A stretch of DNA of 63,686 nucleotides from Patescibacteria group bacterium (lineage in GTDB: Bacteria; Patescibacteriota; Microgenomatia; UBA8517). Position 1 is the stretch's first letter, and each line of letters opens with the position of its first letter. The DNA is taken from positions 1 to 63,686 of the forward strand of contig JBGQJK010000004.1 of NCBI GenBank assembly GCA_041499035.1, given 5' to 3'. Position numbers and translations under genes: made by a program. Of the stretch, positions 1 through 63,686 are shown in pieces. The notes beneath the pieces were generated by a model. That model saw nothing but the letters and a program-made list of their open reading frames with translations. It had not been told where the DNA came from and made no database searches.

Positions 1-204
1 AGAAATAAAATCGAAAAGATTTTCTTCTCAAGCAAGCTTGCCGGACATTTGTTCAAACGGGAGTTTAAAAGTACTATTGGAAAATATCCGACGGTGCAAC
101 TAGTTACTCTGCCCTCCCCATCTCCCAGGTATGCATTAATAACTAAGACGGAAAAAATTGACAAATATAAAGAATTACTTCCGAAACTCTTGCAATCAGC
201 GTAA
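1..204 (+). CDS. 3' end of a gene cut by the window edge; tail resembles uracil-DNA glycosylase superfamily (deoxyinosine/uracil glycosylase-like)
   Basis: Frame 1 is open from base 1 to TAA at 202-204. It is absent from the ORF track because it has no start. The tail ...QLVTLPSPSPRYALITKTEKIDKYKELL resembles the C-terminal LPS(T/P)SP region of UDG-superfamily proteins. Confidence 0.3.
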   Translation, partial: RNKIEKIFFSSKLAGHLFKREFKSTIGKYPTVQLVTLPSPSPRYALITKTEKIDKYKELLPKLLQSA

Positions 205-943
205 AATAACTAAAATCGTGTTTACTTACAACCAAATTTTTGACAATAAAAAGAATATATTGTTCGTAACCGCCCACCCCGACGATGTTATTGTTTTCTT
301 TGGTGCCCTAATTAACAAACTAACAAGTGAAAGCAAAAACGTCTATGTGGTAACCGTAACTAACGGAGCCCGCGGAAGTAAGGATGATTTCATCTCGGAG
401 GGAAAATTGGCCGGTAGAAGAATTGCAGAGGAAGCTGCGGCCTTGAAATTTCTAAAAGTTCCTAAGAAAAACATCGTCTGTTTAAACTATAAAGACGGAG
501 AAGTTGAAAGCGATTATAAATTAATTGGGGAGGTGTCAAGATACGTCCGCAAATATAAAGCAGATATTGTTTGTACTCTTGAGCCCGGTTTGATTTATAC
601 AAACACATATAATAATGATGGCTACTTTGTTCAACACCGCGATCACAGAAAAGTTGGTGAGGCGGTAATCGACGCTGCCTATCCATTTTCCCGAGACAGA
701 TCATTCTTTCCCGAGCATATGAAGGAAGGAATTGAACCGCATTCGGTTTTTGATATCCTTTTAACCGACGAGGCCGGAGCTAATTTTGATTTTGACTACA
801 CTGCCGACCTTGAAACCAAAAAGGCAGCGCTTTTACTCCATAAAAGCCAGTTTGATAAACAAACTGTTAATGATATCCTTGATTCCTTAAAATTCGGCGG
901 TAAATATTTGGAGAAATTTAAATATCTTAGGCTTCTGTGGTAA
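158..943 (+). CDS. PIG-L/LmbE family N-acetylglucosaminyl deacetylase
   Basis: Has the ILFVTAHPDDVIVFFG signature (AHPDD) and a downstream HRDH motif. The track start at 158 is TTG and overlaps the upstream ORF. An in-frame GTG at 218 is a likelier start. Confidence 0.75.
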   Translation: MTNIKNYFRNSCNQRKITKIVFTYNQIFDNKKNILFVTAHPDDVIVFFGALINKLTSESKNVYVVTVTNGARGSKDDFISEGKLAGRRIAEEAAALKFLKVPKKNIVCLNYKDGEVESDYKLIGEVSRYVRKYKADIVCTLEPGLIYTNTYNNDGYFVQHRDHRKVGEAVIDAAYPFSRDRSFFPEHMKEGIEPHSVFDILLTDEAGANFDFDYTADLETKKAALLLHKSQFDKQTVNDILDSLKFGGKYLEKFKYLRLLW

Positions 944-1191
944 AAAGCTACAAGTGGTTCACCTACATTCTTCTCTGTACTGATGGCAGTTACTACACCG
1001 GCTCGACAAATGATGTTGAAAAAAGATTCAAAGATCACGTTGAAGGCAAAGGAGCCCGATATACCAAAAGCCATAAACCGGAAAAAATAATTTATAAAGA
1101 AGAATTCACCACCAAATCAGAGGCATTAAAACGGGAGGCAACTCTCAAGAAGTTATCCAGGAAAGCAAAAGAGGATCTTCTCAATATATAA
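937..1191 (+). CDS. GIY-YIG nuclease superfamily small protein (UPF0213-like)
   Basis: YILLCTDGSYYTGSTNDVEKRFKDH...ALKREATLKK matches the GIY-YIG core. The GTG start overlaps the stop of the upstream gene. Confidence 0.75.
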   Translation: MVKSYKWFTYILLCTDGSYYTGSTNDVEKRFKDHVEGKGARYTKSHKPEKIIYKEEFTTKSEALKREATLKKLSRKAKEDLLNI

Positions 1192-1199
1192 TAAATTGA

Positions 1200-1568
1200 A
1201 TGAAAAAATATATTGTTCTTGGCATCGTACTACTTCTAATCCTTGGTATCGGTTTTATTATTAGGGAGAACCAAACTACTTATACATCAGGCGGAGAAAG
1301 TACACCTGGACCCAAAACTTCCGAGATAACACGGTCCATAGCCCTTAGCGAAGTAGCAAAGCATAAGACGAAAACCGACTGCTGGACAGCTATTGAAGGG
1401 TCCGTTTACGATATGACTTCGTTTATTAGTCAGCATCCCGGAGGCGACGGCATTCTCAAAGGCTGCGGGAATGACGCAACAGTACTTTTTAATTCAATAC
1501 CGTTTCATAACTCGGCAATACGCGACTTTCTGACAACTTTCAAGATCGGTATTTTGACCGGTATGTAA
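1200..1568 (+). CDS. membrane-anchored cytochrome b5-like heme-binding domain protein
   Basis: N-terminal TM helix followed by CWTAIEGSVYDMTSFISQHPGGDGILKGCGNDATVLF...FH (HPGG motif plus second His). Confidence 0.65.
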   Translation: MKKYIVLGIVLLLILGIGFIIRENQTTYTSGGESTPGPKTSEITRSIALSEVAKHKTKTDCWTAIEGSVYDMTSFISQHPGGDGILKGCGNDATVLFNSIPFHNSAIRDFLTTFKIGILTGM

Positions 1569-1569
1569 T

Positions 1570-2865
1570 TTACTGAAGAGCAGGCAAATTTCTATTTAAG
1601 ATATCAATATATAAATTTCCGAACTGATATCCGTTCGGATCAATTTCATCTTTACCGGTTCCTGTATTTGTTCTAACCTGCTCCCCGGGTTCCACTGAAG
1701 TTCCCTCTCCCCACTCATTCCAGGTTTCAATTAATTTCCAGGTAACATTTGCCGAGACCATGCTTCTAACCGCGGCCTCAAAATCTGTCGGGTTTCTTGG
1801 AAGACGCTCGGCTGAGCCGTCGTCCAGCCAAAATCCCGGGCTTACAAAGTAATAACCCGGTCCTGAGCCGCTCCTTGCAGCCGGGGCGTACTGATGCCAG
1901 GCGTCGGGCTGATTTGGATCAGTTGGAGATCCTCCATACACCTTAAGTACTGTGTAAAAAGTATTCCCAACCTGAGCGTTGGCATCCTTCCACCTTTGTG
2001 CCATACCGCCGGCGTCATTTGCACCAGCATAAACAAACATTACCGGCTTGCCGTTTACCCTCAACAAATATTGACTTCCCACATATTTGGCCTTTATATA
2101 GTTAAGGTCGCTGACCAACTGACTGACAGACGGATCACTGAAGCCCTCGTTTTCGTAATACATCGCCCACCTCAGGCGCGGATATGGATTATCGCTCCTG
2201 CCCATAAACGAATTGATAATATTGTTAAAGGCCCCGTCCTCACGTGTACCCTGGCCCCACCACGAGGCTATAGCTACACTAATTTTTGCCTCCTTAAGTT
2301 TTCCTGCCTGCCATTTGAAGTTATTGTAGTTACTGGCACTGTAAAGTTCGTTAGGCGGGTCAAGCGCGGATGGATTTGGATCGGGAATATAGTGCGAGAA
2401 CCAGGTATTTGGAGGGTTACCTCCATGGTCTGTCCAGTAACCCCAACCGCTATCGGTGTTTGGATTCTGGAACCAAAGATAAAAGAAAGTCGTGTAATAA
2501 GGAGGATTCGGCTGAAACCCGTTTAACGGTGCAGGAGTTCCGGGCGTTGGAGACGGGGGGTTTGTCGGTGGGTTGGTCGGAGGATGAGCTGTTGGTGTGG
2601 GGGTAGTTGTGGCAGTCGAAGAAAAAACTACATACTTTCCGGCCGAAGCAGCACTGTCATTACCAATCGTTGCAGGCCCAGACAGAGTCGCGGATTCTGC
2701 TTCATAAGCATTGCTTTGCGCGGCTTCCGAAGAACTTGGAGCTCGTTGATTCTTAACAAGTAAAACGGTAACCGGGATTGTTAAAACAATAGCAATAAGG
2801 CCCGAAAACCCCAAAATTTTCCATTTATCCATTAAAAGAAATTTAATTCTCTCGCTAAAAGGCAT
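1570..2865 (-). CDS. secreted GH99-like glycoside hydrolase family protein with N-terminal short CBM-like motif and Pro/Thr linker
   Basis: TM/signal anchor, then the YEAESATLSGPATIGNDSAASAGKYVVFS motif and a PT linker. The catalytic-like region contains FFYLWF..., SVAIASWWGQG, YYENEG and ETWNEWGEGTSVEP, resembling GH99-type proteins. Confidence 0.5.
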   Translation of the reverse strand: MPFSERIKFLLMDKWKILGFSGLIAIVLTIPVTVLLVKNQRAPSSSEAAQSNAYEAESATLSGPATIGNDSAASAGKYVVFSSTATTTPTPTAHPPTNPPTNPPSPTPGTPAPLNGFQPNPPYYTTFFYLWFQNPNTDSGWGYWTDHGGNPPNTWFSHYIPDPNPSALDPPNELYSASNYNNFKWQAGKLKEAKISVAIASWWGQGTREDGAFNNIINSFMGRSDNPYPRLRWAMYYENEGFSDPSVSQLVSDLNYIKAKYVGSQYLLRVNGKPVMFVYAGANDAGGMAQRWKDANAQVGNTFYTVLKVYGGSPTDPNQPDAWHQYAPAARSGSGPGYYFVSPGFWLDDGSAERLPRNPTDFEAAVRSMVSANVTWKLIETWNEWGEGTSVEPGEQVRTNTGTGKDEIDPNGYQFGNLYIDILNRNLPALQ

Positions 2866-2958
2866 GCTTAAATATTAAGTTAGTAAGCCCCGATATGCAA
2901 GAAAAGTTCCGATTAGTTAAATTTGCATTATTGTCCTGCAAGTGATAAATTCACCTGA

Positions 2959-4515
2959 ATGAAGAATTTCATTCTGGCTTGTCTTTTGATAATAATCATT
3001 TCGGCCCTTACTTTCGGCTTATCTAAACAGGTCTCGGCTTCACTCCTAACCCTTACCCTGAATCCCGTCGCTGACTCCTATGTCGACGCCGGGAATCCCA
3101 CAACAAACAACGGTACCACTACTCAGATTAGAATAGATGGGTCTCCAATTGTAAGAAGCTATCTTCGTTTTAATGTGACAGGAATTACCGGTACCGTTTC
3201 TTCGGCAACTCTAAAAATTTATGCAAATAGCGCACAGTCCACTGGTTTTGAAATTCATAGGGTTTCCGATACCGCCTGGGGGGAAACAACTATTACTTAC
3301 AGTAATGCGCCGGCATATGATGCCCCGATTTTGGGAACATCCGGAGCCTTGAAAGCCGGCACTTGGTATAGTACTGATATAACTTCGGCAGTCACAGGGA
3401 ATGGATTAAATAGCTTTTTACTTTTGACAACAAACTCAACCGCGGAAAGTCTTGGGAGTCGCGAGTCGGCGACACCTCCTCAGCTTGTGGTCGTCTATTC
3501 TGACAGCTCAACTCCGACACCGACGGTAACTCCAACACCTACGGCATTACCTACCCCAAGCCCAACAATCGCACCCACCCCAACCGCTACCCCAACGGTC
3601 ACTCCAATTCCAACGCCTACACCGACACTTGCGCCCACACCTTCACCGATAGTTACCCCGACTCCAACGCCAATATCTTCAGGCGACCCGGTAATTGCCG
3701 CTGCGGGAGATATCGGTTGCAAACTAGGAACAACCTGTAGCGCTCAGGCTGTTTATAATCTAATTCCTCCAATGACACCGGCAGGAATTCTAACGCTCGG
3801 AGACACTCAATATTATTGCGGCTCTGCCCAGGCATTTGCCCAAGTTTTTAATCCTTCATGGGGGCAGTCCAAATCTATAATTCACCCCGCAGTTGGAAAT
3901 CACGAATACCTAACCTCGGGTGCCTCTGATTGTACCTCCGCAAACACAGGGGCGGCAGGATATTATGGCTATTTTGGTAGTGCGGCAGGAAATCCTTCTC
4001 AGGGGTATTACAGCTACGATATCGGCAGTTGGCACCTTATTTCACTTAATACCCAATGCAGTTCTGCAGGTGGTTGCGGTTCTGGTTCACCACAATATAC
4101 TTGGCTACAGACCGACTTAGCAAATCACTCAAATACATGCACTCTTGCTTACTATCACATTCCTCTTTATTCGGAAGGAGGCAGAGCCAACGCTAATTCA
4201 CAACCGATGTTTAGCTTGATGTATCAAAAAGGAGTTGACCTTGTTTTAACAGGACACGACCATATTTATGAAAGATTCAAACCCCAAGACGCAAGCGGTA
4301 ACGCGGTAACAAATGGCATAACCGAGTTCGTTGTTGGTACGGGAGGCGCAAACCATACTTCAATAGTTTCATCACTTGCAAACTCCGCTACCGCCAACGC
4401 TACTACATTCGGTGTTCTAAAACTTACACTTCATTCGGGTAGTACGGACTATAAATTTGTTCCCGAAACAACCAGTGGAACTTTTACTGACTCCGGAACT
4501 ATTCTTTGTCACTAA
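2959..4515 (+). CDS. secreted metallophosphoesterase with N-terminal DNRLRE/CBM96-like domain and Pro/Thr linker
   Basis: Signal peptide, then [15 protein letters not shown]...SYLRFNV...ATLKIYA...[12 protein letters not shown] (DNRLRE-type) and a ~55-aa PT linker. Calcineurin-like motifs follow: [25 protein letters not shown]. Confidence 0.75.
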
Positions 4516-4527
4516 AAAACTTCTAAA

Positions 4528-4989
4528 TTATCTTGTTATGTCTCCACAGGCCAGAACCGTTTTATCCTTTAGCGATTTCTCCAAATCTATAGTTAACGGA
4601 GCCAGTTGTTTGAGTTGATCTACTGTTATATCCAAATCCGTTTCTGATTCTCCTGCATCAGGAACTGCCAGTGTATATTTTAGCTTACCCATTTTTCGGC
4701 ACGTGCCTTCGTGAATATAAGCCGGAACTATCGATTCGTTATCATCGGATAAACTTGGAAACTTTAACAAAATTACGCCGCTTCCCGCTATATCTTCTAA
4801 AGTTGCTGTCCCGGACATATTGGAATTGCCAATTGGAAACACATTAATTATTGTCTGCTTTGGAACTGGAGAAGGTTTAGGACCAGAGGCAAAGTATAGT
4901 TTCGTCAGGACAAGAATCCCGGTAATTACAACAGCTATTAAAACAAATCTAGCGTTATTCTTAATCACAATTACAGATGCTAACAACAT
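4528..4989 (-). CDS. hypothetical membrane-anchored secreted protein
   Basis: 153-aa ORF with an N-terminal TM helix. The pattern ...PAYIHEGTC...G...ACGDI recurs in small secreted proteins of unknown function. No confident family call. Confidence 0.45.
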   Translation of the reverse strand: MLLASVIVIKNNARFVLIAVVITGILVLTKLYFASGPKPSPVPKQTIINVFPIGNSNMSGTATLEDIAGSGVILLKFPSLSDDNESIVPAYIHEGTCRKMGKLKYTLAVPDAGESETDLDITVDQLKQLAPLTIDLEKSLKDKTVLACGDITR

Positions 4990-5059
4990 CTTCCTCTACT
5001 GTCAATTTCGAATATCATAGCTTTCTTGCACCCTATAAAGAATTCGTATAACATTTATC

Positions 5060-6208
5060 ATGCGATCTAATTTGAGAAAATATATTAGGTTAGTCACATT
5101 TTCAGTAGTATTATTGGCAGTTTTCTTCATGGTTATTCTCAGTGTCAGAGCAGCCCAAACCAATGGCTATGAAGCGGAATCCGCATCCCTTCAGGGCCCG
5201 GTAACTATTGGGTCCGATAGTACCGCTTCTGGCGGAAAATATGTTGTTTTCTCAGCTTCCGGAAATACCCCTCCCCCAAGTACCGGAACATCAACTCCCC
5301 GTCCCGGAACTCCTACCCCTGTCGCTACACCAACTAAAACTCCGGTTCCGACTCAACCGCCAACCGGTGGTGGAGGGGACGCTGTTATTGCTGCAGCGGG
5401 AGACATTGCCTGTGGGGTCGGAAGTACAGGAGCCGCATGTAAACAGGTTGCAACGGCAGCGCTCCTGACCGCAGTAAATCCGGTTGCAGTTCTTCCCCTC
5501 GGAGACGTTCAGTACGAAGAAGGGACTCTTTCCGACTTTCAAAATTACTACAACCCTTCCTGGGGTAAATTTAAAAGCATTACGTTTCCGTCAGTGGGCA
5601 ACCACGAATATTTAACATCAGGGGCCAGCGGCTATTTTGATTATTTCAACGGAGTAGGAAACGCGACGGGTGTCGCGGGCGATAGAGGCAAAGGTTATTA
5701 TGCAGTTAACGTTGGTGCGTGGAGACTTTACGCGCTAAACAGTAATTGCGGCAGCGCCGGGGGCTGCCAGGCCGGTTCTCCTCAAGAAACTTGGCTTCGA
5801 GCAGATCTCAAATCAAATCCCCATCAATGTGTTCTGGCATATTTCCATCACCCGCTTTATACATCGGGGAGTCGGGCAACACCGGCGGTGGCCCCGCTTT
5901 ACCAGGCGCTATATGACAATGGAGCAGAGCTAATTCTTAACGGCCATGAACACAACTACGAGCGCTTTGCCCCGCAGGACGCCAAAGGAAACTTGGATAT
6001 GGGGAAAGGGGTAAGGGAGTTTGTAGTTGGAACCGGCGGAAGGAACTTTACACAGTTCGTAACAAGTGCTAAAAACAGTGAGGTTAAAAACGATGTTACA
6101 TTTGGTATACTTAAACTAACATTGCATCCGGCAAGTTACGACTTTACATTTATGCCAATCACAGGGTCGTCATTTACGGATCAGGGGTCAGCGGTAGCTT
6201 GCCACTAA
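5060..6208 (+). CDS. secreted metallophosphoesterase (paralog of 2959-4515) with short N-terminal CBM-like motif
   Basis: Signal anchor, then NGYEAESASLQGPVTIGSDSTASGGKYVVFS and a PT linker. Motifs AAGDIA, GDVQY, GNHEY and GHEHNYERF follow. Collinear with the catalytic half of 2959-4515. Confidence 0.75.
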   Translation: MRSNLRKYIRLVTFSVVLLAVFFMVILSVRAAQTNGYEAESASLQGPVTIGSDSTASGGKYVVFSASGNTPPPSTGTSTPRPGTPTPVATPTKTPVPTQPPTGGGGDAVIAAAGDIACGVGSTGAACKQVATAALLTAVNPVAVLPLGDVQYEEGTLSDFQNYYNPSWGKFKSITFPSVGNHEYLTSGASGYFDYFNGVGNATGVAGDRGKGYYAVNVGAWRLYALNSNCGSAGGCQAGSPQETWLRADLKSNPHQCVLAYFHHPLYTSGSRATPAVAPLYQALYDNGAELILNGHEHNYERFAPQDAKGNLDMGKGVREFVVGTGGRNFTQFVTSAKNSEVKNDVTFGILKLTLHPASYDFTFMPITGSSFTDQGSAVACH

Positions 6209-6209
6209 A

Positions 6210-6716
6210 ATGAAAAGAACTATTACTATCATCTCCAGCAGCCTTGTGGTAGTTTTGTCTTTAGCTGTAGTTGTGGTTGCAACTCGCAGGCTGCAGCAAA
6301 ATACCAGTACCGTAGGCACAAGCTCGTTTGCTGCAGTACTTACACCAAAAGACCCAAACTTTACAGAGTTCCAGGGTAGTCTTGCACCAGGGTTCCCGGA
6401 TTTTCCGGTTTATCCTGGAGCCCGAATTTCAAGTTCACGTAAAGAAACTAGAGGGACAGACGGTGTAAACGGCTTTAGCGCCGACTGGACGGTTGGCGGG
6501 GACAATGTTATAACCGAAATTGCGGGTTGGTACACTAATGAACTTACCAAGCAAGGTTGGAAAAAAGTCTCGGTTCAAGATGAAAATGATCTCACTGAGC
6601 AGTCGTTAAAATTCTCAAAGGCAGGCCAATCGATCGTCTTAAGCATTGGGAGAGGCGAAAGTGCTAATCCTTATACTATTAGTATATTGGTTGATATCCC
6701 GGTAGACAAATTATAA
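6210..6716 (+). CDS. hypothetical N-terminally anchored protein, distant paralog of 13308-13838 and 15142-15651
   Basis: TM helix, then FPDFPVYPGARISS...W.....ITEIAGWYTNELTKQGWKK. The two other small proteins in the island share this motif order. Confidence 0.5.
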   Translation: MKRTITIISSSLVVVLSLAVVVVATRRLQQNTSTVGTSSFAAVLTPKDPNFTEFQGSLAPGFPDFPVYPGARISSSRKETRGTDGVNGFSADWTVGGDNVITEIAGWYTNELTKQGWKKVSVQDENDLTEQSLKFSKAGQSIVLSIGRGESANPYTISILVDIPVDKL

Positions 6717-6750
6717 CAAGACGCTGATAGAAATAAATTAATCTTCGCTA

Positions 6751-7884
6751 TTAAAAAAACAGCCTCTGAGTAAATAAAAATACTCCAATACACCCGATAA
6801 CAACCGAAGCGGTTTTAACCGCTTTTACTTCCCAGACCTGTCGCCTGATATACCATAATACCGGGAACATTAGTGCAATAATAATAAGTTGGCCAATCTC
6901 AACCCCAACGTTAAAGGAAAGTAGCGAAAAAACAAGACTTTGCTGCTGAAGTCCAAGATCCCGAAGCGCCGACGAAAAGCTGAATCCGTGTATCAGTCCG
7001 AAAAAAAAGCTAATCATCCACCGCTTAGACTGATTTGTAAAAAACAATTTATTTATAAATCCCAACCTAGTATTTTCTTGAGGACTGGATACGATTTTTA
7101 CGTTTTCAAAGGCAACATAGGCAATCGATACGGCAATCATTGATTCTGTAAAACGGGCAGGTAAGACAAATATGCCCATGGTAGCAAGCGAAAGCGTGAT
7201 TGAGTGTGTCAGCGTAAAAGCACTAACAATTTTTAGAAGACTCTTAATGTTTTTGGTTATGATGTGTAAGCTTATTAAAAATAGAATGTGGTCATACCCG
7301 GTCAAAATATGCAGGATGCCAATTTTTAGAAACGTGCCAATAGTTACGAGCATTTGGAAATTATTTATCTTGGATTTTATGGACGGGTAGTCGATATCAA
7401 GAACCGGATTAGTTTTTGAAAATATAAGCTGCTGCCTAAATTTATCAACCTGAATATCGGTTATATTTTCGTGAATTTCTGAAATATTGAAAAATAAATT
7501 ATAAGTAAAATGCAGTTTATCTATTGAGTTTTTGCACGTATACCGGAAGTGGTAGGCGATCCCTTTTATATCAGTGATGTTTTTAACATCTATTAGGTTA
7601 GGTATGCATTTTTGTCCATCATTTTGAATAACGAATCCATTTTCAAAAGGTTTTTGAAAAAACTTAAGATCAATATTGTCAATTGTTTTATTTGGTATCG
7701 GATAATATCCCAAAATATTATTGTAGGGGGTAGTTATAGCCACGTCTATCATAGTGCCGGTTACGGTGATGGACGTGTAGGTAAGAGATGCATCATGCGC
7801 ATGTGCGGAAGGTATTGAAAAAGTAAGAAAAAAGAAGCTTAAGCACAAAAAATATATTAGAGGGGTAATTTTCATTTTAAGCAT
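6751..7884 (-). CDS. HupE/UreJ family membrane protein with large N-terminal extracytoplasmic domain
   Basis: GILHILTGYDHILFLISL is the HupE/UreJ signature, followed by several TM helices. The longest ORF (to 7980) overlaps the divergent gene. ATGs at 7884 and 7875 (MLKMKITPLIYFL signal-like) are likelier starts. Confidence 0.6.
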   Translation of the reverse strand: MLKMKITPLIYFLCLSFFFLTFSIPSAHAHDASLTYTSITVTGTMIDVAITTPYNNILGYYPIPNKTIDNIDLKFFQKPFENGFVIQNDGQKCIPNLIDVKNITDIKGIAYHFRYTCKNSIDKLHFTYNLFFNISEIHENITDIQVDKFRQQLIFSKTNPVLDIDYPSIKSKINNFQMLVTIGTFLKIGILHILTGYDHILFLISLHIITKNIKSLLKIVSAFTLTHSITLSLATMGIFVLPARFTESMIAVSIAYVAFENVKIVSSPQENTRLGFINKLFFTNQSKRWMISFFFGLIHGFSFSSALRDLGLQQQSLVFSLLSFNVGVEIGQLIIIALMFPVLWYIRRQVWEVKAVKTASVVIGCIGVFLFTQRLFF

Positions 7885-7918
7885 TTTATTATAATATAGT
7901 GGACGCGAAGCAATATAC

Positions 7919-9628
7919 ATGAATAGATTTTTGAAAAAAAATTCTGCCAAAATACTGTATATTACGGTCCTCGTATTCACTTTTCTTTCCCACGCGTCTT
8001 ATCTAAATAGTGGATTTACCTGGCTTGATCATGGGGATATTGAAGCCGGGCGAACTATCATTCCTCTTTCGGACTATCCTATTATGTTAGTCACACGATT
8101 TGGAGAAACAGGATTCTACAGGCCCCTTGTTACATTTACCAATAGTTTAGATTATGCGCTTTATAAAACAAATGCCACAGGATACCATCTAACAAATACT
8201 TTGCTCCACACTGCAGTTACCGCCGTAGTACCTCTTTTTCTGTCTGTTTTTTTTACTTTTACCGCAGTAGAAATGCTTCTGGCAATGCTTATCGTTGGAG
8301 TTCACCCCCTCTCATGGTTGGAGGTCGGTGCAATTACGCACAGACAGGAACTTTTTTTGACACTCTTTACTCTTCTGACTGCCTACTTCCATAAAGAGGC
8401 AAGACTTCAAAGGCGGGAACTTTATAAGGTTCTTGCCGCAACTTGTTTTTTGCTGGCACTTTTTTCCAAAGAAACAGCTATTGTGATTGTCCCCGCAATC
8501 ATTATTTTTTGGGAGTTAATCCAGAAAAAAAATAAACTCAAAAGTATAAAGCAAAAATCCCAGTTGAGTCTCTATATCTCTGAAGTGATTGTATTTGGGA
8601 TATATATATTATTTCGCCAGCGAGCAGTACCAGAGCTTTGGAGAGCGTCAAGCCCTCCCCTTTCTTTCTCTGATGCAATAGGAACCCGCTTATCAGTTCT
8701 ATCTCGATTAGTAATAGATTTTGTTAGTCCCGTGCGTCCACCCCTCAGTGACGCGATCCCGGTTGTAGGACTATTCACGCCTATTCCAATGTTAATCTTT
8801 ATAGCATTGGTAATTCTTGTAGTACTTATTATTAAAAGGGGAATTAAATCCGAATTAGGGAGAGCAATCATTTTATGCTTAATTCTTTTGACGCCTGCAC
8901 TAAATATTATTCCTGTTCCACGAATTGGTTCTCCACATTATGGGTATTTACCACTTGTTGTTTTTAGTGCGCTCGTGATACTTATTGTTCGCTTCCTAAG
9001 AAAATCTTTTGATACCCACGGTATTTTCATCCTTGTAGTTGTTGGGTTCTGGATTCTTGTCATGGCTATGAGTACTTTTTGGGGCGGTTTTCATTTTAAA
9101 GATGACTACACACTGTTTCAGCCGGAAGTTCTCCACGACTCTCACTTTCTGGAAGGATATTATTATTTAGGTAACTACTACTTTAAAAAACAAAATCTGG
9201 AGGCTGCCGAGAAAGAGTATTTTCTAGCCTTAAAGTCTGACCCAAAAATACTGGCTTACCAGGAAAAACGATCAATATTTATTAATTTAGCCAGTGTCTA
9301 TTTGCAAAATAATCAGCTTGATAAAGCAGATCAGATGCTCTCTAATGCGGAGGAGTTAAAGGGAACGGGAAATGACCTTACCCTTTTTCATAATCGAATG
9401 ATACTTTCATATAAAAAACAAGATTATAAGGCTGTATTTCAACTTTCTCAGGATAATCAGGCCTTTCCCTACAGTCCAATTATATATATAATTTTGGCTG
9501 ATTCACTCCATCATCTCGGCCGTGATACAGAAGCGATAGCTCTTTTGAAAAATCTCCTCCCGCTTCTTAATCAAAGTGAGCAGGGCAAAATTCAATTACT
9601 CATAAAAAGTCTTTCTGTTAATAAATAA
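7919..9628 (+). CDS. polytopic GT-C-like (TMTC/PMT-like) membrane protein with C-terminal TPR repeats
   Basis: The N-terminal FTWLDHGDIEAGR...GFYRPLV...GYHLTNTLLH pattern is followed by ~10 TM helices. The C-terminal TPR-like segment reads YYYLGNYYFKKQNLEAAEKEYFLALKSDP. Confidence 0.5.
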   Translation: MNRFLKKNSAKILYITVLVFTFLSHASYLNSGFTWLDHGDIEAGRTIIPLSDYPIMLVTRFGETGFYRPLVTFTNSLDYALYKTNATGYHLTNTLLHTAVTAVVPLFLSVFFTFTAVEMLLAMLIVGVHPLSWLEVGAITHRQELFLTLFTLLTAYFHKEARLQRRELYKVLAATCFLLALFSKETAIVIVPAIIIFWELIQKKNKLKSIKQKSQLSLYISEVIVFGIYILFRQRAVPELWRASSPPLSFSDAIGTRLSVLSRLVIDFVSPVRPPLSDAIPVVGLFTPIPMLIFIALVILVVLIIKRGIKSELGRAIILCLILLTPALNIIPVPRIGSPHYGYLPLVVFSALVILIVRFLRKSFDTHGIFILVVVGFWILVMAMSTFWGGFHFKDDYTLFQPEVLHDSHFLEGYYYLGNYYFKKQNLEAAEKEYFLALKSDPKILAYQEKRSIFINLASVYLQNNQLDKADQMLSNAEELKGTGNDLTLFHNRMILSYKKQDYKAVFQLSQDNQAFPYSPIIYIILADSLHHLGRDTEAIALLKNLLPLLNQSEQGKIQLLIKSLSVNK

Positions 9629-9718
9629 CTACGGGTATTTGGACTGAGATAAATCGTAAGGTCAACTACTTGACAAGTCAATAAAAAATGGCGACTATTA
9701 ATGCTATAGTAGCGCTAT

Positions 9719-10303
9719 ATGTCTAAACGTATAATCATTGTCTTAGTTGCATTCTTAGGTCTCGGGCTATTACTATTTATTATTATAGTTCGGCAAAATA
9801 ATCTTAAGAACAACCAAGGATTACTTAGTAGATTAAGTACATCCAATAATCCAACCTACCCCCCTTCCACTCTTGCCCAAACAACCCTATGGCTAGAACC
9901 CAAACCTATAACTCCCGATGCAAATGGAAAAGTAACCATTAGCGTCTACATTAATGCAAACGAAAATCAAGTGACGGGAGTACAGCTTGAGATCGCCTAC
10001 GATCCAACTCTACTCCAATACGAGTCAATAAAAGGGAGTGATTTATTGGGAGGTAAACCGGTACTCATAAAAAAGATCGATCAAGGCAGAGGAAGAATTA
10101 CATTCGGAGTTGGGCTTGGGCCGGACCCGCAAAGTGCGCCCATCCAGGGTGCAGACGAAATTGCCACACTCGTCTTGAGACCTGTCTCAAAAACTGTTGG
10201 AAGCACAGAGGTCAAGCTGCTACCTGAATCAAACATTACTGCAATAGGAGTGAGCGGATCGGCGTTAACAGATACAAAAAATACAACTGTGAATTTAAAG
10301 TAA
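9719..10303 (+). CDS. membrane-anchored cohesin domain protein
   Basis: N-terminal TM helix, then GKVTISVYINANENQVTGVQLEIAYDPTLLQYESIKGSDLLGG...GRITFGV...ATLVLRPV, which fits a cohesin module pattern. Confidence 0.7.
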   Translation: MSKRIIIVLVAFLGLGLLLFIIIVRQNNLKNNQGLLSRLSTSNNPTYPPSTLAQTTLWLEPKPITPDANGKVTISVYINANENQVTGVQLEIAYDPTLLQYESIKGSDLLGGKPVLIKKIDQGRGRITFGVGLGPDPQSAPIQGADEIATLVLRPVSKTVGSTEVKLLPESNITAIGVSGSALTDTKNTTVNLK

Positions 10304-10310
10304 GACCACA

Positions 10311-11981
10311 ATGATTAAAAAAATCATCCAGAGGATAAGAGAATATCGCTTTATTGTTCTGCCGGTAGTGCTTATTGGGATGTTCGTCTATGTGTATACC
10401 TATCTCCACGGAACTCCATTTCAGTCTCACGCTCAAAGTACCGCAACAGTGACATTCGGAGCCGTCGGAGACATGGGCGGAAGTAGTAATGGTCAAGCTG
10501 TATTAAGCGCGGCCGCTGGAGCTAATCTTAACTTTTTCCTACACGTTGGAGATTTTAGTTATGACAGTCAGGGAGGCCCTTCTGGCTGGCCGACCTGGGT
10601 CAAAAGTATTGTTGGCACAATTCTTCCCTATGAGATAGTCGAGGGGAATCACGACAGTTGTTGTATTGCAACCTATGTACAAGGGCTCCCCCACAAAATA
10701 TCTAACTTAGGCCAACAGTTTAGTGGGTCCTACGGCATAGATTATTATTTTGACTATCCAACCACAAGTCCCCTGATGCGGGTTATTATGATTAGTCCTG
10801 GACTTTACGGCGTAGATACTAATTGGCTCAATACTTCCATAGACTCAGCCAAAGCAGCGGGGTTGTGGGTAATAGTAGGCAATCATCTCAATTCCATTAG
10901 CACTGGACAGAAAAGCAATGAGATAGGAACCACCCTCGACACATTGCTAACTAAAAAAGTTGACCTAATTTTACAGGGACATGATCATAATTATCAAAGG
11001 AGTAAACAGCTTACTTGCGCGCCCAGGAGTACCGTACAGACGAGCTGCATTGTAAATAATGGACCTAACTATACCAAAGGAGTAGGATCGGTCTTACTTA
11101 TTGATGGAACGGGAGGAAATGGCTTCTATGGAGTAAGCGCATCTGATTCAGAAGCAGGCTATTTTGCTGCGATTAACAGTAATACATATGGGTATACAAA
11201 GTTTACCGTCACACAAACACAGCTATCTGCTCAATTTATCCGTGCTGCAGGGGGGACGTTTTCTGATAGTTTTACTATCAGCTCAGGCGGCGGTCCAAAC
11301 CCAACACCCGTCGTTACTCCGACTCCAACCCCCAATCCTACCGGCACACCCCGCCCGGGTTCTACACCGACACCCACACCAATTAAAACCGCTACTCCTG
11401 CACCGACTAGAACACCTACCCCAACACCGGCACCAACAAATTGTGTAGCGGTATCGAATAGTCTGGGTGTTGCAACGTTCACTGCTACAGCAGCAACCAC
11501 CGGAAGCTATCGTGTCTGGTCCAGAATTATGGCGAGTAGTAATTCTTCAAACTCGTACTATATCCAAGTTGATAATGGCTGCCCGACACTTGTCGGAGGC
11601 GCGGTGATTCCCTTAAACACCTGGACCTGGGTAAACTATCAGAACGGCAGCACGAGTCAGACGATAAGCTTTAACCTTGCCGCTGGGGCTCACACGGTAA
11701 AACTAATCGGGAAATCGGCAAACACAAAAATCGACCGGCTTATTATTACTAATAACACAAGTTGTATTCCAACAGGAACCGGGGACAACTGCGCAACTGC
11801 CGGCACGGCAAATCCGGCAGCTGATGTCAATAGCGACGGCAGAGTTAATATTGTGGACATCGGCATAATTATAGACAACTATGGCAAAAGTCCTCCTCCC
11901 AACCTGAGGGCCGACGTAAATGGCGATGGAACTGTGAATATAGTTGACATTGGCATCGTAATAGATAATTATGGACTGTAG
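10311..11981 (+). CDS. secreted metallophosphoesterase - PT linker - CBM-like domain - type I dockerin
   Basis: Motifs GAVGDMG, HVGDFSY, EGNHDS and GHDHNYQRS, then a PT linker. A beta-rich module follows (SYRVWSRIMA...WTWVNY...AGAHTVKL...IDRLII). The protein ends in duplicated DVNSDGRVNIVDIGIIIDNYG / DVNGDGTVNIVDIGIVIDNYG dockerin repeats. Confidence 0.8.
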   Translation: MIKKIIQRIREYRFIVLPVVLIGMFVYVYTYLHGTPFQSHAQSTATVTFGAVGDMGGSSNGQAVLSAAAGANLNFFLHVGDFSYDSQGGPSGWPTWVKSIVGTILPYEIVEGNHDSCCIATYVQGLPHKISNLGQQFSGSYGIDYYFDYPTTSPLMRVIMISPGLYGVDTNWLNTSIDSAKAAGLWVIVGNHLNSISTGQKSNEIGTTLDTLLTKKVDLILQGHDHNYQRSKQLTCAPRSTVQTSCIVNNGPNYTKGVGSVLLIDGTGGNGFYGVSASDSEAGYFAAINSNTYGYTKFTVTQTQLSAQFIRAAGGTFSDSFTISSGGGPNPTPVVTPTPTPNPTGTPRPGSTPTPTPIKTATPAPTRTPTPTPAPTNCVAVSNSLGVATFTATAATTGSYRVWSRIMASSNSSNSYYIQVDNGCPTLVGGAVIPLNTWTWVNYQNGSTSQTISFNLAAGAHTVKLIGKSANTKIDRLIITNNTSCIPTGTGDNCATAGTANPAADVNSDGRVNIVDIGIIIDNYGKSPPPNLRADVNGDGTVNIVDIGIVIDNYGL

Positions 11982-12010
11982 AGTAAATATTTATTATAAT
12001 TTATTAACTG

Positions 12011-12487
12011 ATGAATAATCTGCCTAAAAACAAGCTAGTGCTGATGATCGCAGGCCTCTTAGTCTTGTTGCTAATAGGGTTTGTGGTATTTTACTTGGCA
12101 ACGCCTCAAAGTCTTTATTGGTCTGCCAAAGAAGTCGGAACGGATGAGGTTGATGTCTATCTTCAGGGACCGGAAGCTCCCAAAGTATCGGGTTTTGACT
12201 TAAAAATTGCATTTGATAGAAGTAATGTCCATGTAGACTCAGCCGAGGCTGGCAGCTTTTTTGCAAGTCCCATTACTGTAAAATTCGACAGCAATAGCCT
12301 TTCTTATTCATTAATAACAAATCCGGTAAATAAAACCGTTTCTGACCCCACAAAACCGGTTATGAAATTCCGCTTGACCCCAAGCCCATTAACCGGTTAC
12401 AAGTTTTCCGTTCTACCCGCAAGCCAAGTCTATGTCAGCGGGTCGGGAGGAGCTTTCCCGAAAGCATCTGATTTAATTTTAAAATAA
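12011..12487 (+). CDS. membrane-anchored cohesin-like protein
   Basis: N-terminal TM helix, then VDVYLQGPEAPKVSGFDLKIAFDRSNVHVDSAEAGSFF...MKFRLTP. The cohesin-like pattern is weaker than in its neighbours. Confidence 0.45.
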   Translation: MNNLPKNKLVLMIAGLLVLLLIGFVVFYLATPQSLYWSAKEVGTDEVDVYLQGPEAPKVSGFDLKIAFDRSNVHVDSAEAGSFFASPITVKFDSNSLSYSLITNPVNKTVSDPTKPVMKFRLTPSPLTGYKFSVLPASQVYVSGSGGAFPKASDLILK

Positions 12488-12491
12488 AACA

Positions 12492-13304
12492 ATGTCCAAA
12501 GGAAAGATAATAGGAATTACGATAGGGTCTTTATTTTTGGTTGCCGGTATCGCCGTGGGAGTATTTTTAGCCCTCAGACAACAGCAACTTAATAGTAGTG
12601 CTGCTCCGGCCACCTCGATGCTAATCACACCCGCTTCACAGAACAAGAATGCAGGCGATACCTTCTCCTACACAGTTCAGATGGATACGGGAACAAATAA
12701 CTCGATTGGTTTTGATCTGGTACTCGACTTTAACCCTCAAATCTTTCAAGTCACAAGTATTACTCAAGGGCCGGCAATTACAGGTTTTCAGGAAATCAGA
12801 AATAGTATAGATAATGCAACCGGAAAGATTTACTATAGTGTTTATAATGCTGATGCTACAAAGGCAGTACACGGATCAGGGCTTAGTATATTAACAGTTT
12901 CGGGGATGGTTAAGGCAGGCTCCCCCGCCGGTAGTTATAGTTTTACATTTGATTCAAGTAGCGCGGTGGCAGGGCTAACTGAAGGCCAAAACGTTCTTAT
13001 TTTGACAGCTCCGGGGTCGGTTGTAGTTGGCACAGGTGGCGCATCAGCTGCCACACCCACAGCAACTCCTGGACACACGGCCACGCCAACACCGACATCA
13101 GCCGGAAGCAGCTCAACGGCCACTCCGACTGCCACACCGATAGCCACAGCTACCGCAACAAGTTCTGATACAAGTTCCCCCAGTGCCACTCCAACTCCGA
13201 CATCCATGCCCATTCCTGTTACAGGTTTTGATTTTCCGACAATGATTATGGGCGTGGTCGGGCTCGGAGCAATAGTCCTCAGTATTATCGCCATGGCACT
13301 ATAA
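12492..13304 (+). CDS. cohesin domain protein with N-terminal TM, Ser/Thr/Pro linker and C-terminal IPVTG + hydrophobic tail
   Basis: AGDTFSYTVQMDTGTNNSIGFDLVLDFNPQIFQVTSITQG...GKIYYSV...LTVSGMVKAG fits a cohesin pattern. It is followed by a TATP-rich linker and the C-terminus PIPVTGFDFPTMIMGVVGLGAIVLSIIAMAL. Confidence 0.7.
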   Translation: MSKGKIIGITIGSLFLVAGIAVGVFLALRQQQLNSSAAPATSMLITPASQNKNAGDTFSYTVQMDTGTNNSIGFDLVLDFNPQIFQVTSITQGPAITGFQEIRNSIDNATGKIYYSVYNADATKAVHGSGLSILTVSGMVKAGSPAGSYSFTFDSSSAVAGLTEGQNVLILTAPGSVVVGTGGASAATPTATPGHTATPTPTSAGSSSTATPTATPIATATATSSDTSSPSATPTPTSMPIPVTGFDFPTMIMGVVGLGAIVLSIIAMAL

Positions 13305-13307
13305 CCA

Positions 13308-13838
13308 ATGGAAGCTCCTGAAAAGAAGACTCAAGAAACTAACAGAAATCCTACCTCTTTTATTTCCAAACAGAAATTATTTGTTGCAATCGCGATTGTG
13401 GCAGTAGTCCTAACTGCCGGCTTTGTTTACTCACAGTTTATACCGCAGGGCGGTAGCAATATAAAACTTGCTCAGGGTTTTCCGGTTATTCCTATATACC
13501 CCGGCGCGACACTTTCTAAATCGGCATCCGACCCGCACGAAGGGGTTATGTATATCGGTGTTAAATATAGCGCAACCTGGACCAGTAAAGCCCAAGTACC
13601 TGATATTTCAAAATGGTATCTTGAAAAACTTAAAGCCTCCGGATGGACTGTAGATACTCTGCCGGCAAACTCGGAAGCTAGCGATGTACAACTGATTACA
13701 CTCTATAATAAAACCTATAACTTAAATATGTCATTCACGAGAGATCAAAACACCGGTCTTACAACTATCACATCTGAATTTTCCACAAATTATAAAGATT
13801 TTTGCAATAACATGTATGGAAAACCTTGTTCGGATTAA
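13308..13838 (+). CDS. hypothetical N-terminally anchored protein (paralog of 15142-15651)
   Basis: Contains GFPVIPIYPGATLSKSASDPHEG..GVKYSATWTSKAQVPDISKWYLEKLKASGWTVD. It aligns along its full length with 15142-15651. Confidence 0.55.
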   Translation: MEAPEKKTQETNRNPTSFISKQKLFVAIAIVAVVLTAGFVYSQFIPQGGSNIKLAQGFPVIPIYPGATLSKSASDPHEGVMYIGVKYSATWTSKAQVPDISKWYLEKLKASGWTVDTLPANSEASDVQLITLYNKTYNLNMSFTRDQNTGLTTITSEFSTNYKDFCNNMYGKPCSD

Positions 13839-15048
13839 AAAAACAGTCTATTTGTTTTTGATATTAATTGGCTTATTTGTGTTTTCGCTTGTTAATCCTT
13901 CAAAAACACTTGCCGGCTTTAGATTTGTAACGTGGGGGGACAGCCGCGACAGCCCAAGTATTTTGGGGCAAGAGTCAACCCAAGTAAAAACGTTAAGCCC
14001 CCAGCCGGTGTTTACTCTTTTTAATGGGGACTTGTGCGGCAGTTGGAGTACCAGCTGTATGCAAGCTTGGGTCGGTTATATAAACGGTAGCTCGAATAAC
14101 GGAATTGGGAATATTACATTCCCAGTGCGCGGGAATCACGATTCGGGAAGCGGTACAGCCTGGTCAACGTTTTTCAACCAAAGCACAACTGCAACAAGAG
14201 TTGGGGCGACTAATTACAGTGCTCTCACTCCGGATATGACCTACTCTTTTGACTACCAAAACGCTCATTTTGTGGGTCTTGACCTTCCCGGCGGTGACGT
14301 ATCCAGTATGAGTAGCGCTGAAATCACTTGGTTGGATAATGATCTTAAAGCGGCGGAGGCGAGGGGGATTCAGCTTGAGTTTTTATTCTGGCATGGCCCA
14401 TTATATTATGTTGACGACCATTCTTCTTCTGCGCCGGGAGGATTAGTTACAGTCCTAAATAATCATCCTAATGTTGTAGCTGGTTACTACGGGCATGAGC
14501 ATGTTCTTGCCCATGTAACGGTGGACAGTAGCCGTTATCCAGCAATGACAAATCACGCAATTGAAGAGTTCGTAGACGGTACTGCCGGTGCGCCTCATTA
14601 TAGTTGCGCTTCAGGGAGAAGCGATTTTTGTCAGGCGGTGGATGCTTTTGCGGTTACCGACGTACTTAGCGATACCCAGTTTACCGTATCTCTTTATAAA
14701 CTGGGCTCAGGCACCCCGATATACCAAAAAACATTTACAAAAGGGGTAGTAACCCCTCCTGGAAGTGGAACCCCATCACCTACCGGGGCCGCTACGCCAA
14801 CACCAAGATCCTCACCCACTCCGACTCCCGGACCCCGTACCCCTACCCCAATCCCTACGCCTACTATTAATCCCCAAGTAGTTGACGTTAATAGCGACAG
14901 AACCATAAACATTGTTGATATCGGTATAATTATCGACAACTACGCTCAGCGCCCACCTGCTAACACCCGAGCTGACATTAATCACGACGGGGTAGCAAAT
15001 ATTATTGACATCGGTCTTATAATTGACCACTACGGCCAAACTTACTAA
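13816..15048 (+). CDS. secreted metallophosphoesterase - PT linker - type I dockerin
   Basis: Signal peptide, then WGDSRD, NGDLCG, RGNHDS and GHEHVLAH motifs and a PT linker. It ends in duplicated DVNSDRTINIVDIGIIIDNYA / DINHDGVANIIDIGLIIDHYG. Confidence 0.8.
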   Translation: MENLVRIKKTVYLFLILIGLFVFSLVNPSKTLAGFRFVTWGDSRDSPSILGQESTQVKTLSPQPVFTLFNGDLCGSWSTSCMQAWVGYINGSSNNGIGNITFPVRGNHDSGSGTAWSTFFNQSTTATRVGATNYSALTPDMTYSFDYQNAHFVGLDLPGGDVSSMSSAEITWLDNDLKAAEARGIQLEFLFWHGPLYYVDDHSSSAPGGLVTVLNNHPNVVAGYYGHEHVLAHVTVDSSRYPAMTNHAIEEFVDGTAGAPHYSCASGRSDFCQAVDAFAVTDVLSDTQFTVSLYKLGSGTPIYQKTFTKGVVTPPGSGTPSPTGAATPTPRSSPTPTPGPRTPTPIPTPTINPQVVDVNSDRTINIVDIGIIIDNYAQRPPANTRADINHDGVANIIDIGLIIDHYGQTY

Positions 15049-15096
15049 TCGAACCTTCACAAGTACTCCGGAATTCAAGAAAATAAATATCTACTA

Positions 15097-15125
15097 TTGA
15101 ACCTGTAAAACCGCAGTGTTATATT
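15097..15125 (+). promoter_or_regulatory. sigma70-like promoter for 15142-15651
   Basis: TTGAAC (15097-15102), a 17-nt spacer, then TATATT (15120-15125), 16 nt upstream of the ATG. Confidence 0.45.
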
Positions 15126-15141
15126 TTAAACAGTTGCCTAT

Positions 15142-15651
15142 ATGCGATATCTTGAAGAGTTTACCCAGATATCTTTTAAAAAATCAGCCTTCGTAATTAA
15201 AAACAAAGTACTCCTTGCTTTTCTGATATTGGGACTCATTATAACTTTCGGGCTTACATTCTTAAAATTTAACGGTGCATTAAATGCGAGTGCTCAACTT
15301 TTGAAAGAGTTCCCGAAAATTCCGGTATTTCCTAACGCAAGGCTTACAGGAACTGCAACGGACCCACATGAAGCTGAAAAGTACAACGGTATCAAATATA
15401 GTGCAACCTGGAGTGTTAAGGACAAAGTTCCCAATGTCTCAAAATGGTACGTATTAAAACTAAATTCGGAAGGTTGGACTATAGATACACGGTCGGCAAA
15501 CCTGGATGCTTACGATATACAACTTATTACGTTTCATAACGACACATATACTTTAAACCTGTCAGTTATGAGAGATGCTGCAAGAAATCTTACAAGCGTT
15601 GTCACTGAAATCTCAACCAGATATTCCGATACACGGGAGCCGGGCGAGTAA
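15142..15651 (+). CDS. hypothetical N-terminally anchored protein (paralog of 13308-13838)
   Basis: Contains EFPKIPVFPNARLTGTATDPHEAEKYNGIKYSATWSVKDKVPNVSKWYVLKLNSEGWTID. Confidence 0.55.
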   Translation: MRYLEEFTQISFKKSAFVIKNKVLLAFLILGLIITFGLTFLKFNGALNASAQLLKEFPKIPVFPNARLTGTATDPHEAEKYNGIKYSATWSVKDKVPNVSKWYVLKLNSEGWTIDTRSANLDAYDIQLITFHNDTYTLNLSVMRDAARNLTSVVTEISTRYSDTREPGE

Positions 15652-15676
15652 GCAGAGTAATCTGATATAATTTGTC

Positions 15677-17407
15677 ATGGTTCTTTTACTGCTCTTTGCG
15701 CTTCTGTCCGGTCTTGCAACAATCCTGGCACCCTGCATCTGGCCTGTTCTACCAATTGTCTTATCATCATCAGTTGGGGGAAAAGGACACAAAAGACCGT
15801 TTGGAATTACCCTCGGCGTAATGATTAGTTTCGCGGTATTCACACTTGCGGTTTCCACTCTGGTTAGGGTCTTTCATCTTGATCCAAATATTTTAAGAAT
15901 TATTGCGGTTGTCATAATCGCATTTCTCGGGCTATCCATGGTTTTTCCTCCCCTCTATGCAAAATTTGAAGTTCTGGTAACACGGATTGGAAATGTTTTT
16001 GGAGGAAAAGTTAAAGAAGGAAATGATTTCTTACCGGGGTTTATTACCGGTCTTTCGCTTGGAATTGTCTGGTCACCCTGCGCAGGGCCGATTTTGGCAA
16101 CAATTGCGACACTGGCGGCAATGGGAAAGGTAAATTTGGATGTTGTGCTGGTCACTATTGCCTATGTAGTTGGAGTTGGTATTCCTCTTTTTATTTTTGC
16201 CTACGGTGGCCAACAAATAATTACTAAACTAAAAGGAGTTTCCAAATATACCGGGAAAGTCCAGCAGATTTTCGGGGTTATCATGATCTTGGCAGCAATC
16301 GCAATTTATACTAATTACGATCAAACCTTGCAACTGCAGCTACTGAACACTTTTCCGGCACTGGGTACCGCAGTTAACGGTTTTGAGAATAGCGCCCCGG
16401 TCGTTACGCAGTTGAATATTCTAAAGGGCGAGTCCCCTGCCGCGCTACAAGATACGGCTGGGCTCTTTAATACCAACGTCCCTGCTCCGGAGTTTACTGG
16501 GATAACCAACTGGCTGAATACCGATAAAACGATCTCCTTGAAAGACTTGAAAGGAAAAGTTGTCCTGGTCGATTTTTGGACTTACACCTGCATCAACTGC
16601 ATTAGAACTCTCCCGCATGTAACGACGTGGTATGACAAATACAAAGACCAGGGTTTTGTGGTAATCGGAGTTCATACTCCTGAGTTTCAATTTGAACATG
16701 AGACCAAAAACGTAGAAGCTGCAATCAAAATGTATAATATCCACTACCCTGTGGCTCAGGATAATAGCTATTCAACCTGGAATACATACAGCAACAATTA
16801 CTGGCCTGCGGAATACTTAATAGATGCCGAAGGACGAATAAGGCGTACCCACTTTGGCGAAGGAGAATACGACCAAACAGAGATGGCCATTCAGGAACTT
16901 TTGAAAGAGGCAGGAGACAAAGTCCGGGCCCCACTTACAAACATGCCTGACCAAACACCGATAGAAGCAATATCCCCGGAAACTTATTTAGGAACGGCCA
17001 GGATGCAGTATTATTTCCCTAACGGGACCGTTAATAATGGCAACAATATATTTACCCTATCCGACAGCCTTACCCCCAACTCGTTCAGTTTTGGCGGAGA
17101 ATGGAACATTAGTCCTGAGGAAGCCATAACCGGCAAAAATGCCGTACTTAACTATAATTTTACTGCTAATAAAGTTTATATAGTCATGCGGCCCGGCTCC
17201 GCAAAAGCTCCAAAAGTAAAAGTGTTTGTCGACGGAAAGCCAGTGGATATAACAAACGCGGGAGCCGACGCCACGGGCGGGGTTATTACAATAGACGGCG
17301 ACAGGCTTTATAACCTAATCGATCTACATGGAGCTTCTGGCAATCATGTTCTCAAGCTTGAATTTGAAAACGTGGGGGTCGAAGCCTTTGCCTTCACTTT
17401 TGGCTAA
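15677..17407 (+). CDS. DipZ-type protein: CcdA/DsbD transmembrane domain fused to thioredoxin-like domain and C-terminal beta-sandwich
   Basis: The N-terminal polytopic domain carries conserved Cys (LAPCIWPVLP, WSPCAGP). The redoxin domain has WTYTCINCIRTLPH. The C-terminal ~170 aa resembles the mycobacterial DipZ architecture. Confidence 0.8.
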   Translation: MVLLLLFALLSGLATILAPCIWPVLPIVLSSSVGGKGHKRPFGITLGVMISFAVFTLAVSTLVRVFHLDPNILRIIAVVIIAFLGLSMVFPPLYAKFEVLVTRIGNVFGGKVKEGNDFLPGFITGLSLGIVWSPCAGPILATIATLAAMGKVNLDVVLVTIAYVVGVGIPLFIFAYGGQQIITKLKGVSKYTGKVQQIFGVIMILAAIAIYTNYDQTLQLQLLNTFPALGTAVNGFENSAPVVTQLNILKGESPAALQDTAGLFNTNVPAPEFTGITNWLNTDKTISLKDLKGKVVLVDFWTYTCINCIRTLPHVTTWYDKYKDQGFVVIGVHTPEFQFEHETKNVEAAIKMYNIHYPVAQDNSYSTWNTYSNNYWPAEYLIDAEGRIRRTHFGEGEYDQTEMAIQELLKEAGDKVRAPLTNMPDQTPIEAISPETYLGTARMQYYFPNGTVNNGNNIFTLSDSLTPNSFSFGGEWNISPEEAITGKNAVLNYNFTANKVYIVMRPGSAKAPKVKVFVDGKPVDITNAGADATGGVITIDGDRLYNLIDLHGASGNHVLKLEFENVGVEAFAFTFG

Positions 17408-17471
17408 ATTTAGCCCCCTATTCATGGTATAATCAGATATCAACAACTCGCTTTCGTTAAATAGGTTAGTT

Positions 17472-17612
17472 ATGGCGTTGAGGCTAAAAGGGGGCAGGGT
17501 GGATAAGTATTACCTTCAGGAATGGAATAAAAACAAGCATGCAATAGTCTTCCTGAATGGCTGGTTTGGAGGCAAAAACATCCGCGAGGCTATAATTAAG
17601 GCCCTTGCCTAA
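17472..17612 (+). CDS. 46-codon small ORF, possibly a remnant of an alpha/beta-hydrolase N-terminus
   Basis: ATG at 17472 to TAA at 17610-17612 (MALRLKGGRVDKYYLQEWNKNKHAIVFLNGWFGGKNIREAIIKALA). An extended -10 TGGTATAAT lies at 17425-17433. The ORF is below the track's length cut-off and has only a weak SD. Confidence 0.25.
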   Translation: MALRLKGGRVDKYYLQEWNKNKHAIVFLNGWFGGKNIREAIIKALA

Positions 17613-17636
17613 GGCGAGGCTGTATCCTGTAGTTAT

Positions 17637-17665
17637 TTGACTTTCAGACTTTAGCCTGGTATACT
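17637..17665 (+). promoter_or_regulatory. sigma70-like promoter giving a ~175-nt leader for the DEAD-box helicase gene
   Basis: TTGACT (17637-17642), exactly 17 nt, then TATACT (17660-17665). Confidence 0.55.
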
Positions 17666-17768
17666 ACTACATAATAGGCAGATTTAAGGAATAGATCTGC
17701 TTAAAGAGAGATAAAGGTACCTCAGTATATTTAATTTATTGTATCTTTTTCTTCACACGAGATACGTT

Positions 17769-17804
17769 ATCACGTAAGGTGTCACCATCACGAAAAGTGT
17801 CACT
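17769..17804 (+). repeat. tandem 18-nt direct repeat in the helicase leader
   Basis: atcacgtaaggtgtcacc / atcacgaaaagtgtcact are 15/18 identical. A T7 run and TATAAT (17810-17815) follow immediately. Confidence 0.6.
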
Positions 17805-17848
17805 TTTTTTATAATCTATTTTGTTTTAAGCAGTTCTATTCCCATAAT

Positions 17849-19051
17849 ATGTATAACCGATACAACAACAGGCGAGGCGGAGGCAGTAGATCGAGCTTCC
17901 GTGGCAGACAATTTGGCCGCGGGAGTGGTTTTGGTGGACGCAGGATAAAGACTTTTGACCCGAGCCAAATAGTTAACCTTCCACCGAGACCTGAAGTGCT
18001 TGAAAACTATGTAGTCAACCATCAATTTTCCGATTTTCAAGTTTCTGACGCAATCAAAAGGAATATCGCATCAAAAGGCTATATAACACCTACCCCAATT
18101 CAAGATCAGGCAATTCCACCGATACTTGAAGGACGCGACCTGATTGGCATGGCAAATACAGGTACAGGTAAAACCGCTGCTTTTTTGATTCCTTTAATTG
18201 AAAAGGTATTGAAGGATAGAAATCAAAGAGTCTTGATAGTAACACCTACAAGAGAGCTTGCGGCCCAGATCAGAGATGAATTTTATTCGTTTTCAAACGG
18301 ACTTCAAATGTACTCAGCCCTTTGCATTGGCGGCGCCAATATGTGGAGGCAAAAAGAAGACCTAAAACGTAATCCCAATTTTGTAATCGGTACTCCCGGA
18401 AGACTTGAAGATCATCTTAGATCAAGAAGCTTGAATCTGACTTATTTTGGCTCGGTTGTGCTTGATGAGGCAGACCATATGGTTGATGTTGGTTTTCTTC
18501 CGGCGGTAAGAAATATTGTCTCAATGTTGTCGCCAAACAGACAATCACTATTTTTCTCTGCCACAGTGGATGCTAAAGTTGCCGGCATCTTGCACAGTTT
18601 CGTCAGAAATCCTGTAACCGTTTCAGTTAAGACAGGCGATATTACATCGCAGGTTAAACAGGAAATTGTCAGAGTTGTCGGTCCGAATACTAAAATCGAG
18701 GAGCTCCATAAACTCCTAATCCAGGATAGTTTTGAAAAAGTCCTGATTTTCGGCAGAACCAAACACGGTGTACAAAAGCTTTCCGACAATTTAATTGAAA
18801 GAGGTTTTAAAGCCGACGCCATTCACGGCAACAAAAACCAAAGTCAAAGGGTCAGAATTTTGGACAAATTCAAAAGGGACGATATTAATATTCTGATCGC
18901 AACGGATGTGGCTTCCCGCGGGCTGGATATACCGAACGTAAGTCATGTTATAAACTATGATTTACCGGAATCATACGAAGCCTATATTCATAGGATTGGG
19001 CGCACCGGCCGCGCAGACAAAAAAGGTATTGCGTTAACGTTTGTGGAATAA
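17849..19051 (+). CDS. DEAD-box ATP-dependent RNA helicase with N-terminal Arg/Gly-rich extension
   Basis: Motifs present: Q-motif region PTPIQ, ANTGTGKT, PTRELA, DEAD, SAT, ARGLDIP and HRIGRTGR. The N-terminal 37 aa is RGG/FG-rich. Confidence 0.9.
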   Translation: MYNRYNNRRGGGSRSSFRGRQFGRGSGFGGRRIKTFDPSQIVNLPPRPEVLENYVVNHQFSDFQVSDAIKRNIASKGYITPTPIQDQAIPPILEGRDLIGMANTGTGKTAAFLIPLIEKVLKDRNQRVLIVTPTRELAAQIRDEFYSFSNGLQMYSALCIGGANMWRQKEDLKRNPNFVIGTPGRLEDHLRSRSLNLTYFGSVVLDEADHMVDVGFLPAVRNIVSMLSPNRQSLFFSATVDAKVAGILHSFVRNPVTVSVKTGDITSQVKQEIVRVVGPNTKIEELHKLLIQDSFEKVLIFGRTKHGVQKLSDNLIERGFKADAIHGNKNQSQRVRILDKFKRDDINILIATDVASRGLDIPNVSHVINYDLPESYEAYIHRIGRTGRADKKGIALTFVE

Positions 19052-19057
19052 GAAGAA

Positions 19058-19558
19058 TTAAGGTTTAACCAGGTGCCAGACACCGCCAACCCCATCTCCC
19101 GTAACGTCTCCCGCAACTTTGTCTTTGGCGTAATAATACAGAGGCATGCCCTTCCAGGCAAACTGGGTTGATTCGTCGCTTCTTGTTATAACATTTATAT
19201 TCGCCGGGAATGATCCCTGAGCTGCCGCGCCGGAGCTGTATGCCGGCCAAGCTGCCAAGCACCCCACGCTACAATTACTGACCCCTGTCGTATCCTTATC
19301 ATAAGTATAAAGGGTCATTCCGTTAAAATCCGCCAAATAACTACCTTTTGTAGAATCTGTTTTCGTAGTATAAATATTATCCGATGGGGCCATCGCGCTT
19401 GTTGGAGAAGATGTATCAGTTATTGTTTGCGTTGCCGGAGCGGGGGTGGCAGTCATACCAAGCATGGCTTTTATTCTATGACGCCCAAGATATCCGAGTA
19501 CTAAAACTACAACGACCAGAACTAGTACAAGGAACCAATTCTTTTTAAGTATTTCCAT
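19058..19558 (-). CDS. secreted COG4315-type protein (two Yx[FWY]xxD repeats)
   Basis: TM/signal, then GMTLYTYDKD...C...CLAAWP and GMPLYYYAKDKVAGDVTGDG..GVWHLV. Confidence 0.6.
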   Translation of the reverse strand: MEILKKNWFLVLVLVVVVLVLGYLGRHRIKAMLGMTATPAPATQTITDTSSPTSAMAPSDNIYTTKTDSTKGSYLADFNGMTLYTYDKDTTGVSNCSVGCLAAWPAYSSGAAAQGSFPANINVITRSDESTQFAWKGMPLYYYAKDKVAGDVTGDGVGGVWHLVKP

Positions 19559-19590
19559 GCCAGTAATCGTAAAGAACCAGCGCTATTTTG

Positions 19591-21180
19591 TCAAGGATTA
19601 ACAATATTAGTTACGTCTGTAAACTCGTAAAGATTCCCTAGATCCTGAAAAATATAATTTTTATCCGGTAACAGCGGAAGCCCTGTGTTAAAATAGGCAT
19701 TGAGAACAACTCTAAAAACGTTTACCGGAGTTATATTTGGATTAAAAGACGTAGTCGTTACTCCCGGCAGGTAAAAAGCGGCAAGAATAGGAAACTTTTC
19801 CTTAACTATAGTGGCCGAGGCAGACTTCCAGTTATCCGCAGGGTTAAGTTGTTCATTTAGAAAAGGTACTCCTTCGTCTGTCAAAAGAATTATTACAGGA
19901 GGATTTTTAGAAGTGGAAATGATTGTTTTGATCACAGATTCCAGGTTCTTATTAGTACAGCCTGTTTGATTAACATAATTTTCTATTTCCGTTCTCTGTA
20001 AGGTTATACCCTTATCGACAACTTCGCAGTTCTTCCCAAAAACATATGGTTCATGCGGGGCGATGATATGCGCAAAAATAAATTTAGGACCCGGGATATC
20101 TACTATTTGAGGCAGTTTATTAAACTGGTAAATTAGTCTTTGCCGATCATCATCATCCGAATCGCCTATGGCCTCAACCGGAATTATTTTATTTAAAATA
20201 GTGGACAGGGCAGTAGAATCCGCCAGATTGTAAAGAAACGAGTCAATACTTATTCGCCCGTCTGCCTCAATCGTAAAATTATCATCGGCCGCAGGGTCGT
20301 ACTGTGTAGGGCCCCACCACGAGCCCATTTGGTAGTATTTATAGCCGTACTGTCTTAAGAACTTCATGACATTATTACTGTCTATCAAGCGATTAACAAT
20401 TGTAAAGTCCGATGAGTTTTTATATTTTGAAAGATAATCCAAATACTCCATGTTTAGCATTGAGGCTAAAGACTCAAAGGTTTTTGGATAATTTGAGGTG
20501 GCGCCATTGGCAATATAAAAACCGGTCTTATTCAGGAATCCGGTAAAAGCGGATTCATCGTAGTTAAAATAATTTTTATAAACGCTTGGCGCGGCATCGT
20601 CTTCCGGCTCAATAAAGTAGATATCCGGAAGTTTACTTTTATCTACCGCTTGGACTGAAACCTTGGGCAAAACCAAAGGACTTTTTACCGCGGGTAGAAT
20701 CATTCTTTGGAACTGCTTCCAGAAAATCAGAGAGAGTGAGATCGCAAAAATTATTAAACCCATCTTTAGAAAAAAAGTCCTGACTTGTGTCAAGTTTTTT
20801 TCTGTTTGCTTGAGTTTCAAAAAGAGAATAACTAAAACACCAGCCGAGACAAAAATTTGAAAATCTTCTTTGCCAAAGTTTATTTTTCCGGCAGTAAAAA
20901 TCAGGTTCCAGGAAAGGTTGGAGATTGCGCTATAGGAAAAAAACAAGACAATGAATACGGAAGAAAAGATCTCCGCCTTTACGTCGTCTTTTAGAAAAAA
21001 CTTAAAAATATAAAAAATTATTGGGATAAGAACAATAATAGCTCCCAAAGGCAAGAAAATGGACTTTATATAAACCTCATTAAACCACGAGTAGAACTGC
21101 GCAAAAATAAAAGATAGTGAAAATAAAAGGGGGATAAATGGAAAGTAGAATATTCGTACATGCTTTTTTATTTTTTTCAT
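19591..21180 (-). CDS. polytopic membrane protein with C-terminal sulfatase/alkaline-phosphatase-superfamily (LtaS-like) domain
   Basis: About 5 N-terminal TM helices. The extracytoplasmic domain contains PDIYFIEPED..., FIFAHIIAPHEPYVF and VIILLTDEG, typical of the sulfatase-like transferase fold. Confidence 0.5.
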   Translation of the reverse strand: MKKIKKHVRIFYFPFIPLLFSLSFIFAQFYSWFNEVYIKSIFLPLGAIIVLIPIIFYIFKFFLKDDVKAEIFSSVFIVLFFSYSAISNLSWNLIFTAGKINFGKEDFQIFVSAGVLVILFLKLKQTEKNLTQVRTFFLKMGLIIFAISLSLIFWKQFQRMILPAVKSPLVLPKVSVQAVDKSKLPDIYFIEPEDDAAPSVYKNYFNYDESAFTGFLNKTGFYIANGATSNYPKTFESLASMLNMEYLDYLSKYKNSSDFTIVNRLIDSNNVMKFLRQYGYKYYQMGSWWGPTQYDPAADDNFTIEADGRISIDSFLYNLADSTALSTILNKIIPVEAIGDSDDDDRQRLIYQFNKLPQIVDIPGPKFIFAHIIAPHEPYVFGKNCEVVDKGITLQRTEIENYVNQTGCTNKNLESVIKTIISTSKNPPVIILLTDEGVPFLNEQLNPADNWKSASATIVKEKFPILAAFYLPGVTTTSFNPNITPVNVFRVVLNAYFNTGLPLLPDKNYIFQDLGNLYEFTDVTNIVNP

Positions 21181-22580
21181 TTTTGCAGTTTACTTTTCAT
21201 TAAATAGATTACCCTGTTCGAACCGGCTATTTTGGCTTTTTCTTTGATGAAAAAATATTTTGAGAATTCCAACTCAAAATTGTCCTGATCATAGTACGGA
21301 AATATGTCTTCACGTAGGGTAAGGAGGAGTTTTACTTGTGAATCTTCTTTAGGAACAAACTCAATGATCAAATTTCTGGTGTGCTCTGCAAAAAAATTCG
21401 CCAACATAACTAAGGGTAGATTATTTGCTATCGCCAGATGATGAATCAGTGCCAGCGCAAGTATTACATCGGGTATACTTCTATCAAAAAAAGAGCTTCT
21501 CTCCTCTAAATTCCATCCAATTCCCGGGCTTGGCTTGACCAAATCAATGAAAAGAGGCAAAATCTTTGTTTCTTTATTCTTCTTAACTCTCAAATAATTA
21601 CTTTCAACTACCGCATAGTCGTTGTCAAAACTCAAAGTGAAGGCTCCGATCCCAGCGGATATCTGACTAAAAGTTCCATCGTTCGCGCCTGCATCCCAAA
21701 CCAGCTTTGGTTTAACTTGCTTTAAATACTTCTTGACCAAATCCTTCTTTGACTTCATCGCCCTTGAAGAATAATTATTAATCTTGTCTTCTTCCGAATA
21801 ATAAGAACTCCAAACAGTATTCTCCCGGGGAAGCTTTAGATTTTTAATTGCAGACTCAAGATTATTTATAAGTTCTCTCATAGCATTAAGACTCATGCCG
21901 ACAGTTTTTGAGTTATTTTTTAACGAAAGATTATTTCTGATTTTTTGGCTTTTCGCCTGGGCAAAAATATGGAGTAGTAGTGTTGGATTAAGTTTGGCGG
22001 CAAAGGGCAGTAGTTTAGCGGTAAGATCCAGTGGAATTGAACCCACACCAGGAATAAGCATCTGAGAAAGCCTTGCATCCTTATAGACCATCAGAGCTAA
22101 CGGGGCAAGAAACTGTTCGCAAAACTGTCTATAGGCAACCCAGGGTACCCCTTTTTTATATTTTTCAAAAGACAAAGTATCTATAAATGTCGGTTTTCCT
22201 TTGTAAAATTGAATATTAAAACTTGTTGCGTCCTTAAGGCTCATTCCATGTTCAAGCGAAATTTTCTGTATCTCAAGAGTTAAAAGGGCGGCATCTTTGA
22301 GCTGACTAAAACACCATTCATACGGATAGGAAATGAATGGAATTTGAATAGGCTTTATCACCCGCCCCCCAATTTCTTTGTGCGGAATCAAAAGTCCTTT
22401 TCTAACAAGGGCTTTATATAAACCCGAATTAACAAGGAGGGCGTAATCTTCTTGATAGGTCTTATTTATCTGGCGGAATACTTCACCATCTTTCTCAAAC
22501 ACAAATCCACTCGGATCGCGGTAAGATGAGGCAAGGTTATTCCTTTTCATTTTCCGTAGGTTGAGACTTTTTCGACTCAT
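21177..22580 (-). CDS. class I SAM-dependent methyltransferase with N-terminal extension
   Basis: N-terminal SYRDPSGFVFEKDGEVFRQI and the SAM motif I VWDAGANDGTF. The start may be the internal ATG at 22550. Confidence 0.65.
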   Translation of the reverse strand: MSRKSLNLRKMKRNNLASSYRDPSGFVFEKDGEVFRQINKTYQEDYALLVNSGLYKALVRKGLLIPHKEIGGRVIKPIQIPFISYPYEWCFSQLKDAALLTLEIQKISLEHGMSLKDATSFNIQFYKGKPTFIDTLSFEKYKKGVPWVAYRQFCEQFLAPLALMVYKDARLSQMLIPGVGSIPLDLTAKLLPFAAKLNPTLLLHIFAQAKSQKIRNNLSLKNNSKTVGMSLNAMRELINNLESAIKNLKLPRENTVWSSYYSEEDKINNYSSRAMKSKKDLVKKYLKQVKPKLVWDAGANDGTFSQISAGIGAFTLSFDNDYAVVESNYLRVKKNKETKILPLFIDLVKPSPGIGWNLEERSSFFDRSIPDVILALALIHHLAIANNLPLVMLANFFAEHTRNLIIEFVPKEDSQVKLLLTLREDIFPYYDQDNFELEFSKYFFIKEKAKIAGSNRVIYLMKSKLQK

Positions 22581-22767
22581 TGCCGCTAAAAATGTTTTTA
22601 AACCACTTTATTATGGATTTTAAGTAAAAAAGCGCTCCCAGTGCTCCCGCAATCAATAGTTGAAAAAGGTAACTTGCCGACCCGGGATCGAGATAGGCTT
22701 TTACAGGCCTCGGGAGAACCAGGGCGATCAGGAGAATAAACACAATAAATTTTAGATATTTCTGCAT
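22537..22767 (-). CDS. small membrane protein (YLDPGS motif)
   Basis: 76 aa with a signal-like helix, AYLDPGSASYLFQLLIAGALGALFYL, and a basic/acidic tail. Overlaps the downstream methyltransferase start. Confidence 0.4.
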   Translation of the reverse strand: MQKYLKFIVFILLIALVLPRPVKAYLDPGSASYLFQLLIAGALGALFYLKSIIKWFKNIFSGNESKKSQPTENEKE

Positions 22768-22839
22768 GGCTAGGCTCAGGTTAGTTTCTATTACTTAAAT
22801 AAGACTGAGAAATGAACACCATATTGTAATTGAGAACAT

Positions 22840-24027
22840 TCAGGAACTCAATTGCGATTTACTGCCTGGGAGAAAGAACTGAAGCGAAAATATCCCCAGA
22901 AAAACAAATACCGCGGCGGTAGCAAAAACCGTTGCGTGGCCAATCCTATCATAAATTTGTCCTGCCGTGATGCTGGCAATAAGCCCGCTTATACCGACAA
23001 TTGTGTTATACCAACCCACCGCCCCGGCGCGCAAATTTTGGGGAGCAAAATCTATTGCGAAGGCTTTGCCAACCGCCCTAAAAATTCCCTGGTAAACTCC
23101 ATATAAAGCAAACAACAGCGCAATAACCACAAAACTTTTAGTTACCGCAAAGCCCATTAGTGAAATTAAGAAAGCAACAAACGCAAAAATTAAAACATTT
23201 TTCCTGCCTAATTTATCGGACAAAAAACCTGACGGGTATGAAACGACTGCCGCAACCAAGTTAAAAAGGGCATAAATCAAAATTGTTCCAATCAGAGGCA
23301 CCCCAATGTTCCTAGTTTGTAGAATCATAAAGCTGCTGCTGATATTCCCTATTCCAAAAACGGCTGTCACGCCCAGATATTTCCAATAAGTCTTAGGAAA
23401 TTTAAAAAGGACCGCATTCAGTTTTGATTTGGCAGAATAGGTTGCAGCCTTTTCTTTCACAAAAAGTATCATTATCAAGGCCAGAAGTCCCGGAATAATT
23501 GCCAGATAAAAAATTGAGCGGATATTTACTTTAAAATAAAAAAGCAAAACCACAGCCAATATCGGACCCAAGAAAGCTCCCATATTATCCCCTATTCCTT
23601 CGAGTCCAAAAGCTTTGCCGCGGTTTTTTTCGTCGGCGGAATTGGCAATTAGAGCATCGCGGGGGGCTGATCTGATCCCGGATCCCAAACGGTCGACTGA
23701 ACGTGCTGCAAAAACACCCCACCAATTAGTCGATAAACCAATAAATGGTTTACTTAGTGCCGCCAGAGCGTAGCCAAAAATTGCAACAGGTTTTCTCCTT
23801 TGAAGTTTGTCTGATACTGCTCCGCTTACACCCTGAATAATATTTTGCATCGCAACCGCTACCCCTTCTACTATTCCTACGACGGCTCCACCAGCACCCA
23901 GTACCTGCGTAAGGAAAATAGGTAAAACCGGGTAAAGCATCTCCGTACTTATATCTGCAAAAAGGGAGGTGAAAGTTAGAAGAAATGTGTTTTTGGTTAA
24001 GCCGGAAAAGTATTTTTTCTCAGCCAT
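22840..24027 (-). CDS. MFS transporter
   Basis: About 12 TM helices, with a GAVSDKLQRRKP loop 2-3 motif (D-R/K-x-G-R-R/K-like) and a repeat in the second half (LSDKLGRKN). Confidence 0.8.
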   Translation of the reverse strand: MAEKKYFSGLTKNTFLLTFTSLFADISTEMLYPVLPIFLTQVLGAGGAVVGIVEGVAVAMQNIIQGVSGAVSDKLQRRKPVAIFGYALAALSKPFIGLSTNWWGVFAARSVDRLGSGIRSAPRDALIANSADEKNRGKAFGLEGIGDNMGAFLGPILAVVLLFYFKVNIRSIFYLAIIPGLLALIMILFVKEKAATYSAKSKLNAVLFKFPKTYWKYLGVTAVFGIGNISSSFMILQTRNIGVPLIGTILIYALFNLVAAVVSYPSGFLSDKLGRKNVLIFAFVAFLISLMGFAVTKSFVVIALLFALYGVYQGIFRAVGKAFAIDFAPQNLRAGAVGWYNTIVGISGLIASITAGQIYDRIGHATVFATAAVFVFLGIFSLQFFLPGSKSQLSS

Positions 24028-24062
24028 AGTTAAGGTAATGGTATCATAGTTGTTGAGCTATT

Positions 24063-24680
24063 ATGAACTACGACGAGCTGGCAAGCAAAGAGTCTGTGGA
24101 TAGCACTGTTAAAGCTTTAGAAGAAAAAGGCTATTCCGTTTTTGCTGTAGAAAACGGGCCGGAGGCATTGGCAAAAATAAAAGAACTGATACCGGAAAAG
24201 GCCTCTGTGGTAAACGGTACCTCAAAGACGCTGGAACAAATCGGCTATTTGGACTTCCTAAAGTCGGACAAAACCGGATGGAATAACTTGCTGGCAAAAG
24301 TTACTGCAGAATCTGATCCCCAAAAAAGGCGTGTTTTAAGAAGACAGGCCACTATTTCAGATTATTATTTAGGCAGCGTTCACGCGCTTACGGAGGATGG
24401 TCAAATGGTGATTGCCAGTAACACCGGCAGTCAGATGCCGTCAATAACATTTAATTCATCAAATCTCATATTTGTTTTAAGCACAAAAAAAATAGTTCCA
24501 AGTCTGGATGAAGCCATGAAGCGGTTGGAAGAACATGTTTTTCCACTGGAAGATAAGCATATGAAAGATATGGGAGCGCCGGGAACAATGCTAAGTAAAG
24601 TTCTAATTTTTAAACGCGAAAATCCAATGCTTGGCAGAAAAGTAAATATAATTCTGGTTAGTCAAAATCTTGGCTTCTGA
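24063..24680 (+). CDS. LUD (lactate-utilization C-like / DUF162) domain protein
   Basis: Size and pattern fit YkgG/LutC-like LUD proteins: ...GSVHALTEDGQMVIASNTGSQ...NLIFVLSTKKIV. Confidence 0.55.
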   Translation: MNYDELASKESVDSTVKALEEKGYSVFAVENGPEALAKIKELIPEKASVVNGTSKTLEQIGYLDFLKSDKTGWNNLLAKVTAESDPQKRRVLRRQATISDYYLGSVHALTEDGQMVIASNTGSQMPSITFNSSNLIFVLSTKKIVPSLDEAMKRLEEHVFPLEDKHMKDMGAPGTMLSKVLIFKRENPMLGRKVNIILVSQNLGF

Positions 24681-24765
24681 CTTATTCACGCCGAAACGTG
24701 GTATAATGATCTCAGCTTGAACTAAAAAAGTACCGCAAAACTTAATTCTTCAGGTCACAAACTAA

Positions 24766-25005
24766 ATGGACTCCTTTAATACAACCATTTGCGTAAGATG
24801 CGGTAAGCAAAGAATTGTTCTTTCCGTAATGGAGGAAAAAGTTGGAAATAGCATCATTACCACCACGGAAACGATTTGTCCCGATCCTGAGTGTCAAAAA
24901 AAGGTTGCCAGTATGTTGGGGATTGAACAGGAAAAACGTCATCAGTCTTTTCTTCAAAAACAGGAGAGAATGACTTCCCGGAAACCCGCAAGGACTTCTA
25001 ACTAA
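24766..25005 (+). CDS. small zinc-ribbon protein, hypothetical
   Basis: CVRCGK...CPDPEC forms a four-Cys ribbon. An extended -10 (TGGTATAAT) lies near 24700. Confidence 0.45.
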   Translation: MDSFNTTICVRCGKQRIVLSVMEEKVGNSIITTTETICPDPECQKKVASMLGIEQEKRHQSFLQKQERMTSRKPARTSN

Positions 25006-25012
25006 AGGAGAA

Positions 25013-25549
25013 TTATTTTCCCGCGTGCTTTAAAATCCATTCTGCACTGTCTACCAGATGGAGCTTTAAGGCTTCTTTTTTTGTAAACCATTTTGCCTCA
25101 AGTACCTTTCCTTCAACATCTTCCGACACCTCAGTCTTATTTGTCAGCATTAGATAAAAGAAAATTACAGTGTGATAATTAAACTCCGGAAAAATCGCTT
25201 CATAATGAGTCAGGTATTTTAATTTACCGATTAACCCTGTTTCCTCCTTCATTTCTCTTTTCGCCGCCGCCTCTAATTTTTCCCCAAACTCAACTTTTCC
25301 ACCCGGTATAATCCACCATTCCCTCCCGCCTTCTAATTTCTCTTTTGCAAATAAATACTTATTTTTATTTTTGATGAGAACACCCACTATAACTTTTGGT
25401 TTCCTATCCTTCATTATTCGTTGAAGCCTCGGCGGAATAGGCCGGCAACCGCACTCACGCGCATGATCAGCATGCCATTGGATCTTTTGATTTAAGGTTG
25501 GGTTTTTCGGCATCCTGTTCCTGAGGTGCCACTCCTTATTAATTTTCAC
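25013..25549 (-). CDS. NUDIX hydrolase with N-terminal Cys/His-containing extension
   Basis: Nudix box GGKVEFGEKLEAAAKREMKEETGL. Confidence 0.8.
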   Translation of the reverse strand: MKINKEWHLRNRMPKNPTLNQKIQWHADHARECGCRPIPPRLQRIMKDRKPKVIVGVLIKNKNKYLFAKEKLEGGREWWIIPGGKVEFGEKLEAAAKREMKEETGLIGKLKYLTHYEAIFPEFNYHTVIFFYLMLTNKTEVSEDVEGKVLEAKWFTKKEALKLHLVDSAEWILKHAGK

Positions 25550-25570
25550 TTAGTGAGATTATATACCCAA

Positions 25571-26572
25571 TTACTTAGAATGTTTTTTGTAAAAATGTGA
25601 GATATTTGGAGGCGGCGGCCACTTTTTTACGTCTTTTTCGTCGTGACCTCTAGAATGAATCTTACCAAAAGATTCATGAATAAATTTGCCGCAATCGCGA
25701 ACTACTTTCTTTAGCCAATGATGAAAATGGTTGTCCTGATCACCCCTAGGGGTTGGTGACGGAACTAAAGTGGATTCTGTCGTCGGAGTGGAAGTAGGTG
25801 TCGGAGAAGGAGTTGGTGTTGGAGTTACCGTTGGTTCATCAGCCGGGACTACGGTTGGGGTGGCGGACGGGGTTGGTGTAGGAGTCGGGGTAGGTGTTTC
25901 GGTTGGAGTGGGAGTTGGAGTAATTATCGGTTCCTCGGTGGGCAGAACCGAGGGGGTAGGCGTAGGTGTTTCAGTTGGGCTAACCAAACAATTGTACTTT
26001 CCAATATCGGTAAAACTATCTATAGCAAAACCGTCCCATTGAACTGACGGATCAAAAAAATCGGAACCGTTTGGGTCCCCTGAATCAGTGCTGCACTTCC
26101 GGGTCAGCGTATGATTCAGAGTGCTTGTCGCTCCCGTTCCCCATTCCGATCCGGGGTCTGTTCCAATTTGACCAGTAATATCGAGTGTAGAGCCATCTTT
26201 TTGTAAGGCAACTGCGTCGTTACCATTGAAATTTAAATTTCCTGACAATTGATTACATTTTGGAGAAAGAATGGAACCCGCGGATGTATGACAAATAACG
26301 TAAACCTGACCCGGATTTAAATTCGATGGGAGAGTAATAGAAATGGGGTTTGCAGAAGTTGTTGACCCATTAGTATAAACATTTACCGAATACCCCGCCA
26401 AATCAATAATAGAAGAAGTGGGGTTATATATCTCAACCGCTTTGTTGTTGCTTGTACCTTCTATATATTCGGAAAAAAACAAATCGGTTCCTTGAGCTTT
26501 GGTTTGAATTGAAATAAACGGAATGATAATAAAAAACGCAGTAACTAGAAGTGAATAAAGAATTTTTCTCAT
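25571..26572 (-). CDS. secreted lamin-tail-domain (LTD, ExeM/NucH N-terminal-like) protein with PT linker and His/Lys-rich tail
   Basis: Signal peptide, then [40 protein letters not shown]...VYVICH (LTD pattern) and a ~70-aa PT linker. The tail reads [14 protein letters not shown]...HSRGHDEKD...KKHSK. Confidence 0.6.
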
Positions 26573-26691
26573 AAAACAATAGTTTCTTAACTCTGAATAT
26601 ATAATTCAATATTTTAATGAGATTTGTCAACTATAACTTAATGAGTCTTATCGTTTAGAAAGGTATCTGACATTCACGGAAGGCCTCCGGT

Positions 26692-27420
26692 TCAATCTTT
26701 CTTTTTTATTTTCTGAAATATAAATACGGACACCGGTAAGAGCACCCCAGCCGCCATAATACCGATCCCTAAAACTTTAAAGTTTAAATTGATAGCCTGA
26801 GTTGAAACTTTTGGTGCAGGAGCATCTTTAAGCTCGAAAAGGCCTTTGGGTTTATCTATAACCAAGCCCGATACTGCTGAGTTGTCCGAAACACTAGTCT
26901 GCCCAACGCTTGGATCAACCGTGGGTACAGCTGTCGCGGGTACTGGATTTACAACAACGGAAATTTCGTTGGAAAAGCCGCCGGTGCCACAGTTATTGTT
27001 AGCAGCAACAACAAAAAAATATTTTTTATTACCGGCCAGTCGTCCAACAGTAAAACTTGTCGTCCCTTGACTGCCAATATTTGGGTCGCCAAAAGTATAT
27101 TTTCCGGGACTGGCTCCATACGAAACTAAATAATTAGTTACAGGGTCGGCAACGTCGGCCCAGGTCAGAGTGGCTTGATTATCTGAATTAGAAACCACTG
27201 AACTCAGTGTCGGAATAGCAGGAACACTTGTGCAAGAGCCGATTGGTGTTGGTGTTAGGGTGGGAGTTCCGGTTGGAGTTTGTGTCGGGGTTGGTGTGGG
27301 GGTTGGAGTATCGGTAGGTATGGCTGTAGGTGTCGGGGTTGCAGTCTGAGCAGAAACCACAGTGGGCAGGAACAAAAAGAGGGCAAAAATGGCAACTACT
27401 GTCACTAATGATTTTTTCAT
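26692..27420 (-). CDS. secreted fibronectin type III domain protein with C-terminal TM anchor
   Basis: Signal peptide and PT linker, then ATLTWADVADPVTNYLVSYG...KKYFFVVAANN (FN3-like). It ends in a C-terminal TM helix plus KKIKKKD. Confidence 0.55.
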   Translation of the reverse strand: MKKSLVTVVAIFALFLFLPTVVSAQTATPTPTAIPTDTPTPTPTPTQTPTGTPTLTPTPIGSCTSVPAIPTLSSVVSNSDNQATLTWADVADPVTNYLVSYGASPGKYTFGDPNIGSQGTTSFTVGRLAGNKKYFFVVAANNNCGTGGFSNEISVVVNPVPATAVPTVDPSVGQTSVSDNSAVSGLVIDKPKGLFELKDAPAPKVSTQAINLNFKVLGIGIMAAGVLLPVSVFIFQKIKKKD

Positions 27421-27526
27421 CAGCTAAGAAAGGTCTTTAACGCGCAAGATTAAAATGACCCAAAAGATTATACCTAAGAGTTCCCCGAAAAGGAATCCCG
27501 TGACCGAAAGCTAGTATAATAGCCTT

Positions 27527-28234
27527 ATGGATAAAATCAAAAATATTCAAAAAGAAACAGCCTTGTACTTAAGCAAACTTTTAGAAAACACCAAAAGAAA
27601 AAACAAAAAAGTTCTACTTCTTTTATCCGGGGGCTCGAACCTTGATTACCTTAACCATATTTCGACTGAGAATATTGATAGCCGTGTAACAATCTCCACA
27701 CTGGATGAACGCTGTACAACGGATCCGACAAAAAACAATATGGCTCAAATCAAAAACACTACCTTTTATGGCCGGTCTAAAAAGAACGGCTGCAATTTTA
27801 TAGATACAACTATTCAGAACGGAGAAAGCAGAACTCAAATGGTTGCGAGGATTAATCAAAAACTATTGGATTGGTTTGAAAAAAATCCGGAGGGAGAAGT
27901 GATTATTACTGCAGGGATAGGAGCCGACGGACACATAGCCGGAATGAAACCTCTTCCTAAGGAAAAATTCAATGACTTATTCGCTAATGGAAATCCTGAT
28001 CAACTTGTTGTTGGCTATGATGCATCAAACGTTGATCCGGAAAATCCGAAGAGGAATACAACAACTATGAATTTTTTTAGAAAGGTTAAAAATTATGCCA
28101 AGGTTATTCTCTACGCGATAAATAAAGATGAGGCTCTGCAGAAAATCGCAGCCCGGGAAGGACTGTTAAACGAAACACCCGCAAGGGTTTTGAAAGAGAT
28201 GAAAAACGTGACAATCTTTTCAAACACCCTCTAA
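27527..28234 (+). CDS. 6-phosphogluconolactonase / glucosamine-6-P isomerase family protein
   Basis: VLLLLSGGSN, STLDERC and GIGADGHIAG motifs of the SugarP_isomerase family. Confidence 0.55.
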   Translation: MDKIKNIQKETALYLSKLLENTKRKNKKVLLLLSGGSNLDYLNHISTENIDSRVTISTLDERCTTDPTKNNMAQIKNTTFYGRSKKNGCNFIDTTIQNGESRTQMVARINQKLLDWFEKNPEGEVIITAGIGADGHIAGMKPLPKEKFNDLFANGNPDQLVVGYDASNVDPENPKRNTTTMNFFRKVKNYAKVILYAINKDEALQKIAAREGLLNETPARVLKEMKNVTIFSNTL

Positions 28235-28708
28235 AACAGGAAGCGGGAATTTTTTCTTAAGAAATTTTTTATAGAGTTCAAGCGAGTCGAAGAAGTCAAA
28301 AGCTATTTGTTCCTTTGACGGCAGATTGTCTAAATCAAACCACTTTAACTCGGTTACCTCTTCCGTTTGAACAGGTACTTGGCTGACTGCCCTGGCAGTA
28401 AAAATCATGTCCATATTCTGCCTATCTTCCTTCGTCCTATTTGGAGAATCATTAATACGAAACAGTTTTATGTCATCAAGCCGGTAACCCGTTTCCTCTA
28501 AAGTCTCGCGCTTAACCGCTTCAACTAAAATCTCATCCCTGTCAAAATACCCGCCAATCAGTCCCCACTTACCATGTTCCAATATTGGTTTACCGTTATA
28601 AGTTCCCCTTTTACATAAAAGAACCTTACTATCTTTCACAATAATAGCGCTAACAACTATGTGTCTCAATCCGACTTTATTACCATTTTCAAAATAACAA
28701 GTAATCAT
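28220..28708 (-). CDS. NUDIX hydrolase
   Basis: Nudix box GGYFDRDEILVEAVKRETLEETG. The 3' end overlaps the convergent gene by 15 nt. Confidence 0.8.
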   Translation of the reverse strand: MITCYFENGNKVGLRHIVVSAIIVKDSKVLLCKRGTYNGKPILEHGKWGLIGGYFDRDEILVEAVKRETLEETGYRLDDIKLFRINDSPNRTKEDRQNMDMIFTARAVSQVPVQTEEVTELKWFDLDNLPSKEQIAFDFFDSLELYKKFLKKKFPLPVLEGV

Positions 28709-28735
28709 AATTGGTATTATACTTGTATAACAATC

Positions 28736-29200
28736 ATGTTAAAAGAAGGGTCAAATGCGCCGGATTTTGACTTGCCCGACCAAGACGCTCGTAATCACAA
28801 ACTTTCAAGTTATAAAGGCAAATGGGTAGTTTTATATTTTTATCCTAAAGACGACACTCCGGGTTGTACCAAGGAGGCCTGCAATTTTAGAGATTCATTT
28901 GAAGAGATGCAAAAATTAGGAGTCCAGATTTTAGGGGTTTCCAAGGACTCGATCAAATCGCATAAAAAGTTTGCCGAAAAATACGACCTGAACTTTCCTA
29001 TTTTGAGCGACGAGGATAAAGATGTTATTAAGAAATACGGCGCGTGGGGTTTAAAAAAATTTATGGGCAGGGAATATGAAGGAATATTCCGTATGACGTA
29101 TTTGATAAATCCCGATGGAGTAATCAAGAAAGTCTACGAAAAAGTTAACACTCTAATTCATGCATCGGAAATTCTATCTGATCTAAGAGATTTAAGTTAA
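28736..29200 (+). CDS. bcp: thioredoxin-dependent peroxiredoxin Bcp
   Basis: MLKEGSNAPDFDLPDQ...VVLYFYPKDDTPGCTKEAC is the PxxxTxxC peroxidatic motif. The ATG at 28736 is preferred over the longer track ORF (28661), which overlaps the divergent gene. Confidence 0.85.
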   Translation: MLKEGSNAPDFDLPDQDARNHKLSSYKGKWVVLYFYPKDDTPGCTKEACNFRDSFEEMQKLGVQILGVSKDSIKSHKKFAEKYDLNFPILSDEDKDVIKKYGAWGLKKFMGREYEGIFRMTYLINPDGVIKKVYEKVNTLIHASEILSDLRDLS

Positions 29201-29209
29201 AATAGATAC

Positions 29210-30376
29210 ATGCTTCAAAAAACACTAATCGTCTGGGCCGGAATTCTTGCCGGGATTTTCTTAGCCTATTTTTTGGTAACGAAGACAAATACCTTAAATA
29301 TTGGTAGCAAAAACTCAAGTGTTGCCGACGTTTTTAAGCCACCTCAAAAAACTGTTATTGGCTTTTTACCATTTTGGCTTATAGATAAAGCTCAAAGCGA
29401 CTATTCCTCCTACATAACACAGCTTTCATATTTTAACGTGACTATTGATGATAATGGGACTATTCAGAAGTTTACTGGCCCCGGACAGTCCGACCCGGGC
29501 TGGCATTCTCTTTCAACGGGAAAAATAGATGATTATCTTGCGGGCGCAAAATCAAAAGGAATCGAGCTATCGCTGACGGTTTTTAGCGGTAACGATAAGA
29601 AAATCGATAAGTTTTTGGAAGACCCCACGGGAAGCGCGCAAAATCTGGTGAATGAACTATCGCCGGTTATGAGTCAATACGGTTTTACCGACCTGAATCT
29701 GGATATCGAAAAAGTTTCCGAAGCCAGTCCCGAAGCAAGATTAAAGTTTACTAATTTTGTTAGTGAGGTGCGGAGAAATCTGGACAAAGATATTTCTATA
29801 ACGGTTGACATCCCACCGGTTGCTTTTGTTAAAGACAAAAACCTGAGTGACCCGAAAACTCTTGCGCCATTAGTGGACCATGTAGTTTTAATGGATTACG
29901 ACTTTCATAACCCCGGATCTTTTGTAACCGGACCGGTCTCGCCGGAATCGGGTGCCGGAATTGTTTCCGAATTCGACACGGAAAGCGCAGCTGAGGCGGC
30001 TCTCACCATGGTTCCCGCGCAAAAATTAATACTAGCAGTTCCTCTATACGGCTACTCCTGGGAAACACTTAATAGCTCCCCCCGCTCTGCGGTTCTGCCG
30101 GGATCGGCTTACTCAATCAGCAGCCAGTTGGTTGACGATTTACTGGCTCGCTGCGCAAGTTGTTCTGCTGAGTTTGATAAAACGGATGGAGAGAGCCACA
30201 TTATCTATAAAGATACGGAAACGGGAACATATCATCAGATATTTTATCCCGACAAAACTTCTACCCAAACAAAAGTTGACCTGGCAAAATCGCAAAATTT
30301 GGGAGGGATGGCCCTTTGGGCGCTTGGATACGAGGGGGGGACTATCTTACAACCACTCGCCGGGTACCGTCGTTAA
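29210..30376 (+). CDS. membrane-anchored glycoside hydrolase family 18-like protein
   Basis: N-terminal TM helix. FTDLNLDIEK supplies the D-x-E catalytic end of the GH18 motif. Also LGGMALWALGYE near the C-terminus. Confidence 0.65.
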   Translation: MLQKTLIVWAGILAGIFLAYFLVTKTNTLNIGSKNSSVADVFKPPQKTVIGFLPFWLIDKAQSDYSSYITQLSYFNVTIDDNGTIQKFTGPGQSDPGWHSLSTGKIDDYLAGAKSKGIELSLTVFSGNDKKIDKFLEDPTGSAQNLVNELSPVMSQYGFTDLNLDIEKVSEASPEARLKFTNFVSEVRRNLDKDISITVDIPPVAFVKDKNLSDPKTLAPLVDHVVLMDYDFHNPGSFVTGPVSPESGAGIVSEFDTESAAEAALTMVPAQKLILAVPLYGYSWETLNSSPRSAVLPGSAYSISSQLVDDLLARCASCSAEFDKTDGESHIIYKDTETGTYHQIFYPDKTSTQTKVDLAKSQNLGGMALWALGYEGGTILQPLAGYRR

Positions 30377-31004
30377 AAGTTAAAGTCTTGCCGGCATGTA
30401 CCGTTAAAACTCTGCTAATGTTACTAATATTGTTGTAGGCAAAGGTTGCGCTTCCAGAATTTACTTTCACTGTAACAATAGGCCTTGTTTTGTCAATTGA
30501 AACAAGTACGTCCCCATTATTTTCAATTAATAAATGATAAGAACGTATCGTTACCGGAATACCCGCTAATTTTTTGTACTCCGCAGTTCCGCTACTTTGC
30601 GAGAAAACTATGTCGGCGGGAAGAGTTTGAACTATCCCGACCGAAGTATCCGGAAATATCCCGAGCTCCGCCGCTTTTTCGAATGTCAGAATTAATTTCC
30701 CATCGGCGCCCGTCGATAAGCTTTCCCCTTGTTGAATAGGAACAGGGGAAACAATTTTAGCAGCTTCGGTTGCCAATCTGCTTTCATATTCAACATCCCC
30801 TGTCATTGAAGTAATTGAGCCAACCAAACTCTGACTTGGCGCTTTTTCTAAAGAAAACCGGGAAAACTTTACCAAGTCCGAAAAAGAAACCGAGGGGATA
30901 TTTGGAATCGAGATAGTTGAAATTTTTTGAGTCAATTTAAAATAACCCACGACTGCGATTATTGTTATCAAAAACGGAATTAAAAATAAAACTGCTTTTT
31001 TCAT
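30342..31004 (-). CDS. hypothetical anchored protein, FecR-domain-like
   Basis: TM helix, then GSITSMTGDVEYESR...IQQGESLSTGADGKLILTFEKAAELGIFPDTSVGI, which resembles the FecR fold pattern. Confidence 0.4.
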   Translation of the reverse strand: MKKAVLFLIPFLITIIAVVGYFKLTQKISTISIPNIPSVSFSDLVKFSRFSLEKAPSQSLVGSITSMTGDVEYESRLATEAAKIVSPVPIQQGESLSTGADGKLILTFEKAAELGIFPDTSVGIVQTLPADIVFSQSSGTAEYKKLAGIPVTIRSYHLLIENNGDVLVSIDKTRPIVTVKVNSGSATFAYNNISNISRVLTVHAGKTLTFNDGTRRVVVR

Positions 31005-31005
31005 T

Positions 31006-31761
31006 TTACAAAGAATGAAGATAATCGGCTAAACCGTCTTCGCTCACTAGTCTAATCACCTTGTTTGCGACCTCTTTTAATTCGGGAACGGCATTCCCCA
31101 TTGCAACTTTATAATTCACGGCATTGAAAAGGTGGATGTCATTATACCCATCGCCGATTCCTATCGTGTCTTCTTTGCCTACTTTAATTAACCTTAGTAG
31201 CTCAGCGATAGAATGTTCTTTTGTCGCCGAATTATTTATTACGTGTATATCACGGCATCCCGGTTTTTGGGAAACAACCATAACTGCAGCAACTCCTTTT
31301 ATTCCAGTCAACTTTCTATGTATCTCCTTTGCTATTTCATCGGGAACAAAAACTTGCTCGAGAAAATATACTGGTTCGCGATTTACAAACTCATTCGGAA
31401 ATATTCCGCCATTAAAGTAGTCATCTTCTGTACTGTCGTTATATAAGAGTTTCCAGTCATTGTACTGTTTAAATACAGCAGCCGCCTCTTCTAGCGTTTC
31501 CTGTTCCAGATTCTTCTGCCAAACAATCTCTCCTGTTGAAGGATTACAAATCTGCGTTCCTGCAGAAATTATGGATAAATCTTTTAAATTAAGTGCTTGC
31601 AAAACGGGTTTAGCAAATGTCCAAACCCTCCCGGTTGCAGCAGAAAAGTAATACTTGTCGGATAGCCTCTCAATTTCCCTAATCAAATTATCGCTAGGAA
31701 TTTTTTGCTGAGGCGAATCAACAGCCGTTCCGTCCAAGTCAAAGATTATTGCTTTCTTCAT
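31006..31761 (-). CDS. HAD-IIB (Cof-type) phosphatase
   Basis: IIFDLDGT motif I, SAATGR motif II region, and GIGDGYNDIHLF motif IV. Confidence 0.8.
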   Translation of the reverse strand: MKKAIIFDLDGTAVDSPQQKIPSDNLIREIERLSDKYYFSAATGRVWTFAKPVLQALNLKDLSIISAGTQICNPSTGEIVWQKNLEQETLEEAAAVFKQYNDWKLLYNDSTEDDYFNGGIFPNEFVNREPVYFLEQVFVPDEIAKEIHRKLTGIKGVAAVMVVSQKPGCRDIHVINNSATKEHSIAELLRLIKVGKEDTIGIGDGYNDIHLFNAVNYKVAMGNAVPELKEVANKVIRLVSEDGLADYLHSL

Positions 31762-32783
31762 TTTAGGTACTTGTCAAAAAAGGTAACCGTTCTCTGCATT
31801 GCCAATGCAAAACCCTGATTAATATCATGGTTAGCGCCGGGGTATTCATAGTATTCGGTAACTTTGCCAGAAGCTTTCAATTTTTCATAAAGAGTCTTGG
31901 AGAAGTCGGGTGGAACTTGCGGGTCGGCAAGGCCAACATGAATTTGAAAAGGAGCGCTTATAAAATTTAAATTGAAAGTCGGGTCAATCGAATTCCAGAA
32001 ATCAGGGTTTTGGGAAGGAGTCCCATACGCCGCCAGTAAACTCTGTGAACCTAGATTTCTTAAAGATAAGTCTTCGGCGTTTGGTTTATAGACAACTCTA
32101 TTTTGCCAGTTATAAAGGATGTCGCTATAACTCCCTACTACTCCTCCCCAAATCACCGCGGCCTTTATATCTTTAGAAACCTCCGAGGTCCTAAGTGTAA
32201 TATTCCCACCCATCGAGTGTCCCCAAAGCCCGATTTTGTCAGGATTGGCGTCAGGATATTTTTTAATTGATACTACTGCATTCAAATCATCAATTGGGTA
32301 GTTAGGAGAAAAATATGTACTTCCCGGAGACCCTTCGGATTTGCCGTTACCCCGGTAGTTGGGCTTAATAACTATGTAGCCCGCCTTTGCTAATGCGTCG
32401 ACATAAGCAATATAATTTCCGTCAGGGGTATAAAGTTCGGGTGTAATATAACCGTGATTAAAAACAATTACAGGAAATCCCTTTGCCGGCTTGCCACTTT
32501 TCGGAACGGTTAAAAGCGCGTACTCTTTTAACCCGTCAGCGATAAATGATGCAATATAGCGGTTGTAATTACTACCCGGAGAAAGCGTTTCCTCAATTTT
32601 TACATCGCTTCCGGGATAACCCTGGCTCCTCATGAAACTAATATTCATAGGACTATTTAGGGGTGTAGTAACCGGGGAAGGAAAAATCGTGGTTTGAATA
32701 TTCTTTGTCGTATTTTTTGGCAAACCCAAATAAATTACTCCTAAAATGGCGGCAGTAATTAGAACAGGAGCAATATACTTCAT
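31758..32783 (-). CDS. secreted alpha/beta hydrolase (S9/dienelactone-hydrolase-like)
   Basis: N-terminal anchor, the nucleophile elbow GLWGHSMGG, and a C-terminal GANHD His region. Confidence 0.7.
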   Translation of the reverse strand: MKYIAPVLITAAILGVIYLGLPKNTTKNIQTTIFPSPVTTPLNSPMNISFMRSQGYPGSDVKIEETLSPGSNYNRYIASFIADGLKEYALLTVPKSGKPAKGFPVIVFNHGYITPELYTPDGNYIAYVDALAKAGYIVIKPNYRGNGKSEGSPGSTYFSPNYPIDDLNAVVSIKKYPDANPDKIGLWGHSMGGNITLRTSEVSKDIKAAVIWGGVVGSYSDILYNWQNRVVYKPNAEDLSLRNLGSQSLLAAYGTPSQNPDFWNSIDPTFNLNFISAPFQIHVGLADPQVPPDFSKTLYEKLKASGKVTEYYEYPGANHDINQGFALAMQRTVTFFDKYLK

Positions 32784-32829
32784 TCTAGTATTTTATCACG
32801 TAGTGCTTACTAGCACGGAGTGTCCGAGA

Positions 32830-34287
32830 TCACGCAAACCCGGGGAAGTAGTCGGTTATGATCTGGGTTCGGGGAACTTCAAGATTTTTTAGAACTTCCT
32901 CAAACGCAGTTACAACTCCATGACTTCCGGAAATGTAAAAGGTCCGTTCTCTATAATCCGGAATTTCCTTTGCAATCCGCGTTGCCTCCATGTGACCTTG
33001 AGAGGCAGTTTCAACATAAATAGTTTTAATACCAAGCCTATTCTGGGCTTGAGTTAGAACGTCTTTGTAAACAAACTCATTTGCTTTACTTACAGAATAC
33101 AAAACTACAATATCGCGTTTTTGATTTGTGTCGACTAAATATTTGAGCATGGAGCGGAATGGAGTTATTCCAATTCCCCCGGCAATAAAGACCAACTTTT
33201 TATTAGGATCTTTAGGAAGTGTAAAGTCGCCAATGAGCTGCCCCGCCGCAATCTTTTGGCTAGATGTCATTGTCAGTAAATTTCTTTTGTAAGAACTTGG
33301 CGGATTGCCGAATTTAATTCCTAACCGGATTTCCGATTCTGTGGGGGAGTTGGCAAGTGAAAGGTAGCGTCTGTTGCCGCGTGAATCGGGATTCGGATGA
33401 TCAAAAGTAAATTCCATGTACTGACCCGGAGTAAACCGGATGGGTTTATCCACCGCAAAAACAAAATCAAAAGTATCGGGAGTAAGGTGAATCCTTTGTT
33501 TTAACCTTAATAGCACTTTATATTTCGGACTTACTATGTACGCAAAGACATTGCCGACAATAAGCGCAAGCTCAGGAGTCGTAAAAATTGGCCCGATATG
33601 AACTTGCGGAGCGAATAAAATTCCAACCATTGCTCCGTAAATAATCCTGAGCCACCTGGTAGGAGGAGTGGTTAAAGGTTCAGTCATCATTATTGACGCA
33701 AAAAATACTAATGGAGAGTCAGTTAGAATTCGTCCCCAACGCGCAGGTCCGATAAAAAGAAGTGCTGCGGCCAAAAAAGCCAATACCAAATCCCACCTTC
33801 TTAACTTTTTAACAATTAAAAACCCTCCGATTGCCACAACGGGAAGTAGCGAGATGCTACCCACCCACCAGCTTGGCGAACCATTGATAGCAAAAGCGGT
33901 AATCGATGTTGCCAGGGCAACCGGATTAAAGATGTGTTTTTTATTAATAGCAAAAATAAACTTGCCTGCCATGGCAAGTATTGCCGCCCAACCGACAAAA
34001 ATTACATCATGTAGGGTTTTTGGCGGTGTGATAATGAGGCCCAAAATAAGAGCCGAGATCCAAATTGATTCAACATTGGTAGGCGCTTCAAAAGCTTTGG
34101 CAAAAACCCAATTTGTAACATATGCAGCCACAAGGATGAACGTAAACGAAAAAATATAATTAATCGGGTCATAGGGAAGTACGCCAAAAAGGGAATACAG
34201 AAGTCCAACCCCGGCAAGGATTATCAAAAACCAAAGTACCAAACGGTACATGGTTATATTATTTAAGAAATCGTCGATTATCTTCAT
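32830..34287 (-). CDS. fusion of RnfD/NqrB-like polytopic domain with ferredoxin-NADP reductase-like FAD/NAD(P)-binding domain
   Basis: The N-terminal ~250 aa is polytopic, with HIFNPVA and MMTEPLTTPPT. The C-terminal part has RRYLSLANSP (RxYS FAD motif) and FIAGGIGITPF (NAD(P) motif). Confidence 0.6.
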   Translation of the reverse strand: MKIIDDFLNNITMYRLVLWFLIILAGVGLLYSLFGVLPYDPINYIFSFTFILVAAYVTNWVFAKAFEAPTNVESIWISALILGLIITPPKTLHDVIFVGWAAILAMAGKFIFAINKKHIFNPVALATSITAFAINGSPSWWVGSISLLPVVAIGGFLIVKKLRRWDLVLAFLAAALLFIGPARWGRILTDSPLVFFASIMMTEPLTTPPTRWLRIIYGAMVGILFAPQVHIGPIFTTPELALIVGNVFAYIVSPKYKVLLRLKQRIHLTPDTFDFVFAVDKPIRFTPGQYMEFTFDHPNPDSRGNRRYLSLANSPTESEIRLGIKFGNPPSSYKRNLLTMTSSQKIAAGQLIGDFTLPKDPNKKLVFIAGGIGITPFRSMLKYLVDTNQKRDIVVLYSVSKANEFVYKDVLTQAQNRLGIKTIYVETASQGHMEATRIAKEIPDYRERTFYISGSHGVVTAFEEVLKNLEVPRTQIITDYFPGFA

Positions 34288-34325
34288 CGTTTAATATGGT
34301 CTTCGTCACACTTACATAATATATA

Positions 34326-35051
34326 TTATGTAAGTGAAACGTATTTTTCGAAACCGGATGTGTAGGTCGCTATTCCATTCTTATCTATCATGTAACCTTC
34401 CAGTCCACTTCGAGATTCTATAAATTCAATGCCCACTCTGCCCATTGCAAAAGCCGGGGTAGAGGATTTATCCGCTTCGTAAACATCTTTACCTATTACA
34501 GTTAAACTAACAATATCTTTTATTTCTTTCTCCTTGGTAATTGGGTTGTAAATATGCTGACCTCTTTCATAAGTTCCGCTAGTTGCAATCCCGCAGTTTG
34601 AAAGTTTGAGAACTTTAACGATCTCTTTAACATTAAACGGATTCCTAATCCCCCACTTAAATGTTCCTGCAATTTCGGCATCTCCCCCTGCGTCAACAAA
34701 AAAATTTTTGTATCCGGCCTGCCGTAATATGTCCGCCGCATTTTTAATCGCCCAGCCTTTGACAATTCCGGAAGGGTCAATGCTACCGTCCGGTTTTTTA
34801 ATGTCAAAATAGCCCTTCGTTTCTTTCTTTAAGTCCTGTGCCAGCCGAAGGATTTCCTCCATCTCTTTACTTATTCTCTCTCCTCTGTTTAACTTACCTA
34901 CCTCGCTGGTTTTTTTAAAAGGACTGTACTTTTCATCAACTTCGCGTAAATAATCAAAGACCTTCTCAATGTCCCTATTTGCAATTTGATATTTGATATT
35001 TGAAATTTCTACCGTGATGGGCATCCCCATAATGGAAGCCAATCTTTTCAT
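34326..35051 (-). CDS. apbE: FAD:protein FMN transferase (ApbE family), short form without obvious signal peptide
   Basis: Contains MGMPITVEI, DPSGIVKGWA, GIATSGTYERG and ADKSSTPAFAMG, which are ApbE family blocks. The start overlaps the upstream stop by 4 nt. Confidence 0.7.
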   Translation of the reverse strand: MKRLASIMGMPITVEISNIKYQIANRDIEKVFDYLREVDEKYSPFKKTSEVGKLNRGERISKEMEEILRLAQDLKKETKGYFDIKKPDGSIDPSGIVKGWAIKNAADILRQAGYKNFFVDAGGDAEIAGTFKWGIRNPFNVKEIVKVLKLSNCGIATSGTYERGQHIYNPITKEKEIKDIVSLTVIGKDVYEADKSSTPAFAMGRVGIEFIESRSGLEGYMIDKNGIATYTSGFEKYVSLT

Positions 35052-35548
35052 ATAGCCTTTTGAAGCGCGCTCCCCAAAGACTGGACGAATGCGTCGCTAC
35101 TCGCCGTTGCGCCAGAAACTCCGGCAACCCGGGCGGATTGGGCCTGAATTGCTTCCTGTTTTAAATAAGGCATGGCCTGAGTATTAATTTCTATAGAAGT
35201 CCTGCGGTCGTTGGGATATTGTAGAAAAACTACATCGGTAATTTTTCCTCCGCTTATGATTGCCTGTACCTGAATATTCCCATAAAAGGCGTCAGCAACT
35301 GCCCCAGTATAGCTTCCATCTTTATATTTACCTCTTGGGGTTGCAGTTGGAACTATTGTAGCCAGAGGAGCCGGGGTTGGGCCTGTTGATATAGCCTGCG
35401 GGTTTGGGGTAAATGTTGGTTCTATACCCGAGAGGGCAGGAGATTTAATGGCAACAACGGGAGTTGCTTCCACATCGGTTTTTATATGAATAGAATAAAC
35501 TATAAATACTCCAAGCACAGTTGCCGAGAGCAGGATTTTTTTAATCAT
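35048..35548 (-). CDS. membrane-anchored FMN-binding domain protein (flavinylation substrate)
   Basis: N-terminal TM helix. GKYKDGSYTG... and VAGVSGATASSDAF carry the [S/T]GA[S/T] flavinylation motif of FMN_bind domains. Confidence 0.75.
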   Translation of the reverse strand: MIKKILLSATVLGVFIVYSIHIKTDVEATPVVAIKSPALSGIEPTFTPNPQAISTGPTPAPLATIVPTATPRGKYKDGSYTGAVADAFYGNIQVQAIISGGKITDVVFLQYPNDRRTSIEINTQAMPYLKQEAIQAQSARVAGVSGATASSDAFVQSLGSALQKAI

Positions 35549-35603
35549 AGATATAATAGTATCATCCCTAAACTGAAAATTAACTTAAGTTTAACTAAGG
35601 CTT

Positions 35604-36044
35604 TTAGGGAGTTGTGCTCGGAGAACCTTGAGGCCTGAACATCATGGGGTTTAGCTGAACATTTGTAGCTGTAACGCTGCCGTCTGAATTTGGAGTGCCA
35701 AAAACTGCAACATTTGACCCGGTTTTAAGGTCAGCCTGAGTTGCAGAAGCAGTGTTACTATATGTAGTAGAGCCCGATAGAACAACTATTTTTGAGCTTC
35801 CGTCGGCGAGCTTAACTGTAATAGAACTTGCATCCATCGAAAGGATTGATCCTTGAACCGCCCCGCCTCTTGCTCCACCACCTCTGCCTGTACCTGTGAA
35901 CCTTTGGAAGTTGCCATTTCCCCCGCCAAAGTTGGCTCTGGCCTGATTAAGTTGATAATTGCGGTACTGAATGCCGCCAAAAAACCCGGCTCCAAGCCCA
36001 ACCAAAATGCAGATTATCGAAACAATTACGTTTGTGTTTTTCAC
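35604..36044 (-). CDS. hypothetical anchored protein with Gly/Arg-rich segment and DUF5666-like beta domain
   Basis: GTG start and a TM helix, then GGGNGNFQRFTGTGRGGGARGG, ITVKLADGSSKIVVLSGSTTY and GSNVAVFG...GSVTATNVQL. Confidence 0.45.
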   Translation of the reverse strand: MKNTNVIVSIICILVGLGAGFFGGIQYRNYQLNQARANFGGGNGNFQRFTGTGRGGGARGGAVQGSILSMDASSITVKLADGSSKIVVLSGSTTYSNTASATQADLKTGSNVAVFGTPNSDGSVTATNVQLNPMMFRPQGSPSTTP

Positions 36045-36089
36045 AGTGAGTGTATTCTAGCCTAAGGTACCTGAGAGAAGGCTTAAAAT

Positions 36090-36410
36090 TTATTTGTTCA
36101 ACCTATCTAAAATAGCAATCCTTTCCCAATAAAGTCCCGAAGTTCCCTGATACTCGGAGCCTCTAGCTCTTTCAATTTTTTCCTCAACGGTAGCAAGCAT
36201 TTTCTCCAGCTCGTTTTCACTTTTTGCACTTAATGACTGAATATAAGCCTCACGCTATTCCCTTATATCATCCTCAGAAAAACCGACTTGGGGTGTCTTC
36301 ATTTCACTAAGCGGTTTTCCTGTCTGCAAAAGTTCTTTCCCCTCTCGGATTCTCATCATATGACTTCTTACTATATCGACCACTTGCTGCCCCTTATTCT
36401 TAATTTCCAT
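36090..36410 (-). pseudogene. 107-codon reading frame interrupted by one in-frame TAG (codon 52)
   Basis: The frame runs from ATG at 36410 to TAA at 36090-36092. One in-frame TAG sits on the minus strand at 36255-36257 (...FSEDDIRE*REAYIQSLSAK...). TATAAT (36417-36422) lies 6 nt upstream of the ATG. Both halves are under 60 aa, so neither appears in the ORF track. Confidence 0.35.
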
Positions 36411-36478
36411 AGGTACATTATATCAAACAGCTAAATAATCATGCAGATTTTTGATGAGAGGAGGCTTAAAAAGCACTC

Positions 36479-36504
36479 AACTCCAAATTTCTTAAACGTC
36501 AAAT
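36479..36504. repeat. copy A of 20-25-nt repeated motif (core caaatttctYaaacgtcaaa)
   Basis: aactccaaatttcttaaacgtcaaat abuts the stop codon (36506-36508) of the minus-strand gene 36506-37078. Confidence 0.8.
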
Positions 36505-36505
36505 T

Positions 36506-37078
36506 TTATTTTGAAGATTGGTGTTTACCCAAAAGCACTGCTCCAACGACTGACCAGTTTGCAATCCAAATGTAAAGGGGATAACTTAGTAAAATCCAAT
36601 TAAAAGAGCCAACCGCGAAAGCAGCTACAAGACCGGCTAACCCGGAAAGTATCCATGTACTCATTGTCTCAGTTTCCGGATCCTCGTACGCCTTAAGAAT
36701 AGTAAGAACTGCACCGGCAGAGTCAACAATTATTACTATAAATAGTGCATAGGCAGCTTCCTTTGTAAAAAACCAAATAACTAGACCAAAAAGCGCAACA
36801 ATTAGAGCTTTTATATCTCTTGAGTTTAATCCTCCCGATCCATACTTAAGAGCAAGAATAAAGGTAACCAAAACTCCTAAAGTGTCTATCCCAGTCATCC
36901 AAAGAGAATTTGTGGCGCCTTTTGCCAATTGTGAGAAAAAGGCGATACTTCCTAAAACCGACCAGATAAACCAAGAGGCTCGCTCGGGCTTAGTTTTCTT
37001 ACGTAGAATATCCCGAATGTACGGAAAAACACAAATAAAACCAAGTATTCCGGAAACTATTCCAAGAAGCTCTAACAT
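36506..37078 (-). CDS. integral membrane protein (6 TM), PQ-loop-like N-terminal motif, hypothetical
   Basis: 190 aa, hydrophobic throughout. The N-terminus LGFICVFPYIRDILRKKTKPERASWFIW loosely resembles PQ-loop/SemiSWEET-type helices. Confidence 0.5.
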   Translation of the reverse strand: MLELLGIVSGILGFICVFPYIRDILRKKTKPERASWFIWSVLGSIAFFSQLAKGATNSLWMTGIDTLGVLVTFILALKYGSGGLNSRDIKALIVALFGLVIWFFTKEAAYALFIVIIVDSAGAVLTILKAYEDPETETMSTWILSGLAGLVAAFAVGSFNWILLSYPLYIWIANWSVVGAVLLGKHQSSK

Positions 37079-37102
37079 ATCTGAATTCTAACATTTACAA
37101 GA

Positions 37103-37125
37103 TCAAATTTCTCAAACGTCAAATT
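37103..37125. repeat. copy B of the repeated motif
   Basis: tcaaatttctcaaacgtcaaatt overlaps the stop codon (37124-37126) of 37124-37720. It lies 25 nt upstream of the ATG at 37078. Confidence 0.8.
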
Positions 37126-37720
37126 ATTTTTGCTTTAGAAGAAATTCTACTTTCTTAGGATCTGTGACACTACCGAGTATTTCTATATCTGGATCACGTT
37201 TGTTGGGAACACTTTCATGACCCCGCCTTTTTAGAATATCTGCTAAATGCGCGCTCTGATCTTGCACTTCTATTTCAAAATCTCCAATTCTACCTGGAAC
37301 TGGTTTTGGAAATTTATCTTCAGTATTTACTACAACTTCGCCGTCTAACTTACGAATTTTGTTTAAGTCTAATTGAGGATCATTCACCGTCTCGACAAAA
37401 TAGATGTTTGCACTAAAATCTGAATCATTTATATCGACTTCGGTATAAAACTCTTGTGGTTTGGTTAATATTTTTGCTTTAGGAAAATAGTCAAGAATAA
37501 ACCCATTTAATTTTCTAACAGCATCAGGTTTATTTTCTTTACCATAAATAATCATATCTAAATCGTTATGACTTCTAGTAATTTTACCTAAAAAGAAGTC
37601 CATTCCATATCCGCCCGATACAACAACCCTCCAACTGTTAATTTTGGCGACGCCTATGAGAGATTTCAGAAACACGAAATCTGAATCGGCCTTTTGTTTT
37701 GCAAGATCAGAGTCGGACAT
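37124..37720 (-). CDS. Pol-beta-fold nucleotidyltransferase (ANT(2'')-like / PF10706-like)
   Basis: VVVSGGYGMDFFLGKITRSHNDLDMIIY is a G[GS]-x(n)-D-x-D nucleotidyltransferase signature. ATG at 37720 is preferred over the track's TTG at 37723. Confidence 0.6.
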   Translation of the reverse strand: MSDSDLAKQKADSDFVFLKSLIGVAKINSWRVVVSGGYGMDFFLGKITRSHNDLDMIIYGKENKPDAVRKLNGFILDYFPKAKILTKPQEFYTEVDINDSDFSANIYFVETVNDPQLDLNKIRKLDGEVVVNTEDKFPKPVPGRIGDFEIEVQDQSAHLADILKRRGHESVPNKRDPDIEILGSVTDPKKVEFLLKQK

Positions 37721-37740
37721 CAAGCAATTATATTATAAAC

Positions 37741-37765
37741 AACTCCAAATTTCTCAAACGTCAAA
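37741..37765. repeat. copy C of the repeated motif
   Basis: aactccaaatttctcaaacgtcaaa is 24/25 identical to copy A. It lies in the divergent intergenic region between 37720 and 37820. Confidence 0.8.
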
Positions 37766-37819
37766 CACTGATATCTTTAGACACCTTGAAAATTTCGATG
37801 AAAAGAGATAATTTAAGGT

Positions 37820-38020
37820 ATGCTTACAAAAACTGACCTTCATGAAATAGGTAAAATAGTTAAGGGTTCCGAGGTTAGAGTCAAAAAGGAATTAGGAGCA
37901 AAGATAACCAAAGTCCAGAATAAGCTCGAAGAGATGGACAAATTTTTAGATAAGGAGATAATGGCTGATAGGAAAAGAATAGTAAGGATAGAAGAAAATC
38001 TGAATTTCCCTGAGAACTAA
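37820..38020 (+). CDS. small coiled-coil protein, hypothetical
   Basis: 66-aa ORF. TTGAAA (37786-37791), 17 nt, then TAATTT (37809-37814) ends only 5 nt before the ATG, a leaderless-type arrangement. Confidence 0.35.
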   Translation: MLTKTDLHEIGKIVKGSEVRVKKELGAKITKVQNKLEEMDKFLDKEIMADRKRIVRIEENLNFPEN

Positions 38021-38024
38021 TAAT

Positions 38025-39248
38025 TTATTCGTAGCGTAGTGCTTCAATGGGTTGAAGATCGCTGGCTTTTTTGGCAGGATACCAGCCGAAGAGGATGCCG
38101 ATTGCTCCGGATACGCCAATGGCTAGAGCAATCGCGCCCGGCGAAACCGCAAAAGGCAGACTTATGATTTTTGAAATAATATAACTTGCTAAAATGCCGA
38201 TAGCCATGCCGATTACTCCCCCAGCAAAAGTTAAAATAATTGCCTCAATTAAAAACTGGGAAATAATATCTTTCTTTTTTGCACCCAAGGCTTTCCTAAG
38301 TCCAATTTCGCGGGTTCTTTCCGTAACCGTAACCAACATGATGTTCATAATTCCTATTCCTCCAACGATAAGCGAAATTGCAGCGATGCCGGAAAGAAGC
38401 GCCGTAAATGTTCCGGTTACACTACTAGCGGTATTTAGGATATCGTTCTGGGAAAAAATCGTAAAATCGGCATTGGCAGGACTTGAAATTTTATGACGGT
38501 CGAGTAGTAAATAACCGACTTCATCTTCCGCCGCCGTCATAACATCTGCACTTTTTGCCTCAACTGAAATTGTAGATAGACTTGTTGCCCCGAATAAAAC
38601 TTTTTGTGCGGTTGAAAGAGGAACAAAAATAATATCGTCCTGGTTGGTAAAACCCGTTCCGCCTTTACTTACGGTTACTCCGATAATCCTGAATGACTGG
38701 CCCTGGATTCTAATATTTTGTCCTATTACATTTGCCCCCTCGCTAAAAAGATCAGTTACAACAGTGGGGCCTACTACCGCGACTTTTGCAAGCGAATCGT
38801 TATCGCGTTGGGACAAGAAGGAGCCGGAAGCAATCGAAATTTTATGAATTGATTGGTAAGCCGGCGTTGCCCCGACTATTTGCGTATTGGTATTTTTACT
38901 ACCGGTAGTCACCTGAGCACGTCTTTGATATTCGGGGGAAACCGCGGAGACATTTGTTACTTGAGAAGACGAACTTATAGCAGCAGCATCGTCCAGTGTT
39001 AAAGTTGTAGCACTTCCCGCACCTCCCTGAATAAATCCACCCCTTTGGGAACCCGGCGTAATTGTTAATAAATTTGCGCCAAGGGATTGGATCTGATTAG
39101 AAACTGCGGCTTGTGAGCCCTCACCCAGAGCCACCAAGGCAATGACGCTGCCGATACCGATTATTATGCCAAGCATGGCAAGCCCCGTCCTGAGTTTATT
39201 AATGCTTAGGGTTCTGACTGCTTCTTCTACAATTTCGATATAATCCAT
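38025..39248 (-). CDS. MacB-type ABC transporter permease (MacB_PCD + FtsX domain), module 1
   Basis: N-terminal TM, a ~230-aa extracytoplasmic domain, then three TMs with TERTREIGLRKALGAKKKDI (FtsX-family signature). Confidence 0.85.
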   Translation of the reverse strand: MDYIEIVEEAVRTLSINKLRTGLAMLGIIIGIGSVIALVALGEGSQAAVSNQIQSLGANLLTITPGSQRGGFIQGGAGSATTLTLDDAAAISSSSQVTNVSAVSPEYQRRAQVTTGSKNTNTQIVGATPAYQSIHKISIASGSFLSQRDNDSLAKVAVVGPTVVTDLFSEGANVIGQNIRIQGQSFRIIGVTVSKGGTGFTNQDDIIFVPLSTAQKVLFGATSLSTISVEAKSADVMTAAEDEVGYLLLDRHKISSPANADFTIFSQNDILNTASSVTGTFTALLSGIAAISLIVGGIGIMNIMLVTVTERTREIGLRKALGAKKKDIISQFLIEAIILTFAGGVIGMAIGILASYIISKIISLPFAVSPGAIALAIGVSGAIGILFGWYPAKKASDLQPIEALRYE

Positions 39249-39253
39249 AACTT

Positions 39254-39964
39254 TTAATTTTTATGTACAATATTTTGTCTGTGTCCGTTGCCGTCTTCTA
39301 CAATTTTTCCGTCTCTGATGTGAATAATGCGTTTTGCGTGTTCGGCAATATCGGGTTCGTGAGTGATCATAATAATAGTGTGGCCTTCTTCGTTTAACTT
39401 TTGGAAAATAGTCATTATTTCTTCGGCTTGGCTACTGGCAATGTTGCCCGTCGGCTCATCCGCAAGAATTATTGCAGGGTTAAGGACTAATGCCCGGGCA
39501 ATTGCAACCCTTTGCTGTTGACCCCCGGAAAGCTGGGATGACGTGTGATCCATCCGGTCGCTTAAGCCCACCATTTTTAAATATTTTGTAGCCAAGGGAA
39601 TTCTTTCTTCTTTTGGAGTTGCGTCATACATCATTGGGATCATGACATTTTTTAAAGCCGAAGTCCGCGGTAGAAGGTTAAATGCCTGGAAAACAAATCC
39701 GATTTTTTTATTCCGGATTTCCGCCAATTCGTCGTCGTTTAATTTAGCAACTTCCGATCCGTCCAGAATATAGCTGCCCGATGTTGGGGTATCGAGGGCG
39801 CCAAGAATGTGCATTAAGGTGGATTTGCCGCTTCCCGATGGGCCCATTATGGCTACAAATTCTCCTTTTTTTATGTCAAAGGAAACGTCATCCAGGGCCA
39901 CCGTTTCAACCTCGCCCGTATTATAAATTTTACTGATGTGGGAAACCGAAATAATTGGGGCCAT
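39254..39964 (-). CDS. ABC transporter ATP-binding protein (MacB/LolD-like), module 1
   Basis: Walker [10 protein letters not shown], signature LSGGQQQR, Walker B ILADEPTG, and the H-loop ITHE. Confidence 0.9.
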   Translation of the reverse strand: MAPIISVSHISKIYNTGEVETVALDDVSFDIKKGEFVAIMGPSGSGKSTLMHILGALDTPTSGSYILDGSEVAKLNDDELAEIRNKKIGFVFQAFNLLPRTSALKNVMIPMMYDATPKEERIPLATKYLKMVGLSDRMDHTSSQLSGGQQQRVAIARALVLNPAIILADEPTGNIASSQAEEIMTIFQKLNEEGHTIIMITHEPDIAEHAKRIIHIRDGKIVEDGNGHRQNIVHKN

Positions 39965-39966
39965 GA

Positions 39967-41241
39967 TTACCTCCCTCCGCCGCCTGTAAATACACGCACA
40001 TTACCTCCGCCGCCGCCAAAGCCTCCACTAAATACCGACCTGGTGTTACCTGAGGTGGTTGTTGCGGCAGAAGTTGTTCCCGTTATTACAGAAGCGCCTT
40101 CAGTTAAACCCGATGTAATTTCTGTATCGGTATCGGATGAAATGCCGGTTTCTACATTAACATCAACTTCTTTCCCGTTGACTAGGGTTTTGGCGATTGT
40201 CGCTCCGTTTTGGGTAGCAAGCGCAGTTGACGGGACCATTAAGACGTCTGTTTTTGTTTGCAGGATTATCTTTGCAGTTGCTGCCATGTTCGGTAGTATC
40301 GAGTCGCTTCCGCTATCGAGTTTAATGTTGGCGCCGTAGCTTGTAACGTTAGACGAAACCGTTCCGACCCTGTCCACCGTCGCAACGGCTCCGATAAAAG
40401 TTTTGTCGGGAATGGAGTCCAGGGTAACCGTAACTTTTTGCCCGACTTTAACATTCGGAACGTCTACTTCGCTTAAGCTGATATTAATAACGGGAAGAGA
40501 ATCGCCTTTGATTACAGCCACTCTTTGTGAATTTATATTTGTGGTAGAAGTCGAACCGGAAAGTACCATTCCTTCAACAAGACCGACACTTCCTACCACA
40601 CCGGAAAACGGAGCAGTAATAGTCGGGGAGGTTAGACGATAACTATATGCGGATGATGTAAGATTTGCTTGGGCCTGGATTGTTCCGTCATATGCGTTGT
40701 CGTTGGAAACCTGGGCTTTGGTTCTTGTATCTTTTTGGGCTAAAGTCTCATCCGTGTCATGACCTTTAAGTTGTTCCAGAATATTTGCAACCGATGCTTG
40801 GCTTGCGCGGTAGTTGTTGTTGGCGGAGTTGAGTCCGTTTTGGGCCGAAACCAAACTGGCATAGGCTTTTGCGTTAGCAAGGGTTCCATCGGAATCGAGG
40901 GTAATATCGGCAAGCCGCTGGCCTGCAAAAACTTTATCGCCGTCTTTTACATAAACTTTTTTAACAACCCCGGAAGCCTGGGTATTAATTGAGAGTGTAT
41001 TGGTTGTTAAAACTTTACCCGAGGCAGAAATCGTGGAAACAATCGTGCCTTTTTGTACAGTTGAAGTTTGATATGTGACAGCACCGGACGCGGCCGATCT
41101 CATTCTCCAAAGCCCGACGATTAGTATTGCAAGGAGGACAATAGCACCAATAAGCCTCTTTTTGTCAGCAGTAAGCCACGCCCAAAATTTTTGGAGCATA
41201 TTCTTCTGAACTTCAGGTTCTTTAATAATCTTTATAGCCAT
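39967..41241 (-). CDS. HlyD/MacA-family periplasmic adaptor (membrane fusion protein) with Gly-rich C-terminal tail, module 1
   Basis: N-terminal TM, lipoyl-like VKKVYVKDGDKVFAGQRLADI, a coiled-coil segment, ITAPFSGVV, beta-barrel blocks, and the tail FSGGFGGGGGNVRVFTGGGGR. Confidence 0.8.
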   Translation of the reverse strand: MAIKIIKEPEVQKNMLQKFWAWLTADKKRLIGAIVLLAILIVGLWRMRSAASGAVTYQTSTVQKGTIVSTISASGKVLTTNTLSINTQASGVVKKVYVKDGDKVFAGQRLADITLDSDGTLANAKAYASLVSAQNGLNSANNNYRASQASVANILEQLKGHDTDETLAQKDTRTKAQVSNDNAYDGTIQAQANLTSSAYSYRLTSPTITAPFSGVVGSVGLVEGMVLSGSTSTTNINSQRVAVIKGDSLPVINISLSEVDVPNVKVGQKVTVTLDSIPDKTFIGAVATVDRVGTVSSNVTSYGANIKLDSGSDSILPNMAATAKIILQTKTDVLMVPSTALATQNGATIAKTLVNGKEVDVNVETGISSDTDTEITSGLTEGASVITGTTSAATTTSGNTRSVFSGGFGGGGGNVRVFTGGGGR

Positions 41242-41275
41242 ATTTGAACTTTATGTGTGAAATCTGAAACTACGC

Positions 41276-42286
41276 TTAGAAGGACAGAGTAAACGTTGAG
41301 CCTTTCCCTAACTTACTCTCCACTTTTATTCTGGCTCTGTGGGCAGTGGCAATCGATTTGGCAATTGAAAGACCGAGTCCGTAACCGTCGGCATCTACTT
41401 TTGATCGCGAACTGTCAGCGCGATAAAATCTATCAAAAATATGGAGAATGTCTGCTTGGGAAATTCCCACCCCATGATCAGTTACTGTCAGGGATTTACC
41501 CGCCGTTTTAATCTCAACTTTCCCGTCTTTTTTACTATATTTAACGGCATTATCCAAAAGAATTATTGTTAATTCCGTTAAAGATTCCCCGTTGCCACGA
41601 ACCTTTACGCTTTCCAGTTCTTCGGTGATCTTAACTTTTGACGCTACGGCAAGCGGGGTAACTTTATCAATAGCATCGAGGGCAATAGTTTTTAAGTCAA
41701 CGCCCTTAAAATCAAGTTTCGCACTATCGTCCTCTGATTTATTAAGCTTAAGGAGGTAGTTACTTAACTTATTCATTTTCTTAACCTCTTCCAAGTTGCT
41801 TGCCAAAAGTTTCCGCGCGCTTCCTAACGTAATTTTCTTGTCGCGCATGGCCACCTCAATCTCCGTCATCAGGGAAGTTAGTGGCGTGCGGAGTTCGTGA
41901 GAAGCGTTACCTACGAATTTTCTTTGGTCATCAACCATGTTTTTTATGGGGTCAAGAGTGAGGCCTGCCAAAAAATATCCTCCAAGTCCGGAAAGAATTA
42001 ATATACTTAAGTTTATAAGTCCGAGTGTTAAAATTATCCTTGCTCTGGCTTCATTAATCGCGTCTGTATCGGGAACGGGGGAGACGTTCATCGAAATTGG
42101 ATAACCATGGAGTATTCCTAGAATTCTGGTTCTTTGAAAATTTTCAATTCTGACTAGCTCCCTGTTTACTCCAACATAAATCACGCCGCTAAAAGACAAA
42201 CTGATTGTCATAATAATGGCCAGGTACCAGGCGGTGAGTTTTATGCGGGCTTGCCTAAACATTTTATGCTTGTATTTTGTATCCAA
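41276..42286 (-). CDS. sensor histidine kinase
   Basis: Two TM helices with a short loop. The HisKA H-box is ASHELRTPLTSL. HATPase_c N/G boxes are LLDNAVKYS, DHGVGI and GYGLGLSIA. Confidence 0.85.
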   Translation of the reverse strand: MDTKYKHKMFRQARIKLTAWYLAIIMTISLSFSGVIYVGVNRELVRIENFQRTRILGILHGYPISMNVSPVPDTDAINEARARIILTLGLINLSILILSGLGGYFLAGLTLDPIKNMVDDQRKFVGNASHELRTPLTSLMTEIEVAMRDKKITLGSARKLLASNLEEVKKMNKLSNYLLKLNKSEDDSAKLDFKGVDLKTIALDAIDKVTPLAVASKVKITEELESVKVRGNGESLTELTIILLDNAVKYSKKDGKVEIKTAGKSLTVTDHGVGISQADILHIFDRFYRADSSRSKVDADGYGLGLSIAKSIATAHRARIKVESKLGKGSTFTLSF

Positions 42287-42938
42287 AACCGCGAACCGTC
42301 TGAATTAAATTTGTTTTTGATGGATAGGAGCGGTCAATTTTGTTGCGAAGGTAGCCGATAAAGACTTCTACCGTATTGGGTAGGATGTCTGCCTCATAAT
42401 CCCAAACGCTGGCGATTATCTGCTCTTTGGTTACAACTTTACCTTTATGCCGCAGAAGATATTCCAGAAGCGAAAACTCTTTTTTGGAAAGAGTAATCTC
42501 CCTCTCCTCGCGCTTCACTGAAAAGTTGACTGTATCTAAAGCGAGGTCGCCGGAGACAAGCATAGTTCCTATATCTTCTTTTGGTCTACGGCTCAGTGCC
42601 TTAATCCGAGCCACAAGTTCTGCAAACGCAAAAGGTTTAACCAAATAGTCGTCCGCTCCGGAATTTAAACCATTCACTTTATCATTTACCTCTCCTCTCG
42701 CCGTCAAAATCAAAATCGGAGTGTGGTTGCCCTCTGCCCTGAGTTTTTTGCAAATCATCATGCCGTCCATTTTCGGAAGCATCAAATCAAGTACTATTAC
42801 CCCATAACTTTCACTGGAAGCCAAATCATAACCTTGCTCGCCGTCATAGGCAACATCCACCGCATAGCCTTCCTGTTCCAAGCCGCGCTTAATTGAATTG
42901 GCAATTTTGTGTTCGTCTTCCACTACCAGAATCCGCAT
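42264..42938 (-). CDS. OmpR-family response regulator
   Basis: Receiver domain motifs MRILVVEDE...VLDLMLP...KPF, plus a winged-helix output (LTKKEFSLLEYL...VRGFGY). Confidence 0.9.
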   Translation of the reverse strand: MRILVVEDEHKIANSIKRGLEQEGYAVDVAYDGEQGYDLASSESYGVIVLDLMLPKMDGMMICKKLRAEGNHTPILILTARGEVNDKVNGLNSGADDYLVKPFAFAELVARIKALSRRPKEDIGTMLVSGDLALDTVNFSVKREEREITLSKKEFSLLEYLLRHKGKVVTKEQIIASVWDYEADILPNTVEVFIGYLRNKIDRSYPSKTNLIQTVRGFGYKIQA

Positions 42939-42988
42939 ATTGAGGCCATATTATACTATTTTTGCTGAAAATAAGCTGAGAGAGCTTG

Positions 42989-43015
42989 CCCCGACACCAA
43001 AATTTGGTGTGGGGG
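42989..43015 (+). promoter_or_regulatory. GC-rich imperfect inverted repeat that can pair with the SD of 43026-43595
   Basis: ccccgacacc aaaattt ggtgtggggg has arms of 5+4 bp with one mismatch. The right arm GGGGG(TG) at 43011-43017 is the only SD-like sequence, 8 nt from the ATG at 43026. Confidence 0.35.
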
Positions 43016-43025
43016 TGTACCCCAT

Positions 43026-43595
43026 ATGGTAAAATTAACAGTGTTCAAAACATTTCTGAAAATTTTCCTGCCAACTGCTTTTGTTCTGACTTTTACTTCA
43101 TTTGGAATTTATGGAGGGGTTCAGCAGGCGCTCCGGCAATCCGCAAATAGTCCTCAGGCACAAATGTCCCAAGACTTGGCGGTAGGGCTATCAGCCGGAA
43201 CGGATCCGACAAAGGGGTTAAACGGTACAAAAGTTGATGCCGCGAAAAGTCTGGCTCCATTTTTAATTGTTTACGATGAAAACGGGAAGGTTTTGTCCTC
43301 TACTGGCTTTATAAACGGAGTTGCTCCGGTCCCACCAATAGGTGTTTTTAACTATACGAAAGAGAATGGCGAAGATAGAGTTTCCTGGCAAACAAAAGAC
43401 GGAACAAGGATTGCATCTGTGGTGAATCACTTTAGCGGCAAAACTCCAGGTTTTGTTTTGGCTGGTAGAAATATGAGAGAAGTTGAAAACATCGAAGACC
43501 GTATTTTTAAATTAACAATGCTAGGGTGGGTGAGCTCGTTGGGTTTTGCTCTTGTTCTTTCCCTTTTCCTCTCCAAGCTAAACAGTAAAAAATAG
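43026..43595 (+). CDS. hypothetical two-TM protein with ~130-aa extracytoplasmic domain
   Basis: TM helices at both ends (FLPTAFVLTFTSFGIYG and MLGWVSSLGFALVLSLFL). Sits between the two-component system and the second ABC module. Confidence 0.5.
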   Translation: MVKLTVFKTFLKIFLPTAFVLTFTSFGIYGGVQQALRQSANSPQAQMSQDLAVGLSAGTDPTKGLNGTKVDAAKSLAPFLIVYDENGKVLSSTGFINGVAPVPPIGVFNYTKENGEDRVSWQTKDGTRIASVVNHFSGKTPGFVLAGRNMREVENIEDRIFKLTMLGWVSSLGFALVLSLFLSKLNSKK

Positions 43596-43596
43596 T

Positions 43597-44799
43597 TTAT
43601 TCGTACTTGAGGGCTTCGATTGGATTTAACTTGGAAGCGCGCGCTGCGGGCGCAACGCCAAAGACAATTCCTATTGCTGCAGATACTCCAAATGCTAAAC
43701 CAACCGACCAAAGAGATACAGATGTTTGTATAAAATGGCTTAGACCCCAAGCACCTAATGCGCCAATCGCAACCCCTATCATTCCTCCCCCGAGGGAAAG
43801 AACTACCGCTTCGATCAAAAATTGATAAAGAATATCACTAGGCTTTGCGCCGACTGCTTTCCTAAGACCTATCTCACGAGTGCGCTCGGTGACACTTACA
43901 AGCATAATGTTCATAATTCCAACCCCACCTACCAGTAGAGAAATTGCCGCGATTCCTCCAAGAGCCAGAGTTAAAGCACCGAGTACCTGATTTATAGTTT
44001 GTACTAGGGAGCCGTTATCAACCACAGAAAATTCGTCATCTTTAAGGCGCTTTGAGAGTAGATGTTTAATTTGATTAATTGCCAAGGGGATTCCTTCTTT
44101 ATCCACTGCTTTGGAAGCGATAACTTGCACCCCGTGAAGACCAAAAACTTTTTGGGCTGAAGTTAACGGAATTATCGTGTAGCTATTTACATCAATCCCA
44201 AACCCGCCCGATCCGATTTGATTTAAAATTCCAATGACCTCAAATTTCTGACCTCCGATTGTGACTTTTTTCCCTATGGGGTCCGCCCCGTTAAAGACAT
44301 CTTTTACAATTGATGTACCGATTATTGCAACATTCCTGGAAACCCTTGAATCTGCATCGTTTATTGTTCTGCCTTTACTCACCGTTAAATCGCGGATCCG
44401 CAAGTAGGTTGCGTCTACTCCCACAACAGTTCCGTATTTATTCTTTCCGCCACTGCTTACCGTTGTCGGATACTGAATCCCGCCGCCGGCAGTCTCAACT
44501 GACCCTCCCAGTTTTGAAATATCGTTTACATCTTTCTCGGTTAGTTTTGTCCCCGCAAAATTCGGGCTACTGGCGGCAAAACCTCCCTGCCCGACCTTTC
44601 CCGGTAAAACTGTTATCAGGTTACTGCCCAATGATTCAAAAGTGCTGAGAAGATAGTTTTGCAACCCCTGTCCTATAGAAACAAGGAGTATAACCGCAGA
44701 AACTCCGATGATAATTCCAATCATTGTAAGAATTGACCGGGTTTTATTCCGTAATAGACTCCTAAGGGCTAGTTTTGTAATTTCGGGTATTGCTATCAT
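43597..44799 (-). CDS. MacB-type ABC transporter permease, module 2
   Basis: Same architecture as 38025-39248, with TERTREIGLRKAVGAKPSDI. Clearly diverged from module 1. Confidence 0.85.
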   Translation of the reverse strand: MIAIPEITKLALRSLLRNKTRSILTMIGIIIGVSAVILLVSIGQGLQNYLLSTFESLGSNLITVLPGKVGQGGFAASSPNFAGTKLTEKDVNDISKLGGSVETAGGGIQYPTTVSSGGKNKYGTVVGVDATYLRIRDLTVSKGRTINDADSRVSRNVAIIGTSIVKDVFNGADPIGKKVTIGGQKFEVIGILNQIGSGGFGIDVNSYTIIPLTSAQKVFGLHGVQVIASKAVDKEGIPLAINQIKHLLSKRLKDDEFSVVDNGSLVQTINQVLGALTLALGGIAAISLLVGGVGIMNIMLVSVTERTREIGLRKAVGAKPSDILYQFLIEAVVLSLGGGMIGVAIGALGAWGLSHFIQTSVSLWSVGLAFGVSAAIGIVFGVAPAARASKLNPIEALKYE

Positions 44800-45491
44800 T
44801 TTTGTTTATTTTTCTTGTCCGTTAGAACCTGTCCATCTTTAATTTCAACTATCCTTTTAGCGACTTGGGCAATCTCTTGTTCATGAGTAACAAGAACGAT
44901 TGTATTGCCGTTCCTGTTCAGGGTCTTGAGAAGCTCGATAATTTCGTGGCTGGCCTTACTGTCGAGGTTTCCCGTCGGTTCGTCTGCCAGAATCAAACTT
45001 GGTTTTGTTACAAGAGCCCGAGCTATTGCTACCCTTTGCTGCTGGCCTCCGGAAAGCTGGTTCGGGGTATGATCCATTCTATCGGATAGGCCTACTTCGG
45101 CAAGAGCTTTTTCCGCACGATTCTTTCTCTCATCGGCCCTAACGCTTGAATAAATCAAAGGCAGTTCAACATTTTCAAGAGCTGAAGTTTTTGGCAGAAG
45201 ATTAAATGCCTGAAAAACAAACCCGATATATTTATTTCTTAAAGTCGCCAATTTTTCTTCGGAAAGCTTTGCAATATTTTTCCCGTCAAGGTCCACCTCG
45301 CCAGAGGTTGGTTTATCTAAAATACCAATAATATGCATTAGAGTAGATTTTCCTGACCCCGACGGGCCGATTATTGCCACAAACTCACCTTGATTTATTT
45401 TGAGACTAATGCCCCTCAGCGCCTCGATAAGGATGTCGTCGCCCAACTTATACGATTTTTTTACGTTAGAAAGAGTAATGAGGGCACCCAT
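44796..45491 (-). CDS. ABC transporter ATP-binding protein, module 2
   Basis: [25 protein letters not shown] and VTHE. Confidence 0.9.
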
Positions 45492-46625
45492 TTAGTTACT
45501 TGCTGTTACTTTTGTACTTGCTGCAAAGTTTGATGCCGGATTATCAATAACCTCCTGGCCGCTGCTTAGACCGGATTTTACTTCTGTTTCATCAGTCGAA
45601 GATTTACCCGTTTCAATATTAATTTTTTTAGATTTTCCGCCTTCTATTCCCCAAACATAACTTTTGCCCCCATCCGCTACCACCGCAGAAGAGGAAACTT
45701 TTAGTACATTCGGGATTGTGTTGTATATAATATCCACGTCTCCCTGCATGCCAACTCTAAATTTCAAGTTGTCGTTTTTGGGAAGGGAAATCCGTACATG
45801 GTAGGCATTGCCGCCCGTACTTGATGTAAAAGCAACCAAACCGACATTTACAACTAGTCCTTGAAATGTTTCATCTGGGTAGGCGTCAAGTTTAATATTA
45901 ACTTTTTGGCCGACTGAAACGTTCGGGAGGTCTGATTCTTCGACTTCTGAATCGAAGTAAACCGTAGCTGGGTTAACAATTGTATAGTTGGCGGAAGCGG
46001 CAACCACCTGCATGCCTGGAGAACTCGGGCTGACCGTATCCATTACCCCGGAAAATGGCGCCGTAATAACGGCATTTGCCAAATTATCTTGAGCTGCCAA
46101 CATGGCGTTATAGGCATTGTCCCTGTTTACCTCGGCCGTTGTCCTTGTTACTTTTTGGGCAAAAGTTTCATCACCCGAATGGCCCTTTACGCTGTCGAGC
46201 GCCTGTTCCGCCTGAGCCTGGTAATTTCTGTAATTACCCAACGCCTGCTGATATGCGGCGTTAAGAGGGACTGTATCCAACTGAGCTATCCAGGCACCCT
46301 TGCCGACTTTGTCTCCGCTTTTAACAAAAACGCCAGCGATTTTCCCACCTGCCGGGAAAGTCAGCTGAGAATACTGATCCGCTTTAACCGTTCCTGATGT
46401 GGAGACAGATTGTACAAGGTCGCCTTGACTGACTTTGACCGTTTGCACTTTGGTGGTTTTGTTCGACCCGGCAATTACCCGCCAAATAACAATCAGGGTG
46501 ATAACCAGGATCACCCAAAACCACTTTCCGAGCTTCGATTTTAAGTTTTTAAATTTGTCTACCATTGCCTTTAATTCTATGCGTTTCGCTACACCAAGTG
46601 AAGATTGTATTCCTGAAACCGCCAA
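45492..46625 (-). CDS. HlyD/MacA-family periplasmic adaptor, module 2
   Basis: TM helix, IAGVFVKSGDKVGKGAWIAQLD, a coiled coil, and ITAPFSGVM. The start may be the internal ATG at 46565. Confidence 0.8.
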   Translation of the reverse strand: MAVSGIQSSLGVAKRIELKAMVDKFKNLKSKLGKWFWVILVITLIVIWRVIAGSNKTTKVQTVKVSQGDLVQSVSTSGTVKADQYSQLTFPAGGKIAGVFVKSGDKVGKGAWIAQLDTVPLNAAYQQALGNYRNYQAQAEQALDSVKGHSGDETFAQKVTRTTAEVNRDNAYNAMLAAQDNLANAVITAPFSGVMDTVSPSSPGMQVVAASANYTIVNPATVYFDSEVEESDLPNVSVGQKVNIKLDAYPDETFQGLVVNVGLVAFTSSTGGNAYHVRISLPKNDNLKFRVGMQGDVDIIYNTIPNVLKVSSSAVVADGGKSYVWGIEGGKSKKINIETGKSSTDETEVKSGLSSGQEVIDNPASNFAASTKVTASN

Positions 46626-46732
46626 AATTCAAGACCGTCACTACAAAAGGTTAGACCTCTTGACACGGGTACTTAACTGAGAAGATACTGAAATATAGTG
46701 AGGATTCTCCAAAGAAAGAGGGTGAAACGCGA

Positions 46733-46927
46733 ATGAAAATGTCAACATTGGATTGGGTTGCGTGGACTTTGGTTCTTGTAGGCGCGCTAAACTGGGGGCT
46801 TGTAGCTTTCAATTTTAACCTTGTGGAAATGCTCTTTGGTGCAGGCATGCTTTCTCAGTGGGTATACGGACTGGTGGGGCTTAGTGGCCTTTACGTAGTC
46901 TGGATGATGCTTAGTAAGAAGAAGTAA
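46733..46927 (+). CDS. DUF378 family small membrane protein
   Basis: LDWVAWTLVLVGALNWGLVAFNFNLVEMLFG is the characteristic DUF378 pattern. Confidence 0.6.
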   Translation: MKMSTLDWVAWTLVLVGALNWGLVAFNFNLVEMLFGAGMLSQWVYGLVGLSGLYVVWMMLSKKK

Positions 46928-46938
46928 TTACTCTAAAA

Positions 46939-47265
46939 TTAAGAAGATTTAAGGTCTTGCAGGAGGTCGGCCGAAAAATCGCCGATTTCCTGTTTTATAA
47001 GGTCTTCAATATTATCCGAGATCCTGCTCCTGAGGTATCCTATAAGTAGATCCTGGTCGTGCGGGCTCTTGTGGAATATTTCCAAAAACTCCTCATGATG
47101 TTCACGGGGGAGTTTATCCAGAATACAACCTATTACTTTGTGATGGACTATTTCATCCACCATACCCCAAAGCTCTTCCCGTTCCTTGGCGGTTTTGGCC
47201 ACTTTTTTAATTTGCCTGTCGACCTCCTTGAGCTCGACTAAGTGATCGAAAAATAGTTTTGACAT
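46939..47265 (-). CDS. hypothetical protein
   Basis: 108-aa helical, acidic ORF directly upstream of 47289 on the minus strand. No recognisable motif. Confidence 0.4.
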   Translation of the reverse strand: MSKLFFDHLVELKEVDRQIKKVAKTAKEREELWGMVDEIVHHKVIGCILDKLPREHHEEFLEIFHKSPHDQDLLIGYLRSRISDNIEDLIKQEIGDFSADLLQDLKSS

Positions 47266-47288
47266 ATTTAGACTGATTCAAGCTTCGC

Positions 47289-48272
47289 TTATGCCCGTGT
47301 TAAGGCTACACCCGGAATGTTTACACCATTATAGTCTACAGGTCCAAGCGGGACCCGGTTTTGCGGGTCATCAACAAAAAATATTATAACCGGCCCCTTT
47401 TTATAGCGCGACCCACCAAGGTAATTCATAACTGCCGGGCTACCTCCAAACTGTTTTCCTGTGAAAGCGGCCGGGCCGCTGTCGGCAATGTCCGCAACAA
47501 TAGCATTGCCGTTAGCCGTATTCACTATTAAAACCTTCCTGTATTTATACCAATTTGCCAAAAAAGGCTGGCGCGTGTTCCAATCCGGTAAATATAAAGT
47601 TTGAACTACGGCATACCATTTTTCGTTTTGAATATCTTCTTGCGTAAGCTGTGCTTTGGATGGGGCGAAGTAACTCCAAGCACCAGTACCGGGCGCCATG
47701 CCTTCATCATCGGGTGTTAATTCATGCGTACCGATAGTGTCCCCTGGATAGCGAAGTAAATGTTGTTCCGCGCCAATATACCCATAGGTAGTATTCAGAT
47801 GTTCACCTTCCAAAGTCGCTTTAGTGTTGATTCCCATAACGTCGGAGAAAACTTTTTCCAGGTTTTTTTCCTGAGACCGGGTAAGTGGGCCAACTTGTGT
47901 AGGCAGATAATTTTGCATCGAGGCGAGTAACACCTGACTTGGAGGAATAGAGTTGGCATCGGACTCCCCAACATTTAAATTTGCAAGATTCCTTACAATA
48001 TCGGCCGGATTTGGCATAGTTGTTGTCATAATCGGCGGGGTAAGAAGAAGTGTTCCGGTCAAGGCTCCCGTAGTTATAACTCTCGCGGAGTGTTCGCGGA
48101 TTTTACTTAAGTCTGAACCCCTATCGGCAAAGAATTTTTGAACGTGAGGGTATTTTTTATTAAAGGAGTCTTTTACATCCTGCCGCTTCTCTTGAAGTTT
48201 GTTTCGGAGAAATTCAGTGTCAATTCTAGATTTATTTATTTCGTTTGTTGTCCGGGCAGGATCGTGAGCCAT
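47289..48272 (-). CDS. hypothetical single-TM protein, C-terminus with RlpA-like double-psi beta-barrel resemblance
   Basis: One TM helix (VITTGALTGTLLLTPP). The C-terminal KVLIVNTANGNAIVADIADSGPAAFTGKQFGGSPAVMNYLG resembles DPBB (V.V.N..NG..V.V.V.D.GP) proteins. Confidence 0.45.
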   Translation of the reverse strand: MAHDPARTTNEINKSRIDTEFLRNKLQEKRQDVKDSFNKKYPHVQKFFADRGSDLSKIREHSARVITTGALTGTLLLTPPIMTTTMPNPADIVRNLANLNVGESDANSIPPSQVLLASMQNYLPTQVGPLTRSQEKNLEKVFSDVMGINTKATLEGEHLNTTYGYIGAEQHLLRYPGDTIGTHELTPDDEGMAPGTGAWSYFAPSKAQLTQEDIQNEKWYAVVQTLYLPDWNTRQPFLANWYKYRKVLIVNTANGNAIVADIADSGPAAFTGKQFGGSPAVMNYLGGSRYKKGPVIIFFVDDPQNRVPLGPVDYNGVNIPGVALTRA

Positions 48273-48275
48273 TTT

Positions 48276-49631
48276 CTATTTTTTATTTTCTCCTAAACCT
48301 CTTTCAAGTCGTGCAATGGTTGCAGCACTTCCAATCGGAACAAGTGTTTCATTCAATGGTGGGGTGAATTTACTTCCAGAAATAGTGCCTCTTAAATCCA
48401 TATAAAAATCGCTAGTCTTAAAATTGTTCTTCTCCACCACCGTACCTAACGATTGGGTGATAGTCGGCAAACTCCAATTTGATGGTTTTATTTCTATCAG
48501 AGCTAGTGTTGCAGCCGAAATATGAGCTATATACTCCGGCGTGAATGCTAGTGGTTTTATTTCGTCCGTCTTTTTAAAAATATAACCAGCTAAACTATCG
48601 AAATCTGAAAGTTTCTTTATTCTATCTTTAATTAAAGGAACCACTTCTTTTAATTTTTCCTCACCAGCGTTTTTTGGAACGAAAGGCTTCAGGAGTTTCA
48701 AGAGCTCTTTATCGGACATCTCACGAATATAGTGACCGTTAAACCAATCAAGTTTGTCCTGTAAAAATCTTGGGTTTGCTTCCTGAAAACCATTTATATC
48801 AAAATTTTCAACAAACTCGGGAAGTGTATAAAGTTCACGGTTATCTTTTGGCGCCCAACCCAAAAGCATAATGAAATTTAGAAGCGCTTCCGGAAGATAT
48901 CCTTGCTTGAGGAACTCCTCGGCAAAAACCGAGTCCCTGCGTTTTGATAGCTTCTTTCCGGTCTCCGCGGAAAGAATATCCGTTAAATGTCCTATTTCCG
49001 GCCTTTTTCCTCCCAAGTATTCAAAAACCAATAGGTGAATCGGGGTTGAAGGAAGCCAGTCATGACCCCGGAGAATGTGAGAGATTTTCATTTCCAAGTC
49101 ATCCACCACTGCCGCCAGGTGATAAGTTGGGAATCCGTCGGTTTTAAGTAATGTTGCGTCGTAAACAGTATTGGTATTCCAGGAAATTTCTTTTTTGTGA
49201 ACAAAATCATGGTAAGAAACAGTTTTGCCATCCGGTACCTTAAGTTTTATTGCCCCGGAAGTTAGATTTTTATCGTGGCATGGGTCCCTGAGAGTATTGG
49301 AAAAACCTTCCTCTTTTGCATTTCTGGCCTTACAATCGCAATAAAAAGCATGGCCGTCTTTTACAAGTTTTTCCGCTGCGTTTTTATATAGTTCAAGCCT
49401 TTCGGATTGAACATAAAATTCGTCCCAATCTAAACTAAATTTTTTTAAAGTGTCCTGAATAGCTTCTGTGGAACCTTTTACTTCTCTTTTTTGATCTGTA
49501 TCCTCAATTCTCAAGATAAAATCGCCTTTCTCGTGCTTGGCTAATGCATATGCATACAATGCAGTTCTAAGACTCCCGATATGTAAAAAGCCTGTTGGGC
49601 TGGGGGCGAAGCGGGTGCGAACGCTGTTCAT
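48276..49631 (-). CDS. gltX: glutamate--tRNA ligase
   Basis: RFAPSPTGFLHIGSLRTALY carries the HIGH motif, and KLSKR is the KMSKS-type motif. Confidence 0.9.
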   Translation of the reverse strand: MNSVRTRFAPSPTGFLHIGSLRTALYAYALAKHEKGDFILRIEDTDQKREVKGSTEAIQDTLKKFSLDWDEFYVQSERLELYKNAAEKLVKDGHAFYCDCKARNAKEEGFSNTLRDPCHDKNLTSGAIKLKVPDGKTVSYHDFVHKKEISWNTNTVYDATLLKTDGFPTYHLAAVVDDLEMKISHILRGHDWLPSTPIHLLVFEYLGGKRPEIGHLTDILSAETGKKLSKRRDSVFAEEFLKQGYLPEALLNFIMLLGWAPKDNRELYTLPEFVENFDINGFQEANPRFLQDKLDWFNGHYIREMSDKELLKLLKPFVPKNAGEEKLKEVVPLIKDRIKKLSDFDSLAGYIFKKTDEIKPLAFTPEYIAHISAATLALIEIKPSNWSLPTITQSLGTVVEKNNFKTSDFYMDLRGTISGSKFTPPLNETLVPIGSAATIARLERGLGENKK

Positions 49632-49671
49632 ATGATTGAATTGTAGCAGCCCGAGCCGCTATACTCAAAGT

Positions 49672-50742
49672 ATGACCAGTCTGACCCAAATAGCGATAAT
49701 GGCCCGCAAGGGGATCCGCTACACCCTCTATTTTATAATTTTCCTCACGATTGGAAAAATCTTGCTCGGGATAGGTATATCATTTTACCTCCAGATTTTT
49801 CCCCCTGCGCCTCCGCCCCCAACCGTTAAGTTTGGCAAATTGGCAAAAATTCCGTTCCCGATAAATAAATTAAATCCAAAGTTAACTTTTACGTTGGAAA
49901 CCGCCACAGGGGGACTCCCAACAGACCTTCCACCACAGGCAAAAATTTATTTCATGCCCAAGGTAAATTCGAACCTGCTTTCGCTTGATACCGCAAAAAA
50001 TAATGCCACTTCTCTTGGGTTTACCGATCCAAATCCACTACAGGAGACAGACGCCTTGTATAAATTCAAAAACCCAAACTATCCGTCAACCATGGAAGTA
50101 AATATAATTACCGGCGCCTTCTCAATCGGTTATGATTTGACTGCGGACAGAACTCCCCTGGTTAACCGCCCACCAGTTGCCGAAGTTGGAGCTTCAGCAT
50201 TCAGGGCAGCGCTATCGGCATCGAATCAATTACCGGACGACTTGACCGGACCCATGATCCCCGACTATTTGAAATTAACCAACGGAGCCCTAGCCAGTGT
50301 ATTGGCTTTGTCCGAAGCCGATGTAGTCAAAGTAAATCTTTTCAGGAAAGCCTACGACAAATTACCAAGTCTGACAAGTAGCCCCAATCAAAGTAATGTT
50401 TGGGCAATCGTAAGCGGTTCCGGGCAAAAAGGCCAGCAAATTGTGGCCGCTGAGTATCATTATTTTCCTGTTGATGAATCGCAGTTTTCTACCTATCCGC
50501 TGGTCACCCCCCAGGAAGCTTTCAGCGAACTTCAAGCAGGAAAAGTTTTTGTTGCCAGCATGGGACAATACAAAGACGGAGATAGTCTAAAAATAAGAAA
50601 AATATACTTAGCGTACTATGACTCGGATACCTCGGCCGACTTTTATCAACCTATTTATGTTTTTGATTCAGGGGACAACGACCCGGCCAATAGTTTTATT
50701 GCCTATTTGCCTGCAGTAAGCCCGACTTATTACGGAAATTAA
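49672..50742 (+). CDS. hypothetical N-terminally anchored protein
   Basis: ATG at 49672 is preceded by TATACT. The track start at 49636 is TTG. Has a TM helix followed by a PPAPPPPT stretch. No known motif. Confidence 0.5.
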   Translation: MTSLTQIAIMARKGIRYTLYFIIFLTIGKILLGIGISFYLQIFPPAPPPPTVKFGKLAKIPFPINKLNPKLTFTLETATGGLPTDLPPQAKIYFMPKVNSNLLSLDTAKNNATSLGFTDPNPLQETDALYKFKNPNYPSTMEVNIITGAFSIGYDLTADRTPLVNRPPVAEVGASAFRAALSASNQLPDDLTGPMIPDYLKLTNGALASVLALSEADVVKVNLFRKAYDKLPSLTSSPNQSNVWAIVSGSGQKGQQIVAAEYHYFPVDESQFSTYPLVTPQEAFSELQAGKVFVASMGQYKDGDSLKIRKIYLAYYDSDTSADFYQPIYVFDSGDNDPANSFIAYLPAVSPTYYGN

Positions 50743-51668
50743 GGGACCTTCACTTCCTGCCAGTTGTAACTGGTAAAGACCCAATCAATCAACTCTTTTG
50801 TTTCCCCAAACCTGTCCTGACTCCCTAAGATGGCGATCATAACTTTATGGTTATCCCGCTCGATGTAAGTAACAAGGTTTTCGCGCGCGTTTTCTGTCCA
50901 TCCCGTTTTGACTCCCATTACGCCGGGGACATTGCCCAAGAGTTCATTAACGTTTTTTAAACTATAGGAGACCCTTCCCGTTGCATCCTTCACAACTACA
51001 TCTTTTGTCCCGACAATCTTGGCAAATTCGGGATTCCTCATGGCGACTTCGGAGGCGCGTATCAGATCTTTGGCGGTCGAACGCTGACCGTCGGTATCAA
51101 GGCCTACCGGATTATCGAAATTGCTATTAGCCATAGAAAGGTCTTTGGCCTTTTGGTTCATAGCCGTTATAAAAGCGTCATATCCGCCCGGGTAATTCTG
51201 GGCCAACGTCTCCGCGGCATCATTAGCCGAATAAACCAGAAGTCCGTAAAGCAAGTTTTCGAATGTCATTTGTTCGCCCTGATAAAGTCCCATTTTCTGG
51301 CCGTCGACCGATACACCTTTACCCACCAATAAAACCTGATCGAGCTGGTAAGTGTCCAGTGCCACTAGAGCCGTAACTATTTTTGTAGTCGAAGCGGGAA
51401 GAAGGGGGGCATCTGCATTCTTTTCATATAGGGAAACTCCGCTATTTAGATCAACTGCCAGCACCCCTTGAGCCGATAGAGTCGGGAACGAAGACTCAGC
51501 CGCAAGAACCGGAAGAGGAGGAAAAAATTTTGACGGTTGAACGGTAGGACTATTGAATGGTTGAGGAACAATGGCTTGCCCGGAAATTACAAGTGCGGAA
51601 GACACCACAAAAATAAAAGCCAACATTACTAAGAACTGAAAATTATTCTTGTTACCGAAAAAATTCAT
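50739..51668 (-). CDS. D-alanyl-D-alanine carboxypeptidase (peptidase S11, PBP5-like)
   Basis: SxxK (ASTTKIV), SxN (YSANDAA) and KTG (VKTGWT) motifs, plus an N-terminal signal anchor. Confidence 0.8.
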   Translation of the reverse strand: MNFFGNKNNFQFLVMLAFIFVVSSALVISGQAIVPQPFNSPTVQPSKFFPPLPVLAAESSFPTLSAQGVLAVDLNSGVSLYEKNADAPLLPASTTKIVTALVALDTYQLDQVLLVGKGVSVDGQKMGLYQGEQMTFENLLYGLLVYSANDAAETLAQNYPGGYDAFITAMNQKAKDLSMANSNFDNPVGLDTDGQRSTAKDLIRASEVAMRNPEFAKIVGTKDVVVKDATGRVSYSLKNVNELLGNVPGVMGVKTGWTENARENLVTYIERDNHKVMIAILGSQDRFGETKELIDWVFTSYNWQEVKVP

Positions 51669-53020
51669 TTTGAAGACTTGTCCTCCGATTGAGAGAATCT
51701 AAAATCAACCCGTTCCATATCCCTTGGAAACATAGATGCTTCACGCACATTCTTAAGACCCAAAATATACATTGTTATACGCTCTGCCCCAAACGAAAAC
51801 CCGCCGAGAGGTGGCATTCCATATTTAAACGCTTGCAAATAAAGTTCAATATTTTTTGGAGTTATTCCCCATTCTTTTACATGTTCCAGTAGTGTCTGAT
51901 AATCGTGAATTCTCCGTCCACCCGTCATCCACTCTGTTCCCCTGCCAATTAAATCAAAACCCTGGTTAAATTCCGGGTTTTCCGGGTCGGGATAGGTATA
52001 AAACGGCCTGGCTTTTGTCGGATAGTGACTAACGAAAACAAGATCGCTCCCTTTTTCCTCAAGTGACCATTTACAAATTTCGCGTTCGTCCTCAGGCGCC
52101 AGATCTTTTTCTTTCCGGCAATCCCGGCCTGTCCTTTTATAGATAATTTCCTGAGCTTCTCTTAACTTTATAATTGGAATATCTTTTGAAACCTTAGGAA
52201 TTGTCGCGTTCCACATAGCAAGCTGCTTTTCGCATTTTTCCGCTACTTCATCAAGTATAAATTTTATCGTATATTCCGCCATTTCTTTTACATCCATGTA
52301 GTTTTCAATAAAACCAAACTCTGCATCCAAACACACAACTTCAGTTAAATGCCTTGTAGTTACACTGGGTTCTGCCCTAAAGACCTTATTAACACTAAAA
52401 ACCCGCTCAAAAATACTCACCAGGAGAGATTTATAAAGTTGGGGACTCTGAGCCAAATATGCTTTGTGGCCAAAGTAGTCCACTTCGAAAATATCAGCTC
52501 CACCTTCCGGGGCCGAAGAAATAATTGATGGCGCCTGAAATTCAAGAAAACCTTTATCCTGAAGAGCGCGTCTAAATGCGTCAATTACTACTTCCTGAAC
52601 TTTAAAGATCGCTTTAATTTTTGGATGACGCAAAGTTAAACTGCGATAATCCAGCAAGGTAGGGAGTTCGAGGTTCAGGTCTTCCGTCCCGATATCGAAA
52701 GGTAGTTCGGCGGCTTTACTTATTACTTCCAACTTTTCAATCTGGACTTCAACGTTTCCGGTTTTTAGGTTCGGGTTAACAAGTTTTTCGGGGCGCGCAG
52801 TAATAGTTCCTATGACCTCAATAACCGATTCGGGAGTAACTTTTGGAAGGTCCTTGCCTACACACTGTACAATTCCACTTCTATCCCGAAGATCAAGAAA
52901 TGTTATTTTGCCATGGTCACGGATAGAGTTGACCCAACCCTCAAGTTTGAGTTTTTCTCCAACCTTTTTAGGTGTCTCGCAAATCAGCGTCCGTTCCATG
53001 ACACCTATTTTAATGCACAT
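51665..53020 (-). CDS. aspS: aspartate--tRNA ligase, archaeal/eukaryotic-type (class IIb)
   Basis: About 440 aa. OB-fold LEGWVNSIRDHGKITFLDLRDRSGIVQCV, class II motifs FRAEPSVTTRHLTE, GGRRIHD and GGFSFGAERI...FPRD. An alternative ATG start is at 52999 (MERTL...). Confidence 0.85.
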   Translation of the reverse strand: MCIKIGVMERTLICETPKKVGEKLKLEGWVNSIRDHGKITFLDLRDRSGIVQCVGKDLPKVTPESVIEVIGTITARPEKLVNPNLKTGNVEVQIEKLEVISKAAELPFDIGTEDLNLELPTLLDYRSLTLRHPKIKAIFKVQEVVIDAFRRALQDKGFLEFQAPSIISSAPEGGADIFEVDYFGHKAYLAQSPQLYKSLLVSIFERVFSVNKVFRAEPSVTTRHLTEVVCLDAEFGFIENYMDVKEMAEYTIKFILDEVAEKCEKQLAMWNATIPKVSKDIPIIKLREAQEIIYKRTGRDCRKEKDLAPEDEREICKWSLEEKGSDLVFVSHYPTKARPFYTYPDPENPEFNQGFDLIGRGTEWMTGGRRIHDYQTLLEHVKEWGITPKNIELYLQAFKYGMPPLGGFSFGAERITMYILGLKNVREASMFPRDMERVDFRFSQSEDKSSK

Positions 53021-53051
53021 CGTAAACTAAATCTACCTTCATATTTAATGC

Positions 53052-53082
53052 TTGACACGAGGCTAAAAATCCTGTGTAATAT
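53052..53082 (+). promoter_or_regulatory. sigma70-like promoter of the 53.05-53.47 kb leader/ORF unit
   Basis: TTGACA (53052-53057), then either 17 nt to TGTAAT (53075-53080) or 19 nt to TAATAT (53077-53082). Confidence 0.5.
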
Positions 53083-53126
53083 TCACATTGTGTTGAAAAT
53101 TTCGATTTGGGCCAAGTTTATTCGCA

Positions 53127-53193
53127 TTAACCTCCTTAGCTAAGGGGGTTAGCGTTTAGGTCTAAACCAATTTTCAAACGTTAACCTCTTTAG
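53127..53193 (+). promoter_or_regulatory. attenuator-like alternative pairing elements (R1, R2, R3)
   Basis: R1 is ttaacctccttag (53127-53139). R2 is ctaagggggttag (53140-53152). R3 is ttaacctctttag (53181-53193). R1 and R3 are 12/13 identical, and both are complementary to R2 if G-U pairs are allowed. Confidence 0.45.
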
Positions 53194-53210
53194 AAATAAA
53201 GAGGTTTTTT
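53183..53210 (+). terminator. intrinsic terminator hairpin inside a 5' leader
   Basis: AACCTCTTT (53183-53191), loop agaaat, AAAGAGGTT (53198-53206) form a perfect 9-bp stem running into a T6 tract (53205-53210). Confidence 0.6.
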
Positions 53211-53260
53211 AATGTACCAAATACATATGAAGAGTAATTATAAAAAAGGAGGTGATTTAG

Positions 53261-53470
53261 ATGGCAGTTGAAAGTTCAGTTACAAACCCTTATTTAGTGG
53301 CGCCTAGTTGTGTAGATCGCCCCGCCCCCGTATCAGTCTATCAATCAACGGGAAGCGCAGGCAAAAGGGTAGATCATGCAAAATTAGCTATGGACCAAGT
53401 TATAAGCGCCTTAGCTCGAGGAAATATGCCTGCAGAACGCGCATTTTTTGATGAACTAACTCACGGCTAA
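53261..53470 (+). CDS. 69-aa hypothetical protein with near-consensus SD
   Basis: AAGGAGGTG (53246-53254) lies 6 nt before the ATG. By eye the ORF looks more GC-rich than its neighbours. No recognisable motif. Confidence 0.45.
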   Translation: MAVESSVTNPYLVAPSCVDRPAPVSVYQSTGSAGKRVDHAKLAMDQVISALARGNMPAERAFFDELTHG

Positions 53471-55101
53471 TGTAATTTGAGATCTTTAACTTTTAGCTGG
53501 AGATTTTTATAACCGTTCCACGAATTATCCTCGAGGCAGTAGACAACGTCTATTTTTGCCTCGGGGGTTAGGGTTGAGTACATTTCTCCCCCGCCAAAGT
53601 AAATTGAGTCAAAAACTTGTCCATCCTGCCTTAACTTCAGCTTAAGGTGTCTTGCTTCCCTTCCCACCGGCTTTGCTTCGACTACTTCAACCTTTCTGCT
53701 GACAAAAGTTGGAGTTGGATTCCCTAAACCTGTTGGATCAAAATCTTCCAATTTATGGTAGAGGTCGTAATTTAGCTGATCGAAACTGATTCCCAAATCT
53801 ATTTTCAGTTTCTTTTCCAGAAGTTCCTTTGATAAAAGTTTATTTGCAATTTTATTAATCTCTTTGGTAAATTTACCGATTTTATTTGTTTCAATGGAAA
53901 ATCCCGCCGCCATAGGGTGACCCCCTCCTTCAATATGAAGACTTACCGCTCTAATCGCCTCAATAATATTAAATCCCGAAATTGAACGCGCGGAAGCTTT
54001 ACTGATATCCCCCTTTGTAGAAAGCACTATAGCGGGGCGGTAAAATTCCTCTACCAGCCTCCCCGCAGCTAGGCCAATTACCCCTTCGTGGTAGCTTTCG
54101 CCGGAAATAACAATTACTTTTTGATTGGTTACGTTCTTCCTTGCCAGAACAACCAGCTCTTCGACAATTTTCTGCCGTTCAGAGTTTGTACTTCCGATAT
54201 TCTTGGCAATATCAAAGGCTTTAGTTCTATCTTTCGTGCACAAAAGACGCAGAGATTCCAAGCCGTGTTTAAGCCGACCCATAGCATTAATTCTTGGAGC
54301 AATAATGTAGCCGACTTCGTATGTGCCAACGGAAACTGCCGGTCCGAAATCTTTCACTAGCCCAGTCTCCTTAAAAAGCGCCAAAAGTCCGGGCCTTTTG
54401 GTCCGGTTTAACTCTTCTAAACCGTGTTTAACAATTGATCTGTTTACCCCAATCAGCGGAAGTTGATCGGCAATAGTTCCAATGGCAGCCAGCTCCATTC
54501 CGTTTTTTATTCCAAGTTCTTTTGCAAAAAACCAACCAAGTCCAGATCCCGAAGTCTCAGTACTATGAATTACACTATATGCTTTGAGAGTTTTTGTTCC
54601 CTTTGTGTGATGATCAATAACAATTACATCAATTCCTAACTTATTAGCCGCCTCGACACCTTCGTATCCTACAATTCCATTATCCACCGTTATTATCAAA
54701 CCCAAATTTTTGTCTTTTGACTTTAATTGACTAATAACATCGGCTTTAATTCCATATCCGTCAATAAACCTGTCGGGAATATAAGGCAGGACGTCGAGAC
54801 CGAGTGAATGAAGCGCTTCCCACATTATAGCTGTTGCGGTTATGCCATCTGCGTCGTAGTCGCCATAAATAATTACGTTCTCTTTATTCTTCTTGGCCTT
54901 TTTAATTCTCTCAACCGCTTTTTTAATGTCTGCTTGCTTTACTCCCAATGACTTAAGAGTAATTTTCGCCGGGTCAATCGGTTCAAAAAATTCTTTCTTA
55001 TTTCTAATTCCCCGATTTTTTAGAAGTATATCCACAATCTGTTCCGGATTCTTTGCAGAATTCTTATTTAGAATTTCCCATCTTCTTGCTTGGTTCGACA
55101 T
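53467..55101 (-). CDS. recJ: single-stranded-DNA-specific exonuclease RecJ
   Basis: DHH motifs YGDYDADGITA, VDNG and VIDHH, and the DHHA1 motif GGGHPMAAG. ATG at 55101 (MSNQARRWEIL) is preferred over the longer track ORF, which overlaps the divergent cca gene. Confidence 0.85.
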   Translation of the reverse strand: MSNQARRWEILNKNSAKNPEQIVDILLKNRGIRNKKEFFEPIDPAKITLKSLGVKQADIKKAVERIKKAKKNKENVIIYGDYDADGITATAIMWEALHSLGLDVLPYIPDRFIDGYGIKADVISQLKSKDKNLGLIITVDNGIVGYEGVEAANKLGIDVIVIDHHTKGTKTLKAYSVIHSTETSGSGLGWFFAKELGIKNGMELAAIGTIADQLPLIGVNRSIVKHGLEELNRTKRPGLLALFKETGLVKDFGPAVSVGTYEVGYIIAPRINAMGRLKHGLESLRLLCTKDRTKAFDIAKNIGSTNSERQKIVEELVVLARKNVTNQKVIVISGESYHEGVIGLAAGRLVEEFYRPAIVLSTKGDISKASARSISGFNIIEAIRAVSLHIEGGGHPMAAGFSIETNKIGKFTKEINKIANKLLSKELLEKKLKIDLGISFDQLNYDLYHKLEDFDPTGLGNPTPTFVSRKVEVVEAKPVGREARHLKLKLRQDGQVFDSIYFGGGEMYSTLTPEAKIDVVYCLEDNSWNGYKNLQLKVKDLKLH

Positions 55102-55127
55102 AACTTCTAAAGTATAATGAAAATGAA

Positions 55128-56474
55128 ATGAAAGTCGAGCTCCCAAAATTAGTTCAAGATATTCTAGAAAAATTCGATGGAGCCGGATACGAAGTTTATA
55201 TTGTCGGGGGAGGTGTACGCGATGTTTTAATGGGCAGGCAAGTTAATGATTGGGATTTTACAACTAATGCTACTCCAGAACAAATTTTAAAAATAATACC
55301 TGAAGGTTTTTATGACAATCAATTCGGTACGGTAGGAGTCAGCGCCGAAGGATTTGACAAGCCGTTTGAAATCACAACATATAGAACCGAACAAGGTTAT
55401 TCCGACGCACGGCACCCCGATAAAATCGAATGGGGGAAAACACTAAAGGATGACGTTTCCAGACGTGACTTTACAATAAACGCACTCGCGTTCGATAAAA
55501 ACTTAAAAGTTGTCGACTACTTTAAAGGAGAAGGTGATATTAAAAACAAATTAATCCGCGCGGTTGGAGATCCAAATGAAAGATTCGGCGAAGATGCTTT
55601 AAGAATGATGCGGGCAGTGCGTATTGCCGGCGAGCTTGGCTTTACAATTGAAGAAAAAACTTTTGAAGCAATCAAGAAAAACGCTGCACTTATCAATAAA
55701 ATTGCCAAGGAAAGAGTTAAGGATGAACTTTTCAAACTGCTTTCTTCCCCAAATCCTTACGAAGGCATACTAATATTGCGAAATTCGGGACTCATGGCCG
55801 AGATTTTGCCGGAAATGGAAAAGTGTTTTGGGGTGGAACAAAAATCCCCCGGCAGACATCATATTTACGATGTTGGAACACATCTTTTGATGTCTTTGAA
55901 GTTTTGCAAAAGCGAAGACGTGGTTACGAGGTTTGCTACATTAATCCATGATATAGGCAAACCCCAAACTTACAGAAAGTTAAAAACCGGCGTTATTACT
56001 TTTTATAATCATGAAATGGTTTCCACGCGAATCGCCGAAAATATTGCCGACAGATTAAGGTTTTCTAAAAAAGAAAAAGATAAGTTTGTAACCCTTGTCC
56101 GCTGGCATCAATTTACAGTTGACGAGCATCAAACAGATTCTGCGATAAGAAGAATATTAAGAAACGTCGGTTTGGAAAATATGGAAGATATGTTAGCTTT
56201 ACGTGTAGCAGACAGGCTTGGTGGTGGAGCAAGAGAAACAAGTTGGCGTCTTGAAGAGTTTAAGAAACGTTTGATTGAAGTTCAAAAACAACCTTTCTCC
56301 GTCCGAGACTTAAAAATTGACGGAAATGATGTGATGAAAGAGTTGAAACTGAAACCCGGACCAAAAGTCGGCGAAATTTTGGAGAAACTTTTTGAAGAAG
56401 TTGTGGAAAAGAAAGTGGAAAACAAAAAGGAGAAATTACTAAAGAGACTGCCGACACTTTCCCCAAAGTCCTAA
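55128..56474 (+). CDS. cca: CCA tRNA nucleotidyltransferase with HD domain
   Basis: YIVGGGVRDVLMG...DWDFTT (PolyA_pol head), RDFTINA, and the HD region HHIYDVGTHLL...IHDIGK. Confidence 0.85.
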   Translation: MKVELPKLVQDILEKFDGAGYEVYIVGGGVRDVLMGRQVNDWDFTTNATPEQILKIIPEGFYDNQFGTVGVSAEGFDKPFEITTYRTEQGYSDARHPDKIEWGKTLKDDVSRRDFTINALAFDKNLKVVDYFKGEGDIKNKLIRAVGDPNERFGEDALRMMRAVRIAGELGFTIEEKTFEAIKKNAALINKIAKERVKDELFKLLSSPNPYEGILILRNSGLMAEILPEMEKCFGVEQKSPGRHHIYDVGTHLLMSLKFCKSEDVVTRFATLIHDIGKPQTYRKLKTGVITFYNHEMVSTRIAENIADRLRFSKKEKDKFVTLVRWHQFTVDEHQTDSAIRRILRNVGLENMEDMLALRVADRLGGGARETSWRLEEFKKRLIEVQKQPFSVRDLKIDGNDVMKELKLKPGPKVGEILEKLFEEVVEKKVENKKEKLLKRLPTLSPKS

Positions 56475-56981
56475 TTTACTTTCTTTTGCAAACTTTTCCG
56501 ATTGCAAAAATTCATCTTCATGTTTTATATCCGGTTGAACGATCATAATCTTTGCATATCCCTTTTTAACTAAATAATCGTCAACGAAAATGTCACCCAC
56601 ATAAACATAGCGAAGAAGACGGCCGTACTTATCGGCTTCGCTTACATCTTTTTCTAACCGAACAACTTTTCCTAAAACCAGATCTTTGTTAACCTTAGTC
56701 GCTTCAGAGTTAAAACACTCATTAGTTTCCACTTCGGGGGTGTTCATGCCGATATACCTAACGTGAGCTCCTGTATCAATAACAATAGTGTCCCCGTCTA
56801 TAACTCGGGTAACTTTGGCGTAGGTACTGCTTGTCGGTAGGAAAGATGGGGACGAACTCGTTGAGGGAGCTTTTACAACAACCGGATTTTTACAAGAAAG
56901 AACTACTAACCCGATAAATATTAGGCAAGACCCTAAAAATACATATGAGCTAACTCTTTTTAAATTTTTTCTGAAGCTCAT
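56439..56981 (-). CDS. thermonuclease (staphylococcal nuclease-like) lipoprotein
   Basis: Lipobox VLSC, then VIDGDTIVI...VRYIGMNTPE...GRLLRYVYV...GYA, an SNase fold pattern. Overlaps the ends of cca and secF. Confidence 0.75.
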   Translation of the reverse strand: MSFRKNLKRVSSYVFLGSCLIFIGLVVLSCKNPVVVKAPSTSSSPSFLPTSSTYAKVTRVIDGDTIVIDTGAHVRYIGMNTPEVETNECFNSEATKVNKDLVLGKVVRLEKDVSEADKYGRLLRYVYVGDIFVDDYLVKKGYAKIMIVQPDIKHEDEFLQSEKFAKESKLGLWGKCRQSL

Positions 56982-57825
56982 CCCAGGTAACTAAAATAGA
57001 AACCGCGACGAATGGGGACGAATACGCGCCGGAGATGGATCCGACGAGAAGAGTTGCCACAAACCATTTAATTGTAGGTCCGCCTAAAAGCAGTAGTGCT
57101 ACCATCATAAAAACCAGGACAAAAGTATTATTAAGTGAACGAACCATAGTTTCGCTGGTTGCTTTGTTGGCCAAATCATATAAATCGGCACCAATTCCCT
57201 TTTTCGACTCGCGTATCCTGTCGTAAACAATGATCGTGTCATGGACAGAAAAAGAAAGAATGGTCAGAAGCGCCGTAACAAACAAAAGGTCTACCTCCGC
57301 ACCAAAGAAATGGCCGAAGATAGAATACATCCCAACCACCACCAAACTGTCATGCAGCATGGCCAATACCGCAGAAAGTCCGAATTTAAAACTCTTAAAC
57401 TGGATGGCCACCCAAAGCAGAATCCCGCCCGCAGCCAGAAGAAGTCCATATAACGTCTTACGGACAAGTTCAGGCCCAACAGTAGGCCCTATTGTTTCAA
57501 ATCTAAGCTCAGTAACTTTACCGGCAGATTTTTCCAAGCTTGATTGAATGTTTGCGCGTTTTGTCGGATCCACCTGTCCGAGTTTTAAGATGTAAGACCC
57601 GCTTTGGGTTTTTTGCACCGACGTAACCTCAACCCCGACTTGCTTTACACTAGTCGTAATCTTATTTGGCCCTATATCCCTTTCCAATTTATACTCAACC
57701 AAAGTACCCCCCTTAAATTCCACACTAATTTGGAGCCCCCATTTTAGAAGACTGAAAAGCCCAGATAGAATTATCGTCCCCGATATCAATAAATAAAGCC
57801 AGCGGTATTTCATCCAATTTATCAT
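56950..57825 (-). CDS. secF: protein translocase subunit SecF
   Basis: Size, 6 TM helices, and the conserved blocks FKGGT, LHDSLVVVGMY, SVHDTIVVYDRIRE. Confidence 0.9.
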   Translation of the reverse strand: MINWMKYRWLYLLISGTIILSGLFSLLKWGLQISVEFKGGTLVEYKLERDIGPNKITTSVKQVGVEVTSVQKTQSGSYILKLGQVDPTKRANIQSSLEKSAGKVTELRFETIGPTVGPELVRKTLYGLLLAAGGILLWVAIQFKSFKFGLSAVLAMLHDSLVVVGMYSIFGHFFGAEVDLLFVTALLTILSFSVHDTIIVYDRIRESKKGIGADLYDLANKATSETMVRSLNNTFVLVFMMVALLLLGGPTIKWFVATLLVGSISGAYSSPFVAVSILVTWDELQKKFKKS

Positions 57826-57837
57826 ATAAATTTCATG

Positions 57838-59130
57838 TCAAACCTTCCTTTCTTTTACAAAAACTCTGAGGAGATTTCTTGAGACAAAAATTCCGGTGAA
57901 AAGACTAATAAAAATTCCGAGGGCTAGGGTAATTGCAAAACCACGTATTGGGCCGGAAGAATTAAGAAATGTCCAATCTAGCGGATTCGCCAAAACAAAG
58001 CAGGTAATAAGAGTTGCGGCGTAGGCATCGCGGATTGAGTTCCATGCGCGTCCAAAGGAAACCTCAAGAGCCTGGTGATATTCGCGGACCAACCGTTCTT
58101 CCTTAAACCTTTCAAAAATTAAAATATTGCCGTCGAGAGCCATTCCAACAGAAAGCATAAAGCCTGCAATTCCGGGCAAGGTTAGTGTTATCGGAATTAA
58201 TTTGTAAAGCGCGATTGTAATAACGGCAAAAATAAAAAGGCCTACATCGGCTATAACACCCAGCCAACCGTAATTTGCAATCATAAAGAGTAGAACCATG
58301 ACAGCGCCGACAATCCCGGCCAATACGCTTTGCTTTATGGAAAGAGCCCCAAGAGAAGCCCCCACTGAGGTTTGTTGAATTAAATTAACAGGAACCGGAA
58401 GAGCGCCGGCATTAAGCTGAATCGCAAGCTGTTTGGCGTCATCCACAGTAAAAGTCCCCGTAATTTGAGCCGATCCTCCTGTAATTTGTTGCTGGACGGT
58501 TGGCGCCGAAAGCAGCTGATTATCCAAAACAATGGGCAACGGCTTACCCACACTTCTGCCGGTAATTTCTGCAAACTTTGTTCCGCCGTCCTTTGTAAAC
58601 TGCAAGGAAATTGTCGGTTTTCCGGTTTGATTATCAAACACGACAGAGGCGGATTGTAAATCAGCTCCTGTTAAACTCGTTGGAACTAAAGTTGAAGAGG
58701 CGGAAGCGGTTTTGGTTGCCGGAATCGCCTTTACTTCCATAAACTGCAGCTGGGCAGTTTGGCCGATGAGAGAAACCGCCTGCTGAGTGTCGCTTACTCC
58801 AGGGAGATCAACTATTATCCTGTCTTTATTTTGGAACTGAGATGTTTGGACAGTTGGCTCGGAAACCCCGAACAGGTTTACCCTACGTTCAATCACGTTG
58901 CGCACTCCATCGAGCGCAGTGGAGCGTTTATCGGCCGGAATCTTGCTCATGTCCGCCTCGAATACAAGCTGGCTGCCCCCAGCCAAATCCAAGCCCAGCT
59001 TTAGATCAAACTTTTTATTAACCGAAAACTTGGCTATTTTAAAATTAAGACCATAGGGGAGAGAAATAAATGTTGCAGCCGCAGTTACTAGAAATATGAA
59101 GCTAATTAACCAGATCTTCCTCATCGCCAA
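57838..59130 (-). CDS. secD: protein translocase subunit SecD
   Basis: LGLDLAGGSQLVFEAD, IERRVNLFGVSEPTVQ, LPGIAGFMLSVGMALDGNILIFERFKEE. Confidence 0.9.
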   Translation of the reverse strand: MAMRKIWLISFIFLVTAAATFISLPYGLNFKIAKFSVNKKFDLKLGLDLAGGSQLVFEADMSKIPADKRSTALDGVRNVIERRVNLFGVSEPTVQTSQFQNKDRIIVDLPGVSDTQQAVSLIGQTAQLQFMEVKAIPATKTASASSTLVPTSLTGADLQSASVVFDNQTGKPTISLQFTKDGGTKFAEITGRSVGKPLPIVLDNQLLSAPTVQQQITGGSAQITGTFTVDDAKQLAIQLNAGALPVPVNLIQQTSVGASLGALSIKQSVLAGIVGAVMVLLFMIANYGWLGVIADVGLFIFAVITIALYKLIPITLTLPGIAGFMLSVGMALDGNILIFERFKEERLVREYHQALEVSFGRAWNSIRDAYAATLITCFVLANPLDWTFLNSSGPIRGFAITLALGIFISLFTGIFVSRNLLRVFVKERKV

Positions 59131-59686
59131 TAATCATAGCACGGCTACCGGACAAAATCCCTAGCAGGAACGGATCGCGTCTCTTCTTTCTAAAGTCAAA
59201 TTCATCGCGGCTCATCACCGTATAATTAATTTCGCGGGCACGTTTGCTTTCTTCAACACGTATAATAGATGCGAGTTCGGGAAGAACTACCTCCCCCACT
59301 ATTAAGATATCAACATCATCCTCACGCTTCCGGTCCTTCATGCGGACGAACTTACCGGAGAACATAATGAAAGAAACCTTGCCGATCTTGTTCTTATTTT
59401 CGATAAGTTGTTTCCCGAGCCCGCGGGTCTTAGCTACCATCGAAATTAAATCCCCGTAAAAAGGGTGTTCCGGCCTGACAGAGTAGTAAACTCTGTTTCC
59501 ACGGGGTTCTTTCCTAAGAAGGCCGTCATGTTCAAGTTTTGTAAGCTCACGTCTGACCGCATTAATCTCCTCAACGGTCTCCCTCACAATTCCGCGGACA
59601 TGGTAAATTTCTTTTAGATTGGAGAAAAAAAGCTCCAAAATTTTTATCCTAACTTTAGAAGTAATAATATCACCGAGTGATGCCAT
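59102..59686 (-). CDS. winged-helix (ArsR-like) transcriptional regulator with C-terminal nucleotidyltransferase-like domain
   Basis: The N-terminal wHTH is KVRIKILELFF...INAVRRELTKLEHDGLLRKEPRGNRVYY. The C-terminal part contains DVDILIVGEV. Confidence 0.55.
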   Translation of the reverse strand: MASLGDIITSKVRIKILELFFSNLKEIYHVRGIVRETVEEINAVRRELTKLEHDGLLRKEPRGNRVYYSVRPEHPFYGDLISMVAKTRGLGKQLIENKNKIGKVSFIMFSGKFVRMKDRKREDDVDILIVGEVVLPELASIIRVEESKRAREINYTVMSRDEFDFRKKRRDPFLLGILSGSRAMIIGDEEDLVN

Positions 59687-59714
59687 CTAATTTTTTGGGG
59701 CAGGGAAATATTTG

Positions 59715-60956
59715 TCAGTAACTAATTGTATTTCCGGCAGGAACTATCTCGATCCAAGTTTGACCACGAACCATTTGTATCTCTTTCCCATTTGTATCAT
59801 AAAAAACGTCCCTGTCAAGTGCGGACACCTTTGACCAAGTCCCTTGAATAACTTCGCCATTTTGAAATACCAACGCTTTACCGGTCCCGAGGACCTGATA
59901 AAACATATGCTTCTCAGTGTCTAACGGGCCTTTTTCTTGCGCAAATTTTATAACCACATTCTTCGCTGCAAGCTGCGGTTTGTCAAATTCCCAGTCAACA
60001 TGCGCGGCTCCACCGTTAAACCTAAGGTATGAATTCGCATTGGAATCATATTTCCATTCGACATCATAATCCGGCTGGTTATTCCAGAAGGGAACTTTTA
60101 TATCACTCGCAGCTGGGCTACTGTTTGACCTGCCGTCCTGAAAGGCCCATTTCTTAAATCCTTGTGTCCAGGCAACTCCACTACTATCCTTATACTCAAA
60201 ACCCCGCTTTGTGGCTTCCTTATAAACTTCGTCGATGTCGGCTACAACAGAATGCTCCCATGCGGCTGGGGTGCTACTTAGCCTGTATTGATCCCTTACA
60301 ACAATCGGGTAGCCGATGTTAAATCCCCCGTCCATGTCATTCCCTTGCGCGCCGTTCCTCCAGCCAAGTTTATCCAGAAGTGTATACGCATCAACGGTTC
60401 TATCTATGTCCCCCCTGGGCTTGACTCCCCCGGGACAATTTGAACAAAAATCATTGGCACCGCCCTGGTGCAGATATATAGGATCTGTTCCGTACCCGGC
60501 CGCCTCATTTACAAAATAAACCCTCGCACTTCGGATTGGAGCCACCTTTACATTCTCGGCAACAACACCGCAGTAAAATACGGACATAAATCTGGTTATT
60601 CCTCCCTCAGCTACTGCCTCGTAAACCACATCGGCGCGGGAAAGTCCCGACTCGGGGCGGGCTTCAATGTTATTCTCGATCATCGCGGTTACCGGACGGC
60701 GTTTGTTCCAAATATCTGCTTCGGCTTGCGTATATTTCATCCCGCTAATTGGGCATTCTGCAACTTTCGGCGCACTTAAATCGACTCTGGCTTTTTGCGC
60801 GATTGTTTTGACTAAAGTACTGGCACTTTTAGGGGATATTAACGAAAAAACCAAAAACGATACTCCTACAGATATCAAAAACAAACCTACGAAACTTGCT
60901 ACAAGTGTAATCTTATTTGAACTTAAACTTTTAAAATTTGGAACAAATTTGAGCAT
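59715..60956 (-). CDS. DUF3048 domain protein (YerB-like), anchored
   Basis: RPESGLSRADVVYEAVAEGGITRFMSVFY is the typical DUF3048 N-terminal block. Confidence 0.65.
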   Translation of the reverse strand: MLKFVPNFKSLSSNKITLVASFVGLFLISVGVSFLVFSLISPKSASTLVKTIAQKARVDLSAPKVAECPISGMKYTQAEADIWNKRRPVTAMIENNIEARPESGLSRADVVYEAVAEGGITRFMSVFYCGVVAENVKVAPIRSARVYFVNEAAGYGTDPIYLHQGGANDFCSNCPGGVKPRGDIDRTVDAYTLLDKLGWRNGAQGNDMDGGFNIGYPIVVRDQYRLSSTPAAWEHSVVADIDEVYKEATKRGFEYKDSSGVAWTQGFKKWAFQDGRSNSSPAASDIKVPFWNNQPDYDVEWKYDSNANSYLRFNGGAAHVDWEFDKPQLAAKNVVIKFAQEKGPLDTEKHMFYQVLGTGKALVFQNGEVIQGTWSKVSALDRDVFYDTNGKEIQMVRGQTWIEIVPAGNTISY

Positions 60957-60960
60957 GTTA

Positions 60961-61404
60961 TTATTTTGCTTTTGCTAAGGCTTTCTTTTCCTCCTCGGAA
61001 AGTTCAATATCGCCTTTACCTTTTTTAATAGCTTTCATATAAACCCTCGTTCTGTCCCTTGTATGAAGACTCGTGATTACGACACCGTTTTCTTCACGGT
61101 CAAGGACCGCCAAGGAAAAACTATGATCTCCGCCGAGCTCCTTAAAAGGATTAAACCTGATAAGCCCTACCCTTTGAATATGAAGTTTCCCGTCTTCTTC
61201 CTGTGCGTTCACTCTTTTAAGCAAGTCATTAACTTCCTTCTCGTTCTTAACTCCCTGCGCCAGGACTTTTTCTAAAACTTTTTTTAGATCGGTAACCTCA
61301 ACACCTTTTGTAAGTTTATTAAAAAGAGCAAATATCCTATATAGAACAACACTCAGGCCGACAAGCCAAATACCAAAAACCGATAAAATAAAAAAAACCT
61401 GCAT
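60961..61404 (-). CDS. DUF4446 family protein
   Basis: N-terminal TM, then RVGLIRFNPFKELGGDHSFSLAVLDREENGVVITSLHTRDRTRVYMK. Confidence 0.6.
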   Translation of the reverse strand: MQVFFILSVFGIWLVGLSVVLYRIFALFNKLTKGVEVTDLKKVLEKVLAQGVKNEKEVNDLLKRVNAQEEDGKLHIQRVGLIRFNPFKELGGDHSFSLAVLDREENGVVITSLHTRDRTRVYMKAIKKGKGDIELSEEEKKALAKAK

Positions 61405-61543
61405 AAGATGTTAGGGTTTTTGGCAGGCTCAAATGTATTTGAACAACTATTGAGCTCAACCATTTTTACATCTAGCTGGTTGTGTGTCAAGACCATTCCC
61501 AAAAATATTTGTATTAATCGTACAAAAGATGTAAATTAATGCC

Positions 61544-61822
61544 GTGGCAGTTACTCGTACCCGTAAAAATAAAGAGAATCCACATTACAACTTTTTGTAT
61601 TCCTGGGCTCCTTCTGAGCCTCATGTCAAGAGGGAATCGGATTTGGTGGAGACGGACACTCCCGTGAAGCTCTCAGCCTCAAAAAGAGCCGAGATTCAGG
61701 CAAAAGAAGATTCTATGCTTAGAATTAAGAAGGACATAGTTAAGAGTCTGATCCTGGTCAGCTTCATCATTCTTGCCGAACTGGTAGTATACTTAGCCTG
61801 GAGCAAATTTGTTCTGTCCTAA
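61544..61822 (+). CDS. hypothetical protein with C-terminal TM helix
   Basis: 92-aa ORF with a GTG start, a basic N-terminus and a C-terminal hydrophobic helix. Confidence 0.35.
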   Translation: MAVTRTRKNKENPHYNFLYSWAPSEPHVKRESDLVETDTPVKLSASKRAEIQAKEDSMLRIKKDIVKSLILVSFIILAELVVYLAWSKFVLS

Positions 61823-61841
61823 GGACTGGAGGTGAGAAATT

Positions 61842-61979
61842 ATGATGTACTGTGTAAAGTGTCGAGCCAAGAGAGAAGGAAAAGACGCACAAGAAGTTAC
61901 CATGAAGAATGGTAAGAAAGCTACAAAAGCTGTTTGTGAAGTCTGCGGCACAACCATGTTCAAGATCGGAGGCAAATAA
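61842..61979 (+). CDS. 45-aa zinc-ribbon protein (DUF5679-like)
   Basis: Not in the ORF track (under 60 aa). The SD GGAGGTG lies 7 nt upstream of the ATG. The sequence MMYCVKCRAKREGKDAQEVTMKNGKKATKAVCEVCGTTMFKIGGK has CxxC...CxxC. A hairpin and T-tract follow. Confidence 0.5.
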   Translation: MMYCVKCRAKREGKDAQEVTMKNGKKATKAVCEVCGTTMFKIGGK

Positions 61980-62004
61980 CCTTTAATCTTAGACATTTTA
62001 AACA

Positions 62005-62033
62005 AAAGGGCACCGGTACAACCGGCCCCTTTT
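62005..62033 (+). terminator. probable intrinsic terminator after the small zinc-ribbon gene
   Basis: aaaaGGGcaCCGGtacaaCCGGCCCCtttt is a GC-rich interrupted stem followed by a T4 run. Confidence 0.4.
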
Positions 62034-62046
62034 GTGTATCCTCAAT

Positions 62047-62646
62047 ATGAATTTTGACAAAGTCTTCAAAGTGTTTGAGAAACACTATGTATTGGTTCCT
62101 CTGGAAGTTTTCGGTAATGATCCATATAGAACTCTCGTTTCTACTCTCCTCTCTGCTCGTACCAAAGACGAAGTAACTCATGCGGCTTCAGACAGATTGT
62201 TTAAGGTGGCCCCAGACTTAAAAAGTTTAGGTCAATTAGATCAATTAGAAATTAGTAATTTGATATACCCCGTTGGATTTTATAAAACTAAAGCTAAACA
62301 TTTATACAATCTTGCCGAAAAATTATTGAAAGAGTTTAATGGAATTGTTCCGCAAACCCGAGAAGAATTGATCACTCTCCCGGGTGTGGGCAGAAAGACC
62401 GCAAACTTAGTTCTTAATAGAGCTTTCGGTATTCCTGCGATCGCAGTGGATACTCATGTTCATAGAATTAGTAATCTTCTCGGCTGGGTTCACACCAAAA
62501 CTCCCGAAAAGACGGAGTTAGAACTTATAAGAGTCCTCCCTAAAAAATACTGGCCCGATATGAATCGTTTATTCGTATCCATCGGCCGCCGGTTTACTTC
62601 AAAGAAAAAGCTGGGAGAGTTTCTAAAAAAGAATAAGTTGGTTTAA
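62047..62646 (+). CDS. nth: endonuclease III-like HhH-GPD DNA glycosylase lacking the C-terminal 4-Cys cluster
   Basis: LPGVGRKTANLVL (HhH with catalytic Lys) and VDTHVHRI (catalytic Asp). The last 40 aa contain no Cys. ATG at 62047 is preferred over the track's TTG at 62032. Confidence 0.75.
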   Translation: MNFDKVFKVFEKHYVLVPLEVFGNDPYRTLVSTLLSARTKDEVTHAASDRLFKVAPDLKSLGQLDQLEISNLIYPVGFYKTKAKHLYNLAEKLLKEFNGIVPQTREELITLPGVGRKTANLVLNRAFGIPAIAVDTHVHRISNLLGWVHTKTPEKTELELIRVLPKKYWPDMNRLFVSIGRRFTSKKKLGEFLKKNKLV

Positions 62647-63278
62647 TATGCGGCTATTGCCACACCAAAGCCACTCTGGGCGTAGGTGCAACCCCAAACA
62701 TATTGGCCTCCGGAAAGTAGTTCCTTATGTCCCAGCGTGTTCTCCCAAAGGTCCACGGCGTTTTGGGCAGATGTTGCGCCGCTTACCAGAAACTCTGCTA
62801 AATTATATTTATCAAAAGTCGGCTTTATATCGGGCCTATCGGCCGGCAACTTACTGAAACCCTCATGACCATCAAGGTGGCCCAAAGTTAGAATTTCATT
62901 TAAACGGAGTGAAGCGATTGTACACATCTCTTCCTTAACCTGAAGTGGGTTTACCCCAAGCTCTACACGTCTTTTATTTATTGCCTCCCAGAGCTGAGGT
63001 CCTCCCCAGCTGGCCGCGGGCTTCGGGGTAACATAAACAAAAACTGTTTTGACAATTGGAGGAGAAGTTGCAGACGGCACTGAAGAGGCTGCAGGACGAG
63101 TTGTTGCCGAAACAATTTGCGACAAAGATTTTTGGTCAACCGCTATTTGGTCACTTTTCCCGAAAGTATAACCTTTTGTATAACCGGCCAAAAATACCGA
63201 TAGGATCACAACGATCGCAGCAGTTACAACAACGGCTTCGCCCAAAACCCCTGCAAGTTTCTCAAATTTAATCGCCAT
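62643..63278 (-). CDS. anchored CAP/SCP (PR-1-like, YkwD-like) domain protein
   Basis: TM helix and linker, then LWEAINKRRVELGVNPL...HLDGHEGF...WENTLGHKELL...WGCTYA. Confidence 0.6.
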   Translation of the reverse strand: MAIKFEKLAGVLGEAVVVTAAIVVILSVFLAGYTKGYTFGKSDQIAVDQKSLSQIVSATTRPAASSVPSATSPPIVKTVFVYVTPKPAASWGGPQLWEAINKRRVELGVNPLQVKEEMCTIASLRLNEILTLGHLDGHEGFSKLPADRPDIKPTFDKYNLAEFLVSGATSAQNAVDLWENTLGHKELLSGGQYVWGCTYAQSGFGVAIAAY

Positions 63279-63686
63279 ATATTATTGTCACAGGCCCATC
63301 GAGTTCCGCATCGATAGTCATGTAATCGCCAAAACTACCAGTTTGAACTTCGATCTTCTTTTCTTTCAGTCTTGATATCAGAAGTTCGTAGAGTTTTTTT
63401 GCCTTAGGCGGATCCTCCGCATTAATAAAAGATGGTCTGTTTCCTCCGCTGGTATCCGCGTAAAGAGTGAATTGGGAAACAACCAAAATACTCCCTTCAA
63501 CATCGTTAACGGATAAATTCATTTTATCGGCCGAGTCTGACATAACCCTGAGTTTTGAAAGTTTTTCGGCAACCGACTCAACATCTTTTTCCGTATCCCC
63601 CTTTTTAAATCCCACCAAAACAAAAAGTCCTTTTTCTATTTGACCAACAATCTTTGACGATAATTTATCCTGAGCCCGTCGAAGGA
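63268..63686 (-). CDS. dtd: D-aminoacyl-tRNA deacylase, 5' end beyond the window
   Basis: SILVVSQFTLYADTSGGNRPSF...GSFGDYMTIDAELDGPVTII. The frame stays open upstream of the track's TTG start (...VGQIEKGLFVLVGFKKGD) to the window edge. Confidence 0.85.
   Translation of the reverse strand, partial: LRRAQDKLSSKIVGQIEKGLFVLVGFKKGDTEKDVESVAEKLSKLRVMSDSADKMNLSVNDVEGSILVVSQFTLYADTSGGNRPSFINAEDPPKAKKLYELLISRLKEKKIEVQTGSFGDYMTIDAELDGPVTIIYGD

Follow-up and report, generated by a model that had tools for sequence, protein, structure and literature searches.

Single-cohesin proteins that are anchored by a sortase and hold dockerin enzymes on the cell wall are known from Ruminococcus flavefaciens (ScaE) and Ruminococcus bromii (Sca2, in the amylosome); Sca2 of R. 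bromii recruits both amylases and peptidases, and Amy4 carries both a cohesin and a dockerin (PMC4611034, PMC11557425). These are the closest known systems to the locus described here, which shares with them a monovalent cohesin protein with a putative C-terminal sortase-type signal (coh3), a dockerin cargo that is not restricted to cellulases (amylases and peptidases for Sca2) and the presence of cohesin and dockerin in one protein (Amy4; here in the related loci L087, L089, L091 and L092). It differs in its host, a member of the Patescibacteria with a very small genome rather than a Firmicute, in its cargo of phosphoesterases, in its additional membrane-anchored cohesins (coh1 and coh2), in having no multi-cohesin scaffoldin, in that anchors and cargo most likely share one operon, and in that the cohesin-dockerin pairing is here a predicted one.

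Cohesin and dockerin modules outside cellulosomes have been described from bacteria as well as archaea (Peer et al. 2009, cited in PMC9012536), among them ANME archaea, and a 'planctosome' for peptidases was hypothesised (PMC6461901). As in our locus, these modules belong to organisms that do not degrade cellulose, accompany varied non-CAZyme domains and were proposed to have a general tethering role, but most of the reports catalogue such modules or propose models, with no conserved cassette of anchor and cargo, and in the literature searched they include neither metallophosphoesterases nor Patescibacteria operons. The classical cellulosome (Clostridium/Acetivibrio thermocellum, CipA-type) has in common with the locus the type I-like dockerin with duplicated Ca2+ loops, the cohesin beta-sandwich and the Pro/Thr linkers, whereas the multi-cohesin scaffoldin, CBM3, glycoside-hydrolase cargo and SLH anchoring are absent here. 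The novelty is a known cohesin-dockerin device in a new use; the kind of system itself is not new. No paper pairing a dockerin with a metallophosphoesterase was found in the literature searched, in line with the original prediction that the system is undescribed.

Organization of the locus

The window, that is, the whole analysed stretch of 63.7 kb, is chromosomal DNA of a Patescibacteria host (CPR, Microgenomatia-like) with a small genome. The relatives are Patescibacteria, and a contig with the same protein is up to 689,969 bp long, which agrees with the reduced-genome host proposed before. The genes discussed are:

2959..4515, + strand, fourth secreted enzyme of the neighbourhood, CBM96 and metallophosphoesterase without dockerin
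5060..6716, + strand, upstream pair: a secreted dockerin-less metallophosphoesterase (5060-6208), then a third AF_1845-like gene (6210-6716)
7919..9628, + strand, PMT_2-like (GT-C) glycosyltransferase by Pfam, multi-pass membrane protein with a C-terminal TPR domain
9719..10303, + strand, coh1, N-terminal transmembrane anchor and one cohesin module
10311..11981, + strand, mpeD1, signal peptide, purple-acid-phosphatase-like metallophosphoesterase, Pro/Thr linker, beta-sandwich (CBM-like), type I-like dockerin
11823..11978, + strand, mpeD1 dockerin, two 12-residue Ca-binding loops with a helix after each: DVNSDGRVNIVD-IGIIIDNYG / DVNGDGTVNIVD-IGIVIDNYG
12011..12487, + strand, coh2, N-terminal transmembrane anchor and divergent single cohesin module
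12492..13304, + strand, coh3, N-terminal signal/anchor, cohesin, Pro/Thr/Ala-rich linker, C-terminal IPVTG and hydrophobic tail
13308..13838, + strand, unk1, membrane-anchored AF_1845-like small extracytoplasmic protein
13816..15048, + strand, mpeD2, signal peptide, divergent metallophosphoesterase, Pro/Thr linker, type I-like dockerin
14884..15045, + strand, mpeD2 dockerin: DVNSDRTINIVD-IGIIIDNYA / DINHDGVANIID-IGLIIDHYG
15142..15651, + strand, unk2, second membrane-anchored AF_1845-like protein
15677..17407, + strand, DipZ/DsbD-type membrane thiol-disulfide reductase, starting 25 bp 3' of unk2

The seven tightly packed, co-directional genes between 9719 and 15651 were recovered as predicted, all on the plus strand and with the quoted peptides present. 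They are separated by 3-93 bp, with a single overlap of 23 bp, and every protein of the locus carries a hydrophobic segment near its N terminus. Within this tightly packed run no internal terminator was convincing, and the genes from 9719 to 17407 most likely form one operon, which may also include the PMT/TPR gene at 7919. The Pfam curated cutoffs applied were 24.1 bits for Cohesin, 22.9 for Dockerin_1, 21.5 for Metallophos, 23 for Metallophos_C and 26.1 for PMT_2; the predicted Cohesin, Dockerin_1 and Metallophos domains exceeded them, except the cohesin of coh2.

Dockerin-bearing phosphoesterases

Both enzymes proved to be metallophosphoesterases with signal peptides and dockerins, and the cargo consists of phosphoesterases and not glycoside hydrolases, as had been claimed. 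In mpeD1, Metallophos (34.4 bits), Metallophos_C (26.7 bits) and Dockerin_1 (35.4 bits, residues 504-551) were all above cutoff, and the seven metal ligands of purple acid phosphatases (PAPs) are kept (D54, D81, Y84, N113, H192, H224 and H226). The PDB sequences matched were those of plant PAPs and of the dockerin 2y3n_B, each at E 3e-4. With its seven ligands and its Metallophos_C domain, mpeD1 resembles secreted PAP and PhoD-type phosphatases/diesterases of the metallophosphoesterase superfamily, and its predicted secretion would fit extracellular phosphate scavenging; it differs from them in being only distantly similar to plant PAPs and in its added beta-sandwich and dockerin. The beta-sandwich, a module of about 115 residues between linker and dockerin that was absent from the original prediction, lies in a protein with a weak Pfam GH115_C match at residues 390-481. 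For mpeD2, Metallophos scored 25.1 bits and Dockerin_1 23.8 bits, the latter only 0.9 bit over the cutoff, and 2y3n_B was again matched (E 2e-4).

A six-frame motif scan of the window detected exactly four Ca-loop segments (11823-11858, 11913-11948, 14884-14919 and 14974-15009), in agreement with the predicted repeat positions; all four are perfect D-x-N-x-D-x-x-x-N-x-x-D loops and are correctly paired. The two dockerins are 69% identical, and the catalytic domains show no significant sequence similarity to each other. Such similar dockerins on otherwise unrelated enzymes imply a common receptor, and the specificity pairs suggested earlier are unlikely because the recognition helices of the two dockerins are nearly identical.

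Cohesin anchors

Of the three proteins predicted to carry one cohesin behind an N-terminal transmembrane helix, coh1 (32.2 bits, E 1.4e-7; hydrophobic residues 1-29) and coh3 (34.3 bits; hydrophobic residues 4-30 and 245-270) were above the Pfam cutoff, and coh2 (13.9 bits) was recognised through its homologues as a divergent cohesin. A 173-aa homologue in L090 (BLASTP E 2e-10) scored 43.6 bits with the Cohesin profile, coh2 reached 14.8 bits in a leave-one-out HMM against at most 3.1 bits for 200 shuffles, and cohesins were its best matches in a PDB profile search. The coh2 and coh3 family profiles aligned with an hhalign probability of 89% (E 2e-6), and those of coh1 and coh3 with 97.5%; the AF2 model of coh2 was unreliable (pLDDT 46). 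Pairwise identity among the three proteins is only about 20% and none has a direct sequence match in the PDB, but in PDB profile searches with the cohesin families the top-ranked matches were all cellulosomal cohesins, for coh3 3l8q (E 4e-4), 4uyp and 1aoh.

The anchors are not all simply membrane-held as had been supposed, since coh3 bears a putative sortase-type wall-linkage signal, its C-terminal IPVTG followed by a hydrophobic stretch. The pattern [LI]P[EV][TS]G plus hydrophobic tail is kept in five coh3 orthologues, with motifs such as LPVTG (P0121), LPETG (L090), LPVSG (L089) and IPVSG (L098). The basic residues that usually follow the hydrophobic stretch are missing from the coh3 tail, and no sortase gene lies within the window. 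Both this signal and the Pro/Thr linker before it had gone unmentioned earlier.

AF_1845-like proteins and other neighbouring genes

Two of the seven genes, unk1 and unk2, had been left uninterpreted. unk1 has no match in the local Pfam copy; its homologues carry the pre-annotation PF27226 AF_1845 and the family comprises 162 representatives. The AF2 domain has a pLDDT of around 90; the best of its fold matches, to DcrB/PsbP-like proteins, is weak (Foldseek E 1.6e-3, TM 0.37-0.44). unk1 and unk2 are paralogues (44% identity), a relationship not noticed before, and the product of 6210-6716 (p168) is paralogous to both (E 6e-9 and E 8e-10, respectively). Also new are the secreted metallophosphoesterases at 5060-6208 (Metallophos 41.7 bits) and 2959-4515 (CBM96 109 bits, Metallophos 30 bits). 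Each of the three AF_1845-like genes of the window directly adjoins a phosphoesterase gene, as do their counterparts in L005, L008, L009, L010, L017, L164, L165 and L166; the enzymes belong to two unrelated folds. AF_1845-like genes almost always adjoin secreted phosphoesterase genes, and no other partner of these enzymes is conserved as consistently.

The predicted DipZ-type neighbour has the expected architecture of DsbD_TM (49 bits), Redoxin/AhpC-TSA (AhpC-TSA 54 bits) and Thioredoxin_10 (112 bits). The phosphoesterases contain 4-9 cysteines each and the cohesins none. The product of 7919-9628 (TPR_2 31.2 bits; PMT_2 23.9 bits, under the cutoff), whose orthologues adjoin cohesin/phosphoesterase genes in L013 (48% identity) and L007 (38% identity), might O-glycosylate the Pro/Thr linkers.

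Related loci and exchange of the cargo

The order dockerin-cargo, coh2-like, coh3-like recurs in related metagenome loci with a constant dockerin subtype and a swapped cargo: another metallophosphoesterase, a PF04185 phosphoesterase, a Cys-rich protein or cohesin-dockerin adaptors. Cohesins were present in 7/7 metagenome loci with the dockerin subtype of the window, which is always accompanied by coh3-like and often by coh2-like cohesins (L087-L092, L098 and L166). L166 has the gene arrangement of the window with the catalytic domain exchanged: an AF_1845-like gene, a PF04185 phosphoesterase with the same beta-sandwich and a near-identical dockerin, and a coh2 orthologue. In other lineages (L007, L008 and L040) the enzyme carries its own dockerin subtype and cohesin genes are adjacent. 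Since the cassette of the relatives carries other cargo, the system is neither self-contained nor phosphoesterase-specific, contrary to the original prediction.

Among 81 loci holding relatives of mpeD1, a cohesin gene lay within 10 kb in 3/7 loci with a dockerin-bearing enzyme and in 2/74 with a dockerin-less one (Fisher p = 0.004, from small and phylogenetically non-independent counts). For the dockerin-bearing relatives in L005 and L165, the available DNA includes no cohesin gene. Orthologues of coh1 lie directly 5' of the enzyme gene in L013 and L014, and as these enzymes have no dockerin, coh1 may act independently of dockerin. The predicted coupling of cohesin to dockerin is supported by the cohesin proximity and weakened by these coh1 orthologues.

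Alternative interpretations

The cohesins and dockerins of the locus might not be mutual partners: the dockerin would then be an adhesion or Ca2+-dependent stability module aimed at a host surface or glycans, or be bound by cohesins encoded elsewhere, and the cohesin-like proteins would be independent adhesins of an epibiotic cell. The coh1 orthologues beside dockerin-less enzymes, the dockerin-bearing enzymes of L005 and L165 with no cohesin gene nearby, the low identity among the cohesins and the essential dockerin-domain protein of Southlakia, also Patescibacteria, for which a role in targeting host glycans was considered (PMC10633639), are consistent with this. We consider it unlikely, given that the dockerin subtype is repeatedly found beside coh2-like and coh3-like genes in independent metagenome loci, some encoding both modules in a single chain, and that cohesin proximity is enriched around dockerin-bearing enzymes.

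A functional unit of phosphoesterase and AF_1845-like protein (as membrane tether, chaperone or inhibitor guarding the cell's own envelope), with cohesin-dockerin as an optional, minor add-on, would account for a neighbour more consistent than any cohesin, seen in eight other loci and three times in the window beside enzymes of two folds. It leaves the conserved dockerin and coh2/coh3 cassette and the cohesin-dockerin adaptors unexplained, mpeD1 has coh1 upstream and not an AF_1845-like gene, and the fold match of the domain is weak; we regard it as improbable as a replacement for cohesin-dockerin display, with which it is compatible. That the matches are an artefact of low-complexity, generic beta-sandwich or EF-hand-like sequence is hardly credible. 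The marginal mpeD2 dockerin, the sub-threshold coh2 and the missing direct PDB matches would suit this reading, which is effectively refuted by the four paired loops found nowhere else in 63.7 kb, the L090 homologue, the specific profile matches to cellulosomal cohesins, the hhalign results among the three families and the conservation of the genes in other genomes.

Proposed surface display

The observations of the original prediction were confirmed and its reading is partly supported: the operon probably encodes a lineage-specific, non-cellulosomal cohesin-dockerin surface display of two phosphoesterases. The identities of the domains, the residues of the active site, the sorting-signal motif, the synteny and the exchange of cargo were observed here; from them we infer cohesin-dockerin binding, the cohesin used, sortase processing, the substrate and the accessory roles as follows. 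The two Sec-exported phosphoesterases, each ending in a near-identical Ca2+-loop dockerin, would be the cargo, and their dockerins would plug into single-cohesin anchors retained on the cell. coh3 would be linked to the wall through the sortase-type [LI]PxTG signal that ends its long Pro/Thr stalk, and coh2, perhaps also coh1, would be membrane-held through the N-terminal helix. The AF_1845-like membrane proteins may be accessory partners of the phosphoesterases, and maturation would probably involve the DipZ reductase, for disulfides of the Cys-containing enzymes, and the PMT-like protein, for linker glycosylation. The display platform appears to be general in the lineage, with its cargo exchanged by module shuffling; in the present genome it would be loaded with phosphoesterases, and these surface-held enzymes would cleave phospho-esters outside the cell, so that phosphate and the dephosphorylated products could be taken up.

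Organization of the gene cluster

All seven co-directional open reading frames of the original prediction were found where they had been placed, and a DipZ-type gene follows them:

9719-10303, forward strand, coh1, candidate single-cohesin anchor protein, 194 aa
10311-11981, forward strand, mpeD1, dockerin-bearing metallophosphoesterase, 556 aa
12011-12487, forward strand, coh2, candidate single-cohesin anchor protein, 158 aa
12492-13304, forward strand, coh3, candidate single-cohesin anchor protein, 270 aa
13308-13838, forward strand, unk1, AF_1845-like membrane-anchored protein, 176 aa
13816-15048, forward strand, mpeD2, dockerin-bearing metallophosphoesterase, 410 aa
15142-15651, forward strand, unk2, AF_1845-like membrane-anchored protein, 169 aa
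15677-17407, forward strand, DipZ-type gene, next after unk2

The intergenic gaps measure 3-93 bp, with a single 23-bp overlap, and a consensus scan for terminator-like sites gave no excess over shuffled sequence; with such spacing and no terminator excess, the cluster from position 9719 onward is likely an operon. Each protein of the cluster has an N-terminal hydrophobic segment. The phosphoesterases contain 4-9 cysteines each and the cohesins none.

Proteins of the DipZ/DsbD type combine a DsbD transmembrane domain, a thioredoxin-like domain and a DipZ C-terminal domain. The product of 15677-17407 matched DsbD_TM (49 bits), Redoxin/AhpC-TSA (AhpC-TSA, 54 bits) and Thioredoxin_10 (112 bits), which is the full architecture of the reductase that had been predicted, and it may service disulfides in the cysteine-containing enzymes. 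On the other side of the cluster, positions 7919-9628 encode a PMT_2-like membrane protein of the GT-C class that ends in a TPR domain. This gene is syntenic with cohesin/phosphoesterase genes in three genomes, those of the window, L013 (7742-9241, 48% identity) and L007 (1701-3368, 38% identity), and its product may O-glycosylate the Pro/Thr linkers.

Dockerins and the enzymes that carry them

Both dockerins exceed the gathering cutoff of Pfam Dockerin_1 (PF00404; 35.4 bits for mpeD1 and 23.8 bits for mpeD2, cutoff 22.9) and both show the layout that defines type I dockerins, two tandem segments of about 22 residues, each a 12-residue Ca loop (D1, N/D3, D/N5, N/D9, D12) followed by a helix. 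A six-frame regular-expression scan of the 63.7-kb window returned exactly four Ca-loop segments, all in mpeD1 and mpeD2 and all of the form D-V/I-N-x-D-x-x-x-N-I-V/I-D, so that motif scan and Pfam agree on the duplicated segments of the original prediction and on where they lie. The solved dockerin 2y3n_B also matches both (E 2-3e-4).

The enzymes themselves are metallophosphoesterases and not glycoside hydrolases, as had been proposed, since both score above the Metallophos cutoff (34.4 bits for mpeD1 and 25.1 bits for mpeD2, cutoff 21.5). The purple acid phosphatase (PAP)-like class is recognized by five motifs whose D, D, Y, N, H, H and H residues bind metal, seven ligands in all, and by a PAP C-terminal domain. 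In mpeD1 we found the motifs GD54MG, GD81FSY84, GN113HD, VGNH192 and GH224DH226, with all seven ligands kept, and a Metallophos_C match of 26.7 bits (cutoff 23). In an alignment with 15 relatives (A1), the ligands D54, D81, Y84, N113, H192, H224 and H226 vary little or not at all, and among solved structures the closest are those of plant purple acid phosphatases (E about 3e-4). On these features mpeD1 is predicted to be a purple-acid-phosphatase-like metallophosphoesterase. Inspection of mpeD2 by eye revealed a D/D/N/H/H/H set with no Tyr, hence its assignment as a generic metallophosphoesterase. We also detected in mpeD1 a Cys-flanked beta-sandwich of about 115 residues, missed by the original prediction. 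It follows the Pro/Thr linker and precedes the dockerin, and its sole Pfam match is a weak one to GH115_C (E 0.005, below the cutoff).

The three anchors and two cargos had been read as possible specificity pairs. The catalytic domains of mpeD1 and mpeD2 share no significant similarity, whereas their dockerins are 69% identical and have recognition helices that hardly differ (IGIIIDNYG, IGIVIDNYG, IGIIIDNYA and IGLIIDHYG). This argues against such pairs and makes it far more likely that the two dockerins would share one receptor specificity.

Identification of the cohesin modules

Cohesins (PF00963) are recognized by a score above the Pfam gathering cutoff, a nine-stranded beta-sandwich related to solved cohesins, and dockerin binding. 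The Pfam profile bore out the predicted modules of coh1 (32.2 bits) and coh3 (34.3 bits; cutoff 24.1), but coh2 alone scored 13.9 bits, under the cutoff, and its case is carried by relatives and profile comparisons. Over its length coh2 aligns with a 173-aa protein of the related locus L090 (BLASTP E 2e-10), which scores 43.6 bits over positions 4-131 of the 139 of the Pfam model. When the other cohesin-like domains were used to build a leave-one-out HMM, coh2 reached 14.8 bits, against 3.1 for the best of 200 shuffles, and hhalign matched its family profile to that of coh3 with a probability of 89% (E 2e-6); the corresponding comparison of the coh1 and coh3 families gave 97.5% (E 9e-12). In the PDB, the profiles of the coh3 and coh2 families match cellulosomal cohesins best (3l8q, 4uyp, 1aoh and 4ums), at modest E values (4e-4 to 0.02). 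AF2 folded coh2 into an all-beta model of 9 strands, but with a pLDDT of 46 from a 4-row alignment this model is unreliable. Although pairwise identity among the three proteins is about 20%, we accept all of them, on profile evidence, as putative cohesin-fold modules.

A word-indexed homologue search returned one relative for the coh3 domain (P0121) and only the query itself for coh1, because cohesins evolve too fast for this type of search; relatives were found instead by custom HMM scans of the flanks of enzyme and dockerin loci. Single-sequence PDB matches of coh1, coh3 and the beta-sandwich (flagellar sheath, amidohydrolase and MS2 coat protein) were at chance level and were rejected.

Substrates of LPXTG-type sortases are recognized by a C-terminal LPXTG-like motif with a hydrophobic stretch and a basic tail, in a genome that also encodes a sortase. 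The original prediction described coh3 as a protein with one transmembrane helix; the N-terminal segment is indeed present, but the C-terminal stalk and sorting-type signal had been overlooked. The cohesin of coh3 is followed by a Pro/Thr/Ala-rich stalk, the motif MPIPVTG and a hydrophobic tail (residues 245-270), the C-terminus reading ...MPIPVTGFDFPTMIMGVVGLGAIVLSIIAMAL. The equivalent motif in orthologues is LPVTG (P0121), LPETG (L090), LPVSG (L089) or IPVSG (L098). This is the layout of a putative sortase sorting signal. Such signals usually end in a positively charged tail, unlike coh3, which has no basic residues after the hydrophobic stretch, and no Sortase Pfam match was obtained among the scanned ORFs of at least 120 aa of the window, the only part of the genome covered.

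AF_1845-like genes and neighbouring enzymes

The products of unk1 and unk2 are paralogues (44% identity), and the window holds a further copy as well as other secreted enzymes:

6210-6716, third AF_1845-like gene, directly after a secreted metallophosphoesterase gene at 5060-6208
2959-4515, forward strand, fourth secreted enzyme, CBM96 and Metallophos domains

An AF_1845-like gene (PF27226) adjoins a phosphoesterase gene three times in the window and also in L005, L008, L009, L010, L017, L164, L165 and L166. It is this gene, and not a cohesin gene, that is the most constant neighbour of the phosphoesterases, which belong to two unrelated folds, Metallophos and PF04185. The family is small (162 representatives), and its extracytoplasmic domain was modelled by AF2 with a pLDDT of about 90; the model weakly resembles a DcrB/PsbP/Mog1-type fold (Foldseek E 1.6e-3, TM 0.37-0.44).

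A GH99-like/WbsX-like gene (1570-2865, reverse strand) adjoins the CBM96-metallophosphoesterase gene and recurs beside the pair of AF_1845-like and metallophosphoesterase genes in L008, L010 and L017, a hint that phosphorylated glycans are substrates of the enzymes. A HupE/UreJ_2 metal-transporter-like membrane protein, which may supply the enzymes with metal, is encoded between the two phosphoesterase clusters (6751-7980, reverse strand), and its gene has the same position in L001 and L002. A sulfatase-family protein is also encoded among the neighbours.

Comparative analysis of related loci

The catalytic family of mpeD1 is widespread, with named relatives in Woesebacteria, Roizmanbacteria, Gottesmanbacteria, Levyibacteria, Curtissbacteria, WWE3 and Saccharibacteria, and its C-terminal decorations vary among CBM96, Big, fn3 and dockerin. 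We scanned 81 loci related to mpeD1 with custom HMMs and the dockerin motif; a metallophosphoesterase HMM derived from the whole of alignment A1 gave spurious linker and dockerin matches in metagenome loci and played no part in the counts. A cohesin gene lay within 10 kb at 3 of the 7 loci whose enzyme carries a dockerin (L007, L008 and L040) and at 2 of the 74 without one (Fisher's exact p = 0.004, from small counts and loci that are not independent). No cohesin gene was found near the dockerin-bearing enzymes of L005 and L165 within the DNA at hand. The dockerin subtype differs by lineage, and in L008 the enzyme and the adjoining cohesin-bearing protein have it in common.

A metagenome scan with the dockerin subtype of the window gave L087-L092 and L098 as close matches, and each of these seven loci has coh3-like cohesins. 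The gene order of L090 is that of the window, a dockerin-bearing cargo followed by a coh2-like and a coh3-like gene (LPETG). In L098 coh3-like and coh2-like genes flank a Cys-rich dockerin protein, in L091 the dockerin sits on a different metallophosphoesterase between two coh3-like genes, and L007 encodes a metallophosphoesterase-dockerin-phytase fusion. The most telling case is L166, the locus that encodes P0024, where an AF_1845-like gene is followed by a PF04185 phosphoesterase with the same beta-sandwich and a near-identical dockerin, and then by an orthologue of coh2 (64% identical, alignment A7). This is the window arrangement with a catalytic domain of unrelated fold swapped in. The putative display cassette is thus conserved, and its cargo can be exchanged, with a bias towards phosphoesterases.

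In several relatives one polypeptide holds both a coh3-like cohesin and the dockerin subtype of the window, along with a long Pro/Thr linker:

L087 9209-10159, cohesin-dockerin single chain
L088 3214-4164, cohesin-dockerin single chain
L089 3-686, cohesin-dockerin single chain
L091 2-658, cohesin-dockerin single chain
L092 99-935, cohesin-dockerin single chain

These chains resemble Amy4 of R. bromii, of the adaptor/self-associating type (PMC4611034), and might serve as adaptors or assemble themselves head to tail into surface polymers.

The part of coh1 in this simple model is complicated by its orthologues (38-40% identical), which lie directly upstream of a PAP-like enzyme without dockerin in L013 (Levyibacteriota), where the coh1 orthologue follows the same PMT/TPR gene as in the window, and in L014:

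L013 9890-11404, dockerin-less PAP-like orthologue with a long low-complexity tail instead
L014 10001-11398, dockerin-less PAP-like orthologue with a long low-complexity tail instead, ending in a hydrophobic segment

It may be that coh1 contacts the enzyme by another route or serves other cargo.

Chromosomal surroundings

The remaining genes of the window are ordinary chromosomal ones (tRNA synthetases, SecDF, RecJ, ABC exporters and a secreted SNase). These surroundings, and a base composition without a break, rule out a mobile or phage element. Rfam and tRNA scans of the window gave no match and hence no RNA marker for taxonomy; the likely source is a Patescibacteria (CPR) genome, probably of Microgenomatia. 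The SNase (staphylococcal-nuclease) homologue (180 aa; 56439-56981, reverse strand) adjoins SecDF and could feed nucleotides to the surface phosphatases. Other putative surface or secreted proteins, all without a dockerin, have a lamin-tail domain (25571-26572, reverse strand), an fn3 domain (26692-27420, reverse strand) or a GH18 chitinase-like domain (29210-30376, forward strand). Two paralogous MacB-type ABC exporter sets (38025-41241 and 43597-46625, both reverse strand), each with an HlyD-like adaptor, an ATPase and an FtsX/MacB permease, flank a two-component system (41276-42938).

Relation to known cohesin-dockerin systems

Cellulosomes are built on a multi-cohesin scaffoldin with a cellulose-binding CBM and on dockerin-bearing carbohydrate-active enzymes. 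Here coh1, coh2 and coh3 have a single cohesin each and no CBM3, the window holds no further cohesins, and its only two dockerins sit on Metallophos enzymes; with neither scaffoldin, CBM3 nor CAZyme cargo, a true cellulosome is ruled out. The nearest functional likeness is to ScaE (R. flavefaciens) and Sca2 (R. bromii), monovalent cohesins anchored by sortase (PMC4611034, PMC11557425). Sca2 binds amylase and peptidase dockerins and has been proposed as a general surface anchor (PMC4611034).

The original prediction held that this is not a described system. Non-cellulosomal modules have long been known (Peer et al. 2009, cited in PMC9012536), and the 'planctosome' hypothesis is a further example (PMC6461901). 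The phosphoesterase-dockerin pairing is absent from the searched literature: dockerin was combined with metallophosphoesterase nowhere, occurred with purple acid phosphatase only in protein-protein interface modelling that drew no connection, and came up with Microgenomates without a connection being drawn, in one case purely in polysaccharide-degradation bookkeeping. Dockerins of Patescibacteria came up there only as a passing mention, in PMC10633639, of one essential Southlakia dockerin protein. We therefore rate as new the lineage of the host, phosphoesterases as the cargo, a compact cassette of anchor and cargo in which catalytic domains can be swapped, and the presence of an AF_1845-like partner.

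A model for surface display of phosphoesterases

The observation behind the original prediction stands, and its interpretation is supported in part. We propose that Sec-exported phosphoesterases would dock through their Ca2+-loop dockerins onto single-cohesin anchors, with coh3 on a long stalk probably linked to the wall by sortase, the short coh2 held at the membrane, and coh1 in an uncertain role. Display would hold the enzymes on the surface of the cell, which has to scavenge phosphate and dephosphorylated nutrients. The neighbours (two more metallophosphoesterases, the GH99-like and sulfatase-family proteins, HupE/UreJ and SNase) could fit envelope or polymer scavenging, on substrates that are conjectural. 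This model seems to us somewhat better than even as an account of the locus.

A wider and rather unlikely reading is that CPR bacteria of the Microgenomatia type have a dedicated modular phosphoesterase display, in which wall- and membrane-linked cohesins would hold interchangeable enzymes of unrelated folds (PAP-like, other metallophosphoesterases, PF04185 and phytase fusions) with an AF_1845-like partner and PMT-like linker glycosylation, and strip phosphate from envelope polymers of hosts or neighbours (teichoic acids, nucleic acids and phospholipid head groups). If true, it would be a key nutritional interface of ultra-small, biosynthetically poor cells. For practical use, the locus offers very small natural putative cohesin-dockerin pairs, and the beta-sandwich with its dockerin, apparently a portable cargo cassette, could serve protein display. 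The AF_1845-like partner of the phosphoesterases merits a study of its own.

Most biosynthetic pathways are missing from CPR/Patescibacteria, which must obtain nutrients from hosts or the environment, and to our knowledge little is understood of how their cell surface is organized for nutrient uptake. A conserved and compact operon of anchors and cargo would account for the retention of secreted scavenging enzymes by a tiny cell, and with the display model the range of cohesin-dockerin assembly would come to include phosphorus acquisition and a major uncultured radiation.
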